Origin: an uncultured Chloroflexia bacterium
GTDB lineage: Bacteria > Chloroflexota > Dehalococcoidia > DSTF01 > JACRBR01
DNA: 64,000 nucleotides
Direction of reading: 5' to 3'
Assembly: GCA_963743185.1 (NCBI GenBank)
Contig: CAVUOT010000007.1
Span: 24,869-88,868 of the forward strand
Every line of letters starts with the position of its first letter. Within the stretch, counting starts at the first letter, position 1. A program made the translations under genes and the position numbers. Shown here piece after piece: positions 1-64,000 of the stretch. Below the pieces are notes generated by a model that had not been told where the DNA came from, did not search any database, and saw only the letters and a list, made by a program, of their open reading frames with translations.

Positions 1-344
1 TCCGGAGCCTCCGCCGTGAGCTGCGCGATCCGCTCGTCGCCGGCGGCGAGCGCCTGCGTCACGCCTCGGAGCGTCGCGGCCAGCGGCGCGGCGTCCTGCC
101 ACACGCGGTCCAGCTCCACCTGGTCCGCTTCGACTTCGACGTCGCGGTCGGCGAACGTCGTCAGCGGGCCGAGGTCGATCTTCAGCTCGCCGCGCAGCAG
201 CAGCGCCAGCTGCGACAGCGGGTGCAGCGAGCCGTAGCGCGTCGAGAAGGCGAGCGAGAGGAAGTAGACGAGCACGTCGCCCGGCCCGCCCAGCTCGACC
301 GGGCACGGCTCCGCGGCGTCGGTCTCGAAGAAGAATCGCGACAC
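1..344 (-). CDS. hypothetical protein; N-terminal part only, the gene runs off the left edge
   Basis: Minus-strand frame is open from GTG (342-344) to position 1. Translation VSRFFFETDAAEPCPVELGGPGDVLVYFLSLAFSTRYGSLHPLSQLALLLRGELKIDLGPL... is protein-like. It is absent from the ORF track because there is no stop inside the window. No family recognised. Confidence 0.4.
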   Translation of the reverse strand, partial: MSRFFFETDAAEPCPVELGGPGDVLVYFLSLAFSTRYGSLHPLSQLALLLRGELKIDLGPLTTFADRDVEVEADQVELDRVWQDAAPLAATLRGVTQALAAGDERIAQLTAEAP

Positions 345-430
345 GCCGCATGGTACAGCGCCCGGCGCCGAACGGCCGTCGGCCTCGCTATACTGATCCC
401 AGCCCCACGCACCCATCGAAAGGATGCCCA

Positions 431-1708
431 GTGCCCATCGAATGGCAGATCTCGACGCTCCCCAACGGGCTCCGCGTCGTCACCACCCCCGTCGCTACCG
501 CCCAGTCCGTCAGCGTCAACGTCTTCGTCGGCATCGGCTCGCGAGGCGAGGACCGCCGCACGAACGGCCTCTCGCACTACATGGAGCACATGCTCTTCAA
601 GGGCACCGAGCGCCGCAGCGACGCGATCGTCATCGCCGAGGCCATCGAGGGCGCGGGCGGCGTGCTCAACGCGTACACGTCGAAGGAGCTGACCTGCTAC
701 TGGAACCAGGTGCCGTTCGACAAGCTGGCGCTGGCGATGGACGTGCTCGCCGACATGTACCGCCGCTCGCTCCTCGACCAGGCCGAGATCGACCGCGAGC
801 GCACCGTCGTCCAGCAGGAGATCCGCCGCGCCTTCGACCAGCCCGGCGCCTGGGCGTCGGAGCTGCTGTCGCGCGCCACGTTCGGCGACCAGCCGATCGG
901 CTGGCCCGTCGCCGGCTCCATCGAGACGGTGGAGGCGATGCGGCGCGACGACTTCGTCGAGCACGTCGCGAGCTACTACGTGCCGTCGAACACCGTGCTC
1001 AGCGTCGCCGGCAACACGACGCACGCGGAGGTGCTGCGCCTGGCCGAAGACCTCTTCGGCGATCTGCCCGACCGCGCCGTGCCCGCGTCGCCCGCCGCCG
1101 TCACGCAGTTCGCGCCCGAACGCGTCGTCGTGGAGACGCGCGAGATCGCGCAGTGCAACATGGGCATCGCCCTGCACGCGCTGCGGCGCGACGACCCGGA
1201 CCGCTACCCGCTGATGGTGCTCAACACGATCCTCGGGCGCGGCATGAGCTCGCGGCTGTTCAAGGAGGTGCGCGAGCGCCGCGGCCTCGCCTACTCCGTC
1301 GGCTCCGGCGTGTCGCGGTACAGCGACATCGGCACGATGAGCGTCAGCGCCGGCGTCACGCTGGAGCATCTCGAAGAAGCGACGCAGGTGATCCGCGACC
1401 AGCTCTTCCGCATGCGCGACGAGCCCGCCGGCGAAGAGGAGATGACGAAGGCGCGCGACTTCTCGACCGGCAACTTCCGCCTCGGCCTGGAGTCGACGAT
1501 GGCGCTCGCCCAGCGCGCCGGCGAAGCGCTGCTGATGACCGGCGAGATCGAGCCGATCGAGGACGTCGTGTCGTCGATCGCCGCGGTGACGGCGGACGAC
1601 GTCCAGCGCGTGGCGCAGCGTCTCTTCAAGCCCGGCGGCTTCGCCATGGCCGTCGTCGGCCCCGGCGGCGACGCGGAGCGGCTGCGGGAGATCCTGGACG
1701 CGGCGTGA
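431..1708 (+). CDS. M16 family (pitrilysin/insulinase-like) zinc peptidase
   Basis: ORF 350..1708. HYMEHMLFKG carries the inverted HxxEH zinc motif of M16, and LPNGLRVV is a typical N-terminus. The likely start is GTG 431, preceded by GAAAGGA; the ATG at 350 is the alternative. Confidence 0.9.
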   Translation: MPIEWQISTLPNGLRVVTTPVATAQSVSVNVFVGIGSRGEDRRTNGLSHYMEHMLFKGTERRSDAIVIAEAIEGAGGVLNAYTSKELTCYWNQVPFDKLALAMDVLADMYRRSLLDQAEIDRERTVVQQEIRRAFDQPGAWASELLSRATFGDQPIGWPVAGSIETVEAMRRDDFVEHVASYYVPSNTVLSVAGNTTHAEVLRLAEDLFGDLPDRAVPASPAAVTQFAPERVVVETREIAQCNMGIALHALRRDDPDRYPLMVLNTILGRGMSSRLFKEVRERRGLAYSVGSGVSRYSDIGTMSVSAGVTLEHLEEATQVIRDQLFRMRDEPAGEEEMTKARDFSTGNFRLGLESTMALAQRAGEALLMTGEIEPIEDVVSSIAAVTADDVQRVAQRLFKPGGFAMAVVGPGGDAERLREILDAA

Positions 1709-2211
1709 CGGCGGGTTGCGGCGTCGCCTTAGTCAGCCGCCGTTGCGAAACGCATGAAGATGTGACCGCGGCGACTGCTCTTGGATGCTGTTGATCCATT
1801 GTCGAGGTGCCCATCCCCCGCGAAGAACTTGACGGTCTTCCATTGCCAGCGTATCCTGAGCCGACGCCAATCGAAGATCAACAAGGTGCCCTTGCCATGC
1901 CGAATATCGGTCAGCGAACCGTGACGAAACTGGCGTTCAGTGACCACGTAGACGCCGATCTCGATCACGCCCAGGTCGCAGGCTACTCGATGAGAGGCAA
2001 GTGGTCCCACCGTCGACCGAAACGGCCTTTGGTTAAGGCCGCGACGCCCTAGCGCGAATCCTTCCTCGAGCGACCGCGCCACCATTGCAGGCAGGAGCAG
2101 GAGCTGCCAAGCGATGCATCAGCAGGCTCATGAGCCGATAGCGATCGAGCAGAAAGGCCCTCAGTTCGGGGCCTCGTCTTCTGCATCTGCGAACGTCGCC
2201 GGGCTCGCCGT

Positions 2212-4139
2212 TCACACCAGCGCCGGCGCCTCCACCGCCGCCAGCTCCTCCGCGCTCAGCAGGTCGCGCAGGATCGACGGGAACAGCGGCGGATACACGT
2301 CGTACAGGTACGCCGTACGTCGCTTCGAGCATGGCTGACGTGTCCTTGATCTCCATCCAGGCGCGCTGGATCTCGTTGAGCGCGAGATACGCCTCCTTGC
2401 AGTGCTCCTGGATCAGCGCGAGGATGCGCTGCACCGCGCGCGTGTCGATCGCGCAGCTCGTCACGAACTTGATGTTCTCGGCGTAGACCTGGCGGATCAG
2501 CGCCGACGCGCGGCGCCGCCGGCGCTCGGCGTTCGCGAGGTGCTCCTCCGCGCGCGCGCGCTGCTGCTCGTCGCCCGCGCGATCGCCGAGTTGCGCGATG
2601 CCGTAGCGCATCGAGGCGACGCGCGTGTCGACAAAGACCTCCAGCACGCGGTCGAGTCCGCGCAGCGCGCGCTCCGGCAGCGGCCGCCAGGACTCGCGCG
2701 ACGCCTGCTGCGCCGTCGCCGCGCAGCTCGTCGCGCAGGATCTCCGTGATCGCGACGCCGTGCATGTACGGCCATTCGTGGCGCGCCTCGTCGGGCTGCC
2801 AGCCGAAGTTGCAGGCGCGCTGCATCGCCCGCATGTGCAACGCGAGGCGCGTGCCGCCGTCCAGCGGCGAGAGGTCGCCGATCGCGGCCTCGAGTTGCGC
2901 CGCGGTGAGCGGGATGTCGAGGCTGTGGCCGAACGCCGCCAGCAGCGCCTTGAACGTGTCGGCGATGAACGTGCCCGGCTCCCAGAAGATGAACGGCCAG
3001 CGGCGGAAGACCTCGCGGTCGTTGTCGACGCCGCGGAACGCGCCGGCGTCGCGCGGCGGGTAGTGCCCGTCGCTGCGCAGCACCAGCCGGATCTCCGGCG
3101 CCCACGACGCCTGGTGGAAGCGCAGGTGCGGCAGCGGCGCGGTCGCCGGCGGCGACAGCCCGTCGATGTACTCGTCGGGCGTGACGAAGCGCACGTCCGC
3201 GATGCCTTCGCCGCGCACGGCCGCCCACGCCTCGCCGAGGATCTCGAGCGCCTCTTCGCCGAAGTCCATCAGCTCCAGGTCCTGGATGTAGAGCAGCAGC
3301 CCGCCGTCCGGCGCGGCGGCGAGCGCGCGGCGCAGCGTCTCGGCGTACTCCGCCACGGCCTGCTCGCGCGCGATCGGGAACGCGACCGTCCGGTCCTCGC
3401 GGTACTCCTCGTCGAGCACGTGGTACTTGCCCAGGATGTAGCCCTGCGGCCCGAGCCGGTCCGCCTTCCACTTCGTGATCGGCCGCCAGATCTCCTGCGA
3501 GATCGCGAAGTGACGCGGCAGCGCGAGCAACCCGTCGCCGATCGTGAACGCGCCGTAGCGCGGATCGTCGCCGTCGGGAGCGGGCGCGCCGTCGAACGAG
3601 TACCGCGTCGTCGCGCCGCTGAGCTGCGGGAAGATGACGTACTCGATGCCCGCCTGCGCGAAGCCGGCGAGCTTGCGCGCGTCGATCGAACCCTCCATCG
3701 GGAACGCGCCGGCGTGCCGCGGCTCCGGCGCGCCGACGACGTCGCGCAGGTACTCGCGGTTCAGCCGCAGCTCGTCCGCCAGCTCGCCGTCGCCGAGCAT
3801 GGCGATGTGCGTGTGGAAGGCGTTGCCGTAGATCGGGTACAGCGCGCCGGAGCGGTACGCCTCGCCCAGGCGCGCGAACGTCGCTGGCATGTGGCGCCGC
3901 ACCTGCATCAGCAGCTCGTTCGTGGCTTCGAGGCAGATCGGCGCGTCGAGGCGGCGGCCAAGCTCGATGAGCTTCGTGTAGACGTCGCGGCCGGCGGCCG
4001 CGCGCTTCTGCAGCCAGTGCTCGTTGTCGAGCGCCTGCCGCCGCAGGTCCTCGTCCTCCAGCGTCTCGATCACGGCGCGCGGCAGGTCCCACGAAGGCTC
4101 GTGCGCATGAAAGGCGAGGATGACGGTGACGGATTTCAT
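2212..4139 (-). CDS. GH57-like glycoside hydrolase; apparent frameshifts near 2710 and 2300
   Basis: N-terminus MKSVTVILAFHAHEPSWDLP...FHTHIAML of ORF 2256..4139 resembles GH57-type enzymes. After ~residue 475 that frame turns into Arg/Ala junk. A protein-like reading continues in the 2033..2647 frame (SWRPLPERALRGLDRVLEVFVDTR...EIQRAWMEIKD). It then moves to a third frame (YLYDVYPPLFPSILRDLLSAEELAAVEAPALV*, stop at 2212-2214). Confidence 0.55.
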
Positions 4140-4142
4140 GGT

Positions 4143-4373
4143 GAGTTTGTAGTTCTTAGTTTGTAGTGAGTAGTGATCTTGGCCGATGCGCGTCGGTGTG
4201 ATGCGGCTGCCGGTTCAGCACCAAAGGGGACGGTTCTCGGAACCGCCCTTACGCATTCGCGAATACGCCTTCGGCATGAGCTCCCCTCTCCACGTCGTGG
4301 AGAGGGCCGGGGGTGAGGTCGCGTCTCGCCAACGTTCTCCGACTACGAACTACAAACCACCAACTACAAACTC
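4143..4373. repeat. Intercistronic palindromic element: imperfect 32-nt inverted heptad-TAG arms flanking a REP-like core
   Basis: The left arm is GAGTTTGTAGTTCTTAGTTTGTAGTGAGTAGT (4143-4174). The reverse complement of the right arm (4342-4373) is GAGTTTGTAGTTGGTGGTTTGTAGTTCGTAGT. The outer 12 bp are perfect and about 26 of 32 positions match. The element fills the glgC/GH57 spacer. Confidence 0.7.
4281..4320 (+). repeat. REP-like palindromic repeat, copy 1 (CCCTCTCCAC-gtc-GTGGAGAGGG followed by CCGGGGGTGAGGT)
   Basis: ctcccctctccacgtcgtggagagggccgggggtgaggtc. It has a 10-bp stem with a 3-nt loop plus the conserved GGGGTGAGGT tail. The same family occurs at 24660, 29238, 32421 and 33321. Confidence 0.8.
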
Positions 4374-4376
4374 CCC

Positions 4377-5672
4377 CTACACCCCGTGCGGAAACGCTCG
4401 CTCGGCGGCGCGGATCGTCGTGCCGCTGGCGATGTAGCCGTCGGCGCCCTGCCCCGCCGCCGTCACGTTCGGCCCGATGACGCAGTTGCGGCCGATGCGC
4501 ACGTACGGCGGGATCTCGGCGCGCTTGCCGATGATCGTGACGCCCGTGTTCACGATGTCCGGCCGCTCGAGGTTCGGCGCGAAATCGTCGCCGTAGCCGA
4601 CATAGGCGTTCTTGCCGACGATCACGCCCTTGTCCAGGATCGACCGCTCGACGATAGCGCCCGATTCGATGCGGCAATCGTCGAAGATGATCGAGTCCCG
4701 CACCACGGCGCCCTCTTCCACAAACACGCCGGGCGAAAGCACCGAGTGTTCGACGTGGCCGTTGACGATGCACCCGAGGTCCAGCAGCGAGCGCTGGATG
4801 TACGCGCGCCAGCCGACTTTCGCCGGCGGGTAGCCGGTGACCCGCGTGCGGATCCGCGTCTCCGGGTCGTACATGTTCAGGTCGGGCAGGTCTTCCAGCA
4901 GGTCCATGTTGCCGTCGTAGTACGACTGGATCGTTCCGACGTCGCGCCAGTAGCCGTTGAACGGGAAGCCGTACACCTTCTGCGATGGGTCGGCGACCAT
5001 CGCGGGGATGATGTCGCCGCCGAAGTCGTGCGTCGAGTCGTCGCGCGTCGAGTCGGCGATGAGCTGGTCGATCAGCGCCTGGCGGTTGAAGACGTAGATA
5101 CCCATCGAAATCAGGTTGGACTTCGGGCGGTCGGGCTTCTCGTCGAACTCGACCACGCGGTTCTCGTCGTCCGTCGTGAGCACGCCATAGCGATGCGCTT
5201 CGGGCATCGGCACCTGGTACAGCGGCACCGTGACGTCGGCGCCGTGCGCCAGATGGTACGCGATCAGCTCGTCGTAGTTCATCTTGTAGACGTGGTCGCC
5301 GGCCAGGATCAACACCAGCTCGGCGCGTGTCTCCTCGATGAAGTAGATGTTCTGCGCGACCGCGTCCGCCGTGCCGCGATACCAGTCCGAGCTGTCGCGG
5401 CCCAGGTATGGCTGCAGCAGCGTCACGCCACCGCCCTGCCGGTCGAGGTCCCACGGCCGGCCGATGCCGATATGGTCGTTCAGCGACCGCGGCCGGTACT
5501 GTGTGAGCACGCCGACGCGACTGACGCCGGAGTTGACGCAGTTGCTGAGCGCGAAGTCGATGATCCGGTAGCGCCCGCCGTAGATCACGGCGGGCTTTGC
5601 CCGCTCTTCGCTGAGCACGCTCAGCCGGTCTCCCTGACCGCCCGCCAGGATCAGCGCCACGACTCGCTTCAT
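4377..5672 (-). CDS. glgC: glucose-1-phosphate adenylyltransferase
   Basis: Internal start of ORF 4377..6536 at ATG 5672. MKRVVALILAGGQGDRLSVLSEERAKPAVIYGGRYRIIDFALSNCVNSG is the canonical GlgC N-terminus, and the C-terminus has left-handed beta-helix repeats. 431 aa. Confidence 0.93.
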   Translation of the reverse strand: MKRVVALILAGGQGDRLSVLSEERAKPAVIYGGRYRIIDFALSNCVNSGVSRVGVLTQYRPRSLNDHIGIGRPWDLDRQGGGVTLLQPYLGRDSSDWYRGTADAVAQNIYFIEETRAELVLILAGDHVYKMNYDELIAYHLAHGADVTVPLYQVPMPEAHRYGVLTTDDENRVVEFDEKPDRPKSNLISMGIYVFNRQALIDQLIADSTRDDSTHDFGGDIIPAMVADPSQKVYGFPFNGYWRDVGTIQSYYDGNMDLLEDLPDLNMYDPETRIRTRVTGYPPAKVGWRAYIQRSLLDLGCIVNGHVEHSVLSPGVFVEEGAVVRDSIIFDDCRIESGAIVERSILDKGVIVGKNAYVGYGDDFAPNLERPDIVNTGVTIIGKRAEIPPYVRIGRNCVIGPNVTAAGQGADGYIASGTTIRAAERAFPHGV

Positions 5673-5686
5673 CGATAACCCTTGCT

Positions 5687-6979
5687 CTAGTGGTGTACCC
5701 GCTGCGTCTGCGGCCGCGGTGCCGCGGGTTCCAGGCCGGACACCTGACAGAAGATGTTCAGGTAATCTCGAAGATAGCGCGTCGTGAGGAAATTGTCCCG
5801 CACGTACTCCACGCCCGTCGCCCCCATTCGGTCCGCCTCCTCGCGGTGATGCAGGAGGAAGAGCAGCTTCTCCACGCACTCCTCGCTGGTATTCACCAGG
5901 AACCCCGTCTTGCCGTTGACGATCTGCAGCGGGATCCCCCCAACGTTGCCTGCGACTACTGGACGTCCCTTCCATAAGGCCTCCGAGACTACAAGCCCGA
6001 AACCCTCGCGCACCGACTTCTGGATGACCACGCGAGCCGCGCGCTGAAACGCGTTGACTTCGATGTTGCCGACGCCGTTGAGGTTGCTCAGGATGTGGAT
6101 GTCGAAATCCTCGCCGGCGCGGCGCACCGTGCGCTCGTACCAGTCCCACCCTTCCGGATCGTCGCTCGCCATTGATGCCACCATGACGAGCTGCAGATCC
6201 GGCACCTCGCGCTTGGCCGCGCGGTACACGTCGATGACGCCCAGCGGGTCCTTCCACGGATCGAAGCGCGAGATCTGCGTGACCATCGGCCGCTTCGGGT
6301 CGACGCCGTAGCGCTCGAGGATCGCGTTTACGGTCTCGTCCGGCAGGTCGGCGTTCTTGGGGCTCAGCGGATCGATCGCGGGAGGCACGCAGAAGATCCG
6401 CGGGTGCTGCAGGTCGTCCTTCACGTAATCCGGCAGCGTGAAGATCGCGGCGTCGTACCGCTCGACGTGCGGCCGCAGCAGGTCCCACACCTGCACCTGC
6501 GCGTCGGTGATATCGATGTGGCAGCGCCACACCCACTTGCCCGGACGGCTCCCCGTGCGCTCCTCCAGAAACGCCGGGATCGCGGCCGGCTGCGGGTCGT
6601 GGATCACGACGTAGTCGTACGATTCGTCGAACAGATCCGCGTTGAGCTTGTTGTAGTCCAGCCAGATCTGCCGCATCGCCGGCGTCCAGTCGTAGTACAT
6701 GCCCTGCAGGCTGTTGTGCATGGCCTTCGTCACGTTGAAGAACTCGTCGGCACCCTTGATCACCTGCCAGTCCGCGTCGAGGCCGATGTCGTTCATCAGC
6801 GGCACCATCGTGCCCAGGATCTCCGCGACGCCCCCACCGAACGCCGTGGCGTTGACGTGCAGCACGCGCGCCCCGCGCAGGCGGTCGGCGAGGCGCAGGA
6901 TCTCTTCGGTCGCCGGGTCGCCGATGACGGGGCGGTACGCCTCGAGCGATTTCGGAGTGGTCGGGACCGATCCCAGCAT
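5687..6979 (-). CDS. treT: trehalose synthase, TreT-type GT4 glycosyltransferase
   Basis: Start ATG 6979 (MLGSVPTTPKSLEAYRPVIG). Motifs recalled from archaeal TreT: HVNATAFGGGVAEIL, FFNVTKAMHNSLQG, HDPQPAA, WRCHIDI, SRFDPWKDP, EGFGLVVSEALWKGRPV. ATGA start/stop overlap with the upstream paralog. Confidence 0.85.
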   Translation of the reverse strand: MLGSVPTTPKSLEAYRPVIGDPATEEILRLADRLRGARVLHVNATAFGGGVAEILGTMVPLMNDIGLDADWQVIKGADEFFNVTKAMHNSLQGMYYDWTPAMRQIWLDYNKLNADLFDESYDYVVIHDPQPAAIPAFLEERTGSRPGKWVWRCHIDITDAQVQVWDLLRPHVERYDAAIFTLPDYVKDDLQHPRIFCVPPAIDPLSPKNADLPDETVNAILERYGVDPKRPMVTQISRFDPWKDPLGVIDVYRAAKREVPDLQLVMVASMASDDPEGWDWYERTVRRAGEDFDIHILSNLNGVGNIEVNAFQRAARVVIQKSVREGFGLVVSEALWKGRPVVAGNVGGIPLQIVNGKTGFLVNTSEECVEKLLFLLHHREEADRMGATGVEYVRDNFLTTRYLRDYLNIFCQVSGLEPAAPRPQTQRVHH

Positions 6980-8223
6980 CAGTTCTTGTTCCTGTGCAGT
7001 TCGTTCAGAATACGCAGGTAGTCCCGTAGGTATCGGGTGATCAGGAAGCGTTCCGCAACGTGCTGACGCCCGGATCTTCCGAATTCTGCCGCCGCGGCGC
7101 TGTCGTCGAGCAGCCGCGAGACCGCGTCGGCGAACTCGTCCGTCGTGTTGGCGATGATGCCGGTCCGGCCGTCGATCACCTGCTCCGTCAGCCCGCCCGC
7201 CGGGGCGACGACGCACGGCCGCTCCTTCCAGAGCGCGTCCGACACCCACAGCCCGAAGCCCTTGCGCAGCCCCTTCTGCAGCACGACCGAGGCCGCCCGC
7301 TGGAACACGTTGAGTTCGACGTTCCCGACTTCGTTCCCGGCGGAGACGATGAACGCCGACGGCTCTTCATGGCAGCGGCGCGCCAGCTCGTCGTAGCAGG
7401 TGCGGCCGTGTGGGTCCTGCGGCTCCGTCGTCAGCACGAAGACGAGCTGCAGTGCCGGGTGGCGCTCGCGCGCCTTCAGCCACACGTCGACGACGCCGCA
7501 GAGGTCACTGGCCGCGTCGCACGGCGAGACGTGGCAGAGCAGCGGCCGCGCCGGGTCGATGCCGTACTGTGTCAGCACGGTGTTGATCACCTCGTCCGAA
7601 AGCGGCATGTTGCGCGCGCTGTTCGGGTCGATCGCGGGTGGCACGATGTACGTCTTGACCGGCATATCGGGGCGCGCGAAGCCGGGCGCGTCGAAGATCG
7701 CAGCGTCGTACAGCGCGACGTGGCCGCGCAGCAACATCCACACGTCCTCCTGCGCGGAAGACAGGTCGAGGTGTGAGTGCATCAACCACTTCGCGTCCGC
7801 GTTCGTCGTCACGTACGAGCGCATCGCCAGCGGCTGCGGGCTGTGCACGATGATTACGTCGAACGGCTCGGTGAGGAGCCCGGCGTTCACTTCGGCGTAG
7901 CGCAGCCAGACCTCGGTCATCTCGTGGGTCCACTTGACCGGAACGCCTCCGAGCGCCTGGTACATCGCCCGCCCGACCTGCGCTGCTTCCTCCGATTCGC
8001 GCACGACCTGCCAGTGCGCGTCAAGCCCGAGGTCGTTCATCAGCGGCACCGAGGAGTTGAGCAGTTCGGCAGTGCCGGTGCCGAAGCCCGTGATGCTCAG
8101 GTTCAGCACGCGCAGGCCTTCGATGGGCCGCGCGAGCGCGCGCAGCTCGGCGATTGTGGCGTCGCCGGCGCTGTTGCGCAGATCGTCCAGTGCCCGATGC
8201 GTGAGTGCGAGTGTGCCGTACAT
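6979..8223 (-). CDS. TreT-like GT4 glycosyltransferase (divergent paralog)
   Basis: ORF 6979..8223. It has the same architecture as treT (NLSITGFGTGTAELLNSSVPLMNDLGLDAHWQV, HSPQPLA, PPAIDP, KGFGLWVSDALWKERP) but is clearly diverged. Confidence 0.8.
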   Translation of the reverse strand: MYGTLALTHRALDDLRNSAGDATIAELRALARPIEGLRVLNLSITGFGTGTAELLNSSVPLMNDLGLDAHWQVVRESEEAAQVGRAMYQALGGVPVKWTHEMTEVWLRYAEVNAGLLTEPFDVIIVHSPQPLAMRSYVTTNADAKWLMHSHLDLSSAQEDVWMLLRGHVALYDAAIFDAPGFARPDMPVKTYIVPPAIDPNSARNMPLSDEVINTVLTQYGIDPARPLLCHVSPCDAASDLCGVVDVWLKARERHPALQLVFVLTTEPQDPHGRTCYDELARRCHEEPSAFIVSAGNEVGNVELNVFQRAASVVLQKGLRKGFGLWVSDALWKERPCVVAPAGGLTEQVIDGRTGIIANTTDEFADAVSRLLDDSAAAAEFGRSGRQHVAERFLITRYLRDYLRILNELHRNKN

Positions 8224-8695
8224 GCGGTCCTCCTGACGGAATCCTCGCCGGGCTGCGCGGGGGCGAGGCTGCGGCCGCCGCTTTCGGGATGGAGCGGCGT
8301 CACGTGTGCGCGTGTCGGTGTTTGTTCCACCAAGGCGTTCGCCCGGGACCTTGCGGGGGTCGAGGGAGAAGCGTCTCCGAGCGCCTGCGGGGTTAGCTGC
8401 CGGGTTCGGGCTTCAGAGTGCCCGTCTCGCTTCCGCGAAATTCACCCCTGCCACCGCCCGGTCCCCCGGCGGGTGGCGTCGGTTCCCCCGTTCCGCGCCG
8501 CGATTAAGCGCGGATTCGGCCCTGCTTCGCCTCCCATCCTACGATCGGCGTCAGAGGGTGTCAATTCACGAAGCTGCGTAAACGTCGTCGAAACCCGCAC
8601 GACGCGAAGAGGGAAGCGGATTGGACAAGAATGAGTTGATGCGAGCGCGCTCGCGTTCACTATCACAAAGTGGAAGCGCGATATGATCGCGGGCG

Positions 8696-9451
8696 ATGTC
8701 GTCTGATGAAACGATGCGCAAGATCAGCGCGCACTGGCGCGCGCAGCTGGGCTGCGACGTGCACGCGCTGCCCGGCGGCGTGACGGTGATTGCGCACGCG
8801 GCGGCGCTTGCGGCGTACCGCGGCGCGTACGCCGTGATGCGCGAAGATCGATGTGTCGTCTCCGCGCCGGCATCGGTCGCGGATCGCGCGCGCGATGCGC
8901 TTGCCGGGCGGGCCGCGGCAGACGTGTTCGACGCGCGTGCGATCGCCGTGCCGTTTGGCGATGCCGTCGAGCGCGTCATCGGGCCAGCGTGGATCGGCTA
9001 CGCGGATGCCGCCGATGTTCGAGCGCCGGACGCGCGTGACGCGCGGCTGCTGACCCCAGACGACGATGCCGCCCTTCGAACGCTGGCGGCCGCCGCAGGG
9101 GAGACCGCATGGCAGCACAGCGCCATCGACTTCAACCGCGCACCGATTTTCGGCCTCTTAGCGCATGGAGTGTTGGCCGCTGCGTGCTCATACGAACGGC
9201 GAGGCGAGCACATCTTCCACGTAGGCGTCGTCACGCATCCGGCCCATCGTGGCCGAGGCTACGGGCGCGCTGTGGCCAGCGCTGCTACGGCGCACGGGTT
9301 GGCCGCGGGCGGGATCATGCAGTGGCAGACGCTCGTCGCGAACGCACCGTCACTCGCGATCGGGCGGTCGCTGGGATACCGGGAGTACTGCCGGACGATC
9401 GCCGTGCGGTTGCGGGATGATGCGCACCACGTCGCCATTGGCGACGCATGA
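8696..9451 (+). CDS. GNAT family N-acetyltransferase
   Basis: ORF 8696..9451. The C-terminal HVGVVTHPAHRGRGYGRAVASAA motif (R/Q-x-x-G-x-G/A acetyl-CoA site) is typical of GNATs. Confidence 0.7.
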   Translation: MSSDETMRKISAHWRAQLGCDVHALPGGVTVIAHAAALAAYRGAYAVMREDRCVVSAPASVADRARDALAGRAAADVFDARAIAVPFGDAVERVIGPAWIGYADAADVRAPDARDARLLTPDDDAALRTLAAAAGETAWQHSAIDFNRAPIFGLLAHGVLAAACSYERRGEHIFHVGVVTHPAHRGRGYGRAVASAATAHGLAAGGIMQWQTLVANAPSLAIGRSLGYREYCRTIAVRLRDDAHHVAIGDA

Positions 9452-9468
9452 CTCGCGGCGCCTGGCGG

Positions 9469-9924
9469 CTACTCCGCGTCTCGCAGCGGTGGCGACACCG
9501 GCAGCCGCAACAAGCGCGCGATGCCCATCGCCAGTCCCCAGACGAGCAGCGCCGTCAGCCCTCCCGCCGTCACGCCCATGAACAGCGCGTCCGTCAGGTT
9601 CACTTCCGACGTTGTGTTGCGGACGCCCCAAGCGGCTGCCGACGCGAAGATCGCGAACGACGAGATCGTCACGACGAACGACGCCGTCGCCACGTCCGGT
9701 AGATCCGCCTGGCGCACGAGCAGCAATACCGTCGCCGCGCTCCAGGCGATCGAGATCGCCCAGATGATCGCCAGCACCGCGGCGTCGGCGTGCGCGGGAC
9801 CGGTGGTAGCCGGCGCGAGCGCGATCGCCGCGCACAACTGCGCCCCGAACATCGCGGCGCCAACGCCGACGAGCATCTTCCTGCGGGACGTGAGAGGCAG
9901 CTGCGGGCCGTCCTCGAACTGCAT
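9469..9924 (-). CDS. hypothetical integral membrane protein
   Basis: Internal ATG 9924 of ORF 9469..10329 (MQFEDGPQLPLTSRRKMLVGVGAAMFGAQLCAAIALA...), with about 4 hydrophobic helices. ATGA overlap with the upstream membrane ORF. Confidence 0.55.
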   Translation of the reverse strand: MQFEDGPQLPLTSRRKMLVGVGAAMFGAQLCAAIALAPATTGPAHADAAVLAIIWAISIAWSAATVLLLVRQADLPDVATASFVVTISSFAIFASAAAWGVRNTTSEVNLTDALFMGVTAGGLTALLVWGLAMGIARLLRLPVSPPLRDAE

Positions 9925-10388
9925 CAGGCGCGCGCGAACCGCGAGCGCAGCGCGGGTATCCGCAGCAGGATCGCCGCCGCGATGCCGGTCGGCACGCCGA
10001 GGAACGCGCCGTGTGCTGCGACCAGCGCGATCGCCTGCGACCACTGCGGACCGAAACGCTCGGCGTGGAAGCGCTCGCCGGACGCGAGGTGGATCGCCGC
10101 GTACACGGTCTGCGCGGCGGCCCACGTCGCCGCGCCGATGAGCACGGTCGTCGCCGCCGCGCGCCAGCCACCGCGCGCACCGCCCGCCGCGTAGGCCGTC
10201 GCCAGCACGCCGAAGCCGACGACCATTAGCAGCGGCACCCGCAGCGCCCGAAAGTCCAGCCATTCGCCCGCCATGCCGCCGAGCACCGCGACGATCGGCG
10301 CGCCGAGCAGCAGCAGTCCCGCGGGCCATGTGAGTGCGGGCCGGCCGTGCGCCGTGCGCGCGGAGATAGTCGATGCGCGTGTGGTCAT
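9924..10388 (-). CDS. hypothetical integral membrane protein
   Basis: ORF 9924..10388 has several hydrophobic helices (LLLLGAPIVAVLGGMAG, LLMVVGFGVLATAYAAG, AAILLRIPAL). It is translationally coupled to 9469..9924. Confidence 0.55.
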   Translation of the reverse strand: MTTRASTISARTAHGRPALTWPAGLLLLGAPIVAVLGGMAGEWLDFRALRVPLLMVVGFGVLATAYAAGGARGGWRAAATTVLIGAATWAAAQTVYAAIHLASGERFHAERFGPQWSQAIALVAAHGAFLGVPTGIAAAILLRIPALRSRFARA

Positions 10389-10477
10389 GGTGCGGTCATT
10401 ATCCGTGGTGGCCGGTACGCGGACAAGCGAACGAGGGCACTCGGGCGGCCGCTCTCTCGGAGGCTAACGCACCGATC

Positions 10478-11409
10478 TCACGGACAGGCGGTGACGTGCT
10501 GCGTAAACACCTGCGCCATACGCGTCAGGTCGAGGATGCTGATCTGGCTGTCTTTGTCCTGCTTGTAGCGCTCGGGCGCCGGCGGGACCGTCTGGGTGAA
10601 GTACACCGCCACTTTCGCGAGGTCGAGGATCGAGACTGCGCCGTCGTTGTCGACGTCCGCGCGCATGATCTGGCAGTACGCCAGGTCGTTCTTGCCGCCG
10701 GTGACCGCCGCTTCCTGCGCCGCGGTGTAGCCGTCGCCGTCCTTGTCGTCGTCGCAGGCGTCGCCGAGGCTGTCCGCGCCCGGCCTGATTCGACTGCCGT
10801 GTTTGCGGCGTCCGTGTTCGTCTGCGAGACGTTGTTGTCGAACGGGCAGTTGTCGTGCGGATAGGCGATCGCCGTCGCCGTCGTCCGCCGTCTTCACGCG
10901 GTTCGCCGCCGACGTCGTGTAATCGAACACGATCCAGCCGATGTTCTCGCCCCACGCCTTGCCGCTGAACAGGCCGGTGCGCCGGATCGATCGTCACGCC
11001 GTAGTTGCCGGTGCTCGCGCACGTCGCCGGCACGTTCTGACACGAGAAGCTGATCCAGCCGACGTTCTCGCCCCACGCGTAGCCGGAGAGATTGCCAATC
11101 ACCGTCGTTCTTGACGCCGTAGTTGCCCGTCGAACCGCACGTCGCGTTGTTCGTGCAGTTCATGTTGATCCAGCCGATGTTCTCGCCCCACATGTAGCCG
11201 GTGAGCTTCAGACCGGAGACGGTGACGCCAGGGTTGCCGCTGGCCGGCGCCTTGGCGTTGATCCAGCCGACGTTCTCGCCCCAGGCGTAGCGCGCGCCGG
11301 TCGCGCCGGGGTCGATCGTGTCGGCCGCGGCGACGATCGCGGCGATCGCGGCGATGACCGCCGCCAGCACGGCCGCCGTGAAGAAACGCCTTCGGAGTCT
11401 CGTGATCAT
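10478..11409 (-). pseudogene. Secreted repeat protein (4x 'WGENxGWI' repeats + thrombospondin type-3 Ca-binding repeats + dockerin-like C-terminus), broken by at least 4 frameshifts
   Basis: The N-terminal anchor is MITRLRRRFFTAAVLAAVIAAIAAIVAA. The repeats are YAWGENVGWINAK, YMWGENIGWINMNCTNNATCGSTGNYGV, YAWGENVGWISFSCQNVPATCASTGNYGV and KAWGENIGWIVFDY, spread over ORFs 10894..11409, 10464..11102 and 10478..10930. These are followed by DGDGIAYPHDNCPFDNNVSQTNTD / GDACDDDKDGDGY. The C-terminus has the dockerin-like pair DVDNDGAVSILDLAKV / DKDSQISILDLTRM. Confidence 0.65.
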
Positions 11410-11535
11410 GCTTCCGCCGTTGAGCGTAGACGTGCGTGGTGTGGCCTATCGTATCACGCGCGCCTCAGATGTCGAGCAGTTGCACGTCAAGAATGGGGAC
11501 TGGCTCCCCGACTCTCTCCATTGCGTTTGCTACTT

Positions 11536-12445
11536 CTAATACACAATGTTCGCCCACGGGTTGCTGATCGGCGTGCCCCCGCTCTCCAGCGGCCCCGCCG
11601 CGTTCCCCGCCACGATACTCACGTCCGAGTTCGCGCCCGCGGATGCTGTTCCGGATGATGACGTTGTTCGCGTTATCGACCTTGATCGCCAGCGCTCCGA
11701 CCGCGAATTCGTCGCACGTTGTTGGAGTCGATCCGGTTGCCGGAGTTGATGACGTGGATTGCGAACCGGAGTTGTCGAACGAGGTATTGTCAACGACGAG
11801 CGTAGATCCCAGCACCTGGATCCCGTCCATGGCGTTGTCGGAGGCCGTCGAATCGCGGATGATGCCGCCTTCGCCAGCATTGTTGTTCATCAGGATGCCG
11901 TGCGCTCCGTTGTTCGTCGCCACGACGTGGCTGATCAGGCTGTTGCCGCTCGCACGGATACCACCGCCGCCGTTGCCATACAGGCGCAGGTCTTCGAATG
12001 TGCTGTCGCGGACCCAGTCCCCGTCAATGCCGTTCTGACCCCACCCACTAATCGTGCCGCCGTGCACGCTCGCGTTGCGGTGAGGTCCCGCGAACCAGAT
12101 GCCGCTCGACGAGCCAGCCACTCCCAACAGCGCGAATCCGTTCAGGTCGATCGTGACGGCATCAGCGGCGAGCCAGATGCCGTTCGTTCCGGTTACGCCG
12201 GTGATGTCCTCCGCCAGGTAGTACGAGCCCGGCGTGTTGATCATGATCGGGAACCCCGCCGCCGATGCGGGCTGCCGGATCGGTATGCGCGGCTCAACGT
12301 CGCCGAGCGTCTTCATCGTCGACGCCGGCGCACCCGGCGGGTCGAGCGGCCCGCCGCGCACCACGCCCGCCAGTGAACCGATCAGCGCTACGGCGAGCGC
12401 GCCCGCGACGGCCCACGCCGCGCGGTCCAGCAGACTGCGTTTCAT
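11536..12445 (-). CDS. Secreted right-handed parallel beta-helix repeat protein; apparent frameshift near 11640
   Basis: ORF 11465..12445 has a signal/anchor MKRSLLDRAAWAVAGALAVALIGSLAG and repeated G-x-I/NG-I turns (GIWLAADAVTIDLNGF, GIRASGNSLISHVVATNNGAHGILMNNN, DNAMDGIQV). The protein-like C-terminus ...RNSIRGANSDVSIVAGNAAGPLESGGTPISNPWANIVY* lies in the frame of ORF 11536..11880. Confidence 0.65.
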
Positions 12446-12576
12446 GGCAGACCTCCAACGAATGCGTGCGGGGTGTGGGCGAAGCGTAGGTGGCGGCTCC
12501 GGCCCCGGGCAAGAGCCGTTCGTCCGTACTTCACCGCGCCGTCAAGCTGCGCTGTGGTTCGGACTTGACGCGCGGG

Positions 12577-13857
12577 TCAGCCGGCGGGCGTGATGCGGGC
12601 GATGCCGCCCATGAACGGCAGCAGCACCTCCGGCACGTCGATGCTGCCGTCTTCGTTCTGGCAGTTCTCCATGATCGCGATCATCGTGCGCGGCAGTGCC
12701 AGGCCGGAGCCGTTCAGCGTGTGCGGGAACTCCGGCTTGCCGCCGGGCTCCCGGCGGAAGCGGATGTTCGCGCGGCGCGCCTGGAAGTCGGTGCAGTTGC
12801 TGACCGACGAGACCTCGAGCCACTCGCCGGCCGCAGGCGCCCACACTTCGACGTCGTACGTGCGCGCGGCGTTGAAGCCGAGGTCGCCCGTGCAGATCTC
12901 GATCACGCGATACCGGAAGCCGAGCGCGCGGCAGACGTCCAGCGCGTCTTCGAGCATCGACGCAAGCTCTTCGCCCGACTTCTCCGGCTCGCAGAACTTG
13001 TACATCTCCACCTTGTCGAACTGGTGGCCGCGCTTGATGCCGCGCACGTCGCGCCCGGCGCTCATCTTCTCGCGCCGGAAGCACGGCGTGTACGCGACGT
13101 AGTGCAGCGGCAGCGCGCCCGGCTCCAGGATCTCGCCGCCGTGCATGTTCGTCAGCGGCACCTCGGCCGTCGGCACGAACCAGAAATCCTCCTCGGCGTC
13201 GTGGTAGAGGTTGTCGCGGAACTTCGGCAGCTGGCCGGAGTGCCACATCGTCTCTTCCTTCACCATCGCCGGCAGGTACATCTCGCGGTAGCCGTGCTTG
13301 TCGATGTGCAGCTCCAGCATGAACGAGATCAGCGCCCGCTGCAGCCGCGCGCCCGCGCCCTTCAGTACGTAGAAGCGGCTCCCGGAGAGCCGCGCGCCGC
13401 GCTCGAAGTCGATGATGTCCAGCGCCTCGCCCAGCTCGTAGTGCGGCTTGCGCCACGCGTCCGTGTACTCCTCGCCGTGCTGCTGCGCGACGCGGTTCTC
13501 GTCCTCGCTCGCGCCGTACGGCGCCGCGGCGTCGGGGATGTTCGGGATCTCCATGACGAGCGCGTCGAGCCGTTCCTCGATCTCGCGCAGCCGCGGCGTC
13601 AGCTCGTCGACGCGCGTCGACACGCCCTTCATCCCGTCGATCATGCGCTGGCGCTCGCCCGCGTCCTTCGCCGCGCCGATCTTCTTGCCGGCGGCGTTCT
13701 GCTCGGCGCGCAGCGTCTCGACTTCGGCGAGCAGCGCGCGGCGTTGTTCGTCCAGCGAGAGGATCTCGTCGAGCGGCCCGCCGTCCGCCGTCTGCCGGTC
13801 GGCCAGCGACTTGCGCACGACGTCAGCGTGCTCGCGGATGAACTGCAGGCTCAGCAT
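12577..13857 (-). CDS. serS: serine--tRNA ligase
   Basis: ORF 12577..13857, 426 aa. It has an N-terminal coiled-coil arm (MLSLQFIREHADVVRKSLADR) and a class II core (FRREPGGKPEFPHTLNGSGLALPRTMIAIMEN). Confidence 0.95.
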   Translation of the reverse strand: MLSLQFIREHADVVRKSLADRQTADGGPLDEILSLDEQRRALLAEVETLRAEQNAAGKKIGAAKDAGERQRMIDGMKGVSTRVDELTPRLREIEERLDALVMEIPNIPDAAAPYGASEDENRVAQQHGEEYTDAWRKPHYELGEALDIIDFERGARLSGSRFYVLKGAGARLQRALISFMLELHIDKHGYREMYLPAMVKEETMWHSGQLPKFRDNLYHDAEEDFWFVPTAEVPLTNMHGGEILEPGALPLHYVAYTPCFRREKMSAGRDVRGIKRGHQFDKVEMYKFCEPEKSGEELASMLEDALDVCRALGFRYRVIEICTGDLGFNAARTYDVEVWAPAAGEWLEVSSVSNCTDFQARRANIRFRREPGGKPEFPHTLNGSGLALPRTMIAIMENCQNEDGSIDVPEVLLPFMGGIARITPAG

Positions 13858-13861
13858 GGGT

Positions 13862-13900
13862 GCAGGTTACAGAACCTGGAACCTAGAACCTAGAACCTGG
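13862..13900 (-). repeat. Heptad TAG repeat tract (xAGGTTC x4 on the minus strand) giving stops in all three frames
   Basis: gcaggttacagaacctggaacctagaacctagaacctgg. Minus-strand ORFs in three different frames end here (stops at 13867, 13883 and 13890). There is a short CAGGTT/AACCTG inverted pair at the left end. Confidence 0.7.
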
Positions 13901-14396
13901 GTCAGCGTCCCGCACCAGCGCGATCGCCCGCAGCCCCAGCACCCGCACGTCCTCCGGCACGGCGATGTCGACGCCGCACGACGCCACCGGCAGGTGCTCG
14001 TCGCGCCTGCAGCTGCGCCTCGCGTGACCCAGATGAAGCCGTGGTCCCGCTCCGGCGCCACGCGAGCGACGCCGTCGCGCGGCCGCAGCACGTAGATCAT
14101 GTCGATGTGCTGGTGCGCCGGCTCGCCCGCCGACGCGCCGACGTCCGCCACGATGATCGACAGCGGCACCGGCAGCTGCGGCGGCGACGCGTATGGCAGC
14201 GGCGGCGCGTGCGGCACCACCTCCGCCGCGATCCCCGTCTCCTCCAGCACCTCGCGCACCGTCGCCTGCACCGGGTCCTCGTCCGGGTCGATGTGCCCGC
14301 CGGGCGGCAGCCACGAGCTGGAGCTTCTGGTGCCAGTGCAGCAGCGTCGCGATCGCCCTCGACGACGAACCCGGACACGGTGAAGTGGCGTCGCAT
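13883..14396 (-). pseudogene. NUDIX hydrolase, with about 3 apparent frameshifts
   Basis: The pieces are MRRHFTVSGFVVEGDR (ORF 14097..14396 frame), ATLLHWHQKLQL (13883..14314 frame) and WLPPGGHIDPDEDPVQATVREVLEETGIAAEV (Nudix box GX5EX7REUXEEXGU, 13867..15681 frame). The tail ...EHLPVASCGVDIAVPEDVRVLGLRAIALVRDA is again in the 13883 frame. Confidence 0.7.
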
Positions 14397-14405
14397 GCGC
14401 CAAGG

Positions 14406-15624
14406 TTACACGTGCACGCCGATCCGAGAGAAGCCCCGATGCCGGTAGGGGCGCAGCCTGCTGCGCCCGGGGCTGAGACAAAGGTCGGTTATCGCTGCGA
14501 ACTCCGAGCCAGCCGACTTCGCCCAGCGATTCGCCTGTCGCGGCGCCTTCGTGCTCTTCGTGGATTGCCGCTCCCGCGCCAGCAGGTCGCGCTTGCGTCC
14601 GACGCCCCACCGGAACCCGGACAGCGTGCCGTCCGCGTGGATGACGCGGTGGCACGGCACGACGATCGGCGTCGGGTTGTCCGCGCACGCGCGAGCGACG
14701 GCGCGCGCCGCCTTCGGCTGGCCGATGGCGCGCGCGATCTCCGTGTACGAGCGCGTCTCGCCGCACGGGATCTCGCGCAGCGCCTGCCACACGCGCGCCT
14801 GGAACGCCGTCGCCAGCACATCGACCGGCAGCGTGTGGTCCGGGTGTCCGTCGCTTGATCGCGCGGACGACAGGGGCGGCGTAGCGCTTCGCCGCGCGGT
14901 CGTCGCGTGCGATCTCCGCCGCCGGATATTCGTCGCGCAGCTCTGATTCCAGTGCCGCCGCGCTGTTGCCGAGGCAGACGAACGCGATGCCGCGCCCCGT
15001 CGTCGCGACGAGCACCTGCCCCAGCGCGCACGGCTGCACCGTGTACGCGATGCGCATGCCGCGCCCGCCGCGGCCGTACGCCGCCGGCGTCATGCCCAGC
15101 ACGCGCCCCGTCTGTTCGTACACGCGGCTGCTCGATCCGTACCCCGCGCGATACACCGCGCCTGCGACGCCGCCTGATGCGCGCAGTTCCTGTTTGAGGT
15201 GGCCGACGCGATGCGCCGCCGCGTACTGTCGTGGCGTCACGCCGGTGATGCGCTTGAACGTGCGCTGCAGGTGGAACGGGCTCACGTGGAACTCGGCGCC
15301 GAGTTCGTTCAACGTCGGCTCTGCGCCGGAGCCGTCGACGATCCGGTCGCACACACGCTGGATCAGCGCGCGCTGCGAATCGGGCGCCGCCTCGCGCGGG
15401 CGGCAGCGCTTGCACGCGCGATACCCGGCGCGCTCGGCGCCGTCGGGCGCCGCGAAGAACTCCACGTTCTCCCGCTTCGGCTTCCGCGCCGGACACGACG
15501 GCCGGCAGTAGATGCGCGTCGTGCGCACCGCCGTCACGAACGCTCCGTCAAGCGAACGATCGCTATCGAGCACGGCGCGCCACCGCCGATCGTCGTCCCG
15601 CGTCGTGTCGTTCGTCCGCGCCAT
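14406..15624 (-). CDS. ada: Bifunctional Ada-type regulator / O6-methylguanine-DNA methyltransferase; apparent frameshift near 14840
   Basis: N-terminal Ada Zn domain RRWRAVLDSDRSLDGAFVTAVRTTRIYCRPSCPARKPKRENVEFF...CKRC, then an AraC-type HTH (LNELGAEFHVSPFHLQRTFKRITGVTPRQY). The Ogt domain is in ORF 14406..14819 (FQARVWQALREIPCGETRSYTEIA...VVPCHRVI, PCHR active site). Start chosen at ATG 15624; upstream ATGs extend to 15681. The C-terminal ~50 aa tail reads through the hairpin repeat and may not be real. Confidence 0.8.
14445..14468. terminator. GC-rich palindromic hairpin GTAGGGGCGCAGCCTGCTGCGCCC (identical copy at 36194)
   Basis: 9-bp stem GGGCGCAGC/GCTGCGCCC with a 2-nt loop at the 3' end of ada-ogt. 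There is no U-tract, so terminator function is an inference. Confidence 0.4.
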
Positions 15625-15830
15625 CACTGCAACCATCGCGTCACCTCCGCCCGCACCATACGCGCGAAGGAATGCCGCCATCTATCCGGATCTTGCGCAC
15701 GAACTCGTGCGCTGGCATTCCCGCCCCTCCCCATCTGTGGCCATCTGTGAAAATCTGTGGATAACCATCCCCCTCACCCGATCTCGAGCACCGGCGCGCC
15801 GTACTCGACGCGCATCGCGAGGGGCAAGGG

Positions 15831-17099
15831 CTAAGGTCGCGTCTGGCCGGTGCCGAAGACGATCCACTTGTAGGTGCAGATCTCGCGCAGGCCGACGGGC
15901 CCCCGTGCGTGGAACTTCTGCGTGGCGTCGATGATCTCGGCGCCCATGCCGAACTGGCCGCCGTCGGTGAACTGCGTGCTGGCGTTGACGTAGCAGACCG
16001 CCGTGTCGACTTCGCGCAGGAAGCGCATCGCGGTGCTGTAGTTCTCGGTGACGATGGCGTCGGAGTGGCCGCTGCTGTAGCGGTAGACGAAGTCGACAGC
16101 GTCGTCGTACGAGTCGACGACCTTGACGGACGCGATCAGCGCGAGCCACTCCTTGCCGTAGTCGGCATCGGTGCCGCGCACGCTGTTGTACTGACCGTCG
16201 AGGATCGCGTAGGCGCGGTCGTCGCAGCGCAGCTCGACGCCCTTCTCGGCGAGGGCGCGGGCAACGTCGGGCAGGAAGCGCGCGGCGACGCCGGCGTGTA
16301 CGACGATGGTGTCGAGAGCGTTGCAGATGCTGTAGCGGCGCGTCTTGGCGTTGACGACGATGTCGCGCGCCTTCGCCAGGTCGGCGTCGCGGTCGACGTA
16401 GGTGTGGCAGACGCCGATGCCGCCGATGAGCACGGGCATCGTCGCGTTCTTCTCGACGAAGCGGATCAGCTCTTCGCCGCCGCGCGGCACGACGAGGTCA
16501 ATGTAGTCCTTCATCGTCAGCATCTCGGCGACGATGGCGCGGTCGCTGGACTCGATGATCTGCACGGCGCCCTCGGGCACGCCGGCCGCGGCGAGCGCGC
16601 CGTCGATGACGCGGCCGAGCACGATGTTCGACTGCAGCGCTTCCTTGCCGCCGCGCAGGATCGTGGCGCTGCCCGCCTTCAGGCACAGCGACGCGATATC
16701 GACGGTGACGTTGGGGCGGTTCTCGTAGATCGCGCCGATGACGCCGAAGGGGACGCGCATCTTGCCGACGATCATGCCGTTGGGCAGCGTGCGCATCTCG
16801 ATGCTCTCGCCGACGGGGTCGGGCAGCGAAGCGACGTTGCGCACGTCGCTGGCGATCGCGGCGAGGCGCTCCGGCGTGAGCGTCAGGCGGTCGAGCGCGG
16901 CAGCAGGCAGTCCGTCGCCACGGCCGCGCTCGATGTCGCGCGCGTTCGCCGCGAGGATCTCACCCTCGTGCGCGGACAGCGCATCGGCGAGTCCGTTCAG
17001 CGCCTGGTTCTTGACGGCCGTCGAAATCGTCGCCAGCCGCCGCGCCGCGCGCTTCGCCGCCTGCGCTTTCTGCTCGATCTCTGAAGCTACGGTGGTCAT
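15831..17099 (-). CDS. proA: glutamate-5-semialdehyde dehydrogenase (gamma-glutamyl phosphate reductase)
   Basis: ORF 15831..17099, 422 aa. Typical ProA layout (KNQALNGLADALSAHEGEILAANARDIERG..., ICNALDTIVVH catalytic Cys region). Confidence 0.93.
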   Translation of the reverse strand: MTTVASEIEQKAQAAKRAARRLATISTAVKNQALNGLADALSAHEGEILAANARDIERGRGDGLPAAALDRLTLTPERLAAIASDVRNVASLPDPVGESIEMRTLPNGMIVGKMRVPFGVIGAIYENRPNVTVDIASLCLKAGSATILRGGKEALQSNIVLGRVIDGALAAAGVPEGAVQIIESSDRAIVAEMLTMKDYIDLVVPRGGEELIRFVEKNATMPVLIGGIGVCHTYVDRDADLAKARDIVVNAKTRRYSICNALDTIVVHAGVAARFLPDVARALAEKGVELRCDDRAYAILDGQYNSVRGTDADYGKEWLALIASVKVVDSYDDAVDFVYRYSSGHSDAIVTENYSTAMRFLREVDTAVCYVNASTQFTDGGQFGMGAEIIDATQKFHARGPVGLREICTYKWIVFGTGQTRP

Positions 17100-17231
17100 C
17101 GGTGTGGTCCTCGCGCCAGGTTCCTCTCGGGGTGAGGGTAGTGTAGCGGGTCGGGGCGAGGGGGGTAGAAGGCGATGTCGGAAGTCAGACGGCGGAGAGC
17201 GAAGGGGGAGGAGAGATGCCGGTGGTATGGG

Positions 17232-18449
17232 CTACTGGTCACCCCGTGTCTCAGCGGCGTCCCGCCAAGCGGCCAGGAAGTTCACGCGCGGTCCAGATCG
17301 CAGGATCGCGCCCGAGTACAATCGCGCTCCGAGCCAGATCATCGCCAGCAGCCAGGGAACCATGAGGGCGACGGAGGCGACGATCTCGATCGGGTGCGGG
17401 TCGCCAAGGGCCACACGCGCCGGCATCGCCAGCGGAGCGGTCGGCGGCAGGAGCGAGAGGATGCGCGCCAACACACCGTCGGGGTCGTCAGTGAGAACGG
17501 TGAGCGAGAGGAAGTACGGCACCATCAGAATCAGGGAGAGCGGCATCTGCGCTGACTCGGCTTCCGACTGGCGGGAGACCGTGGCACCGACCGCCGCATA
17601 CAGGAAGCTGTAAGAGATGATCCCGAGGACGAAGAAGACGCAGGAGATGAGCGCCACGTCGAGTGCTACAGAGGGGATCTCAGCCGCACCTATCACAATG
17701 AGCGCAACCCCGGTAGCGACCAACGCGGCGAGCAGCTGAACCAGCGCGGCGGCGACAATGCCGAGGACCTTGCCTGCGAGGAGTTGCTCGGGCCGCAATG
17801 TCCCGAGGAGAACCTCGACGACCCTCGACGTCTTCTCCTCGACGACTCCCCCGAGCAGCGCCCCCCCGTAGAGAATCAGTGCGAGGAAGATAAGGATGGT
17901 CGCCGCCTGGGCGACCAGCGTCCGCTCGTCATCGTCTGCCGTCTTGCGCGCATCGCCCGGGTCGAGCAGGGTAACGGACGCTCCCTCGGGCTCAACTAGG
18001 GGACGCACGTCCGCATAGGAAAGGTGCAACTCGTCGAGAATGCCCGGCAAGGAACGAACATAGAGCGCACGATTCACCAGCGCGGTCAAGGCCGGGTCCT
18101 CGCGTGACTCGAACACGAGGTCGCGCTGACCAGTGACAAGGGCGTCGACATCACCATTGCGCAGCGCAGCGTCGCCGGAGGCCTGATCGGGAAAGCTTCG
18201 CACCTCGACGTCGATGCCCAGTGAAGTGGCGCTTTGCGTGAGGTCCTGTTCGAGGGCATCGCTTGACGGCCGCGCTACGCCGAGATGCTTCGGGCCCTCT
18301 TCGAAGAGCCCGGGCAGGAGGTCAATGGCGGCGACGCTACCGGCGGAAAGAACCACGATCAGCGTCGTGATGATGAGAAACGACCGGGTCCTGACCCGTT
18401 CGCGCAGTTCATGGGTTGCCACAAGCCATACGGCCGCGAGGTTCGTCAT
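17232..18449 (-). CDS. ABC-2 type transporter permease (NatB-like)
   Basis: ORF 17232..18449. One N-terminal TM helix, a large extracytoplasmic loop and 5 C-terminal TM helices. 4-nt overlap with the upstream ATPase gene. Confidence 0.8.
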   Translation of the reverse strand: MTNLAAVWLVATHELRERVRTRSFLIITTLIVVLSAGSVAAIDLLPGLFEEGPKHLGVARPSSDALEQDLTQSATSLGIDVEVRSFPDQASGDAALRNGDVDALVTGQRDLVFESREDPALTALVNRALYVRSLPGILDELHLSYADVRPLVEPEGASVTLLDPGDARKTADDDERTLVAQAATILIFLALILYGGALLGGVVEEKTSRVVEVLLGTLRPEQLLAGKVLGIVAAALVQLLAALVATGVALIVIGAAEIPSVALDVALISCVFFVLGIISYSFLYAAVGATVSRQSEAESAQMPLSLILMVPYFLSLTVLTDDPDGVLARILSLLPPTAPLAMPARVALGDPHPIEIVASVALMVPWLLAMIWLGARLYSGAILRSGPRVNFLAAWRDAAETRGDQ

Positions 18450-19351
18450 GCTTCCACCGCCTCGCGAAAGAGGTCCGACAGCGCCGGCGGCTCGAAGCGG
18501 AAGTACCCCACCTCACCCAGGCGAGATGCCGCCGCAAGCAGCGCCTGCGGATCGGCGTGGCGGGAAACCTGGCACCTGACCTCGCCATCGCGCTGCCAGA
18601 GCACACGCACTCTCTCCATAGCCGAGATGCATCCGATGAGGCTGGCCTGTTCGGACGGGGCTGTGAGCGAAAGCTGAACGTAGCGATACGGCGACGCTTG
18701 CCGAATGCGCTGCAGGGTGCCGTTCAAGACAGTCCGGCCCTCATCGATGATGGCAATGTCGTCGCAGATGTGCTCAACAAGATCGAGTTGGTGGCTGGAG
18801 AAGACCACCGCCGCGCCGCGCCGCGCCTCCCCGCGGATCGCCTCGCCGAGTGCCTCGACGCCGATAGGGTCGAGACCCGCGAAGGGCTCATCGAGAACGA
18901 GCAGGTCCGGACTGCTCACGAGCGCAACCGCCAACTGGACGCGCTGCTGATTCCCGTGCGACAACTCCTCCAACCTCACCCACGACTTACCGGTGAGCCC
19001 GAGGCGTTCGAGCCAGCCCAGGGCAGCGGCCCGAGCAGCAGATGCGTTCAGGCCGTGCAGCCGCGCAAAATAGCTGACCTGCTCGAGGATGCGCATCCGG
19101 GGGTAGAGGCCGCGCTCCTCCGGCATGTAGCCGAAGCGGCGGCGCTCCTCATGTCCGATCTGCCGTCCGTTCCAGAGAGTCTCGCCCGCATCCAGGCGGA
19201 CCAACCCGAAGATGCTGCGCATGGTGGTCGTCTTGCCGGAGCCGTTTGGGCCCAGAAAGCCCACAATCTGCCCGGCTCGGACGTCGAAGCCACAGCCATC
19301 GAGGGCAACCGTCGTGCCGTAACGCTTCCGCAGGCCGATCAGTTCAAGCAT
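18446..19351 (-). CDS. ABC transporter ATP-binding protein (NatA-like)
   Basis: Internal ATG 19351 (MLELIGLRKRYG...). Walker A GPNGSGKTT, signature LSHGNQQRV, Walker B LLVLDEPFAGLD. Confidence 0.92.
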   Translation of the reverse strand: MLELIGLRKRYGTTVALDGCGFDVRAGQIVGFLGPNGSGKTTTMRSIFGLVRLDAGETLWNGRQIGHEERRRFGYMPEERGLYPRMRILEQVSYFARLHGLNASAARAAALGWLERLGLTGKSWVRLEELSHGNQQRVQLAVALVSSPDLLVLDEPFAGLDPIGVEALGEAIRGEARRGAAVVFSSHQLDLVEHICDDIAIIDEGRTVLNGTLQRIRQASPYRYVQLSLTAPSEQASLIGCISAMERVRVLWQRDGEVRCQVSRHADPQALLAAASRLGEVGYFRFEPPALSDLFREAVEA

Positions 19352-19529
19352 CGTTGCAGCGCAGGGTGCGCCGGCTCGCAGCGTCCACCTCACCTGTTCC
19401 GATCCCAGTAGAGCGCTGAAGGGCACGCCCTGGACAGGGCCGTAGCGCCCGTGTGGACGTTGATTTCGGCCCCTAGTCGCGAGACCAGACTGACCACCTA
19501 TCCAGAACGCAGCATCGTGAACCGGGGCG

Positions 19530-19853
19530 TTAGCCGACGGCCCACTGCAGCACCCACAGCGCCGACATCCCGACGGCGATCGTCGCCCAGACGCTCTTCG
19601 TGGCCCAGGCGACGGCGGCGGCGAGGAGGGCGGCCACGAGCCGCTCGTTGCCGGGGGTGGCGTCGAAGTGGCCGGCGCCGCGCGTGTAGATGACGGCGGG
19701 GAGGATGATCGCCGCGAGCACCGCCGGCGTGACGAAGCGGAGCGCGTCGCGGGCCCCGCGCGGGAGCGCGCTGTGGTGCACGAACACCAGCACCGACAGG
19801 CGAATGCCGTACGTCACGAGGCCCATCGCGGCCACGATGATCCAGAGCCTCAT
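19530..19853 (-). CDS. azlD: AzlD family branched-chain amino acid transport protein
   Basis: ORF 19530..19853. A 107 aa hydrophobic protein that overlaps azlC by 4 nt. Confidence 0.8.
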   Translation of the reverse strand: MRLWIIVAAMGLVTYGIRLSVLVFVHHSALPRGARDALRFVTPAVLAAIILPAVIYTRGAGHFDATPGNERLVAALLAAAVAWATKSVWATIAVGMSALWVLQWAVG

Positions 19854-20593
19854 CCGTCCTCCGATTCGCCGGCGGGCTCCGGCAGCGCGAGCGCGAGGTC
19901 CGTCGCGATGCCCGCCGCCATGCCGACGAGCATCGCCGTCACCAGGCCGGTGCCGTAGGGCCAGCGAAAGCCGATGACGGCGATGGCGCCGGCGATCGCG
20001 GCCGCGGCGACGGCGGGACGGCCCTTGAGGGCGGGCATCAGGAGGGCGAGGAACGTCAGCGGGAGGGCGAAATCGAGCGACCAGCTATCGGGCACGGCGG
20101 CGCCGACGAAGACGCCGACGGCCGTCGAGAGCTGCCACGACGTCCACAGCGCCAGGCCCGAGCCGAAGAAGAACCAGTGCGCGTGCGCCGTGCGCCCGTC
20201 GCGTCGATAGCGCGTGATCGCGGTCGCGTAGGCCTCGTCGGTCAGCAGGTAGGCGAGGAGCCAGCGCCAGCGCGGCGGGAGGTGGTCGGTGTACGGCGCG
20301 AGCGACGCGCTGTACAGCATGTGGCGGGCGTTGACGAGCAGCGCCGTGAGCACGATGATGGCGCCCGGCACGCCGTCGCCGATCTGCCGGACGCCGACGA
20401 ACTGGCTGGCGCCGCCGAAGACGATCGCCGACATCGCCTGCGCCAGCCCGGAGGACAATCCCGTCTTGACCGCGTAGGCGCCGTACGCCAGGCCGAACGG
20501 CACGACGCCGAGCAGCAGCGGCGCCTGCGCATGTACGCCCGCGAGGAACTCGGCGCGTCGCGGCGCCTGCGAGGCCGCCTCCACGTCCTTCAA
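19850..20593 (-). CDS. azlC: AzlC family branched-chain amino acid permease component
   Basis: ORF 19850..20593. Polytopic membrane protein with an AzlC-like N-terminus (FLAGVHAQAPLLLGVVPFGLAYGAYA). Confidence 0.8.
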   Translation of the reverse strand: MKDVEAASQAPRRAEFLAGVHAQAPLLLGVVPFGLAYGAYAVKTGLSSGLAQAMSAIVFGGASQFVGVRQIGDGVPGAIIVLTALLVNARHMLYSASLAPYTDHLPPRWRWLLAYLLTDEAYATAITRYRRDGRTAHAHWFFFGSGLALWTSWQLSTAVGVFVGAAVPDSWSLDFALPLTFLALLMPALKGRPAVAAAAIAGAIAVIGFRWPYGTGLVTAMLVGMAAGIATDLALALPEPAGESEDG

Positions 20594-20842
20594 CGCCGCG
20601 CCGGGCGGCGGCGAGCGTCGCGCGATGCCGTCATCCGGGTCTCTCTCAGCTTCATAACTTGACGCGCTTCATATCTGTTGCGTAATCGTAAACTCTACGC
20701 CGCCGCGGGTGTAATGGCGAAGTGGGGTCGCCGTTTTGGTTTGTGTCGAAGGAGGCGGGGCCTTCGATACTAACGGGGACGGCAGCAATGCCGCCCTCGT
20801 TTCGTTGTGCGGGTGCGTCCGTCAGTCGCTCCAGTCTCTCCG

Positions 20843-21619
20843 TCAGGCCTTCGTCGCCGAAACCAGCACGTAGTTTCTCAGCGCCAGGTGGAGCGCGGCG
20901 TATCGGAGAAGCAGTCTGGCGTATCTGAGCACGCCGATCTCCCGGCCGGCGTGCGCGCGCATCCAGCGGCGGGAGTGCCGCGAGAACTCCCTCCAACACT
21001 CCTTCGTCGCGTCGACGATCTCCACGTCCGCGAACCCCGCCTGCTCATACACTCGCCGATACGCGGGCAGATCCCTGACGTAGTTTCGCGAGGGCACCGT
21101 CGGATTCACGCTCGCCGCCCATCGCCGGATGAGGATGTCCGACAGCACGAGGCGGCCCCCCGGCCGCAAGACGCGGACGGCCTCGCGCAGGAACGCCTCA
21201 CGCGTGTGGAAGTGAAAAGCCGCCTCGACGCAGATGACGTTGTCGAAGACGCCATCGCCGAACGCGAGGCGCGTCGCGTCCATCGCGAGAAACGCGCAGC
21301 CCGGCGCGTTGAGCACGCTCTTCTGCAGCTGTTTGCGCGTGACGTCGATCGCAACGACGCGCGACGGCTCGTAGCGGTGCAGGAGATGCGCTGTCGTGCC
21401 GCCCATGCCGCAGGCGGCATCGAGGATCGTCCCTCGCTTCTCCGGGATGAAGGCGAGGAGCCGATCGACCAGGTTCTCGCACGCCTGCTTCTGTGTTCGC
21501 GTGTCTTCCTGCCAGTACCCGAAGTTGTAGAAGCCGCTGTGCTCGTAGTACGCATCGACGAAGGGATCGACGACGGCCGCCTCGTACTCGCCGATCACGG
21601 CGCGCGTCCTGTCACTCAT
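20843..21619 (-). CDS. Class I SAM-dependent methyltransferase
   Basis: C-terminal 258 aa of ORF 20843..23137, starting at ATG 21619 (MSDRTRAVIGEY). Motif I ILDAACGMGG and post-I/II AIDVT...AMDATRLAFGDGVFDNVICVEA. Confidence 0.85.
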   Translation of the reverse strand: MSDRTRAVIGEYEAAVVDPFVDAYYEHSGFYNFGYWQEDTRTQKQACENLVDRLLAFIPEKRGTILDAACGMGGTTAHLLHRYEPSRVVAIDVTRKQLQKSVLNAPGCAFLAMDATRLAFGDGVFDNVICVEAAFHFHTREAFLREAVRVLRPGGRLVLSDILIRRWAASVNPTVPSRNYVRDLPAYRRVYEQAGFADVEIVDATKECWREFSRHSRRWMRAHAGREIGVLRYARLLLRYAALHLALRNYVLVSATKA

Positions 21620-21671
21620 GGCACACGACCTCCGCTCCTTTCCGACGCGGAAAGGCGAGCTCGCGCGATGA

Positions 21672-23307
21672 TCATCCCAGCCACGGCGCCATCGCCGCCA
21701 GTGGCGTGCCTTCGACGGACGGCGTCGCGGCGTCGCGGATCCGGCGGGCGACGATCGGGATGGCGGCGATGAACGCCGCCGACACGACGCCGACGATGAC
21801 GTACGCGACGATCTCGAGCGTGCGGTCACTGAGCGTGTCGAGCCCGAGGATGCGCGAATCGAGCAGCGTGAACGCGCCGTTCCATAGCGCGTGGAAGGCG
21901 ACGGCGAGGCCGAACAGCCCGAGCGCGACGCGGGAGCGCCGGGCCACGGTCCAGTACCACCAGCCGAGCCCGGTGAGGCCGGTGCAGAAGACGTGCAGCG
22001 ACGTGCTGCCGCCGCGCAGCAGCATGATCTGCCACCAGTCCGCGAGGTTGCCCGAGATGCCGTCGAGACCGTAGAGCATCGCCTCGAGGAAGCCGAAGCC
22101 GGCGCCCGCCGCGCGCCCCGAGCATGAACGCCTGGCCGCGGGTCATCGTGCGGCGCAGCATGAAGCGCACGCTCAGGCCCTTGGCGAACTCCTCCGACAG
22201 CGGGGCGAGCAGCGATGCGGTGATCAGCCCGGCGACGAACTGCTCGTTGCGCGAGAGGATGAAGTCGGAGCGCCGGATGACCTCGCTGACGTCGTGCTGC
22301 GATTGCGCGTCGGCGAAGGCGCCGCTGTGGACGAGCAGCAGGACGACGCCGCCGATGCTGCCGATGGACTCGACGTAGATCGCGATCCACGTCGCAACCG
22401 CCATGCTGATCGCGATGGCGAGGGTGAGCTGGCGCCAGGTAACCCAGCGCACGGGGCTGCCGCGCAGTACGGAGCCGCGCCCCGCCATCGCCGCGAAGGT
22501 GAGGCCAGGCAGGGCGGCCGCGGCGACGTGCAGGAGCGGCATCGGCGCCGCGATGGGATCGTTCGACGACATGTTGAGCTGGCCGATGGCGAGCACGCCC
22601 GCGAAAAGCGCAAAACCGAATGCCGCGATCGGCGGGCGGTACTCGCTCGACCCTTCGCCCATCGACGCCGAGATGCCGTGGTAGGTGAGGATCAACCCCG
22701 GCACGAACGACCACATCGCGATGGCGGCGATGGAGATCGCCCGCTGGACGACGCTCTGCTCGACGCCATTGCTCGCGTACGTGGCCTCGCTGTTGATCAG
22801 GAAGAAGAGCGCGAAGATCGCGAAGAGGCCCGAGATGCCGAGCATCACGCCGTACGCCGAGCCGAGCAGCCGCGACCAGCGCGCGAGGCGGCGGATGGCG
22901 TCCGGGCGCAGCGCCCAGCGCAGGCACATCGCCGCGAGGACGATGCCGAGCACGGTGCTCAGCGTGCCGAACCACAGCAAGTCGCTGAACGCCTGGTACT
23001 CGGCGATGTCCGGCGTGTTCGTCTGCCGCACGACGGGCGCGATCACCAGCATCGCAAAGCCGCACGTGATCAGCACCAGCGAGAGCGGCGCGAAGACGAC
23101 CTTCGCGTACGTCTTCATCGACACGAACATCAGCCACATGCCGAAGACGATGCCAATGCCGAGCGAGACGAAGATCGCCGTCAGCGCCTCGGCCGCATCC
23201 TGGTCGGCATAGGTGAGGTTCACGATGTAGGTTGCCGCGACAGTGAAGCAGACGAAGAGCGTGATCGTGCTGACGGAAGCGCCGGTCCAGCGTGCGATCG
23301 AACGCAC
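21672..23307 (-). CDS. PrsW family intramembrane metalloprotease with a large polytopic N-terminal extension; apparent frameshift near 22100
   Basis: ORF 21826..23307 has many TM helices and ends with LAPLSEEFAKGL (the EExxK motif). It continues in ORF 21672..22079 (GFGFLEAMLYG implied, RGGSTSLHVFCTGLTGLG, AFHALWNG). Confidence 0.7.
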
Positions 23308-23332
23308 GACGCCACGCTGTCGCGGCGGCGCG

Positions 23333-23665
23333 TCAGCGCGCAGTCGATCGCCACGCGGGCGGTGCGACGCTGCCGTCGGTGGGGCCGGTCGAGAACGTGT
23401 AGCGCGGCGCGGCGGCGTGGACCGACGCGGCAGCGGTCACGGGCACCGGTGGCGAGGCGTCCGGCACCGGCGGCGAGACATCCGTTATGGCTGGCGGTGG
23501 GGGCTCCGGCGCCGGGTCCATCGGACATCGTTGACGCTGCGTGTGGAAGCCGCCGCAGCGGCCGCAGGCCGGCGTGCCGGAACCGAAGCGCGGCTGCCGT
23601 GCCGGCGCGCCGTCCGCGTCCGCGGGGCTGGTCTCGCCTGCCGGCCGAGCCATCTCTTGGTCCAT
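23333..23665 (-). CDS. hypothetical Pro-rich protein with a CxxC...C element; possibly the frameshifted N-terminus of the PrsW gene
   Basis: ORF 23333..23665 (GTPACGRCGGFHTQRQRCPMDPAPEPPPPAI...). It lies directly upstream of and co-directional with 21672..23307, in a different frame. Confidence 0.25.
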   Translation of the reverse strand: MDQEMARPAGETSPADADGAPARQPRFGSGTPACGRCGGFHTQRQRCPMDPAPEPPPPAITDVSPPVPDASPPVPVTAAASVHAAAPRYTFSTGPTDGSVAPPAWRSTAR

Positions 23666-23869
23666 GCGCCCCCTGTTGGACGTTCCTCATCGCGAACGGT
23701 ACGCGACCGGCCGCCCGGGTGTACAGCCGGGCGCTTTGAGTATCGGCTCGGGGGACGACGGCGCCGCGTTTAACAGATGTTCAACACATTCGCGAAGGCT
23801 CGTTAATCATCCGCTTCCGATACGTACAGTGACGGGCACTGCCCGAATTCGAATGAAGGACGACCAGCG

Positions 23870-24220
23870 ATGCCGACCTACATCTCGATGCTGAATTGGA
23901 CCGGAACGCCAGAGCCGCGGCCGTACGACGTGCGTGTCGCAGTCCTCCGCCACGACGCCCGCCTGCGCCGGGGCGGCATCCACTCGATCGCCCTCCTCCC
24001 CGACGAGGGTGCGTGCGCGGCGGTGATGGTGACGACGGCCGACGACGAAGCCGCCGCCGCACGCGTCGCGGCGTCGATCCTCCCACAAGCGACCATCCGC
24101 ATCGAATCGATGCGGTTCGACGATGACCCCGCCGAGTCTGCCGGTACACGCGAGGTGGTATGTCCCCCTCCCCCTCGCGACTACCTGAAGGCAGTCCTGA
24201 AGGCCATCGCCAGCGGTTGA
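23870..24220 (+). CDS. GYD domain-containing protein
   Basis: ORF 23870..24220. The MPTYISMLNWTG N-terminus is typical of GYD family proteins. SD GAAGGA lies 8 nt upstream. Confidence 0.55.
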   Translation: MPTYISMLNWTGTPEPRPYDVRVAVLRHDARLRRGGIHSIALLPDEGACAAVMVTTADDEAAAARVAASILPQATIRIESMRFDDDPAESAGTREVVCPPPPRDYLKAVLKAIASG

Positions 24221-24355
24221 ACGCAGCAGTGTTGCGTAGAGGCAGAGACGGCACGCGTTGGGGCGTGCCGTCTTGGCGTTTGGGGTATCGCGCGGCGTCG
24301 GCGCGTCTTCGAACATGACCGCGTCACTAGAGTCACGACGAGTTGGACGAGGCAC

Positions 24356-25126
24356 CTACCGCAGCCGCAGCGCCGCCGCGTGCGCGCGATCTTCGGCGCG
24401 ATCGTCGATCGGCGCGAGGTCTACGTCGCCGTGGACGCGGCGGAGGGCGATGCGGATGATGTGGTCCGCGAGGGCGGGGTTCTTCGGCAGCAGCGAGCCG
24501 TGGATGTACGTGCCGATGGCGTTGCGATAGACCGCGCCCTCGGTGCCGTCCTCGCCGTTGTTGCCGAAGCCGTGGCGGACGCGCGCGAGCGGACGCACTC
24601 GCGGGCCGAGGCGCGTGCGGCCGCCGTGGTTCTCGAAGCCGACGATCTGCCAGGAGCTTGGTGGGAGAGGGTCGGCCGAAGGCCGGGGTGAGGGATCCCA
24701 CTCCGCGACGATGTTGCCGATGAGGCGGCGCGCTCCCGGACCGGGGTGCTCGGTGTGCAGATCGAAGATGCCGACGCCGGGCAGCTCGGCCCCGGACGCC
24801 TCGCGGTAGAAGCGGCCGAAGAGCTGGTAGGCGCCGCATACCGCGAGCAGCGCGACATCCGACTCGACGGCCTCGCGCACGGCGCCGGCTTTCGTCGCGA
24901 GGAGATCGTCGACGACGCCGCGCTGCTCGCGGTCCTGCGCGCCGCCGGCGAAGATCAGGTCGTGCGCCAGCGGGTCGAGCCGATCGCGCAGTCCCAACTC
25001 CGTGAGCTCGAAGCCGATGCCGCGCGCCTCGCAGCGGTGGCGCAGGCACATGATGTTGCCGCGGTCGCCGTAGATGTTCATCAGGCGCGGATAGAGGTGC
25101 GCGACGCGGAGGGTGGGTGCGGTCAT
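24356..25126 (-). CDS. gatD: Lipid II isoglutaminyl synthase, glutamine amidotransferase subunit GatD
   Basis: C-terminal 256 aa of ORF 24356..26605, from ATG 25126 (MTAPTLRVAHLYPRLMNIYGDRGN). CobQ-type GATase with LAVCGAYQL and IGTYIHGSLLPKNP. ATGA overlap with murT. Confidence 0.88.
   Translation of the reverse strand: MTAPTLRVAHLYPRLMNIYGDRGNIMCLRHRCEARGIGFELTELGLRDRLDPLAHDLIFAGGAQDREQRGVVDDLLATKAGAVREAVESDVALLAVCGAYQLFGRFYREASGAELPGVGIFDLHTEHPGPGARRLIGNIVAEWDPSPRPSADPLPPSSWQIVGFENHGGRTRLGPRVRPLARVRHGFGNNGEDGTEGAVYRNAIGTYIHGSLLPKNPALADHIIRIALRRVHGDVDLAPIDDRAEDRAHAAALRLR
24660..24699 (+). repeat. REP-like repeat, partial copy, embedded in frame in gatD
   Basis: ggtgggagagggtcggccgaaggccggggtgagggatccc closely matches GGAGAGGGGTGGCCGAAGGCCGGGGTGAGGTGCC of the copy at 33339-33372. 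On the gatD strand it encodes WDPSPRPSADPLPPSSW, between IGNIVAE and QIVGFENHGGRT. Confidence 0.7.
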
Positions 25127-26605
25127 GCGCCCTCCCAGAACTTGCCGCTGCCGGCGCGCTTCGCCAGCAGCTCGCGTACTTCGAGCATGGCGGTGTACGT
25201 GGGGACGACGTGCAGCGTTTCGCCCGGGGGCGTCGCGTCGAGCGCGCGCTGGAGGGCAGCAGCGGTGTCGCGCTCGACCGGGACGTCGTCGCCGAAGCCG
25301 GCGTACTTGAGGCGCAGCGCGAGGTCTTCGGCGCGGGCGCCGGCCGCCAGCGTCCAGCCCGTGTGCGGCTGCACGGTCTCGTAGTCGACGTCCCAGATCC
25401 ACGAGATGTCGCGGCCGTCGGCGATGCCGTCGTTGAGGAAGAAGAGGATGCGCAGGCGATCGCGTGCGGGTTCGTCCGCCTGCGGCGGGCGCTGCGAATG
25501 GGCGATCGTGCGCAACACCTGGTTCAGCCCCGCCGGATTCTTGCCGAGCAGCACCCGCACGTCGCGGCCGTCGACGTCGAAGCGCTCCTGCCGCCCGAAT
25601 GCGGCGGAGAAGGCGTCGAGCGCGGACACGATCGCGTCGCGCGGCAGCCCGAGCGCGAGCGCGCCCGCCGCCGCCGCAAGCGCGTTGTACGCGTTGTAGA
25701 GGCCTGCGAGCGGAAGCGTGATCGTGAGCTCGCCGTCCGGCGTCGCGATCGTCAGCGACGTCGCTTCGTCGCCGAGCGCGACGTGCGTGATGCTCACGTG
25801 CGGCGTCGGGGCGCGCGTTTCCGCAGGAGGGGCAGCGCCAGTGGCCGACGTGCCCGTAGAACGTTGCGGTGTAGGCGATCTCCGCGCCGCAGTCGAGGCA
25901 GGTGCGGAAGTCGGACGCGTGGTCGTCGCCGGGGCCGGCGGCGGTGATGTCGTCGACGCCGTAGTAGACGACGCGCGCCGTCGCGTTGCGCCCGAGGTGG
26001 GCGACGGCGGGATCGTCCGCGTTCAAGACGATGGTCGCCGCCGCTCCGCTGTCTGCTGTCTGTTGTCTGCCTTTGCCCGTCTGCTCTCTGCTCTCAGCCC
26101 TCTGCTCTCGCCCAAGCGCCCGCTCCCACGAATGCGCCACGGTGTCGACTTCGCCGTAGCGGTCGAGCTGATCGCGGAAGAGGTTGGTGAAGACGATGAC
26201 GTCGGGGGCGACGGCGCGCGCGATCTCGGGCAGGGTCGCTTCATCGACCTCCAGAATGGCGAGGCGATGCTCGGCGTCGGGGATGGCGCCGGCGAGCGTC
26301 GCTTCTTCGACGAGCATCGCCGCGACGCCGCGCATGAGGTTCGAGCCGCTGCGGTTGTGGAGCGGGCGGAGGCCGGCGGCGGAGGCGATGCGGCTGAGCA
26401 TCAGCGACGTCGTCGTCTTGCCGTTCGTGCCGGTGACGGCGATGACGCCCGCGCCGGCCTGCGCGGTCAGCGCGCGTACGAGGCCCGGATCGATGCGCAG
26501 CGCAACGAGCCCGGCGATCGCGGTGCCGCCGCCGCGGCCGAGCAGGCGCGATGCGGCCGCGGCGGCCTTGCCGGCGGCGATAGCGGCGACGGTGCGAGGG
26601 TTCAT
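25123..26605 (-). CDS. murT: Lipid II isoglutaminyl synthase, Mur-ligase-like subunit MurT; apparent frameshift near 25805
   Basis: ORF 24356..26605 N-terminus carries the P-loop VTGTNGKTTT and the Cys4 ribbon CLDCG...CPSCG. The C-terminal (DUF1727-like) part is ORF 25123..25797. The frames join at a GGGG run (25808-25811); one G fewer restores ...CGNARPTPHVSITHV. Confidence 0.88.
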
Positions 26606-26612
26606 GGGTGAA

Positions 26613-26700
26613 GGTTATAGGTTGCAGGTTGTAGGTTGTAGCGCGCGTTCTCAACCGAGCCTCCTCTAGCAACCTGCCACCTGTCCACCTACAACCTGCG
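26613..26700. repeat. Inverted heptad-TAG arrays (GGTTGTA units) forming an intercistronic hairpin
   Basis: The left arm is GGTTATAGGTTGCAGGTTGTAGGTTGTAG and the right arm is CTAGCAACCTGCCACCTGTCCACCTACAACCTGCG. There is a perfect 13-bp pairing between 26624-26636 and 26687-26699. It lies between the SDR stop (26701) and the murT start (26605). Confidence 0.7.
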
Positions 26701-27486
26701 CTAATGCATCTCCTGGCCGCCGGAGATGTTGATCGCCTGGCCGGTCATGTAGTCGGCGTCGTCGCTGGCGAGGAAGGTGATGGCTTTCGCGACGTCCTCG
26801 GGGTAGCCGATGCGGCCGAGCGGGATCGTCGGGAGCACGTTGCCGATGAGGCTCTTGAAGAACGCGTCGTTGTTGTCCAGGCCGAGGCCGGCGCCGCGCA
26901 GGAGCGGCGTGTCGATCGTGCCGGGGCAGACGCAGTTGACGTTGATCTTGTGCGCGCCGACCTCCTTGGCGAAGGCCTGTGTGAAGAGGATGATGCCCGC
27001 CTTCGACGCGCAGTACGGCGTCAGGAACGCGTAGCCGGTCTTGCCGGCCTGCGAGGCGACGCTGATGATGCGCCCGCCGCCGCCCTGCTTGATGAACTGC
27101 TTCGCCGCGAGCTTCGAGCAGAGGAAGACGGACTTGAGGTTGACCGCGATGGTGCGGTCCCAGCCCTCCTCGGGCATGTCGATGATCGGCACGGGCGGGT
27201 TGCCGATGCCGGCGTTGTTGACGAGGATGTCGAGCCGGCCGAACCGCTCGACGGTCTTGTCGAAGAAGCGCTGCACGTCGGCGCTGGAGCTGACGTCGCC
27301 CTGCAACGTGATGTACTCGACGCCGGTGCCGCTCTCGTCGAGCGCCTTCGCGGTCTCGTCGAGGTGCTCCTGCTGGATATCGACGAGCGCGAGCTTCGCG
27401 CCCTCCTTCGCGTAGCGCAGCGCGACGCCGCGGCCGATGCCGCGCCCGCCGCCGGTGATGATGGCGATCTTGTCTTTAAGCAGCAT
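26701..27486 (-). CDS. SDR family oxidoreductase (FabG-like)
   Basis: ORF 26701..27486. ITGGGRGIG cofactor motif, NNAG, and the catalytic YCASKAG (YxxxK). Confidence 0.9.
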   Translation of the reverse strand: MLLKDKIAIITGGGRGIGRGVALRYAKEGAKLALVDIQQEHLDETAKALDESGTGVEYITLQGDVSSSADVQRFFDKTVERFGRLDILVNNAGIGNPPVPIIDMPEEGWDRTIAVNLKSVFLCSKLAAKQFIKQGGGGRIISVASQAGKTGYAFLTPYCASKAGIILFTQAFAKEVGAHKINVNCVCPGTIDTPLLRGAGLGLDNNDAFFKSLIGNVLPTIPLGRIGYPEDVAKAITFLASDDADYMTGQAINISGGQEMH

Positions 27487-27508
27487 GTTCGTGTCCTCCC
27501 AGTGTTCG

Positions 27509-28651
27509 TCACGCGTGCATGAGTTCCAGGTTTGCGCGGAGCTGGTTGTCCGTCACGACGACAAGTCCGAGGTCGCGCAGGAAATCGACGTCCCTCGTGA
27601 GCGTCTTGGGCGTTAATCGCCAGTATAATCGCGCGAGCGGATGACTTCCGTTTCGGATCGAACGCAGAGAGACGGGCTCCTCGAGGCCGGCGATGAGTTC
27701 ATAGAGCCGCGCTCCCGCCTTGGCGGACGACTTACCCGTGCGGATCAACTCCTTCTGGGCAAAGTCACGGTACGCGATCGACGTGAGCGAGCGAAGCACG
27801 TCTGTGGTCGCACTCTCGAGTTCGCTGGCGAGCCCTCGAAGCGCGAACAAGACGAACGGTGTCAGATCGTTGCCTGACCGGAAGCGTGCGTAGTCGAGTC
27901 CGTCGATGTAGGCGTCGCGGTGTTGATAGTAAAAGTTAGCCAGCGAGTAGAATCCGAGCGCGTTGATCCGCGCTTGATACAGGAGGAAGCTTTCAACTGC
28001 TCGCGCCGTGCGTCCGTTTCCGTCACCGAACGGGTGGATACTCACGAAGTAGAAATGCGCGGCAACCGCACGAACGATCGGCGGAAGCGCACGCGCCTCT
28101 CCGCCGTGAAGCCATTGGACGAACTGTCTCATGAGCGAGGTGACTTCGTCATGAGTACGTGGCGGCACATATGTGCCGGCTGAGACGGCGTGACTGCGAT
28201 ACTCGCCCGGTGTGTTGTGCGCGTAGTCGATGCCGGCAGTCGTTAACTCGTGAATGTGCCGGATGACGGATTCGGTCAGCGCTAGACTCGGATCGCTGCT
28301 GAGTGAATCAGCAATGTAGTCCATGACCGCTGCGGCGTTCCGCACCTCCTGCTCTTCGCGTGCGCGAGCGCGCGGCAACACCGGCTCGCCGGGTTCGCTC
28401 TGAAGAATCCTTGCCACCTCCTCTTCCGTAACGTCGGCGCCCTCTATGTCGGTGGTGCCTGCCACGGCACGATGGATGTAGAGGCGGTCAAAATGAGACC
28501 TCACGTCAGGCGGGATAGGGAGACTGCCGTTCACACGCGCAAAAGCATTGGCTTGCGAGATCGCCGCCACGACATGCGGCGAATTCACGTCGATGCGCAT
28601 TCCGAAGGTCACATCCCAAGTCGGCATGTCCGTACTCCATGTCCTTTTCAT
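27509..28651 (-). CDS. Fic family protein (class II, N-terminal inhibitory motif)
   Basis: ORF 27509..28651. The Fic motif HPFGDGNGRTARA matches HxFx(D/E)GNGRxxR. TTDIEGA fits the (S/T)xxxE(G/N) inhibitory helix. GC content is visibly lower than in the flanks. Confidence 0.9.
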   Translation of the reverse strand: MKRTWSTDMPTWDVTFGMRIDVNSPHVVAAISQANAFARVNGSLPIPPDVRSHFDRLYIHRAVAGTTDIEGADVTEEEVARILQSEPGEPVLPRARAREEQEVRNAAAVMDYIADSLSSDPSLALTESVIRHIHELTTAGIDYAHNTPGEYRSHAVSAGTYVPPRTHDEVTSLMRQFVQWLHGGEARALPPIVRAVAAHFYFVSIHPFGDGNGRTARAVESFLLYQARINALGFYSLANFYYQHRDAYIDGLDYARFRSGNDLTPFVLFALRGLASELESATTDVLRSLTSIAYRDFAQKELIRTGKSSAKAGARLYELIAGLEEPVSLRSIRNGSHPLARLYWRLTPKTLTRDVDFLRDLGLVVVTDNQLRANLELMHA

Positions 28652-28868
28652 ATGTCCCGATAAGATACCAGTTTCGAAGCTAGATCAGTCACGATTCCCA
28701 AGCAATGGACTTAGTAGATGTCCTCATTTCATGGTCGAACTTTCCGCTCTCGTCTTGACTCCGATCCGCCACCACCATACGCTGATCTCGAACAGATGAC
28801 CTAGATCTGCGGGCGCCGTCGTATCTGCGCCCTGGTGGAAAGCGGCCCCGTCCCTGGTCACGATTACC

Positions 28869-31471
28869 ATGACCGAAGACCGCCTTCGGAAAGTCCTCGA
28901 GCTGGAGCGCTCGAAGCGCTTCAGCGACCGCGCCGTCACGGCTGGCCTCGATTCGTTCCTCAAGAACCTCACGACGCACGAAGGCTCGCAGCTCAGCAGC
29001 GACGTCTTTGCCCGCATCCAGGGGCTGCCGGTTGCCGGTTATCGCTCGCTGACGCCCGCGCGGCGAAAGGAGTGGCTGGAGGGAGTGCTCGGCTCGCTGC
29101 GCGAAGGTGGAGCCAGTACCCGAGAGCCCACAACGGCGCATCGCGTCGCACGCGCTACCGAAGGTGTGCCAGAACACCTCGCTCGCGGCGCAACACATCC
29201 ATCATCCAGCATCCAACCTCAAACATCCCCATCGAAGCCTCCCCTCGCCGCCGGGCGGAGAGGGGCCGGGGGTGAGGTCCCTCGCGCGCCTGCCGCGGCG
29301 CAGCAGCCGCGGCTGACGTCGCCGCACGCGCGGCCGTACACGCAGGAGGAACTCGGCGCGCTGGGCGTCGATGCGGAGCTGCAGGCGCTGAAGCGCATCG
29401 GCTTCGCGCTGAAGGTGAAGTTCGAGAAGTTGAAGGTCGTGACGGTGCGCGACCTGCTGCTGTTCTTCCCGCGGCGCCACGTCGACTACGGCGAGCCGGT
29501 GCCGATCGCGCAGCTCCAGTTCGGGCGCGAGCAGACGGTGCGCGTGCGCGTGTGGAGCGCGAGCGAGAAGAAGATGGGGTTCCGCATCCGCTCCACCGAG
29601 GCGAAGGTGGGCGACTCGACGGGCATGATGTCGTGCACGTGGTTCAACCAGCCGTGGATCGCGAAGCAGCTGCCGGTCAACGCCGAGATCGTGCTGTCGG
29701 GCCGCGTGTCGGAGTACCAGGGGCGGCCGAAGTTCGACAATCCGGAGTGGGAGATCTGGAGCGAGGATCTGCTGCACACGGGCCGCCTCGTGCCGATCTA
29801 CCCGCTCACCGCGGGCCTGCAGAGCCGCACGATCCGGCGCGTGATGCAGGAGGCGATCGAGCGCTACGTCACGCGGCTGCCGGACCCGCTGCCGGCGGAG
29901 ATGCGCCAGCGCCTCGGCCTGGCGCCGATCGCCGAGGCGGTGACGCAGATGCACTACCCGACGGACCGCGCATCGCTCGAGCGCGGGCGGCGGCGACTCG
30001 CGTTCGAAGAGCTGCTGCCGATCCAGCTCACGATGCAGCTGCGCCGCCGTCACTTCCAGAAGTCGGCTCCGGCGGAGCCCGCGCCGATGTCCGCGCCGGT
30101 CGAGCGCGCGTTCGTGGCGTCGCTGCCGTTCACGCTGACCGGCGCACAGGAGCGCGTGATGTTCGACGTGCTCAACGACCTCCGCAAGCCGATCCCCATG
30201 TCGCGCCTCGTACAGGGCGACGTCGGCAGCGGCAAGACGGTGATCGCCGCGGCCGCGCTCGTCGCCGCGATCGAGAACGGCCGCCAGGGCGTGATGATGG
30301 CGCCGACCGAGATCCTCGCCGAGCAGCACTTCCGCACCCTGAAGGCGCTGTTCGGCGCGAACGGCAGCAGCGGCTCCGTCGCGAGCGCGCGCCCGGCGTT
30401 CCTCGACAAGGCGATGCGTATCGCCCTGCTCACGGGCAGCCTGAAGGCGAAGGAGAAGCGCGAGCTGTACGACGCGATCGAGGCGGGCGAGATCGACGTG
30501 ATCTGCGGCACGCACGCGCTGATCCAGGGCGGCGTGCGCTTCCACGATCTCGGCGTGGCGGTGGTCGACGAGCAGCACCGCTTCGGCGTCATGCAGCGCG
30601 CCGCGCTGCGCGAGAAGGGCGCGCGGCCGCGCACACGCCGCACATGCTGGTGATGACGGCGACGCCGATCCCCCGCACGCTGGCGCTGACGCTGTACGGC
30701 GACCTCGACATCTCGGTGGTGGACGAGTTGCCGCCGGGACGCCAGGAGATCAAGACGACGTGGGTCGGCCCGGACGAACGCGGCGACGCGGAGCGCTACC
30801 TGCGCCGCGAGATCGAGCAGGGACGGCAGGCGTTCGTCATCTGCCCGCTCGTCGAGGAGTCGGAGACGCTCGACGTGAAGTCGGCGACGGCGGAGTACGA
30901 GCGGCTGCGGCGGCAGGTGTACCCGGATCTCAGGCTGGAGCTGCTGCACGGCCGCATGTCCGGGAAGCAGAAGGACGAAGTGATGCGCCGCTTCCGCGAC
31001 GGCGAGGCCGACATCCTCGTGTCGACGGCGGTGATCGAAGTCGGCATCGACATACCGAACGCGTCGGTGATGATGATCGAGGGCGCGGACCGCTTCGGGC
31101 TCGCGCAACTGCACCAGTTCCGCGGCCGCGTCGGGCGCGGCGCCGACAAGAGCTACTGCCTGCTGCTGTGCGACGAGCCGAGCGACGAAGCGCGGGCGCG
31201 GCTGCAGCTGATGGAGGGGACCACGGACGGCTTCAAGCTCGCCGAGGCGGACATGCAGCTCCGCGGCCCGGGCCAGTTCTTCGGCACAAAGCAGTCCGGC
31301 CTCCCCGGCCTGAAAGTCGCCAAGCTCACCGACGTGAAGCTCATCGAGCTGACGCGCACCGAGGCGGCGCGCATGCTCGACGAAGACGGCGGGCTGACGC
31401 AGCCGGAACACCGCGCGCTGAACCTGACGGTGCGGGCGCTCCTCGACCGCATCGTGGACGAGGAGCACTGA
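28869..31471 (+). CDS. recG: ATP-dependent DNA helicase RecG with a long N-terminal extension; apparent frameshift near 30620
   Basis: ORF 28869..30653 has the wedge domain, Walker A GDVGSGKTV and the DEQH box. It continues in the ORF 29552..31471 frame (PHMLVMTATPIPRTLALTLYGDLDISVVDELPPGR..., QLHQFRGRVGRG). Confidence 0.9.
29238..29281 (+). repeat. REP-like repeat copy embedded in frame in the recG N-terminal linker
   Basis: cctcccctcgccgccgggcggagaggggccgggggtgaggtccc is an imperfect 12-bp palindrome plus the GGGGTGAGGT tail. It is read as SPSKPPLAAGRRGAGGEVPR inside ORF 28869..30653. Confidence 0.65.
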
Positions 31472-31550
31472 GCTGGTCGGCGGCTCCTGAAGACCTCTAC
31501 CTAGAACCTACGCGCCACCACCGCTAACCTTCCCCTCACAGGAGGGGCGC

Positions 31551-32417
31551 ATGGCCGTCGACAAGATCAGCCATCACTACGTCACCGTGAACGGAGTGAA
31601 GCTGCACTACGTGCGGCAGGGCGCCGGCGAGCCGCTGCTGCTGATCCACGGCTGGCCGGGCTTCTGGTACGAGTGGCACATGAACATCGGGGCGCTGGCG
31701 CGGCACTACGACGTCATCGTGCCGGACATGCGCGGCTTCGCCTACTCCGACAAGCCGGACGCGGCGCCGGAGGTCGGCTACACCGACACGGTCTTCGCCG
31801 AGGACATCAAGGCGTTCTGCGACTTCTACCACTTCGACAGCGTGCGCATCGTCACGCACGACTTCGGCGCCATCTGGGTGCAGCGCTTCGCGCGGCTGTA
31901 CCCGGAGCGGCTGCACAAGCTGATGCTGTTCGACCCGCCGTACCCGGGCATCGGCGGCCGCTGGTTCGAGCTGCCGCACGCGCTCAATACCTGGTACCAG
32001 CTCTTCCACCAGCAGCCGTGGGCGGAGGATCTCGTCGGGTCGAGCAAGCAGGCGACGGAGATCTACCTGCGCCACTTCCTCTCGGCGTGGTCGGCGAACA
32101 AGAATCTCTGGACCGATGCGGAGATCGCCGCGTACGTGGAGGCGTACTCGCAGCCGGGCGCGCTGCGGGGCGGCTTCAACTGCTATCGTGCGGCGCTGCG
32201 CGGCGGCGCCTTCGCCGGCGCCGACAAGAAGGTCGAGACGCCGACGCGCGTGCTCTGGGGCGACAGCGACTCGATCCTGCCGTTCGCGTGGTCCGACAAG
32301 CTGGGCGACTTCTTCGCGAACTTCGACTTGAAGAAGATCGAAGGCGTCGGCCACTTTATGATGCGAGAGGCGCCGGAGCGCATCAACGCGGAGATCATCG
32401 ACTTCATGAAGGATTAG
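31551..32417 (+). CDS. Alpha/beta hydrolase (epoxide hydrolase / haloacid-dehalogenase-like subgroup)
   Basis: ORF 31551..32417. HGWPGFWYEW oxyanion motif, VTHDFGA nucleophile elbow, C-terminal GHFMMRE histidine. Strong SD AGGAGG upstream. Confidence 0.85.
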   Translation: MAVDKISHHYVTVNGVKLHYVRQGAGEPLLLIHGWPGFWYEWHMNIGALARHYDVIVPDMRGFAYSDKPDAAPEVGYTDTVFAEDIKAFCDFYHFDSVRIVTHDFGAIWVQRFARLYPERLHKLMLFDPPYPGIGGRWFELPHALNTWYQLFHQQPWAEDLVGSSKQATEIYLRHFLSAWSANKNLWTDAEIAAYVEAYSQPGALRGGFNCYRAALRGGAFAGADKKVETPTRVLWGDSDSILPFAWSDKLGDFFANFDLKKIEGVGHFMMREAPERINAEIIDFMKD

Positions 32418-32420
32418 ACC

Positions 32421-32464
32421 GCTCCCCTCTCCACGTCGTGGAGAGGGGCTGGGGGTGAGGTGCC
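32421..32464 (+). repeat. REP-like palindromic repeat, copy
   Basis: gctcccctctccacgtcgtggagaggggctgggggtgaggtgcc, immediately after the hydrolase stop codon. Confidence 0.8.
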
Positions 32465-32526
32465 CGTGTTGGCGCAACCCGCATATAGAACAACTCGCCG
32501 AAAGAGCTCAATGGATCTCCAACTTC

Positions 32527-33267
32527 GTGGCAAAGACGGCGCTGATCACCGGATCCTCACGCGGCATCGGTCGCGCGATCGCGCACGCGCTGGCGGCGGA
32601 GGGGTGCGAGATCGCGCTCGTCGCGCGCGGGGAGGCGGGGCTGCGGGATGCGGAGCGGGAGATCGCGGCGACGGGCGTGCGCACGGCGGCGATCGTTGCG
32701 GACGTGACGGTGGCGGCGGACGTCGAGCGCATGGTGCGGGAGGCGCAGGAGCGGCTGGGGCGCATCGATATCCTCGTCAACAACGCCGGCGGCTCGTTCC
32801 CGGACGACGACGAGGGATGGGAGCACGCCTTTCGCGCGAACATCGACGCCGCCGTGCGGGCGACGCGCGCGGTGGTACCGGTGATGCGTGCGCAGGGCGG
32901 CGGCGTGATCGTCCACATCGCTTCGATCTTCGGGCGCGAGGCGGGCGGCGGCCTGCCCTACAACGCGATGAAGGCGGCGATGATCAGCCACGCGAAGAAC
33001 TCGGCGCTCGCGCTGGCGAAGGACAACATCCGCGTGAACTCGGTCGCGCCGGGGTCGATCCGGTTCCCGGGCGGGTCGTGGGACAGGCGGGCGGAGGCGG
33101 ATCCGGAGGCGATGGCGCACTTCGTCGAGCAGAACATCGCGATGGGCCGCTTCGGGCGCGTCGAAGAGGTGGCGGACGTGGTGGCGTTCCTCTGCTCGCC
33201 GAGAGCGAGCTGGGTGACGGGCGCCTGCATCAACGTCGACGGCGGGCAGACGAGAAGCAACATCTAA
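32527..33267 (+). CDS. SDR family oxidoreductase
   Basis: ORF 32455..33267. The upstream part of that ORF overlaps the REP copy, so GTG 32527 (VAKTALITGSSRGIG) is the preferred start. NNAG and YNAMKAA (YxxxK) motifs are present. Confidence 0.85.
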   Translation: MAKTALITGSSRGIGRAIAHALAAEGCEIALVARGEAGLRDAEREIAATGVRTAAIVADVTVAADVERMVREAQERLGRIDILVNNAGGSFPDDDEGWEHAFRANIDAAVRATRAVVPVMRAQGGGVIVHIASIFGREAGGGLPYNAMKAAMISHAKNSALALAKDNIRVNSVAPGSIRFPGGSWDRRAEADPEAMAHFVEQNIAMGRFGRVEEVADVVAFLCSPRASWVTGACINVDGGQTRSNI

Positions 33268-33320
33268 GGATCCGCGTGTCGGATCCTGACCTTGAGCTGA
33301 TGCCGAAAGGCTCGATTCAA

Positions 33321-33372
33321 TCCCCTCTCCACGACGTGGAGAGGGGTGGCCGAAGGCCGGGGTGAGGTGCCG
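33321..33372 (+). repeat. REP-like palindromic repeat, long copy
   Basis: tcccctctccacgacgtggagaggggtggccgaaggccggggtgaggtgcc. Together with the copy at 32421 it brackets the SDR gene in direct orientation. Confidence 0.8.
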
Positions 33373-33420
33373 CGACTGCCTCACGCGCTGTTCCGGAGTA
33401 GATCGCAGAACGGAGAACCC

Positions 33421-34353
33421 ATGGCCGAGCGAATGCTCACATATGCCGCCGCCTTGACGGTCGATTGGTTCGCCGAGCGGACGGGACAGGCGTACTCGCT
33501 CGACGCGATCGTTGATGGCGACGTGCCGGTCTTCGTCGCCAACAGCGACGCCGGCAAGCTCGCCGTCGCGATAGCGCCCCTGTGGGAGCGGGAGAGCGAC
33601 GCCGCGGCGGAGGACGCGCGCCAGGCCATGGAGGAGCGCCTCGACGCCGGCAACGTGCGCGGCCCGTACTTGATCTGGGCGCCACCGAAGGCGGCCGTGC
33701 CCGCGGCGGAGCCGGAGGCATCGGATTTCGTGATGCGCGCGCAGATGGCGTGCGCGCCGATGCAGCCGGGCGCGCGCAACGAGATCGACCTGCCGGTCAA
33801 GATCCAGCTCGCCAAGGTACGCGACGAAGGCGGCTACGCGTCGGTCATCGGCGGGCTGAGCCGCGTCTGGACAGCGCTCACCGAGCGCGTGAACGGCACG
33901 TTCCACGTGAACAGCATGCAGATGCGGCGCGCACCGCAATCCGAATCGACGCGCGACGCGCTGCTCGACCAGATCGGCGAGCTGTCGCGCGGCCTGAGCG
34001 TCGGCAGCGCCGTGGAGCTGGACTGTTCCGAGGCGTGGACGGTGCAGCGGCTGCGCACGGAGCCGCTCGGTGAGCGCGGCTTCGCGATCGCCCAGGCGCC
34101 CCCGAAGATCGACCCGTCCGACGGCACGCTGATGCGCCGCCTCGTCCGCAAGCGCCTGAAGGCCGCGAACGAGGCGCTGGCGAACGTCGCGGCCGATGTG
34201 AAAGGCGTCGGCTTGCTGGCGATCTACGAGTACGCGGAGCACGAGAATGTCGGCTCGTTCGTGAAGTCGCTCGACCCGGGGCTGTTCGCCGGGCTCCAGC
34301 TCATCGCCGCCGTCGTCGATGGCGAAGTGCGGCCCGTGTTCCAGCCGCGGTAG
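33421..34353 (+). CDS. hypothetical protein
   Basis: Internal ATG 33421 of ORF 33346..34353, preceded by GGAGA. The 310 aa sequence is protein-like (MAERMLTYAAALTVDWFAERTG...). No family recognised. Confidence 0.55.
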   Translation: MAERMLTYAAALTVDWFAERTGQAYSLDAIVDGDVPVFVANSDAGKLAVAIAPLWERESDAAAEDARQAMEERLDAGNVRGPYLIWAPPKAAVPAAEPEASDFVMRAQMACAPMQPGARNEIDLPVKIQLAKVRDEGGYASVIGGLSRVWTALTERVNGTFHVNSMQMRRAPQSESTRDALLDQIGELSRGLSVGSAVELDCSEAWTVQRLRTEPLGERGFAIAQAPPKIDPSDGTLMRRLVRKRLKAANEALANVAADVKGVGLLAIYEYAEHENVGSFVKSLDPGLFAGLQLIAAVVDGEVRPVFQPR

Positions 34354-34387
34354 GCTGCCCGCGTCGAGTTGAATCGGGAGGTGTGCG

Positions 34388-34867
34388 ATGGAGGGCGTAG
34401 GCGACTTCTTCAAGTTCCATCAGTGGGCGAACTCGCGCTTGCTGAACTTCTGCGCCGCGCTCGATGACGCGGCGCTTGATGCGGAGATGCCCGGCACGTT
34501 TGGCACGATCCGCGGCACGCTCACTCACATCTTCGCGACGCAGAATGAGTTCCTCGGCGCCGTCGTCGGCGCGCCGCCATCCGCGCTCTTCAACGGCATG
34601 CCGTTCCCCGGCTTCGACGTCCTGCGCAACGTGGCGGCGACGACCGACGCACTCTTCCTCGCCGCCGCCCAACAGCGCGATGAGTCGGAGATGCTCAAGA
34701 GCGAGTGGAAGGGTCAGACATTGGAATTCAGTCTCATGGTGCCACTCGTCCAGGCCGTGAACCATGGCGTCGAGCATCGCACAGAGATCCAGAGCATGCT
34801 GAGCCGCCAGGACCTCACGCCCCCGCGCCTTGACGCGTGGGTCTGGGGCGGAGTCGCGCCGGGCTAG
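34388..34867 (+). CDS. DinB family protein
   Basis: ORF 34388..34867. FHQWANSRLL...GTIRGTLTHIF...AVNHGVEHRTE matches the DinB/YfiT four-helix His-triad pattern. Confidence 0.8.
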   Translation: MEGVGDFFKFHQWANSRLLNFCAALDDAALDAEMPGTFGTIRGTLTHIFATQNEFLGAVVGAPPSALFNGMPFPGFDVLRNVAATTDALFLAAAQQRDESEMLKSEWKGQTLEFSLMVPLVQAVNHGVEHRTEIQSMLSRQDLTPPRLDAWVWGGVAPG

Positions 34868-34886
34868 GCTCGCCCCATCCGGCCAG

Positions 34887-35618
34887 CTACCGATTCCCCA
34901 AGCCTGCGTTGATCCCGTCCACCACGCCCAGCACCTCCGTCAGCGACCGCACGACCGGTGCGTCGATCGGCGGCGCTTTGCCGTCGCGGTCGATGAGGAT
35001 CGGGTGCAGGCCCGCGCCTCGCGACCCGAGCACGTCGGCCAGGTACGAGTCGCCCACGTACACCGTCTCTTCGGCGCGCACGTTGGCGCGGCCGAGCGCA
35101 TACAGGAAGATCTCGCGATGCGGCTTCGACGATCCGACCACGGCCGACGCGACGACGAAGTCCATCAAACGCGTGATCTCGTGCGCGTGCAGGATCGGCA
35201 GCAGGTCGCTGCCCCAGTCCGACACGACGCCCTGCACGAGCCCCCGCTCGCGCGCCGCCTCCAGCGCGGCGATCGTCTCCGGGAATGGTTGCCACTGCGC
35301 GGGCTCCGCGTACCAGTCGTAGAGCGCCTCGCCGGCCGAGCGAATCTCCTCGATCGGCAGATCGGGCGCGACGTCGCGCAGGGCGAAGGCGTAGTACTCG
35401 GTCCAGAACGTGCGCGCCGCGCGGTCCGACGCGTAGGAGCCCAGGCCGTCTTCGCCCAGCCGCGAGTAGAAGAACGCCGCGACGTCCGGGAACTCGCCAC
35501 GGTGCTCCTGCGCGATCGTGATGCCGAGCTGGTGCGCAAGGAAGTCCCACACCTCGTCGATTCCGGCGCGGGGCCGGACGAGGGTGTGGCCGGCGTCGTA
35601 GAAGATGGCCCGTATCAT
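34887..35618 (-). CDS. HAD family hydrolase
   Basis: ORF 34887..35618. Motif I-like IFYDAGHTL, motif II VVSDW, and motif IV VYVGDSYLADVLG. Confidence 0.8.
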   Translation of the reverse strand: MIRAIFYDAGHTLVRPRAGIDEVWDFLAHQLGITIAQEHRGEFPDVAAFFYSRLGEDGLGSYASDRAARTFWTEYYAFALRDVAPDLPIEEIRSAGEALYDWYAEPAQWQPFPETIAALEAARERGLVQGVVSDWGSDLLPILHAHEITRLMDFVVASAVVGSSKPHREIFLYALGRANVRAEETVYVGDSYLADVLGSRGAGLHPILIDRDGKAPPIDAPVVRSLTEVLGVVDGINAGLGNR

Positions 35619-35726
35619 GCTGCAGGGTACCGTGCGGCTTGCGGATTGGAGGGTGAACCCCTAATTCCCGCCCCTTCGCTACCGGCTGTCTCCGCGGTGA
35701 CGGTCGTCCGGCCGATACTCACGGTG

Positions 35727-36197
35727 ATGAACGACAGCGAGCACTTCCGGCTTCTCTTCTGGCGGACCTTCATCCCGCTGTTCGCGCTACCGGTCTTCGG
35801 TGGATTCATCGCCGCGTCGCCCGTCGTCGACGGCTGGACGTGGCGGAGCTGGACCATCGCCGGCGCGATCGTCGGCGTTGCGATCGCGCTGTACCTGTTG
35901 CGCGCGTGGCTGCGGTCGGACGTCATCCTCGACGACCGCGGGCTGACGCTGTACGCGACGAGCGGACTACAGACGTGGCCCTACGAGAAGCTGCTGAAGG
36001 TCAAGCAGGTTGGCAAGTACCGCGTGAAGATGTGCTTCGACCCGGACATCCCGGAGACGCACATGCACATCACCGTGGATCTCTTCGATTCGGACGGGTT
36101 CGTCGACGCGCTGCTCGACCGCTACGCCGAGGCGATCGGGCACGAGCTGCCGGAACTGCACCCGGAGCAGCCGGCCGACGAGCAGGCAGCCGCGTAG
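35727..36197 (+). CDS. hypothetical membrane protein
   Basis: C-terminal 156 aa of ORF 34830..36197, from ATG 35727 (MNDSEHFRLLFWRTFIPLFALPVFGGFIAA...). Two TM helices followed by a soluble domain. Confidence 0.5.
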   Translation: MNDSEHFRLLFWRTFIPLFALPVFGGFIAASPVVDGWTWRSWTIAGAIVGVAIALYLLRAWLRSDVILDDRGLTLYATSGLQTWPYEKLLKVKQVGKYRVKMCFDPDIPETHMHITVDLFDSDGFVDALLDRYAEAIGHELPELHPEQPADEQAAA

Positions 36198-36217
36198 GGG
36201 CGCAGCCTGCTGCGCCC
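36194..36217. terminator. GC-rich palindromic hairpin GTAGGGGCGCAGCCTGCTGCGCCC (identical copy at 14445)
   Basis: The TAG of the preceding CDS lies inside the element. It sits between convergent genes (35727..36197 + and grpB-like -). There is no U-tract. Confidence 0.45.
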
Positions 36218-36246
36218 GCGCGCGCCGCGAACCAGACAGCGATACG

Positions 36247-36829
36247 TCACAGCTCGCCGAGACGCGCGCGCGCTTTCGCCATGATGGCGTTGATGCAGTC
36301 CGACTTCCTGTCCGTGTAGCCGACGTTGATGTCGCTCTGCGGCGTGACGGTCATGTTGTACTCGGCTGCGATGCGGCGCTTGACGCGTTCGTACTCGCGC
36401 GCGTCGTCGGGCGAGATGCGAAGGTAGTCGCGGAACAAGCAGGTGCGTCTTCCAGAAGTCGCTGTCAACTTCCACCATGTGCAATTGGAACGCCCGCTCG
36501 CCGTCGACGTCTTTGCGGAAGTACCGGCGGAACGGCATGCCTTCGTCGATCGCACTCGGCTGCTCGTACTCCGGGACGTACTCGTAGCCGATGCTCGCGA
36601 GCCGCGCGATGAGCGGCGGCGCGCCGTCGAGCGACCGGAGGCCGGGCATGATGTCGATGATCGGCTTGGCCGCGAGGCCCGGCACCGACGTGCTGCCCAT
36701 GTGCTCGATGCGCACAAAGGCATCCGCACCGCACACGCGCACGATCTCGGCGCGCTCGCGCTCGAACCGCAGCGGCCACGCCGGGTCGTAGTCAGCGATG
36801 ATGATCGGTTTGCCGGTGCGCGACGTCAT
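36247..36829 (-). CDS. GrpB family protein; apparent frameshift near 36440
   Basis: The N-terminus comes from ORF 36122..37813 (MTSRTGKPIIIADYDPAWPLRFERE...IEHMGSTSVPGLAAKPIIDI). The C-terminus is in the frame of ORF 36247..36729 (FRDYLRISPDDAREYERVKRRIA...). Confidence 0.8.
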
Positions 36830-36854
36830 GACGGATTCACCACCGGGAATACAG

Positions 36855-38058
36855 TCAGGCGAGGCGGGAGCCGCTGGCTTCTTCGACGATCCGAAGGCCA
36901 AGCTCGATGCCGAGCGGGAGGCAGGCCTCGTCGAAATCGAACTTCGGGTGGTGGTGCGGCGCGCGTGATGCCACGTGCCGTGTTGCCGCCGCCGAGCATG
37001 AAGTAGGCGCCCGGCGCGGCCTCCAGGAAGTACGCCATGTCGTCGCCGCCGGTCGTGCGCGCTTCGCCGACGTGCTCGGGGCCAAGGAACGCGGACGCGA
37101 CGCCCGCGACGAGCGCGGCGCACGCGGCGTCGTTCACCACGGCCGGCAGTGTGGACGTATCGAACTGGTATCCGGCGCCGAACGCATCCGTGATGCCGCG
37201 CAGGATCTCCTCGATGCGCGTGAGCGCACGCTTCAGCACGTGCGCGTCGAAGGTGCGGATCGTGCCCGACATCATGACCTCGTTCGGGATGATGTTGCCG
37301 CGATCGCCGCCCTGGACGCGGCCGATCGTGAAGACGGCTGTGTGCTCGGGATCGACGGAGCGGCTCACAACCGTCTGCAGCGCGACGATCGCGTGCGCGG
37401 CGACGACGATCGTGTCGACGGTCTGGTGCGGCGCCGACGCGTGTCCGCCGCGGCCGAAGATCTTGATCCGAAAGTGCGTCGACGTCGCGAAGATGGGGCC
37501 GGGGGCGACGCGCACCTGGCCCACCTGCAGGGGCGCCCAGATGTGCAGACCGAAGACACGGTCGACCTTCGGCGCGTTCATCACGCCGTCCGCGATCATG
37601 CGCTGGGCGCCGCCGACGTGCTCCTCGGCGGGCTGGAAGGCGAAGCGCACGGTGCCCGCCAGCGACTCGCGCGACCGCTGCAGCACCGCCGCCATGGCGA
37701 GCGCGATCGCGACGTGGCCGTCGTGGCCGCAGGCGTGCATCGCCTTCTCGCGCGAGGCGAACGGCAGCCCCGTTTCCTCTAAGAGCGGCAGGCCGTCGAT
37801 GTCGGCGCGCCACAGCAGGTTGGGCCCGGGCTTCGCGCCGCGAACGATGCCGGTCGCGCCGGTGTCAGCGCTGGCGGCCACGCCGTCCAGGCCGAGCGCG
37901 CGCATCCGGTCGAGGATCACGCCCTGCGTGCGGCGCTCTTCGGTGGAAAGCTCCGCGTGCTCGTGCAGGTCGCGGCGGACAGCGACGGCATCATCGGTGA
38001 GTGCCTGAACGGCCGGGCGGATGTCTGGAGCGGTCATCGGAGCAAGAGTACCTTCCAT
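36855..38058 (-). CDS. M20D family amidohydrolase (N-acyl-amino acid amidohydrolase-like); apparent frameshift near 36960
   Basis: ORF 36826..38058. MHACGHDGH, FQPAEE and GRGGHASAPH motifs. The C-terminus APHHHPKFDFDEACLPLGIELGLRIVEEA lies in the ORF 36855..37085 frame. An alternative start at ATG 38037 has a better SD. Confidence 0.85.
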
Positions 38059-38104
38059 CGATCGAGCGATCGAGCAGCGTGCTGACGTGAGGAGCCCGGC
38101 GAGG

Positions 38105-39191
38105 TCACACGCGGTCGCCGGGCATCACCTTCGCCCCCGGCTCGAGCGCGTGCCCTTCCTCCACCTCGGCTCCGTTGCCGAGCACGGCGTCCGTGACCGT
38201 CGCGCGGTCGCCGACACCGGCATACGCCGCAATGATGCTGGCCGTGACGCGCGCGCCGGCGCCGATGCGCGCCTCCTCCCAGATGATGCTCGCCTCGATC
38301 GTCGCGCCGGCGCCGACGATGGTGTCGTGGCCGATCACGGTGGGGCCGGTGATGCGCGTTCCCGCGCCGATCGTGACGCCGTGTCCGATCAGCACGTGTC
38401 CGTCGAACTCGACGTCGTCCGCTACGGACGCATCGTCGCCGAGCGCGACTTCCGCGTCGAGATCGCCCATCGTGCGGTCGAGCAGAAGGCGCGTGGCGAT
38501 CATGTAGCGTTCGGGCGAACCGACGTCGACCCACAGATCCTCCTCGAAGCCCTGGACGCGCAGGCCGTCGGCGATGATGCCGGGGAAGAGCACGCGCTCG
38601 GAGAAGCCGTCGCGCACGGCGGTCTCGTCGTCGGGGATGCGGTCGAGTACGTCTGGCTCCCAGAGCCACGTGCCGCGCGTTGATCAGGTTGCTGGGCTCT
38701 TCACCCTGCGGCGGCTTCTCGACGAAGTGGCGGATGCGGAGATCTTCGTCGACCGCGACGACGCCGAAGTGCCACGGGTCGTCGACGGCGGCGAGCGAGA
38801 TGCTCAGCGTCGCGCCGGTGCGGCGGTGGCGTTCGACCATGGCGGTGAGGTCGACGTTCGTGAGAATGTCGCCGTTGCAGACGACGAGCGTTCCCGATGC
38901 GCCGGCAAAGCGCGCGGCTTCCTTGACGGCGCGGCCGGAGCCGAGCGGCCGGTCCTCGTAGCTGTAGCGCAGGCGCACGCCGAGCGTAGAGCCGTCGCCG
39001 AAATGCTCCTCGACCTCGCGCATCCCCTGCGAGCAGGCGAGCACGATGTCCTGCACGCCGTGCTGCCTGAGGTTCAGCAGGCGGTATTCGAGCAGCGGTC
39101 GGTTGAGCAGTGGCACAAGCTCTTTGCGCCGGGCGTAGGTGAGCGGGCGCAGCCGCGTGCCGGCGCCGCCCGCGAGGATGACAGCAAACAT
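38105..39191 (-). CDS. NDP-sugar pyrophosphorylase (mannose-1-phosphate guanylyltransferase-like); apparent frameshift near 38675
   Basis: Starts at ATG 39191 (MFAVILAGGAGTRLRPLTYARRKELVPLL). The C-terminal left-handed beta-helix part is ORF 38105..38617. The implied junction is ...SNLINAGTWLWEPDVLDRIPDDE.... Confidence 0.85.
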
Positions 39192-39223
39192 GGGGGCAGG
39201 GTAGCGAGCGCGCCCGCGAGGCG

Positions 39224-39823
39224 TTAGGTCAGCCGTGGCAGCCAGGCGTGCCCCGGGTACAGCGCGCCCACGGCGCCGCGCAGCCATGCTCGCGCGCCTG
39301 CGTCGAGCGCCGGCGCGGCCGCATCGAAGTCCTGTGCGTTCCGCTCCTCCGGTGCGCGCGTCGCCGCCTTGTACAGGAGCGCGATCTCCGGTGCGATGAT
39401 CGGTATGCCCTCGGTGCTCACCGCGCCGAACCGTTCGAGCGGCAACGCGATCGATGCGTCGCGCCGGAACAGCCATTCGCCGTCGCAGCTGTCCTCCAGG
39501 AACACCTCGAATGCCCAGGCCGCATCTGCGTCACGCCGTACCCAGAACTGCCAACGCGGAGCGACGAGCCAGTCGCCCGCCGCCCACGGCGTCAGCTCGC
39601 CATCGTGCGCGACGTGCACGTCCCAGGGCGCGAGATGCTCTTGCAGGCGCTGCTGATCGCCCCGAAGTACCGCAACGTCGATGTCGCCGTGCTCGCGCGT
39701 CTGGCGCCCGAGGAACAGATCGATCGCCCAGCCGCCTGCGATCCACCAAGGCGCGCCAAAGCCATCGAACAGCGTCCGCACGCCCTCCGGCGAGAGCGCG
39801 TCCCACCGATATGGTTCAGGCAT
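39224..39823 (-). CDS. ANT(2'')/AadB-like nucleotidyltransferase family protein
   Basis: ORF 39224..39823. WWIAGGWAIDLFLGRQTREHGDIDV parallels WIGGGWAIDARLGRVTRKHDDIDL of AadB as I recall it. The substrate is unknown. Confidence 0.65.
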   Translation of the reverse strand: MPEPYRWDALSPEGVRTLFDGFGAPWWIAGGWAIDLFLGRQTREHGDIDVAVLRGDQQRLQEHLAPWDVHVAHDGELTPWAAGDWLVAPRWQFWVRRDADAAWAFEVFLEDSCDGEWLFRRDASIALPLERFGAVSTEGIPIIAPEIALLYKAATRAPEERNAQDFDAAAPALDAGARAWLRGAVGALYPGHAWLPRLT

Positions 39824-39838
39824 TGTTGAGCGGAAGAT

Positions 39839-41353
39839 TCACGCGGGCGCTTCGCGCTTCTTCGCCGCGCGCTTGGGCTTCGCGTCGTCGCCGGTCGTGA
39901 TGCGGCCGTTGCGGACGTCGGACATCTGGTCGCTCGGCAGGATGACGAGGAACTCGGTGCCCGAGGCCTCGGAGCTGACGGCGCGGACCGTGCCGCCGTG
40001 CGCCTCGACGATCTCGGTGACGATCGAGAGGCCGAGTCCGCCGCTGCCGCCCTTGCGCGTGCGTGCCCGGTCCACCTGGAAGAAACGCTCGAAGACGCGC
40101 GGGAGGTCTTCGCGCGGGATCACCGAACCGGTGTTGTGGACGCCGATACTGACGTGCCCCCCCGCGAGCGTGTGGCCGCTGATCGTGATGACGCCGCCGC
40201 GCGGCGTGTGCCGCACGGCGTTCTGCAGCAGGTTCGAGAACACCTGCTCCAGCCGCCGCTCGTCGCCGTGTACTTCGGGCAGGCGATCGAGCCGCAGGCG
40301 CGACTCGATGCCAGCGTCGCGGATCGTCCACTGGAAGCGTGCGACGGTGCGCTCGAGCAGCGCCGGCAGATCGACGTGGGCGTGCTCCATCGAGGCCTGC
40401 CCGGACTCTATCTGCGAGAGCAGCAGCAGGTCGTCGACGAGCGCTCCCATGCGGTTCGCCTCGTCGTGGATGGTGCGGCTGTACTCCTTGACGTCGTCCG
40501 GGCTGCTGACCACGCCGTCGACCATCGCCTGCGAGAAGCCCTGGATTGACGTGAGCGGCGTCTTGAGCTCGTGGGAAACGTTGGCGAGGAGGTCTTTCAT
40601 CATGCGTTGAGAGGTGTTCACCTCCTTCGCCATCTGGTTGAACGCCTCGGCGAGCCGTCCGACCTCATCCTCTCCGCTGATCGGGATGTTGACGTCGTAG
40701 TTACCACGGGCCATCTGTTTCGACGCCTGCGTGATCCGCGCTAACGGCCCGGAGATCGAACGCGAGATGAAGAACGACACCACGAACGACACAGAGAGGG
40801 CGATGGCGCCCGCGAGCGCCAGCCGGGGCACCAGGTCGAGCCACGCCGATGTCAGCTTGTCTTGCGGGATCGCGATGACCGGATCGTAGCTCGCCAGGCT
40901 GGGCGGCAGTCCGGCGGGGTTCTGTTCGGTGGCCGCGAACAGGGTGAGGTGATCCGCACCGTTGTAGTCGACCCACTTGTAGCGGCTGCCGTTTTGCTCC
41001 GTCACGCTGACTGCGCCGCCCTGGAACGACAGGACATACTTGCCGGTGAGGGCGTTCTTGTCGGCGCTGTCGAACACGACCAGCGCATCGCCGTTGATGA
41101 GGAGGATGCGGACGTCGGTCTCCTGCGCCCGCACGCGCAGAAAATCCTTCAGCTCGTCCAGCGAGCTCCCGGTGCCGCTGAGGCGCGCGATGCGCTCGTT
41201 CAGGGGCTCGACGAGACGCCCGTATCGCTCGCGCGCGGTCGCTTCCTGCTTGTCGCGCAGCAGGAACAATGCGCCCGCGCCCGCGAGGAAGACGGCCAGC
41301 CCGACGACCAGCGCGAACGAGACGATCAGCCGGGCTCTAAGACTCCCCAGCAT
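39839..41353 (-). CDS. Sensor histidine kinase (TM-sensor-TM, HAMP, HisKA, HATPase_c)
   Basis: ORF 39839..41353. H-box SHELKTPLTSI, N-box LLQNAVRHTP, G-boxes GGLGLSIV. Overlaps the regulator gene by 17 nt. Confidence 0.92.
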   Translation of the reverse strand: MLGSLRARLIVSFALVVGLAVFLAGAGALFLLRDKQEATARERYGRLVEPLNERIARLSGTGSSLDELKDFLRVRAQETDVRILLINGDALVVFDSADKNALTGKYVLSFQGGAVSVTEQNGSRYKWVDYNGADHLTLFAATEQNPAGLPPSLASYDPVIAIPQDKLTSAWLDLVPRLALAGAIALSVSFVVSFFISRSISGPLARITQASKQMARGNYDVNIPISGEDEVGRLAEAFNQMAKEVNTSQRMMKDLLANVSHELKTPLTSIQGFSQAMVDGVVSSPDDVKEYSRTIHDEANRMGALVDDLLLLSQIESGQASMEHAHVDLPALLERTVARFQWTIRDAGIESRLRLDRLPEVHGDERRLEQVFSNLLQNAVRHTPRGGVITISGHTLAGGHVSIGVHNTGSVIPREDLPRVFERFFQVDRARTRKGGSGGLGLSIVTEIVEAHGGTVRAVSSEASGTEFLVILPSDQMSDVRNGRITTGDDAKPKRAAKKREAPA

Positions 41354-42029
41354 CGCTTTCCACCACGAGCTTGTAGCCGACGCCCCACACGGTCTGGATC
41401 TTGACCGAGCCTTCTCCGAGCTTGTCGCGGAGCCAGGCTACGTGCACGTCGATCGTCCGTGAGTCGCCGTAGTAGTCGGTGCCCCACACGAGACGCAGCA
41501 GCCGCTCTCGGTCGAGTACGTTGCCCTGGTGCTGTGCGAACGCGGTCAACAGGTCGAACTCCTTGGCACGCAGCGTGAGCGCCCGGCCGTCCAGCGTCGC
41601 CTCCCGGCTCGCGATGTCGATGCGCAGCCCGCCCGCCTCGATCACCTCCGTCACGTCGCGCTCGCCCTGGGCGCGCCGCAGCACCGCCTTCACCCGGGCG
41701 ACCAGTTCGCGCGGGTTGAACGGCTTCGCCATGTAATCATCGGCGCCGATCTCCAGGCCGATAATGCGGTCGATGTCGTCGCCACGAGCGGTGAGGATGA
41801 TGACCGGGACGTTGCTGGTCTTGCGGAGCTCTTTGCAGACGGTCAGCCCGTCCATCTCCGGCATCATGATGTCGAGCACGATCAGGTCCGGGCGGACCGT
41901 CTTGGCCTTCTCCAGCGCCTGCTTGCCATCGTTCGCCGCCTCTACGCGGAATCCCTCGTTATTGAGGTACAGGCGCGCAAGCTGGACGATGTTCTTCTCG
42001 TCATCGACGACGAGGATGGTTCCCGGCAT
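41337..42029 (-). CDS. OmpR/PhoB-type response regulator
   Basis: ORF 41337..42029. Receiver domain ILVVDDE...DLIVLDIMMPEMDG and winged-helix C-terminus VWGVGYKL. Confidence 0.93.
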   Translation of the reverse strand: MPGTILVVDDEKNIVQLARLYLNNEGFRVEAANDGKQALEKAKTVRPDLIVLDIMMPEMDGLTVCKELRKTSNVPVIILTARGDDIDRIIGLEIGADDYMAKPFNPRELVARVKAVLRRAQGERDVTEVIEAGGLRIDIASREATLDGRALTLRAKEFDLLTAFAQHQGNVLDRERLLRLVWGTDYYGDSRTIDVHVAWLRDKLGEGSVKIQTVWGVGYKLVVESDAGES

Positions 42030-42500
42030 GGGCGTTCAACTTTCTCTATGTGCCGCCGGGGCCATTATAGACGGTGGGAACGCGGGCGGACCGCTTGCTC
42101 ACTCCCTGCCTCAAGATGTCACACCCTACGCCTGATTCAGACGCGCAAGCGGCCCGACCGCATCGGCACGGTACCGGCGGGAGATGAAGGGACTGCCAGC
42201 AAAGTGCTAAGCGGGCGTAAACCCGGTCGGAGATCACACATCCGTAACGGGATTCTGGTAGAAGGCTTAACAACGAGCGATCTCTGGCGACTCTGCGCGG
42301 CCGCGACGACTGAGCCACGTTCAGCCTGTCACCCGCGGCAATTTCGCCGCGCAAATCGACGGGCGGAGCTGTAACATTCGGCCTCGCGCCGCGTTTATAT
42401 ACCGGCGAGCAAGAGAAGACGCACCGGCCCGCCGGTAGGTGCAGGTGGGTGCAAGCACCGTGACAGATCTCGGCCATTTCGCCGATGCTGAGAACGAGGC

Positions 42501-42698
42501 ATGAACATGACGACAACGACTTCACCTAAAGTCACGAACATCGAGCAAGTGGCAACCGAGCGCTGGCTCGCCGCCGCGCTGGAGCACGCTCGCGCCGGCC
42601 TGACGGACGTGCCGACGGCCGAGGCTGTCGACCGCATCCGCGCCCGCGTAATGGGCGAGCAGCCTGCTCGCAAACTGCCGCACCCGATCGCCGCGTAG
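42501..42698 (+). CDS. hypothetical small protein (65 aa)
   Basis: ORF 42501..42698 (MNMTTTTSPKVTNIEQVATERWLAAALEHARAGL...), followed by a canonical terminator. No family recognised. Confidence 0.35.
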   Translation: MNMTTTTSPKVTNIEQVATERWLAAALEHARAGLTDVPTAEAVDRIRARVMGEQPARKLPHPIAA

Positions 42699-42728
42699 CG
42701 TCTTCATCCATCGTTCTGTGAGCGGATG

Positions 42729-42758
42729 CCCCGGCCGGTTGCCGGGGCTTCTTCTTGT
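42729..42758 (+). terminator. Rho-independent terminator
   Basis: CCCCGGC-cggtt-GCCGGGG followed by CTTCTTCTTGT. This is the only hairpin in the window with a clear T-rich tail. Confidence 0.65.
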
Positions 42759-42842
42759 CTGCCGCACGCGCCCTGGACCGCAGACCCACGGAGCCTGTAG
42801 TGAGCGCCGTCCGCCGGTATACTCGCCGCGATCCGGCAGAGA

Positions 42843-44094
42843 TTGGCGTATACACACGAAGCGCAGGGCTGCCACGTGAAACTCGAGACCTGGGAGAAGA
42901 ACCTCTACGCCGTCTGGGTGTCGCAGTTCCTGGCGTTGATGGGCGCGAACCTGGTCTTTCCGTTCATCCCGTTCTTCGTCAAAGACCTGGGCGTGAAGAG
43001 CGATTCCGACGCGGCGCTCTGGTCGGGCGTGCTCGCGACGGCGACGGGCGCGATGCTCTTCATCTCGTCGCCGCTGTGGGGATCGCTCGCGGACCGCTTC
43101 GGGCGCAAGAGCATGCTGCTGCGCGCCTACGCCGGCGCGACCGTGACGATCACGGCGCAGGCGATCGTGCAGAGCGTGTGGCAATTGCTGATCCTGCGCG
43201 CGCTGCAGGGTGTGTTCGTCGGCACCATCGCGGCCGCGGCGGCGCTGATCGCCGGCGGCACGCCGCCGAAGCGGATGGCGTACGCGCTCGGGCTCATCCA
43301 GATGGCCGTCTTCACGTCGCAGACGATCGGCCCGGTCGTCGGCGGCCTGATGTCGGGCGTGGTCGGCTTCCGGGCGACGTTCGCCGCGGGCGGGCTGATG
43401 TACATCGCGTCATTCGTGGTGTGCCTCGTCTTCGTGAAGGAGGAGTTCCACCGCCCGGAGGCCAGCGAGCGCGTGTCGTACGCCGAGAACCTGCGCGCGG
43501 TGATGCGCGTGCCATCGATGCTGCTGCTGATCACCGTGATGTTCCTCGTCAGCTCCGCGGCGGTGTTCGTGCGGCCGGTCCTGCCGCTGCTCGTCGAGTC
43601 GTTCACGGACTCGGACGTCGAGGCGAAATCGGGCTTCGCCTTCGCGGCGATCGCGATGACGAGCGCCATCGCCGCCGTCGTCTCGGGCCGGCTCGCGGTG
43701 CGCACCGGCTACCGCAACGCGCTGATCGTCGGCGACGCTGGGCGCCGGCGTCGCGTACGCGACGGTGGGGGCGGCGAACGCGCTGTGGCCGCTGCTGGTG
43801 ATGATGGCGGCGGTCGGCGTCTTCAGCGGCGCGATGATCCCGATGGTGAACGCGCTGATCGGCGCCAGCGCGCCGGACGGCAAGCACGGCTCGGCGTTCG
43901 GACTGGTCGGCAGCGCGCAGGCGCTGAGCTTCGCCGTGGCGCCGCTGCTGGGCGGGCTGACGGCGCAGCAGCTCGGCATCCACGCCGGCTTCCCGATCAT
44001 CGGCGCGATGCTCGTCTTCGTGTCGGCGCTGGTGTGGCTGACGGTGCGCGAGCCGGAATCGCTGCTGTTCGAGGATACGGCGCCGGCGGGGTGA
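42843..44094 (+). CDS. MFS transporter; apparent frameshift near 43738
   Basis: ORF 42843..44720 N-terminus has WGSLADRFGRKSML (MFS motif A) and 8 TM helices. It continues in ORF 43765..44094 (GAANALWPLLVMMAAVGVFSG...). GTG 42876 is an alternative start. Confidence 0.85.
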
Positions 44095-44132
44095 GTTGCG
44101 CACGGCTTCGTCGCTGCGCGCTACGATGCACC

Positions 44133-44720
44133 ATGCCGAACCCCGATCTCGTCTACTGCCCCCGCTGCGCCGAGCGCCTCGAGTGGCGCGGCGTCGAGTA
44201 TCCGGACGTGCTGCATCCGGTGTGCACGAAGTGCGGCTTCATCCTCTGGCAGAACGTGAAGCCTTCGGTCGATGCGCTGATCCTGCGAGGCGACGCGTCG
44301 CACCCGGAGGTCCTGCTGGGTCGCCAGTCCGCCGCGCGAGCGAACGGCCGGTGGGACATCCCGGGCGGCTTCCTCAACGCCGGCGATCGCATCGAGCCCG
44401 CACTGATCCGCGAATGCCGGCGCGAGATGGGCATCGAGATCGCGGTCGGCGATCTCGTCGGCGCGTTCGAGGGCATGTTCTACGACATCCCGATGGTCGA
44501 CCTCATCTACGCCTGCACCATCGCCTCCGGCGAACCGCGCCCCGCCGACCTGATCGACGACGTCCGCTGGTTCCCGCTCAACGATCTTCCCGAGCTGGCG
44601 TTAGACATCGTGGGCGACGCGATCGCCGCGCTGCGGCAGAGGATGGCGCCTGTAGCACGCATCCTGATAGCGCAATCGGTAGGCACGGCGTGGCGTACGC
44701 AGTTGACGGCTGGACTCTGA
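44133..44720 (+). CDS. NUDIX hydrolase with an N-terminal zinc ribbon
   Basis: Internal ATG 44133 of ORF 42843..44720. CPRC...CTKC ribbon, and Nudix box GGFLNAGDRIEPALIRECRREMGIE. Confidence 0.85.
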   Translation: MPNPDLVYCPRCAERLEWRGVEYPDVLHPVCTKCGFILWQNVKPSVDALILRGDASHPEVLLGRQSAARANGRWDIPGGFLNAGDRIEPALIRECRREMGIEIAVGDLVGAFEGMFYDIPMVDLIYACTIASGEPRPADLIDDVRWFPLNDLPELALDIVGDAIAALRQRMAPVARILIAQSVGTAWRTQLTAGL

Positions 44721-45524
44721 TCGTCCCGAGCATCTGCTCCGCGAGCCACTTCCGCTCCGGCGCCTGCGCAGTTCTCCAGGACAGCGATCACGTTCGAGGA
44801 AACGATGCTGGGTCCGCCGGCAACGGGCGGGAGCGCTCGCGGCGAGATAGCCGATGATCGCCAGCGTCGCAAGAGCACCATGACGTGCAGCTCGCCGGAT
44901 CGCTCGGATCATCCGTCGCGCTTAGCGTGACGTCAGCCCCTCGATGGTAACGCTGACGATCTGCGGCAACCGGTTGTTCGCACGCGATCCACGTCGTTCG
45001 GCGCGGATGGCGCCGCAGATAGTCGAGGTCACGCTGCGGACGACAGTCCGCAGGCGACAGCGCGTACCTGCACGGTCGCCTGAGCGCACGACACGTCGCC
45101 ACATCGCGTTGTGCTGAGGTCGAAGCAGTAACCGGCCGCCTCTCACGATCACGGGCTTGATGCCTCGCTACGGCGAATAGGCCTGCAGGCGAACAGCACT
45201 CGATCCATCCGTCCGGAGCATCGCGACACGTGATCACATCCGGGTGGACAATCGCTGCGATCCGAGGCTCTCGCCACCGGCATCAAGAACGCGGGCGTCG
45301 CCTCGGCGCAGACCCGTTAGCGACGGCGGCGATGGAGGTGCAGCCACTCTAGGATCATCGGTCAGCACGGGACGAAGTCCGCTGGCGGAGTGGTCGACGT
45401 GCTCGCTAGTGAGTGACGACGAGCTGCACGATGCTCGTCGCCGGTCAGTGACCGCGAAGGAAGCGACATCTCCGTACAGCCAGCAAACGAAGCGTGGCGC
45501 CATCCGCCAACGAATCCTGTCCGC

Positions 45525-46764
45525 CTACCCGCCCCACCGCCGGAACACCAGCGTCGCGTTCTGCCCGCCCATCCCGAACGAGTTGCTCAGCACGACGTCC
45601 ACCTGCGCTTTGCGCGCGGTGTGCGGCACGTAGTCCAGGTCGCACTCCGGGTCGGGCGTGTCGAGGTTGATCGTCGGCGGGATGATGTTGTCGCGGATCG
45701 CCAGCACCGACGCGACGGCCTCGAGGCCGCCCGCGGCCGCGGCGGAGTGGCCGGTCATCGACTTGATGCTGCTCGCGGGCACGCGGTACGCCGCGTCGCC
45801 GAACGCGAGCTTGATCGCCGCGGTCTCCGTCTTGTCGTTGTACGGCGTGCCGGTGCCGTGCGCGTTCAGCCACGACACGTCGCCGCCGCTGATACCGGCC
45901 GACTTCAGCGCGCGGATCATCGAGAGCGACTGCCCTTCGGTATCCGGCGCGGCGTCGTCCACGGCGTCGAACGACCAGCCCTGGCCGATGTACTCGGCGA
46001 GGATCGTCGCGCCGCGTCCCTGCGCGTGTTCGAGCGACTCGAGCACGAGCACGCCCGCGCCCTCGCCCAGCACGAAGCCGTCGCGGTGCAGGTCGAACGG
46101 CCGCGACGCCTTCTGCGGCGTGTCGTTGTAGCCCTTCGACAGCGCGCCCATCAGCCCCATCGTCGCGACGGCGACGGGCGTGATGATCGCTTCGGTGCCG
46201 CCGGAGAGCAGGATGTCGGCGGCGCCGCTGCGGATCATGCTCCAGGCGTGGCCCAGCGCGTCGGTGGCGGAGGCGCAGGCGCTGTTGACGGACGAGCTCG
46301 GCCCGCGCAGGCCCAGCTCGCGGCCGACGCGCCCGGCGGCCATGTGCTGGCCCCAGCGCGGGATGATCAGCGGGTCGACGCGGTTCGGCCCGCGCTCGTC
46401 GATGATCGTCTGCTGGCGGCCCATCTCGAAGGCGCCGCCGGTGCTGGCCATGATGACGCCGGTCTCGGTGGCGGTGTGGCGGTCCATCTCGATCTTCGCC
46501 GAGACGAGCGCTTCCTTCGCGGCCTTGAGCGCGATCTGGGCGAAGCGTCCGGAGCGGCGCGCGGCGCGATGGTCCATCACCTCGGCGGGATCGAAGCCCT
46601 TGATCTCGGCGGCGACGCGCACCGAATGACGTCGACGCGTCGAAGTGCGTGATCGGCCCGATGCCGCTCTTGCCGGCGAGCAGGCTCTGCCAGAACGTCT
46701 CGGCGTCGTTGCCGACGGGCGTAATGGCGCCGACGCCGGTGATCACGACTCTACGCAGTTCCAC
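45525..46764 (-). CDS. fabF: Beta-ketoacyl-ACP synthase II; apparent frameshift near 46625
   Basis: GTG 46764 ([22 protein letters not shown] 45445..47019 frame), then ORF 45525..46622 ([10 protein letters not shown] active-site Cys, [26 protein letters not shown]). Confidence 0.9.
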
Positions 46765-47107
46765 GCGGGGCTCCTTCGGCTGGTGTTGCGGTCGCTTGTT
46801 GCTGCTTGCTGATGTCAGTGTAACAGCGCTCGATCGCGGACCCACAGCCGACCCGCCCCGGGCGCATGTCCCGATCGAGCATCGGCGCGCCGGCGAATCT
46901 GGCACCGCGCGAAATACGCGCGCCGCGCCCGTTAACATCTCCGCTTCCCTTAGGCGCGAACGCTCGACGCGTTCCGCATCGCGCGCGCCTGCGCGTGCGG
47001 GTTTCGCCCATCCCAACACGCGGCCTCAGGCCGACATCATCACTGGCGCGTTCGCGCCGGGGACGCAACGGCACGCACGCGGGTGTGATGCGGCGAGGAG
47101 GGCTGCC

Positions 47108-48157
47108 ATGCAGGGACGCACGTTCGACGCACGCTGGGCGCTCGCTCTGCCCGCGATCGCCATCGCGGCCGCCGTGCTCATCGTCCTCAGCCGCGCCGGC
47201 GCCGGCGAGCCCCGCCCCGCGAGCGCCGTCGCCGACCCAACGCGGGTTTCGCGGACGCTCGGCGCGCGGGAGTTCCGCGCACCGGCCGCAGCGCCGACGG
47301 CGACGCTCGCGGAGTCGCTTCGGGCCGCCGACATCCTCATCAAGGCCGGCAAGATGGCGCCCCCGCCGACGCTCGCCGAGTCGTGGTTGGCGGGCGCCGC
47401 GCTGATCAAGGCGGGCGTGATTCCAGCACCGACGCCGACGCTCGGCGAGACGTGGCTGGCTGTCGATGCGATGATCAAGGCCGGCGTGCTCCCGACGCCG
47501 CCATGGATGCTGAACGTGGCGCCGACGCCGACCCTGCGTGAGACGCTCGAGGCGGCCGTCGTGCTCGTGAAGGCCGGAGCCATGCCGCCGCCGCCGTCGC
47601 TCGCCGCCGATCAGCAGGCGCAGGTCGCGCCGCCTGCGTCGCTGCCCGCGACGAGCACGCCCGTACCGCCGACATCGACGCCGCTTCCGCCGACGAAGAC
47701 GCCGACCGTCGTCGCGAAGACCGCGACCGCCGCCGCGTCCCGCTCCGGCTGGTACGACGACGCCTACACGGCGCAGGTGTTCAGCCTCGTGAACCAGCGG
47801 CGTCAGGCCGCCGGTCTGCCGCCGCTCGCCGTCGAGCCGCGCCTCGCGAACTCCGCGGCGACGTACGCGAAGGTGCTCGCCGACAGCAACACGTTCTCGC
47901 ACACCGGCCCCGACGGCAGCACGCTCGTCACGCGCGACGAGGCGGCGGGCTTCCCGTTCACGGTGCAGATCGGCGAAGTGCTCGCATGGGGCTCGAGCGG
48001 CTGGACGCCGGGCGAGATCGTGCAGGCATGGATGGACAGCCCGCCCCACCGCGAAGAGATCATGAGCCCCGTCTACACGCGGGCGGGCGCCGGCTGCTAC
48101 TTCACGAACAACGGCACGCTGATGGTGCGCTGCGCGATGGAACTCGCGGCGGGCTGA
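47108..48157 (+). CDS. Secreted CAP/SCP (YkwD-like) domain protein with an internal 4x tandem repeat
   Basis: Internal ATG 47108 of ORF 46649..48157, with signal-anchor ALALPAIAIAAAVLIVL. Four ~20-25 aa repeats PTL(A/G/R)E(S/T)(L/W)L...(I/V)KAG.(M/I/L)P occupy 47293-47600. The C-terminal CAP domain reads VFSLVNQRRQAAGLPPL...FSHTGPDGS...WMDSPPHREEIM. Confidence 0.8.
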   Translation: MQGRTFDARWALALPAIAIAAAVLIVLSRAGAGEPRPASAVADPTRVSRTLGAREFRAPAAAPTATLAESLRAADILIKAGKMAPPPTLAESWLAGAALIKAGVIPAPTPTLGETWLAVDAMIKAGVLPTPPWMLNVAPTPTLRETLEAAVVLVKAGAMPPPPSLAADQQAQVAPPASLPATSTPVPPTSTPLPPTKTPTVVAKTATAAASRSGWYDDAYTAQVFSLVNQRRQAAGLPPLAVEPRLANSAATYAKVLADSNTFSHTGPDGSTLVTRDEAAGFPFTVQIGEVLAWGSSGWTPGEIVQAWMDSPPHREEIMSPVYTRAGAGCYFTNNGTLMVRCAMELAAG

Positions 48158-48178
48158 CCACAAGTCGGAAGCACTCCG

Positions 48179-49453
48179 CTACGGGAAGATGCCGCGGACC
48201 TCAGTCGCTTCGACGACGCGGCGGACGGCGAGGATGTACGCGGCTTCGCGCATCGTGCAGGCGTGCTCGTCGCGCACCGCGACGACTTCGCGGAAGGCGC
48301 GCTCGATGATCCGCTTGAGCTTGACGTTCACCTCGTCCTCTTCCCAGAAGAACGACTGCAGATCCTGTACCCACTCGAAGTACGAGACGATGACGCCGCC
48401 GGCGTTGGCGAGGATGTCCGGCACGACGTAGACGCCCTTCGCGTTCAGGATGCGGTCGGCCTCGGGCGTCGTGGGCCCGTTCGCGGCTTCGATGATCATC
48501 GGCGCCTGGATGCGCGCGGCGTTGCCGCCGTGGATCTGGCCTTCGAGCGCGGCGGGGATGAGGATATCGACGGGCAGCTCGAGCAGCTCGGCGTTGGTGA
48601 CGCGCGCGCCGCGCGCACCGTCCGGGATGAATCCGTGCTCGTGCTTGAGCGCGAGGATCTCGTCGATGTCGCCGAGGCCGTCGGCGTTGTAGAGCCCGCC
48701 GTTCGAGTCGCTGATGGCGACGATCTTCGCGCCGGCGTCCGACAGCAATTTCGCCGCGACGCTGCCGACGTTGCCGAAACCCTGGACGGCCACGCGCGCG
48801 CCTTCCAGCGCGACGCCGTGGTCGACGCATGCCGCCTGCGTGATGAAGAGCACGCCGCGGCCCGTCGCCTCGATGCGGCCGCTGCTGCCGCCGATCGTGA
48901 CCGGCTTGCCGGTGACGACGGCGGGGACGGAGTGGCCGTGCATCATGCTGTACGTGTCCATGATCCACGCCATGATCTGGCCGTCGGTGCCCATGTCGGG
49001 CGCGGGGACATCTTCGTCGGGGCCGATGAGGATGCCGATATCGGCGGCGAAGCGGCGCGTCAGGCGCTCCAGCTCGCGCTTGCTGAGCGCGCGCGGGTCG
49101 ACGATGACGCCGCCCTTCGCGCCGCCGTACGGGAGCCCGGCGACCGCGCACTTCCACGTCATCCACATCGAAAGCGCGCGCACGTCATCGAGCGAGACGT
49201 TGGGGCTGTAGCGCAGACCGCCCTTGACGGGGCCGCGCGCCTCGTTGTGGTGCACGCGATACCCCGTGAACACGCGGATCGAACCGTCGTCCATGTTGAC
49301 CGGAAAGTTCACCGTGAACTCGCGCTTGCAGTGGCGGAGCACCTCGCGCATGCCCTCGTCGAGATTGAGGCGATCGGCGACGGCGTTGAACTGCTCGATG
49401 GCGTTCTCGAAAGGGTTCTCGGCGGGGGCCTGTGCGGCGGGGGCGGTGGTCAT
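48179..49453 (-). CDS. gdh: Glutamate dehydrogenase (Glu/Leu/Phe/Val dehydrogenase family)
   Basis: Internal ATG 49453 of ORF 48179..49765 (MTTAPAAQAPAENPFENAIEQF). KGGLRYSP...LPYGGAKGG catalytic Lys region and the GFGNVG dinucleotide fold. SD AGGAG upstream. Confidence 0.93.
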   Translation of the reverse strand: MTTAPAAQAPAENPFENAIEQFNAVADRLNLDEGMREVLRHCKREFTVNFPVNMDDGSIRVFTGYRVHHNEARGPVKGGLRYSPNVSLDDVRALSMWMTWKCAVAGLPYGGAKGGVIVDPRALSKRELERLTRRFAADIGILIGPDEDVPAPDMGTDGQIMAWIMDTYSMMHGHSVPAVVTGKPVTIGGSSGRIEATGRGVLFITQAACVDHGVALEGARVAVQGFGNVGSVAAKLLSDAGAKIVAISDSNGGLYNADGLGDIDEILALKHEHGFIPDGARGARVTNAELLELPVDILIPAALEGQIHGGNAARIQAPMIIEAANGPTTPEADRILNAKGVYVVPDILANAGGVIVSYFEWVQDLQSFFWEEDEVNVKLKRIIERAFREVVAVRDEHACTMREAAYILAVRRVVEATEVRGIFP

Positions 49454-49586
49454 GTGCGGCTGCTCCTGACTGTCGACGCGAGCGTGAGCGCACATGCATT
49501 GTATGCGTTGCCACCGGCGTGAGAGCCGATCTGCAGCCGGGAAGAGTGTGCGCGTTCGGAGCGTCGGCTGCGGACCGCCGCAGCGG

Positions 49587-49901
49587 CTATCCCGCGGCCT
49601 CCGCCGTCGTCCGCACCCAGTTCCCGTTCGGATACGGCGCCGTCGGGAAGAACCCGTCGAGCCACGTCGCTGCCATCGCCGCCGCGCCGCCGCGCAGGAA
49701 CGCGCGGCAGTCCGCCTCGCTGCGCCACGTCGTGGTCTCGACCATGCCGCCGCCGTCGCCGTCACGCCGCACTTCGTGCGCGACGAAGCCGGCCTGGCGC
49801 TGGAGGTACGGCGCCACCCGCGCCACGTACGCGTCGCGCCGCTTGTCGAATTCTTCGGCCTGCGTGACGGTGGTGGCGCGCTTCAGCGTGGCGACGAACA
49901 T
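49587..49901 (-). CDS. hypothetical protein, possibly ABM (antibiotic biosynthesis monooxygenase)-like
   Basis: ORF 49587..49901, 104 aa. The size and the TTWRSEADCRAF pattern resemble ABM-fold proteins. The assignment is weak. Confidence 0.4.
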   Translation of the reverse strand: MFVATLKRATTVTQAEEFDKRRDAYVARVAPYLQRQAGFVAHEVRRDGDGGGMVETTTWRSEADCRAFLRGGAAAMAATWLDGFFPTAPYPNGNWVRTTAEAAG

Positions 49902-50154
49902 CGTGCGGTCCTTTCGGTAACCGGCCGCTCACATTGTACGCCCGCGCTGCGTGTCGACGTCGTGACCGCTACGGCGTGAGCGGGCGCTCGAAGAGGCGCT
50001 TCCAGTCCCAGTACGCGGGTTTGGGGGTGTCGCGGACCTGGGGCCACCGCGAGCGTGATCCAGCGCTTCGGACTGCCCGCCGCCACTCGCGCACCAGGCC
50101 CCCGGCCTCCACGGGCCCCGCGCCGTGAACGTCCGCGCACGCTAGCATGGTCGT

Positions 50155-51404
50155 ATGGCCGCAGGTTCTCGACGACTTGTGCCGGCAGGGGTGTTCGCCG
50201 GGCTGGTGCTGCTGTCCCTCGCGTGGTCGACGGCGGCGGCGGCGCTCCTGCCGCTGCCGGACGGCCCGAACGACTTCAACTCACCGGGGTTCGTCGTGCG
50301 GCACGCATGGGTGAAGTTCGCGCTCATAGCGACGCGTCCGGTGCGCGGCGAGATGAGCCGGCAGGACGAAGACGCCAAGGTCGCGCGCTTCTTCGCGCTG
50401 AACGCACTGATCGCGCAGCAGGAGCGGATCGCCGGCGATCCCCAGAGCGCCGCGAGCGTGGCCGCGGACGCCCGCGCGGCGGAGTCGGCGATGCGGGCGG
50501 AGCGGCGCGACCTCAAGAACACCGTCGCGCTGATCCTCGACGGGCGCCTGACTCGCGTGATCAAGGAGGCCGGCCTGACGCGGCACATCGGCGGCGACGT
50601 CGTGTGGCCGCCGGTGAACATCGAGTTCCAGGAGCCGCCAGCGGTGCTCGTGAAATCGCCGCGGTCGGAGATCAAGAAGGAGAGCGAATCGCTGCTGCAG
50701 GGCGACCTGCCGATCGCGCGCGTGCAGCAGATCGAGACGAACGCGGAGCGCGACGGGAAGACGTCGGCGCTGGTGGTGGAGATCGGCGGCATCGCGATGT
50801 ATCCGGCCATCATCCCGTTCGACGAGGACTACCACTACATCCTCCAGGACATCGCGCACGAGTGGACGCACCACTACCTCTACTTCGCGCCGCTGGGACG
50901 CGCGTACTTCGGCAGCGCGAAGCTGACCACGCTCAACGAGACGGTGGCGAACATGGTCGGGCGGGAGCTGGGCGACCGGCTGTTCCAGGAGTACCCGCTG
51001 GAGCAGCCGCCGTCCTACGTGACCATCGCGCCGATCGCGGGCCGCGCGGCCGCGGCGGTCGAGGCCGCGCCGGGCATCGATTTCACGAAGGAGATGCGCG
51101 ACCTCCGGCGGCAGGTGGAATCGCTGCTCGCGGACGGGAAGATCGATGACGCGGAGCGGGCGATGGAGGAGAAGCGCCAGTTCCTGGCGCGTGAACGGGT
51201 ACTACATCCGGCGCCTGAACCAGGCGTACTTCGCCTTCCACGGGTCGTACGCGGATTCGGCGGGATCGATCGACCCGATCGGGCCCAAGCTGGACGATCT
51301 GAGGCGAAAGGTCTGCGTCGCTGCGCGAATTCGTGTCCGTGGCGCGGCGGTTCAAGTCGGAGGGCGATCTCGACCAGGCGCTCGCGGCGAAAGCGGCTCA
51401 GTAG
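50155..51404 (+). CDS. Membrane-anchored putative zinc metallopeptidase (HExxH), family unassigned; 2 apparent frameshifts near 51190 and 51308
   Basis: ORF 50155..51447 has the signal-anchor [20 protein letters not shown] and the HExxH motif in [10 protein letters not shown]. The protein-like reading continues as [40 protein letters not shown] (51146 frame). It then reads [30 protein letters not shown] (stop at 51402-51404). Confidence 0.6.
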
Positions 51405-52432
51405 CTGGCGACGAGCGTTTCTTCTTCGGTCGGCAGGCTGCGCTTGATGACGTCGAGGTACTCGAGCGCGACACCGGCGCCGATCGCGACGCAGTCGAGC
51501 GGGTTCTCCGCGATGTGGATGGGGATGCCCGTCTCCTGCGCGAGCAGCACGTCGATGTGACGCAGCAGCGCGCCGCCGCCGGTGAGAACGATGCCGCGGT
51601 CGATGACGTCGGACGCAAGCTCCGGCGGTGTGCGCTCGAGTACGCTGCGCACGACCGACACGATGGTGGCGAGTGAGTCCTGGATCGCCGCCGTGACGTC
51701 GCTCGATGTGACGGTGAGCGTCTTCGGCAGGCCGCTGATCTGGTCGCGCCCGCGGATGTCCATCTTCAGCTCGTCGTCACCCAGCGGCACTGCGGCGCCG
51801 ATCGTCCTCTTCATCTCTTCGGCGGTGCGATCGCCGATGACGAGGTTATACCGGCGCTTGACGTAGGCGACGATCGCGTCGTCGAGCCGATCGCCGGCGA
51901 TGCGGACGCTCTCGCTGACGACGATGCCGTACATGGAGATGACCGCGGCCTCGGTGCGGCCGCCGCCGATGTCGACGACCATGTTGCCGCTCGGGGCGTT
52001 CACCGGGATACGGGCGCCGATGGCGGCAGCGAGCGGCTCCGGCACGAGGTGCACCGGCCGGCGCCCGCCGGCCTGCTCGGCGGCGTCGCGGACGGCGCGC
52101 TGTTCGACGCTCGTCACGCCGGCGGGGATGCAGACCATGACTTCGGGCTTGATCAGGTTGAAGCGGCCCACGACCTTCGTGATGAAGTAGCGGAGCATCG
52201 CTTCGGTGATCAGGTAGTCGGCGATGACGCCGTCGCGCATCGGCCGGATGACGGAGATGCTGCCCGGGACGCGGCCCATCATCTCCTGCGCCTCGCGCCC
52301 GACGGCCATCACCGTGTTGTCGCGGTTGGCCAGCGCCACGACGGATGGCTCGTTGACGACGATGCCGCGGCCTTTGACGTAGACCAGCACGTTCGCCGTG
52401 CCGAGGTCGATGCCGATACGCTTCGGAAGCAT
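51398..52432 (-). CDS. mreB: Rod shape-determining protein MreB
   Basis: ORF 51398..52432. [23 protein letters not shown] and LTGGGALL actin-fold motifs. Confidence 0.96.
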
Positions 52433-52518
52433 AAAGATGCCCCTCCTGGGGCGGGAACCCGTGCCTTAGCAGAGAGCCTTGGGGGCCAGGGTCTGGAGCC
52501 TGGCCGCGAATCCGCGCG

Positions 52519-53784
52519 CTACGCGCGCTCTATGCCAGCGCCCAGCGCGCGCAGTTTACCATGCAGATCTTCGTGGGCGCGGTCGATGTGGTGGACTTCG
52601 TCAATCTCGGTCGTGCCCTCGGCCACGAGCGCCGCGAGGACGCAGGCGCTGCCGGCACGGACGTCCAGCGCCACGACGGGCGCCGCCTTCAGTTTCGTCG
52701 GGCCCGTGATAATGGCCGTCTGGCCGGTGGCGACGACGTTGGCGCCCATCTTGCGCAGCTCGGCGATGTAGAGCAGGCGGTTGTCGTAGACGCGTTCGTG
52801 GATCGTGCTGGCGCCGTTGGCCTGGGTGAGGAACGCCGCGAGCTGCGGCTGCAGATCCGTGGCGAGGCCGGGGTACGGCAGCGCCTGGGCGTTCACCGCG
52901 CGGTACGAGCCGCCGCCGCGCACCCGCATGCCGGCGTCCGTCGGCTCGATCGTGACCCCGGCCTCGCGCATCTTCCAGATGAGCGCGTCGAGGTGATCGG
53001 GCACCGCCTCCTCCATCTCGATCTCGCCGCAGGTGATCGCCGCGGCGAGCGCGAAGGTGCCGGCTTCGAGCCGGTCGGGGATGATGCGATGCTCGGCGCC
53101 ATGCAGTTCGCGGACGCCTTCGATGCGGAGGATCTGCGTGCCTGCGCCGCTGATGTTCGCGCCCATGGCGGTCAGCATGGAAGCGAGGCTCGTGATCTCG
53201 GGCTCGCTGGCGGCGTTGATGATCGTCGTCGTGCCTTCGGCCAGGGTGGCGGCCAGCATGACGTTGAGCGTGCCCATGACGCTGGGGTAGTCGAGCATGA
53301 CCCGCTGGCCTTGGAGCGTGCCGTCTTTGCGCACATCGAACATGTCGCCGTGCTGCGTGACGGTCGCGCCGAGCATGCGGAAGCCCGCGAGATGCACGTC
53401 GAGCGGGCGGATGCCGATGGCGTCGCCGCCCGGCGGAGGGCAGGCGGCACGTCCGAGCCGCGCCAGCAGCGGGCCCATCACCAGGAAGCTCGCCCGAAGT
53501 TGCGCCGCGATGCTGGCGGGCACTTCCCATTGCGTGATGTTGGCGCAGTTGATGCGCAGCGAGGACGGCGACGGATGGCCGACGGTCGCGCCCAGGTGCT
53601 CGAGGATCGCCTCCATCTGGCGCACGTCCCCGATGTCCGGGACGTTGTGCAGGACGACGTCTTCAGCCGAGAGCAGCGCAGCGGCAATGGCGTAGTCGGC
53701 GCCGTTCTTCGAGCCGCTGATGCGGACGCGGCCGGAAAGGCGGTTGCCGCCGGTGATCCGGTATTTCTGCTTGTCGTGCGTCAT
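52519..53784 (-). CDS. murA: UDP-N-acetylglucosamine 1-carboxyvinyltransferase
   Basis: ORF 52519..53784, 421 aa. ISGSKNGA, and ACPPPGGDAIGIRPLD (active-site Cys in place), with typical MurA length. Confidence 0.95.
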   Translation of the reverse strand: MTHDKQKYRITGGNRLSGRVRISGSKNGADYAIAAALLSAEDVVLHNVPDIGDVRQMEAILEHLGATVGHPSPSSLRINCANITQWEVPASIAAQLRASFLVMGPLLARLGRAACPPPGGDAIGIRPLDVHLAGFRMLGATVTQHGDMFDVRKDGTLQGQRVMLDYPSVMGTLNVMLAATLAEGTTTIINAASEPEITSLASMLTAMGANISGAGTQILRIEGVRELHGAEHRIIPDRLEAGTFALAAAITCGEIEMEEAVPDHLDALIWKMREAGVTIEPTDAGMRVRGGGSYRAVNAQALPYPGLATDLQPQLAAFLTQANGASTIHERVYDNRLLYIAELRKMGANVVATGQTAIITGPTKLKAAPVVALDVRAGSACVLAALVAEGTTEIDEVHHIDRAHEDLHGKLRALGAGIERA

Positions 53785-53964
53785 CGTGTCCAGAATACAG
53801 GCTGCGACGCTGCGATGTGGGGATGGCTGGCGCGGAGGGCACCCAGCGCGTGGTACGAACGCGAGGCGTTAAGGCCGGGCGGCATTCCGGCGGCAGAAGC
53901 GCCGCTTTTCGGCGCGCGGGCCGCGATCCAGCGGAAATATCCGAGCCGCTGTCAAGCTGGGGGC

Positions 53965-53992
53965 TTGACAACATAACAAACCGGATTAAGAT
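53965..53992 (+). promoter_or_regulatory. Sigma70-like promoter (TTGACA - 16 nt - TAAGAT)
   Basis: cTTGACAacataacaaaccggatTAAGATag. A perfect -35 and a TAnnnT -10. It faces the surface-protein cluster and lies ~810 nt upstream of its first start codon. Confidence 0.5.
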
Positions 53993-54804
53993 AGTGGTTA
54001 GTCGTTAAAAACCAATGTGATCGACACGGGAACGGCTCGGTGAAGAGCAGTAGTCACTGCTTGATTCCGTGCCCGGTTCCGCCGCTGAAGGCACGTCCCT
54101 CCCCCGCCGTGCCTGCATTGGTTCGTACCGCCGGGCGGCGAAGCAACGATTGGTGGGGCATGATGCGCCACGACAACGACCTGCAACGAAGTCTGGACGA
54201 CACGGCAAGCGCACCACGATGTGTACGCCCCGTACCGCTTCGCGATGTCTCGCGGCGTCCAATCAGCCCCATGCACGATCGGGCGGACCGGCCCACTACG
54301 AAGGGGCCGTACGGCCGCTGGACGGGCACGGCATATTGGTTAATGTCAATACGCTCCCGGTGGGAGGAAACACCGCAAGGATGCAGCGAGCAACGCAGGG
54401 AATGTAAGTAGGGATTCAGGGGACTGCGTTACATCCTCATCCTGGCGCGCCGCTCGAGCGGCTCCCGCCCGGTGGCATCAGTCGATCATCGTGGTTTCAT
54501 CAGCGTCCGGCCGCCAGGCCCGGATACCGCGCGCAGGCCCGGACGCTATGTAACGACCCCGCAGAGATCATGAGACCGCAGGAAAGGAGGCACGGCCTAT
54601 TGAACCATCACCGCAGATAGTAGAGCCCTGACAGGCGGTGACCTGCCAGGGCCCTGAGGACGAAGGCCGGCCGAAGCCCAACCTGCGCCGCAATTCAGTT
54701 TGACACGGTTGGACATGCCTCGGCCAGCGAATGAAACGCCTGCCCTGATGCCCCGGCGGAGGGCAGGCACACGCTTCGTTGCAACGAACGAAAGAAGGAC
54801 AACC

Positions 54805-56124
54805 GTGAAGCTACATTCCTATCGAGGGCTCCTCGTACTGGGGGCGCTGATGGCGATCGCGCTCATCGCGACCTTCAGCGTCAGCGGTACCGCCCGCGCC
54901 GATACCGTGCCGACCAAGGGTGTGATCGGCGTCAGCGGAACCGGACCCGTCATCGAGTGCAAGTGGGAACTGCCCGACATGAACTCGAGTGCCGCGGGCA
55001 TCCAGTACACCAAGGCGCCTGGCCATCTGCACGACGACGACATGACCATCGCTCCCGGACCACCGGTGCCTTGCCACGGCCCGGGCGACGCGGTGCCCAC
55101 GAAGCCGACGCAGGCAAACGGCGTCCACAACATGATCCAGGTGGCGCCGAACTTCGAGAATCTGCCCGAACAGCGCCAGATCCAGAACTGGATGGCGGTC
55201 GACGACCCGGGCACGGTCAGCGACACCTTCTGGATCGTCTGGGAGCCCTGCACGACGGTGACGAACCCGCTCTGCGGCCTCGCGCCAGCACCGGCCCCGA
55301 ACCTCGTGAAGAAGCTGCAGGTACATGGCACGCAGCTAGCACTGGCGGAGTGCCAGGCGCTCGCGGGCACGAGCACGACGGACGGCTCGATGATCGAGGC
55401 CGCGGTCCACACGGGCCAGGTCACGGCCGACTCGTTCACCGACCTGAACAAGGGCATGATCTCGCTCTGCAACCAGAACGTGAAGGGCCTCTACCACGCG
55501 GAATGGCCGCTGAGCAAAGACCAGCCCTGCGGTGAGTACCGCATCGACGCCACCGCCGTCTCCGTCGGCGGTGCCGTGTCGACGCTCACGAACTACATCG
55601 ACATCCTCTGCACGTTCCAGCTGAAGATCGACTTCGGCGGCGACCCGACCGTGCCGTGTGCGGGTGGCATCACCTGGCCGGCGCTGGTTCCGGGAAGCAC
55701 GAGCACGGTCGGTGGTGACCTGATCTTCGCGCCGGGGTGCGACACGCACCCGACGGTGAAGAACGTCGGCAACAGCGGCATGGGCCTGAAGCTCACCTAC
55801 AGCGACCTGGTGGGCGCCACGTTCGGGAAGCACATCTACACGTTCGACGCCTGCTACGGCCGCGCGCCGGACGCGACGCTGAAGTGCTTCCCCTCGATCA
55901 TCAACCAGCCGGCGCAGACGACGCCGACCTCCCCTGAGATCGACACCCAGGTGGACTTCGGCACGTTGCCTGCGCAGGTGCTCTGTGCGAACGAGCTGGG
56001 CAAGCTCGACCCGTCGGTGCACCCGCAGGCCGGACTGCCTGCGGACACCTACAACGGTACGGCGACGCTTGTTGGCTACGCCGTGCCGGGCGAGTGCCTC
56101 GGCAACAAGCACGTTGGCCCATAG
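54805..56124 (+). CDS. Secreted cysteine-rich surface protein, unassigned family (paralog 1)
   Basis: ORF 54700..56124. The start was chosen at GTG 54805 by homology with paralog 2 (same GAAAGA(A/G)G(G/A)ACAACC-GTG context). Signal peptide LLVLGALMAIALIATFSVSGTARA|DT. There are 16 Cys. The C-terminal half looks like an Ig/CARDB-like sandwich (IDFGG...PTVKNVGNSGMGLKLTYS). Confidence 0.85.
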   Translation: MKLHSYRGLLVLGALMAIALIATFSVSGTARADTVPTKGVIGVSGTGPVIECKWELPDMNSSAAGIQYTKAPGHLHDDDMTIAPGPPVPCHGPGDAVPTKPTQANGVHNMIQVAPNFENLPEQRQIQNWMAVDDPGTVSDTFWIVWEPCTTVTNPLCGLAPAPAPNLVKKLQVHGTQLALAECQALAGTSTTDGSMIEAAVHTGQVTADSFTDLNKGMISLCNQNVKGLYHAEWPLSKDQPCGEYRIDATAVSVGGAVSTLTNYIDILCTFQLKIDFGGDPTVPCAGGITWPALVPGSTSTVGGDLIFAPGCDTHPTVKNVGNSGMGLKLTYSDLVGATFGKHIYTFDACYGRAPDATLKCFPSIINQPAQTTPTSPEIDTQVDFGTLPAQVLCANELGKLDPSVHPQAGLPADTYNGTATLVGYAVPGECLGNKHVGP

Positions 56125-56173
56125 CTGACCTCGTGCTGCCTGAGGAAAGACGGCACGACTCATGGAACGTCCG

Positions 56174-56201
56174 GGGTGGGGGGCTTGCGGGCCCCCCACC
56201 C
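56174..56201 (+). terminator. GC-rich hairpin between paralog 1 and paralog 2
   Basis: GGGTGGGGGGC-ttgcgg-GCCCCCCACCC, an 11-bp perfect stem. With no U-tract it could act as an attenuator, stabiliser or terminator. Confidence 0.4.
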
Positions 56202-56321
56202 GAACCACCGGGGCAGGAACCCCGAGGAGGTTGCGAAGCAGAGGACGGGAACGCCGAAGCATAGTGCTCGAGAGCGGCACCGCCTTTCCCGCAGCGGTAC
56301 ACGCACGAAAGAGAGACAACC

Positions 56322-57668
56322 GTGAAGCTACATTCTTACAGAGGGCTCCTCGTGCTGGTGGCGCTGATGGCGATCGCGCTCGTCGCGACCTTCAGCGTCG
56401 GCGGTACCGTCCGCGCTGACACCGTGCCGACGAGCGGCGTTATCAGCGCAAACGGAACGGGTCCGGTCATCGAGTGCAAGTGGGAACTGCCCGACATGGA
56501 CTCCTACACGCCGGGCATCCAGTACACCCGGCCCGCCCCTGCGCCCGGGCACCTCCACGACGACGATCTGGGCGTCGTCCCGGACAGGGACAACGACCCG
56601 GCGAACGGCACCCAGGTGCCGTGCCACGGACCGGGCGACACGCCGCCCACGAATCCGACGATGCCGCAGGGCGTCCGGCACATGGTCCAGGTGGCGCCGA
56701 ACTTCGAGAATCTGCCCGAGCAGCGCCAGATCCAGAACTGGATGGCAGTCGATGACCCGGGCACCGTCAGCGACACCTTCTGGATCGTCTGGGAGCCCTG
56801 CACGGCGGTGACGAACCCGCTCTGCGGCGCCACCTACCCGGGCCTCGCGAAGAAGCTCCAGGTGCACGGCACGATGCTAACACTGGCGGAGTGCCAGGCG
56901 CTCGCGGGCACGAGCACGACGGACGGCGCGATGGTTGAGGCCGCGATCGACACCGACCAGGTCACGGCGGACTCGTTCACCGACCTGAACAAGGGCATGA
57001 TCTCGCTCTGCAACGAGAACGTGAAGGGCCTCTACCACGCGGAATGGCCGCTGAGCAAAGACCAGCCGTGCGGTGAGTACCGCATCGACGCCACCGCCGT
57101 TTCCATCGGCGGCGCCACGACGACGCTCACGAACTACATCGACATCATCTGCACGTTCCAGCTGAAGATCGACTTCGGCGGCGACTCGAGCGTGCCCTGC
57201 CCCGGTGGCATCACCTTCCCGACACTGGTTCCGGGCGGCTCCAGCACCGTCGGCGGTGACCTGCTCTTCCTGCCGGGGTGCGACACGCACCCGACGGTGA
57301 AGAACGTCGGCAACAGCGGCATGGGCCTGAAGCTCACCTACGGCGACCTCGTGGGCGCCACGTTCGGGAAGCACATCTACACGTTCGACGCCTGCTACGG
57401 CCGGGCGCCGGACGCCACCCTGAAGTGCTTCAACCCCATCATCAACCAGCCGGCGCAGACGACGCCGACCTCCCCCGAGATCGACACCGAAGTGGACTTC
57501 GGCACGTTGCCTGCGCAGGTGCTCTGTGCGAACGAGCTGGGCAAGCTCGACCCGTCGGTGCACCCGCAGGCCGGACTGCCCGCGGACACCTACAACGGTA
57601 CGGCGACGCTTGTTGGTTACGCCGTACCGGGCGAGTGCTTCGGCAACAAGCACGGGGAAACTCAGTGA
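56322..57668 (+). CDS. Secreted cysteine-rich surface protein, unassigned family (paralog 2)
   Basis: ORF 56322..57668 (GTG start). By eye about 85-90% identical to paralog 1 at the protein level, with an 11-residue longer variable loop after the CKWELPDM motif. Confidence 0.88.
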   Translation: MKLHSYRGLLVLVALMAIALVATFSVGGTVRADTVPTSGVISANGTGPVIECKWELPDMDSYTPGIQYTRPAPAPGHLHDDDLGVVPDRDNDPANGTQVPCHGPGDTPPTNPTMPQGVRHMVQVAPNFENLPEQRQIQNWMAVDDPGTVSDTFWIVWEPCTAVTNPLCGATYPGLAKKLQVHGTMLTLAECQALAGTSTTDGAMVEAAIDTDQVTADSFTDLNKGMISLCNENVKGLYHAEWPLSKDQPCGEYRIDATAVSIGGATTTLTNYIDIICTFQLKIDFGGDSSVPCPGGITFPTLVPGGSSTVGGDLLFLPGCDTHPTVKNVGNSGMGLKLTYGDLVGATFGKHIYTFDACYGRAPDATLKCFNPIINQPAQTTPTSPEIDTEVDFGTLPAQVLCANELGKLDPSVHPQAGLPADTYNGTATLVGYAVPGECFGNKHGETQ

Positions 57669-57711
57669 TCGGCGTCTCGACCGTCTGAACGGCGGCGGGA
57701 TGCACGTACGG

Positions 57712-57737
57712 GGCGGGAGGCTCGCGAGCCTTCCGCC
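57712..57737 (+). terminator. GC-rich hairpin after paralog 2
   Basis: GGCGGGAGGCTCG/CGAGCCTTCCGCC, which has one G-U pair and no U-tract. Confidence 0.3.
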
Positions 57738-57773
57738 ACGAAACATCGGGGCGTGAACCTCGGGGAGGTGGCG

Positions 57774-59142
57774 ATGGAGAAGACGGGAATGCCGAGGATG
57801 CTGCTCACGCGCGGCGTCGCCATCTGCCTGGTCGCAGCGGTGGTGTTCGCCGCCGCCTGTAGTGGCGGCGGTCCACGCCCGACGCCGACGGCGACGACCG
57901 CCGTCGAGACGCCACAGGCCACCAACACGCCGGTCTACGGGACGCCGATCGCGCCGCCACCCACCCCGTTGCCCGTCCCGCAGGGCACCGAAGACTCGTC
58001 CGAAGGCATCGGCGTCTACCCGTCCCTGCTTGGCTTCCCCGACGCTCTGCGCGGGCGCGAGTACTTCGGTACCGTCGGCATCCAGAACGGCGGGCCGCGT
58101 GACCACACGTACCGTTTCGAGACCACCGGCGACACCGCGCCCTGGCTCACGTTCGTGACTCCGGACCGCACGACGCCGCTTACGCAAGTCGACGTGCCGC
58201 CGCGTAACAGCACGCAGGTCATCGTGAAGGCCGTGGTGCCGGCGGGAATTCCCAACGGCGATTACGCAGGCACCATCCGCGTCCTCACCACCACCAGCGA
58301 CCGCGCCGGCGCGGAGAGCTCGGGCGCGGGCGTGACGATCGGCGCCGAGGTGAGCGTGAACCTCGCCGTCACCGGCACGCAGAGGATCGAAGGCCAGTTC
58401 GTCGACGCGGGCGCGTCCGACGTCGAATCGGGCCACCCGCTGCGCATCCAGTCGCAGCTCGCCAACACGGGCAACGTGCAGGTCAACCCGTCGATCGACG
58501 TCGACATTCTGGGCGGCTTCGGCAACGCCGTCGATCACGTGACGTTTGCCGTTGACCCTGTCTACCCGAGCGATAGGAAGCAGATCACGAACGAGTGGCC
58601 GACGGAAGGCCGGCCGCATCGGCGAATACGTCGGCCGCGTCTCCGTCAAGTTCGGCGACCTTGATCTGGGCACGAAGGAAGTGCGCTTCAACATCGTGCC
58701 CGTGGGCACCTACTCGCGGCGCGGCGAGCTGCAAGACGTACACCTGACGAACGCGCCGCGCGTGGGCGATCTCGCGAAACTCGTCGCCGTCTTCAAGAAC
58801 ACGGGCCAGATCGAAACGAAGGGGAAGTTCGTGGGCGAGCTCTACATCGGCGACCGGCTGATCGCCCCGCTCACCAGCGAGGAGCAGCTCTTGCTTCCGG
58901 GCGGCACCGGCGATCTCGAAATCCTGACGCGTATCACCGAGAACGCCACGTACACCATCAAAGGCAAGATCAACTACGAAGGACGTGAGACCGACACCCA
59001 GCAGTTCACATTCCGCGTCGGCGAGGAGGGCGGCAGATCGCCGCTGACGTGGGCGCTACTCATCGCCGGCGGCGCGGCGGTCGTGATCGTACTGGGCGCA
59101 GGCGGCTGGATGGTCCGCCGGAATAGGGCAGCTGCTCGGTGA
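57774..59142 (+). CDS. Putative lipoprotein with repeated CARDB/NEW3-like Ig domains and a C-terminal TM anchor (COG1470-like); apparent frameshift near 58615
   Basis: ATG 57774 is preceded by GGGGAGG. Lipobox-like VVFAAAC|SGG, then a Pro/Thr linker. The domains carry patterns such as VPAGIPNGDYAGTIRV and NTGNVQVNP (ORF 57753..58664). The reading continues in ORF 58546..59142 (GEYVGRVSVKFGDLDLGTKEVRF...FKNTGQIETKG...). It ends with TM WALLIAGGAAVVIVLGAGGWMV followed by RRNR. Confidence 0.75.
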
Positions 59143-59229
59143 GCTGACAGGCAAGGACAGCCGCCGTACACGCGCCGCCCGGCGCGAGGCGGACGGGGCG
59201 TCTCGTCGAGCCGGAAACGAAACACACCT

Positions 59230-61054
59230 ATGGCGCTGCGACTTTCCGGCCTGATGCTCGTCGGCGCGCTGCTCGCCGCCACCGCAATCGCGTTGGCGAC
59301 GGCGAGCACCCCGCCGCGCGCCCGTGCTGCGGCCGGCGGCTGGACCGCCGAATACTTCAACAACATGACGCTCACTGGCGCTCCCGTCCTCGTGCGTGAG
59401 GAAGGCCCGTACCTCGACCTCTACCGCGATGGCACCGAGCCGGCGCCCGGCGTCAACATCGAGCACTTCAGCGCCCGCTGGAACCGCACCGACGACTACA
59501 CCGCCGGCACGTACCGCATCACCGCCGCCGGCGACGACGGCATCCGCGTCTACGTCGACGGTGCGCCTCGTGATCGACGCCTGGTTCGATCAGCAGATCA
59601 CGACCTACATCGCCGACGTCACGCTGAGCGCCGGCACGCACAGCGTGCGCGTCGAGTACTACAACAACCTCGATAAGGTCGCCGCGAGCGTCTGGATCGA
59701 ACCCGTGGACATCGTGGCCGAATCAACCGCCGTCCCCACCGCGACGAATCTTCCGGCCGAGGCAACAGGCACCGCGCCCGCCCTCACCCCCACCGCGCCG
59801 GCGATCACCGGTACTGCGGCGGCGATGAGCACCGCCGGCGCGACGCGAACCGCCGCCGCCACGCGCACGGCCGCCGCCTCGCCGACCATCGAGCGCACAG
59901 CGACGATAGAGGGCGCGATCTCGCCGCTCGCGTCGCCGACGCCCGCCGCAACGTCGACCCCGGGTACGCCGCCGCGCATCGAATGCCTGTGGGCGCTGCC
60001 GGACATGAACTCCGCCGAGGCAGGCATCCAGTACACACCCAGCCCGCCCGCGGATATCCACGACGACGACATGGCGGTCGTCCCGGACGCGGATAACAAC
60101 GCGAGCAATGGCGTGCAGGCGCCGTGCGCCGGGCCTCCCGCGTCGTTGCCGTCGCAGCCGGACGGCGCGCGCCATCTCATGCAGGTCGTACCCAACTTCG
60201 AGGACCTACCCGAACAGCGCCGCATCCAGCTCTGGATGGCCGCGGACGCTCCGGCGGCCGGCGATGAGATCGCCGCGTTCTGGTACGTGTACTACCCGGC
60301 CGGCTCGACAGTCGGTGGTGTTGCTTCGACGCTCGTACCCGCCACGGACTGCGCCGCGGACGGCGGCGCGACGGGTCCGGCCGGCTCGATGTTCGAGGCG
60401 GCGGTGCACTCGGGCCAGATAGCGCCGGCTGCGGTCAGCGATCCCCTGCTCAGCCTGACCGCTCGCTGCCAGCAGGGCGCGAAACGCCTCTTCCACGGCG
60501 AGTTTCAGCTCAGCAAGGACCAGCCCTGCGGAGAATACGGCATCACCGCTGTCGCCGTAACGACGTCTGGGGCGACGGCCACGCTGTCCGCGACGTTCGA
60601 TGTGCTGTGCGTCATCGCACTCAGAGTCGACTTCAGCATCATCGATTGGGGCACGCTCACGCCCGGACAGCCGAAGACCATCGACGGCGATACGGCCTTC
60701 TCGCCGCCGGCCGATGCGGCGCCCACGGTGAAGAACGCCGGCAACGACGGCATGGGGCTGAAGCTCAGCTTCTCAACGCTGACAGGCGCGTCGTCCGGCC
60801 AGACCATCAACGAGTTTCATGGCTGCTTCGGCCGCGGCGCGCTTACGTTGCAGTGCATCAACCCGATCGTCGCAGGCTCGCTCGCCGCCTTCGACACCGA
60901 TCCGGCACGAACCCTGTGCGCGAATGAAACCGGCAGGCTCGACCTCGGCATCCACCCGCCGCTCACCGCGGCCGCCGACCGGTACGGCGGCATGCTGACG
61001 CTGATCGGCTACCCCATTCCCGGTCGATGCGCGGGGAACCGTCACGTGCCCTAG
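59230..61054 (+). CDS. PA14 domain fused to the cysteine-rich surface domain (paralog 3); apparent frameshift near 59565
   Basis: ORF 59230..59676 has the signal peptide LMLVGALLAATAIALATA and a PA14-like GWTAEYFNNMTLTGAPV...FSARWNRT...GTYRITAAGDDGIRVYVDG. It continues in ORF 59396..61054 (RLVIDAWFDQQ...AGTHSVRVEYYN). A Thr/Ala/Pro linker follows. The C-terminal domain is homologous to paralogs 1 and 2 (IECLWALPDMNS..GIQYT..HDDDM..NFEDLPEQRRIQLWMA...LSKDQPCGEYGI...PTVKNAGNDGMGLKLSFS). Confidence 0.8.
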
Positions 61055-61112
61055 AAATCGCCGCCGGCTGCCCGCTGCCGGCTGGTGCGCACGCAAACGG
61101 GCAAGCATCCGA

Positions 61113-62366
61113 TCAGGCGATGAGGCCGGGCACCGGGTCGAAGTGCTCGCCCAGGATGTCGTCGGCCGGCGCGTTGATCCAGCGATCGAGAATGGTCGCG
61201 TAGACGGACCGAAAATCTGTCGTGAACTTCAGGTTGCCGCCGTCGAGGTCCGTGAGCGACGCGGGCTTGCCGTAGAAGCCGCCGTTGACGCCGCCACCGA
61301 GCAGGAACATCGGCGCGGCCGTGCCGTGGTCCGTGCCTTCGCTGGCGTTCTCCGCGGCGCGCCGCCCGAACTCCGACCACGTCATCGTCAGCACATCCTT
61401 GTCTTTCCCATACGACGCGAGGTCGGCGTAGAAGGCCGCGAGCGCATCGCCCAGCTCGCCGAGCAGCTTCTCATGCTCGTTGAGCTGCGTCGCGTGCGTG
61501 TCGAAGCCGCCGAGCGTGACGTGGGCGACGCGCAGACGCGCGCCACTGGCGATCACCTGCGAGACGAGCTGCAGGCCGCTCGCGATCGACGTCGCCGGGT
61601 ACGCCACGACGGGCGTGTGCTTCGCCACCGCGTCCGCGAGCGCCGCGGATGACGCGACGGCGTCGCCGGCCGTCGTTTCGAGCAGCGCGGCGTAGGGCGT
61701 GTTCTTCGGGAACTGGTCGTAGAGCTTCAGCAGCGCCGTCTGGCGGCGGCGCGCCTCGGCTTCGTCCGGCGCGAGCTTCTGGAAACCGTACTGCGCCGCA
61801 TCGACCGCGGAGACGATCGGCGCCCGCGGCGAGTACAGCTCGGGCGCGACGAACGCATCGACGTTGAAGCCGTGTAGCGGATCGTGCTCCTCGGCTTCGA
61901 GGCGGGCGAGGTAGTTGCCGAGCCAGCCCTCGCCGGCGGCGGCGCTCGGTCCGGCGTTCTGCCAGATGAGCATCGACTGGAAGTGCGAGAAGTTCGGTTG
62001 CGGGTAGCCGACGCCGTGAACGACCGCGAACTTCTTGCTGTCCCACATCGGCTTGAGCGCGGCGAGCTTCGGGTGCAAACCGAAGCCGTCCGACAGCGGC
62101 ACCACCTGGTCCGCGGGCACCATCAGCGACGGGCGCAGCCTGGCGTACGCGGGATCGCCGTACGGCACGACCGTGTTCAGCCCGTCGTTTCCGCCGGCGA
62201 GCTGCACGATCACAAGCGTCTTCGGCGACGTCTCCGGCGCGGCCGCGTCGGCGTCGGACGCGCGGATCGCGAACGCGCCCTTGAACACGGAGGGCAGCGC
62301 GGCGTGCGCCGTGCCGAGCGTCACGAGCGCCACGCCCTTCTTCACGAACTCGCGTCGCGCGATCAT
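61113..62366 (-). CDS. DUF1501 domain-containing protein (Tat-signal, sulfatase-fold-like)
   Basis: ORF 61113..62366. The twin-arginine-like N-terminus is MIARREFVKKGVALVTLG, followed by LAGGNDGLNTVVPYGDPAY. The C-terminal DHGTAAPMFLLGG is typical of DUF1501. Confidence 0.8.
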   Translation of the reverse strand: MIARREFVKKGVALVTLGTAHAALPSVFKGAFAIRASDADAAAPETSPKTLVIVQLAGGNDGLNTVVPYGDPAYARLRPSLMVPADQVVPLSDGFGLHPKLAALKPMWDSKKFAVVHGVGYPQPNFSHFQSMLIWQNAGPSAAAGEGWLGNYLARLEAEEHDPLHGFNVDAFVAPELYSPRAPIVSAVDAAQYGFQKLAPDEAEARRRQTALLKLYDQFPKNTPYAALLETTAGDAVASSAALADAVAKHTPVVAYPATSIASGLQLVSQVIASGARLRVAHVTLGGFDTHATQLNEHEKLLGELGDALAAFYADLASYGKDKDVLTMTWSEFGRRAAENASEGTDHGTAAPMFLLGGGVNGGFYGKPASLTDLDGGNLKFTTDFRSVYATILDRWINAPADDILGEHFDPVPGLIA

Positions 62367-62586
62367 GACCTCACCTCCAGCCCTTCGCCGACGACGAGTC
62401 TTCGGACATGCGCGTCGTGGATCGGAGTCGAAGCTCCTCCGCCGCGAGTGGCTGGGGACGAGCCCGGGTGTGCGCGGTCGCGAAGCGCGCTTCTTCGGCC
62501 GCGCGCATGATCGTCACGCCGGCGAGGCGCGCGCATGCTCTGCAGGGGCAGGCGGCTGCTGATACGCGTAGTGTTCATCCGCCACC

Positions 62587-64000
62587 TCACGCTAACTGGT
62601 ACTCGGGCGACGCGAGCAGCAGCGCGGCGAGGCCGCGGAGGCGCTGTTCGCGCGTTGCCTGCGGCAGCGACGCGAAGCCGCCGCCCTCGTCGAGGTACTG
62701 GCTCAGCGTCGCGCGCGCGTCGTCACTGATGCGGCCGTCGACGAGCGCGCGCGATGCTCCGTCGATGGCGTCGCCGGCGGACGTGGGCGGCGAGGGAAAG
62801 AGCACGGACGATGTTGGCCGCGGCGATCTTCGGCGCCCGGCCCGCCCCCGGCCGGGCGCGGCCTTCGTCGAACACGCCGCCGTTCACGAGCTGCGCGGCG
62901 CCGTTGACGCGCGCGAACCACGTGCTGGTCCCGAGCCACGTGCGGCCGCCGGGCCAGCCCGCCACGTTCGGCGGGTCGAACAGCGTCTGCCCCATGGTGC
63001 GCATCGCGCCGACGATCGTGCGTGGGTCGATCTGCGACTCGAACAGGCGCAGCGCGCCGATGGCGAAATCGACGGGGCTCTTGACGATCGCGCGGTAGGC
63101 CTCGCGCGAGTAGAAGGCGTCCGACGTGAGCACGGCGCGCACGACCTGCTTCGTGTCGAAGCCGGATTGGCGTGCGACAGCGGCGATCGGCGCGATCACC
63201 TCGTCGGCGGGCGCCGGGTAAGCGAAGAACTCGAAGAGCTTGCGGGCGAAATGCGCGGGCGCGGCGTCCTGTCTCATGATGATGTCGACGATGCCGTCGG
63301 CGTCGAAGTTCCCGGTTTCACCGAGGAACGTCTTGAGGCCGGCGTCGTGCTGGCCCGGGCGGAAGACGAAGCCCCGGTCCTTGTCGAGGCTGTAGCCGGT
63401 GTGGGCGCGCGCCGACTCGCGCACGTCCTGCTCGGTGTAGTGACCGGCGCCGAGCGTGAACAGCTCCATCAGCTCGCGCGCGTAGTTCTCGTTCGGATGG
63501 TTCTTGTTGCTGGTGTGGATATCGAGCCAGAGCATCATGGCGGGGTCGCGCACGACGCCCTTCAGCAGCACGTCGAACTTGTCGAGCGCGTGGTCGCGGA
63601 AGAACTGGTTCTGCGTGAGCATGACGGAGTGGTACTGCTTCGGGATCTTGGTGAGGCCGGACGTGAGCAGGCCGTGCCAGAAGAGCGTCATGCGCTCGAC
63701 CGCCGGACGCTCGGTGTACATCAGCCGCGCGATCCAGGTGGCAATGACTTCGGCCGGCTTCTGCATGTCGTAGTTGAGCTTCGCGACCGCCGTATCCGTG
63801 GCGCTGTCGTCGCGCGACGTCTGGGCGAGCAGATCATCGACCACCTGCTCGGCGGGCATGCCGCGATAGTGCTCGACGTCGGCGGGCAGTGCGGCGAACG
63901 ACGTGCGACGCAGGAGATGACGCAACCGCGTATCGGGGTCGTCGAGGGGATTCGGACCGGAATCGGCGGCGGCCGTCGATGCGCCCGTCCGCGCGTCCTT
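62587..64000 (-). CDS. DUF1800 domain-containing protein; N-terminus probably beyond the window; apparent frameshift near 62805
   Basis: ORF 62723..63925 (RHLLRRTSFAALPADVEHY..., a typical DUF1800 start region). The frame stays open upstream to position 64000. The C-terminus LFPSPPTSAGDAIDGASRALVDGRISDDARATLSQYL...LLASPEYQLA* is in the frame of ORF 62587..62805. Confidence 0.75.

Follow-up and report, generated by a model that had tools for sequence, protein, structure and literature searches.

[quoted passage not shown] The WxL/Csc systems are hosted by Firmicutes (Lactobacillales, Bacillales), their WxL domain comprises 160-190 aa with two Trp-x-Leu motifs, and WxLIP has the composition DUF916-DUF3324-TM. 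A second group of systems is formed by the TasA-like, AbpX and Tafi loci, in which DUF5305 and SPase I are accessory genes alongside those for tip adhesins and membrane anchors (bioRxiv 10.64898/2026.01.04.697558; PMC11821415). The filament subunits of the TasA/Abp/Tafi type are ~160-260 aa long. With moderate confidence, we propose that the gene cluster presented here is an accessory, operon-like module building a non-covalent surface display or adhesion complex in a monoderm-type Dehalococcoidia-class Chloroflexota bacterium.

The cluster lies between positions 54805 and 61054 of the window, i.e. the whole 64-kb stretch of DNA analysed. ORF and frame inspection revealed four co-directional genes on the + strand, on which all features named below are located, in the order small paralog 1, small paralog 2, membrane anchor and PA14-stalk-paralog fusion. 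The two tandem secreted paralogs of 439 and 448 aa in the original prediction were borne out by coordinates and alignment. As judged from sequence, the products of all four genes are exported. The three paralogs carry Sec signal peptides ending ARA-D, VRA-D and ARA-A (hyphens mark the end of the signal peptide), and the anchor combines a lipobox-like Cys with a TM helix and a basic tail. The original prediction had also likened this layout to the Csc/WxL clusters, an analogy that is reinforced because the parts list agrees with the WxL cluster definition and because the anchor model matches WxLIP structures. The small secreted proteins consist of the shared domain only, as in small WxL, the larger protein joins the shared domain to an N-terminal binding domain, as in large WxL, and the anchor is a signal-peptide protein in which Ig-like sandwiches precede a terminal TM helix, as in WxLIP. 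The modal content, one anchor with two or more domain proteins, agrees as well, since the window has two small proteins and one large PA14 protein besides the anchor.

There are also differences from the WxL systems. With ~400 aa, two sandwiches and conserved cysteines, the shared domain is unlike the WxL domain of 160-190 aa, and the anchor has three Ig domains whereas WxLIP has two. Moreover, the hosts are Chloroflexota and Actinomycetota rather than Firmicutes. The WxL domain (PF13731) had no match in the window proteins (E<=1) or in 41 family members (E<=0.1), and the family is without the second Trp-x-Leu motif, a single near-invariant W-E-L being embedded in ECKWELPD. Likewise, Pfam gave no DUF916 or DUF3324 match in the anchors, the NQIDKxxxYFDLK motif is absent from them, and there is no CscD-like small LPXTG protein in 53.7-61.4 kb.

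Small paralog 1 (54805-56124) starts with GTG and encodes 439 aa, a Sec signal peptide followed by the ~400-aa domain, with a GC3 of 0.89. Small paralog 2 (56322-57668; 448 aa) is 86% identical to it in the alignment, and the third copy 45%. All sequence blocks that had been claimed for the shared domain are present in the paralog alignment, namely C(K/L)W(E/A)LPDM, GIQYT, HDDD, NFE(N/D)LPEQR(Q/R)IQ.WMA, LSKDQPCGEY, PTVKN.GN.GMGLKL and LCANE.G.LD. The count of about 16 Cys in paralogs 1 and 2 has to be corrected to 14; 10 of them align in paralog 3, and only 8 are near-invariant among 41 homologs. From these positions, the domain may hold 4 to 7 disulfides. We agree that it cannot be placed in a characterised family: Pfam (window proteins and 41 family members), NCBIfam and a profile search against PDB sequence families gave no match, and Foldseek against PDB and BFVD led to the same result. 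The AF2 model of paralog 2 residues 32-448 (pLDDT 92.1, pTM 0.88) consists of an N-terminal segment and two beta-sandwiches, all-beta and Ig-like. Its top PDB Foldseek matches are tandem-Ig adhesins and matrix proteins, among them AgI/II C-domains, RbmA, CfaE/CfaB, SdrD and the Deinococcus HPI S-layer protein. The two-beta-sandwich architecture is common to tandem-Ig Gram-positive adhesins (AgI/II, the SdrD/ClfA MSCRAMMs) and RbmA of V. cholerae, but the paralog is without an LPXTG sorting signal. The matches to tandem-Ig adhesins have E values of 5e-6 to 1e-4, but with TM-scores of only 0.15-0.27 the likeness seen in the model is generic only.

The membrane anchor (57774-59142) comprises 455 aa after removal of one extra base. 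It does not form one ORF in this sequence, as had been supposed, since the frame shifts at 58617 through a surplus base in CCG-C-ATC. Its parts are, in order, a signal peptide (AAAC-S), a Pro/Thr linker, three Ig-like beta-sandwich domains, a TM helix and an RRNRAAAR tail. The intact ortholog P0053 is 82% identical to the window anchor, and its AF2 model shows three beta-sandwiches and a terminal helix. Foldseek matches of this model are Ig repeats, including E. faecium WxLIP both by itself and in complex with the long WxL protein (9i1y, 9i25; E ~7e-10; TM 0.34-0.38, normalised to the target); many eukaryotic Ig-repeat proteins (ciliary, alpha-2-macroglobulin) rank above WxLIP. CARDB/NEW3-like beta-sandwich repeats had originally been postulated for the anchor; three sandwiches are seen in the P0053 model, and sequence support for these two families is weak. 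The window anchor had no CARDB (PF07705) or NPCBM_assoc (PF10633) match in Pfam at E<=1, and among 21 orthologs weak CARDB matches were found in 3 (best 2e-4), FixG_C in 2 and NEW3 in 1. As to the designation as a lipoprotein, 18 of 21 orthologs retain a Cys where the signal peptide ends, several of them within a canonical L-A-A-C or L-G-A-C, and P0055, P0072 and L003 lack it. In the window, however, the region reads VFAAAC-SGG with Ala at position -3, which deviates from the lipobox [LVI][ASTVI][GAS]C. Judged by this motif, an anchor with an N-terminal lipid is plausible but not canonical.

The large paralog (59230-61054) encodes 607 aa once an extra C at 59566 is removed. This surplus base, in GCG-C-CTC inside PA14, splits the gene, which had been taken for a single ORF. 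A signal peptide is followed by the lectin-type PA14 domain (about 59329-59704), a Thr/Ala/Pro-rich stalk (about 59705-59896) and the shared domain (59897-61048). This arrangement had been predicted, and PF07691 indeed matched with an E value of 8.3e-8 and 32.6 bits (gathering cut-off 24 bits), scored on the N-terminal frame piece with the remainder of PA14 in the next frame. The intact ortholog P0019 (592 aa, annotated PF07691) has the same architecture. PA14, a domain of adhesins, glycosidases and toxins, is joined here to a new domain by a TAP-rich stalk. Further PA14 fusions occur in P0031, P0038, P0041 and P0084, and the shared domain is otherwise fused to VWA (P0022), seven cadherin repeats and fn3 (P0079) or a PD40 propeller (P0098).

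A survey of gene order in related genomes, as suggested by the original prediction, showed that the combination recurs. Of the 20 evaluable loci, which come from Chloroflexota and Actinomycetota, 15 have a paralog followed by an adjacent, co-directional anchor, among them the Actinomycetota loci L021 and L025. Since this order is kept in two phyla, the combination is not a chance neighbourhood. Often a larger paralog comes next, and in 9 of the 15 loci a further paralog follows the anchor; in five related loci (L013, L014, L017, L022, L023) no anchor adjoins the paralogs. In genomes with 89-90% identical MurA, other genes adjoin murA and the cluster is absent there, indicating that it is an accessory module.

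In the display complex that we favour, a C-terminal TM helix tethers the anchor to the membrane, probably with an N-terminal lipid as a second attachment. By analogy with WxLIP, which retains both kinds of WxL protein through their WxL domains, the Ig domains of the anchor might keep the small and large paralogs on the cell surface through their shared domain. An external ligand, most likely a glycan, would be bound by the variable distal module, which is PA14 in this case. More tentatively, the new domain together with its three-Ig TM partner could represent an unrecognised non-covalent display system that evolved independently and is convergent with WxL. This wider proposal, which we regard as possible rather than probable, includes the spread over Chloroflexota and Actinomycetota (868 representative clusters of the shared-domain family at 50% identity) and a conserved cis-acting leader RNA of its own, combining an SD-like stabiliser box with a hairpin and possibly a uORF.

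This leader is a conserved non-coding stretch of ~120 nt (54578-54701) upstream of the first paralog. It contains the SD-like box GGAAAGGAGG (54581-54590), a GC hairpin (54625-54652) and the conserved box GACGAAGGCCGGCCGAAGCCCAACCT (54659-54684), and may include a uORF of 6-10 codons. According to blastn, upstream conservation is confined to 54576-54816. A covariance model of the leader (R1) scored 88-119 bits and only directly upstream of paralog genes; compensatory changes affect 5 of 9 hairpin pairs, a value equalled in none of 500 shuffles. Rfam gave no match to the leader. The 5′ mRNA stabiliser of Bacillus thuringiensis cryIIIA is STAB-SD, which we take the GAAAGGAGG box of the leader to resemble. 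As with STAB-SD, the box is located far upstream of the true start codon and is followed by a stable hairpin, but the host belongs to a different phylum and a short uORF may follow the box. The consensus-like promoter of the original prediction, TTGACA-16-TAAGAT at 53965-53992, does exist (10 of 12 matches). However, one such site compares with 0.6 in shuffles, and it lies 813 nt upstream in unconserved DNA; the region 53785-54577 has no coding signal and is not conserved in any relative. The site is therefore probably not the promoter of the cluster, and the leader is the more credible control region. GC stem-loops were also predicted by RNAfold in the 197-nt gap between paralogs 1 and 2 (56173-56201; 12 bp, without a T tract) and between paralog 2 and the anchor (57712-57737; 11 bp). 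Together with the SD-like box and the leader hairpin, these intergenic hairpins might set mRNA stability and subunit stoichiometry.

Alternatively, the paralogs might polymerise into a fibre or pilus, e.g. by donor-strand complementation as in TasA/AbpX/Tafi, with the PA14 paralog at the tip and the TM protein as a TafF-like terminator or anchor. In TasA, AbpA, AbpX and Tafi loci, too, extracellular beta-sandwich subunits share a cluster with a tip adhesin and a membrane-spanning anchor, and the pilins CfaE/CfaB among the Foldseek matches point in the same direction. In L003, genes for small proteins whose signal peptides are of SipW type (AYAFTATNTV) come directly after the module, as does an archaeal-type signal peptidase I (SipW-type) fused to DUF5305 (TIGR02228, 56.6 bits vs 51.85; PF17231, 2.6e-14); DUF5305 and SPase I are the accessory genes of filament loci named above. 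In a pairwise comparison, the third paralog of L003 has an N-terminal domain similar to the small subunit (34% over 68 aa, E 5e-5). L004 and L026 also have related small genes after the module. The original prediction had noted the lack of a sortase, SipW, secretin or pilin-like gene nearby. This proved correct for the flanks (Pfam) and the window (tblastn), but because of L003 the absence of SipW is not general. In contrast, the SPase-DUF5305 gene occurs in only one non-redundant related locus (L003, equal to L010), and with it as tblastn query nothing was found in the 64-kb window, which is also without a small-subunit gene. The window paralogs have ordinary AXA-type signal peptides and are, with ~400 aa, much longer than filament subunits. 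No TasA/camelysin profile matched the window proteins or the 41 family members in Pfam, and TasA is not in the top 50 Foldseek matches. Finally, the confident monomer model is complete in itself, with its N-terminal strand in place. Polymerisation is therefore an unlikely reading for this locus.

Slightly less likely still is an envelope lattice, in which the small paralogs would be abundant S-layer-like coat subunits held by the anchor, with adhesion being secondary. The tandem duplication of the small paralog fits this idea, the GAAAGGAGG box and 5′ hairpin are as expected for very stable, highly expressed mRNAs, and the intergenic hairpins could reduce expression of the anchor downstream. 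In addition, the HPI S-layer protein is a weak Foldseek match of the paralog (8cka, E 8.5e-5). However, a coat protein is difficult to reconcile with an accessory cluster that is missing at this locus in close relatives, with widely variable copy numbers and fusion partners, and with a first paralog that is truly frameshifted, i.e. a real pseudogene, in the L001/L002/L039 lineage. Neither SLH nor any other S-layer domain matched the window proteins (Pfam, NCBIfam) or the 41 family members (Pfam).

We consider it very improbable that the shared domain is a secreted enzyme or metal-binding factor, catalytic or scavenging a metal or substrate, next to a merely co-located surface protein. The ECKWELPD and H-DDD motifs and the near-invariant acidic residues (E20, D27, D49, D50) and His residues would suit such a role, and PA14 occurs also in glycosidases. 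Yet neither profile nor structure searches matched the domain, whose fold is all-beta and Ig-like, to any catalytic domain, HxHDDD is shortened to DDD in some members (P0028, P0039), and the fusion partners are adhesion modules, not enzymes. That the genes are unrelated or pseudogenised remnants without joint function is already largely refuted and barely credible, for although two of the four window genes and the first paralog of one lineage are frameshifted, gene order is kept in 15 of 20 loci, protein identities are high, GC3 is coding-like and unrelated genes of the same assembly are frameshifted as well. As at least four such genes in the window are affected (MurT, an MFS transporter, an NTP-transferase and a PrsW-like gene; three confirmed by Pfam), the 1-nt insertions in the anchor and PA14 genes are most likely sequencing errors.

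Soils, aquifers and sediments harbour abundant Dehalococcoidia-class Chloroflexota, most of them uncultured, and to our knowledge almost nothing is known about their attachment to surfaces, partners or substrates. If the display complex is real, a conserved modular device with interchangeable ligand-binding heads (PA14, VWA, cadherin, propeller) would offer a concrete way into adhesion and envelope architecture in these organisms. With it, at least one new protein domain family without Pfam/NCBIfam coverage would be defined, plus a partner anchor family, and lactic acid bacteria with their WxL/WxLIP complexes would provide the counterpart in a further example of convergence. The leader is a candidate for a new cis-regulatory or mRNA-stability element.

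The genes flanking the cluster are unrelated. For both MurA and the cluster genes, the nearest named relatives belong to Chloroflexota/Dehalococcoidia.

Four co-directional coding regions with a strong third-position GC signal occupy positions 54805-61054 of the plus strand in the window, which has a G+C content of 65-73%. Paralog 1 (54805-56124, plus strand; GTG start, 439 aa) and paralog 2 (56322-57668, plus strand; 448 aa) are 86% identical to each other, and the C-terminal ~385 aa encoded by the last gene, a large fusion with a PA14 head, share 45% identity with paralog 1. Between paralog 2 and this fusion gene lies the gene for the anchor, a protein with Ig-like repeats and a C-terminal transmembrane (TM) helix. 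The paralogs carry ordinary Sec-type signal peptides, and all motif blocks listed in the original prediction were found in their alignment. The cysteine content of the domain shared by the three paralogs was lower than the previously claimed number of about 16, namely 14 in paralog 1, 14 in paralog 2 and 10 in the large paralog. Among 41 homologs, eight cysteine positions are near-invariant, a further two occur frequently and another four are confined to particular clades. As a whole, the original prediction was correct with regard to the four genes and the motifs, but had to be revised for the intactness of the reading frames, the cysteine count and the promoter.

Two of the four genes are split between frames. 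Comparison with an intact 456-aa ortholog by tblastn located one extra base in the anchor gene at 58617 (CCG-C-ATC), such that one frame extends to 58616 and the next starts from 58618. The PA14 gene contains an extra C at 59566 (GCG-C-CTC) within the PA14 domain; in the intact ortholog P0019 (592 aa), the sequence across the equivalent site is ...VYVDGALVIDAW... A frame-plot screen of the whole window revealed several further frame switches within genes. Pfam confirmed three of the split genes as single genes in two frames, i.e. MurT (24356-26605, minus strand; Mur_ligase_M 1-104 in one frame, 163-198 and MurT_C in another), an NTP-transferase/LbH enzyme (38034-39476, minus strand) and an MFS transporter (42843-44094, plus strand). 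A PrsW-like protease gene (21672-23436, minus strand) looks similarly split by eye. Since there are about six frameshifts in 64 kb, those of the cluster included, and since they affect unrelated genes, among them cell-wall genes, assembly indel errors are the simplest reading. Pseudogenisation of the two cluster genes was set aside because four or more unrelated genes of the window are also frameshifted. In the related locus L001, the first paralog has a 1-nt deletion (9930-9950; ACGCCCGCATCCAG vs ACGCCGGGCATCCAG) that strips the signal peptide from the main ORF. This frameshift is genuine, as L001, L002 and L039, three independent assemblies, share the identical change. In L009 (12882-13227), a locus of a long-read-derived MAG, the PA14 part of the large-paralog ortholog likewise aligns in two frames, suggesting that a GC-rich site has again been hit by an assembly indel.

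The shared domain had been described as unplaceable in any known family, and this judgement was confirmed. No match was obtained in Pfam, NCBIfam or PDB sequences when the window proteins and 41 members were scanned singly. Pfam and NCBIfam searches with the cluster proteins and the 41 and 21 members of the paralog and anchor families returned PA14 and otherwise sub-threshold, inconsistent Ig-like matches (MG2, DUF5685, CARDB and FixG_C), and the single match of a profile search against PDB sequences (E 0.32) is attributable to chance. A word-indexed search of 5.8 billion proteins retrieved 52 relatives, every one of them unnamed or 'hypothetical', and when 1.84 billion representatives were searched in full with an HMM, 868 clusters were obtained at E≤1e-3, 217 of them at E≤1e-30. 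The shared domain is a new, unannotated family, and the module that contains it is a conserved, three-part one of a general kind already known. In several members the domain is fused to PA14, in others to VWA (P0022), to a PD40 propeller (P0098) or to seven cadherin repeats and fn3 (P0079). P0011 has a C-terminal Asp-rich domain (residues 418-562) that also exists as a stand-alone neighbour (L003_336; 56% identity, E 3e-45). All of these fusion partners are extracellular interaction modules. The VKNxGN motif is explained more simply as a CARDB-like strand motif than as an isopeptide site with invariant K/N/D. A secreted protein with a weak CARDB match is located beside the paralog clusters of L003 (17609-18619), L011, L018, L019 and L020; its Asp-rich C-terminal domain, which is the one fused to the paralog in P0011, displays the motif ...DMFDNDAN..WTFG..GDDLHVE...DVNxDGVFD.

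The AF2 model of the shared domain based on the family alignment (pLDDT 92.1, pTM 0.88) starts with ~100 N-terminal residues that show little regular secondary structure and continues with two beta-sandwiches, the first of which harbours a helical insert. In Foldseek searches against the PDB, the model matched tandem-Ig adhesins and matrix proteins with E values of 5e-6 to 1e-4, among them AgI/II C-domains, RbmA, CfaE/CfaB, SdrD/ClfA, the HPI S-layer protein and arrestins. As the TM-scores are only 0.15-0.27, the likeness of the predicted fold to these generic matches is architectural and not to one specific family. Foldseek against BFVD returned nothing informative for the shared domain. The anchor was modelled via the intact ortholog P0053 (82% identical), which is predicted to begin with a signal helix and a disordered Pro/Thr linker, followed by three beta-sandwich domains (pLDDT about 90) and a terminal TM helix. 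By sequence, weak matches to CARDB, FixG_C and NEW3 were obtained in some anchor orthologs only, and 18 of 21 orthologs retain a Cys where the signal peptide ends. The Foldseek matches of the anchor are Ig-repeat proteins. The best bacterial ones are structures of the E. faecium WxL-interacting protein (WxLIP) alone and bound to a long WxL protein (9i1y/9i25; E about 7e-10, TM 0.34-0.38 on the target).

[quoted passage not shown] The cluster described here would follow the same display logic. By every sequence criterion it falls outside the WxL family. Thus, the module is an analogue of the WxL system; at most, its anchor could be a very remote relative. The reading best supported by the sequences and predicted structures is a complex for surface display or adhesion. 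In such a complex, the Ig-TM anchor would keep the small and large paralogs on the cell surface through their shared domain, and ligand binding would fall to the distal PA14 head. To the extent that sequence analysis and structure prediction allow, the surface structure proposed in the original prediction is supported. Our literature search retrieved no paper on Chloroflexota with WxL, nor on Dehalococcoidia with PA14 and surface. At two loci (L004, 13292-14158; L026, 4037-4600), the anchor gene is followed by a gene for a 288-aa protein whose C-terminus consists of LPPSGG, a hydrophobic stretch and RRPRRR. Such a terminus looks like a sortase-type sorting signal and would make the protein a counterpart of CscD, the LPXTG protein of Csc clusters.

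The main rival explanation is a TasA/AbpX/Tafi-like filament. At L003 (14173-16879; GCA_021787985.1), the module is directly followed by proteins of 129 and 168 aa with the SipW-type signals AYAFTATNTV and FAFTATNTV, respectively, and a 534-aa fusion of an archaeal-type signal peptidase I with DUF5305, the accessory set of such filaments. Moreover, the N-terminal domain of the third paralog at this locus resembles the 129-aa protein. The SPase I-DUF5305 peptidase is carried neither by the window nor by the other surveyed loci. Less likely than a filament are an S-layer-like coat formed by the cluster products and an enzymatic role of the shared domain.

Conservation of the gene order was surveyed in 27 fetched loci by tblastn and profile HMMs of both families. 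A paralog followed by an adjacent, co-directional anchor was present in 15 of 20 evaluable non-redundant loci; such loci belong to Dehalococcoidia, Anaerolineae and 'Chloroflexia' MAGs and to two Actinomycetota MAGs (L021 and L025). At nine loci, one of them that of the window, the anchor is followed by a further paralog that is more divergent and bears a variable extension at its N-terminus. Paralogs without an adjacent anchor occur at five loci, and in two MAGs the paralog family is expanded, with copies on several contigs. A chance neighbourhood is excluded as an account of the cluster. In the window, the cluster is flanked by MreB and MurA on one side and by DUF1501 and DUF1800 on the other, and these flanks contain no sortase, SipW, secretin or pilin gene, as had been noted before. 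The MurA sequence places the window among uncultured Chloroflexota/Dehalococcoidia. In close relatives with 89-90% identical MurA (L028, L030 and L031), the neighbours of murA-mreB are enoyl-CoA hydratase and DUF4349 genes and the cluster is missing there; the module is therefore an accessory, variable insertion at the murA-mreB position.

The promoter-like site at 53965 (TTGACA-16-TAAGAT) is present, but was rejected as the operon promoter because the surrounding stretch of about 800 bp (53785-54577; 63% GC, flat codon-position GC) is non-coding and conserved in no relative. This stretch may have arisen as a junction when the accessory cluster was inserted, or may contain an unrecognised small RNA. 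Conservation upstream of paralog 1 begins at about 54578, and a leader of ~120 nt (54578-54701) is conserved even where the proteins of the locus are only 40-45% identical. It comprises the box GGAAAGGAGG, a possible AUU/UUG-initiated uORF of 4-10 codons located 7-9 nt after GGAAAGGAGG, a GC hairpin (54625-54652) with compensatory changes in 5 of 9 pairs, and a downstream box, GACGAAGGCYGGCCGAAGCCCAACCU...GCCGCA. With a covariance model of the leader, scores of 88-119 bits were reached solely at sites immediately upstream of first paralogs, two new metagenome loci included, and weaker, hairpin-level matches were found upstream of a paralog at five more distant loci. The hairpin alone was rejected as a specific marker, as 20 of the 22 loci from a metagenome scan were unrelated and 2 were paralog-linked; with the leader model, none of the unlinked loci exceeded 28 bits. 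Rfam returned no match in the 1-kb upstream region at the gathering threshold or at E≤1. The GGAAAGGAGG box is identical to the STAB-SD stabiliser of the cryIIIA mRNA, and we propose a role of the leader in mRNA stability. The leader is a candidate for a new cis-acting element that stabilises mRNA or has a regulatory role. Strong GC stem-loops are also located on either side of paralog 2, in the gaps that separate it from paralog 1 and from the anchor.

The sole Rfam match at the gathering threshold in the window is a c-di-AMP riboswitch (RF00379; 8367-8520, minus strand; 59.8 bits, E 2.3e-11). An ORF of 430 aa (50155-51447, plus strand) with an N-terminal hydrophobic segment, an HExxH-like motif (HEWTHH) and no Pfam family may encode an unannotated membrane or secreted metallopeptidase. 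A secreted 502-aa protein (46649-48154, plus strand) with a CAP domain (cysteine-rich secretory protein; E 5e-19) at its C-terminus is encoded 7 kb upstream of the cluster, with no evident link to it.
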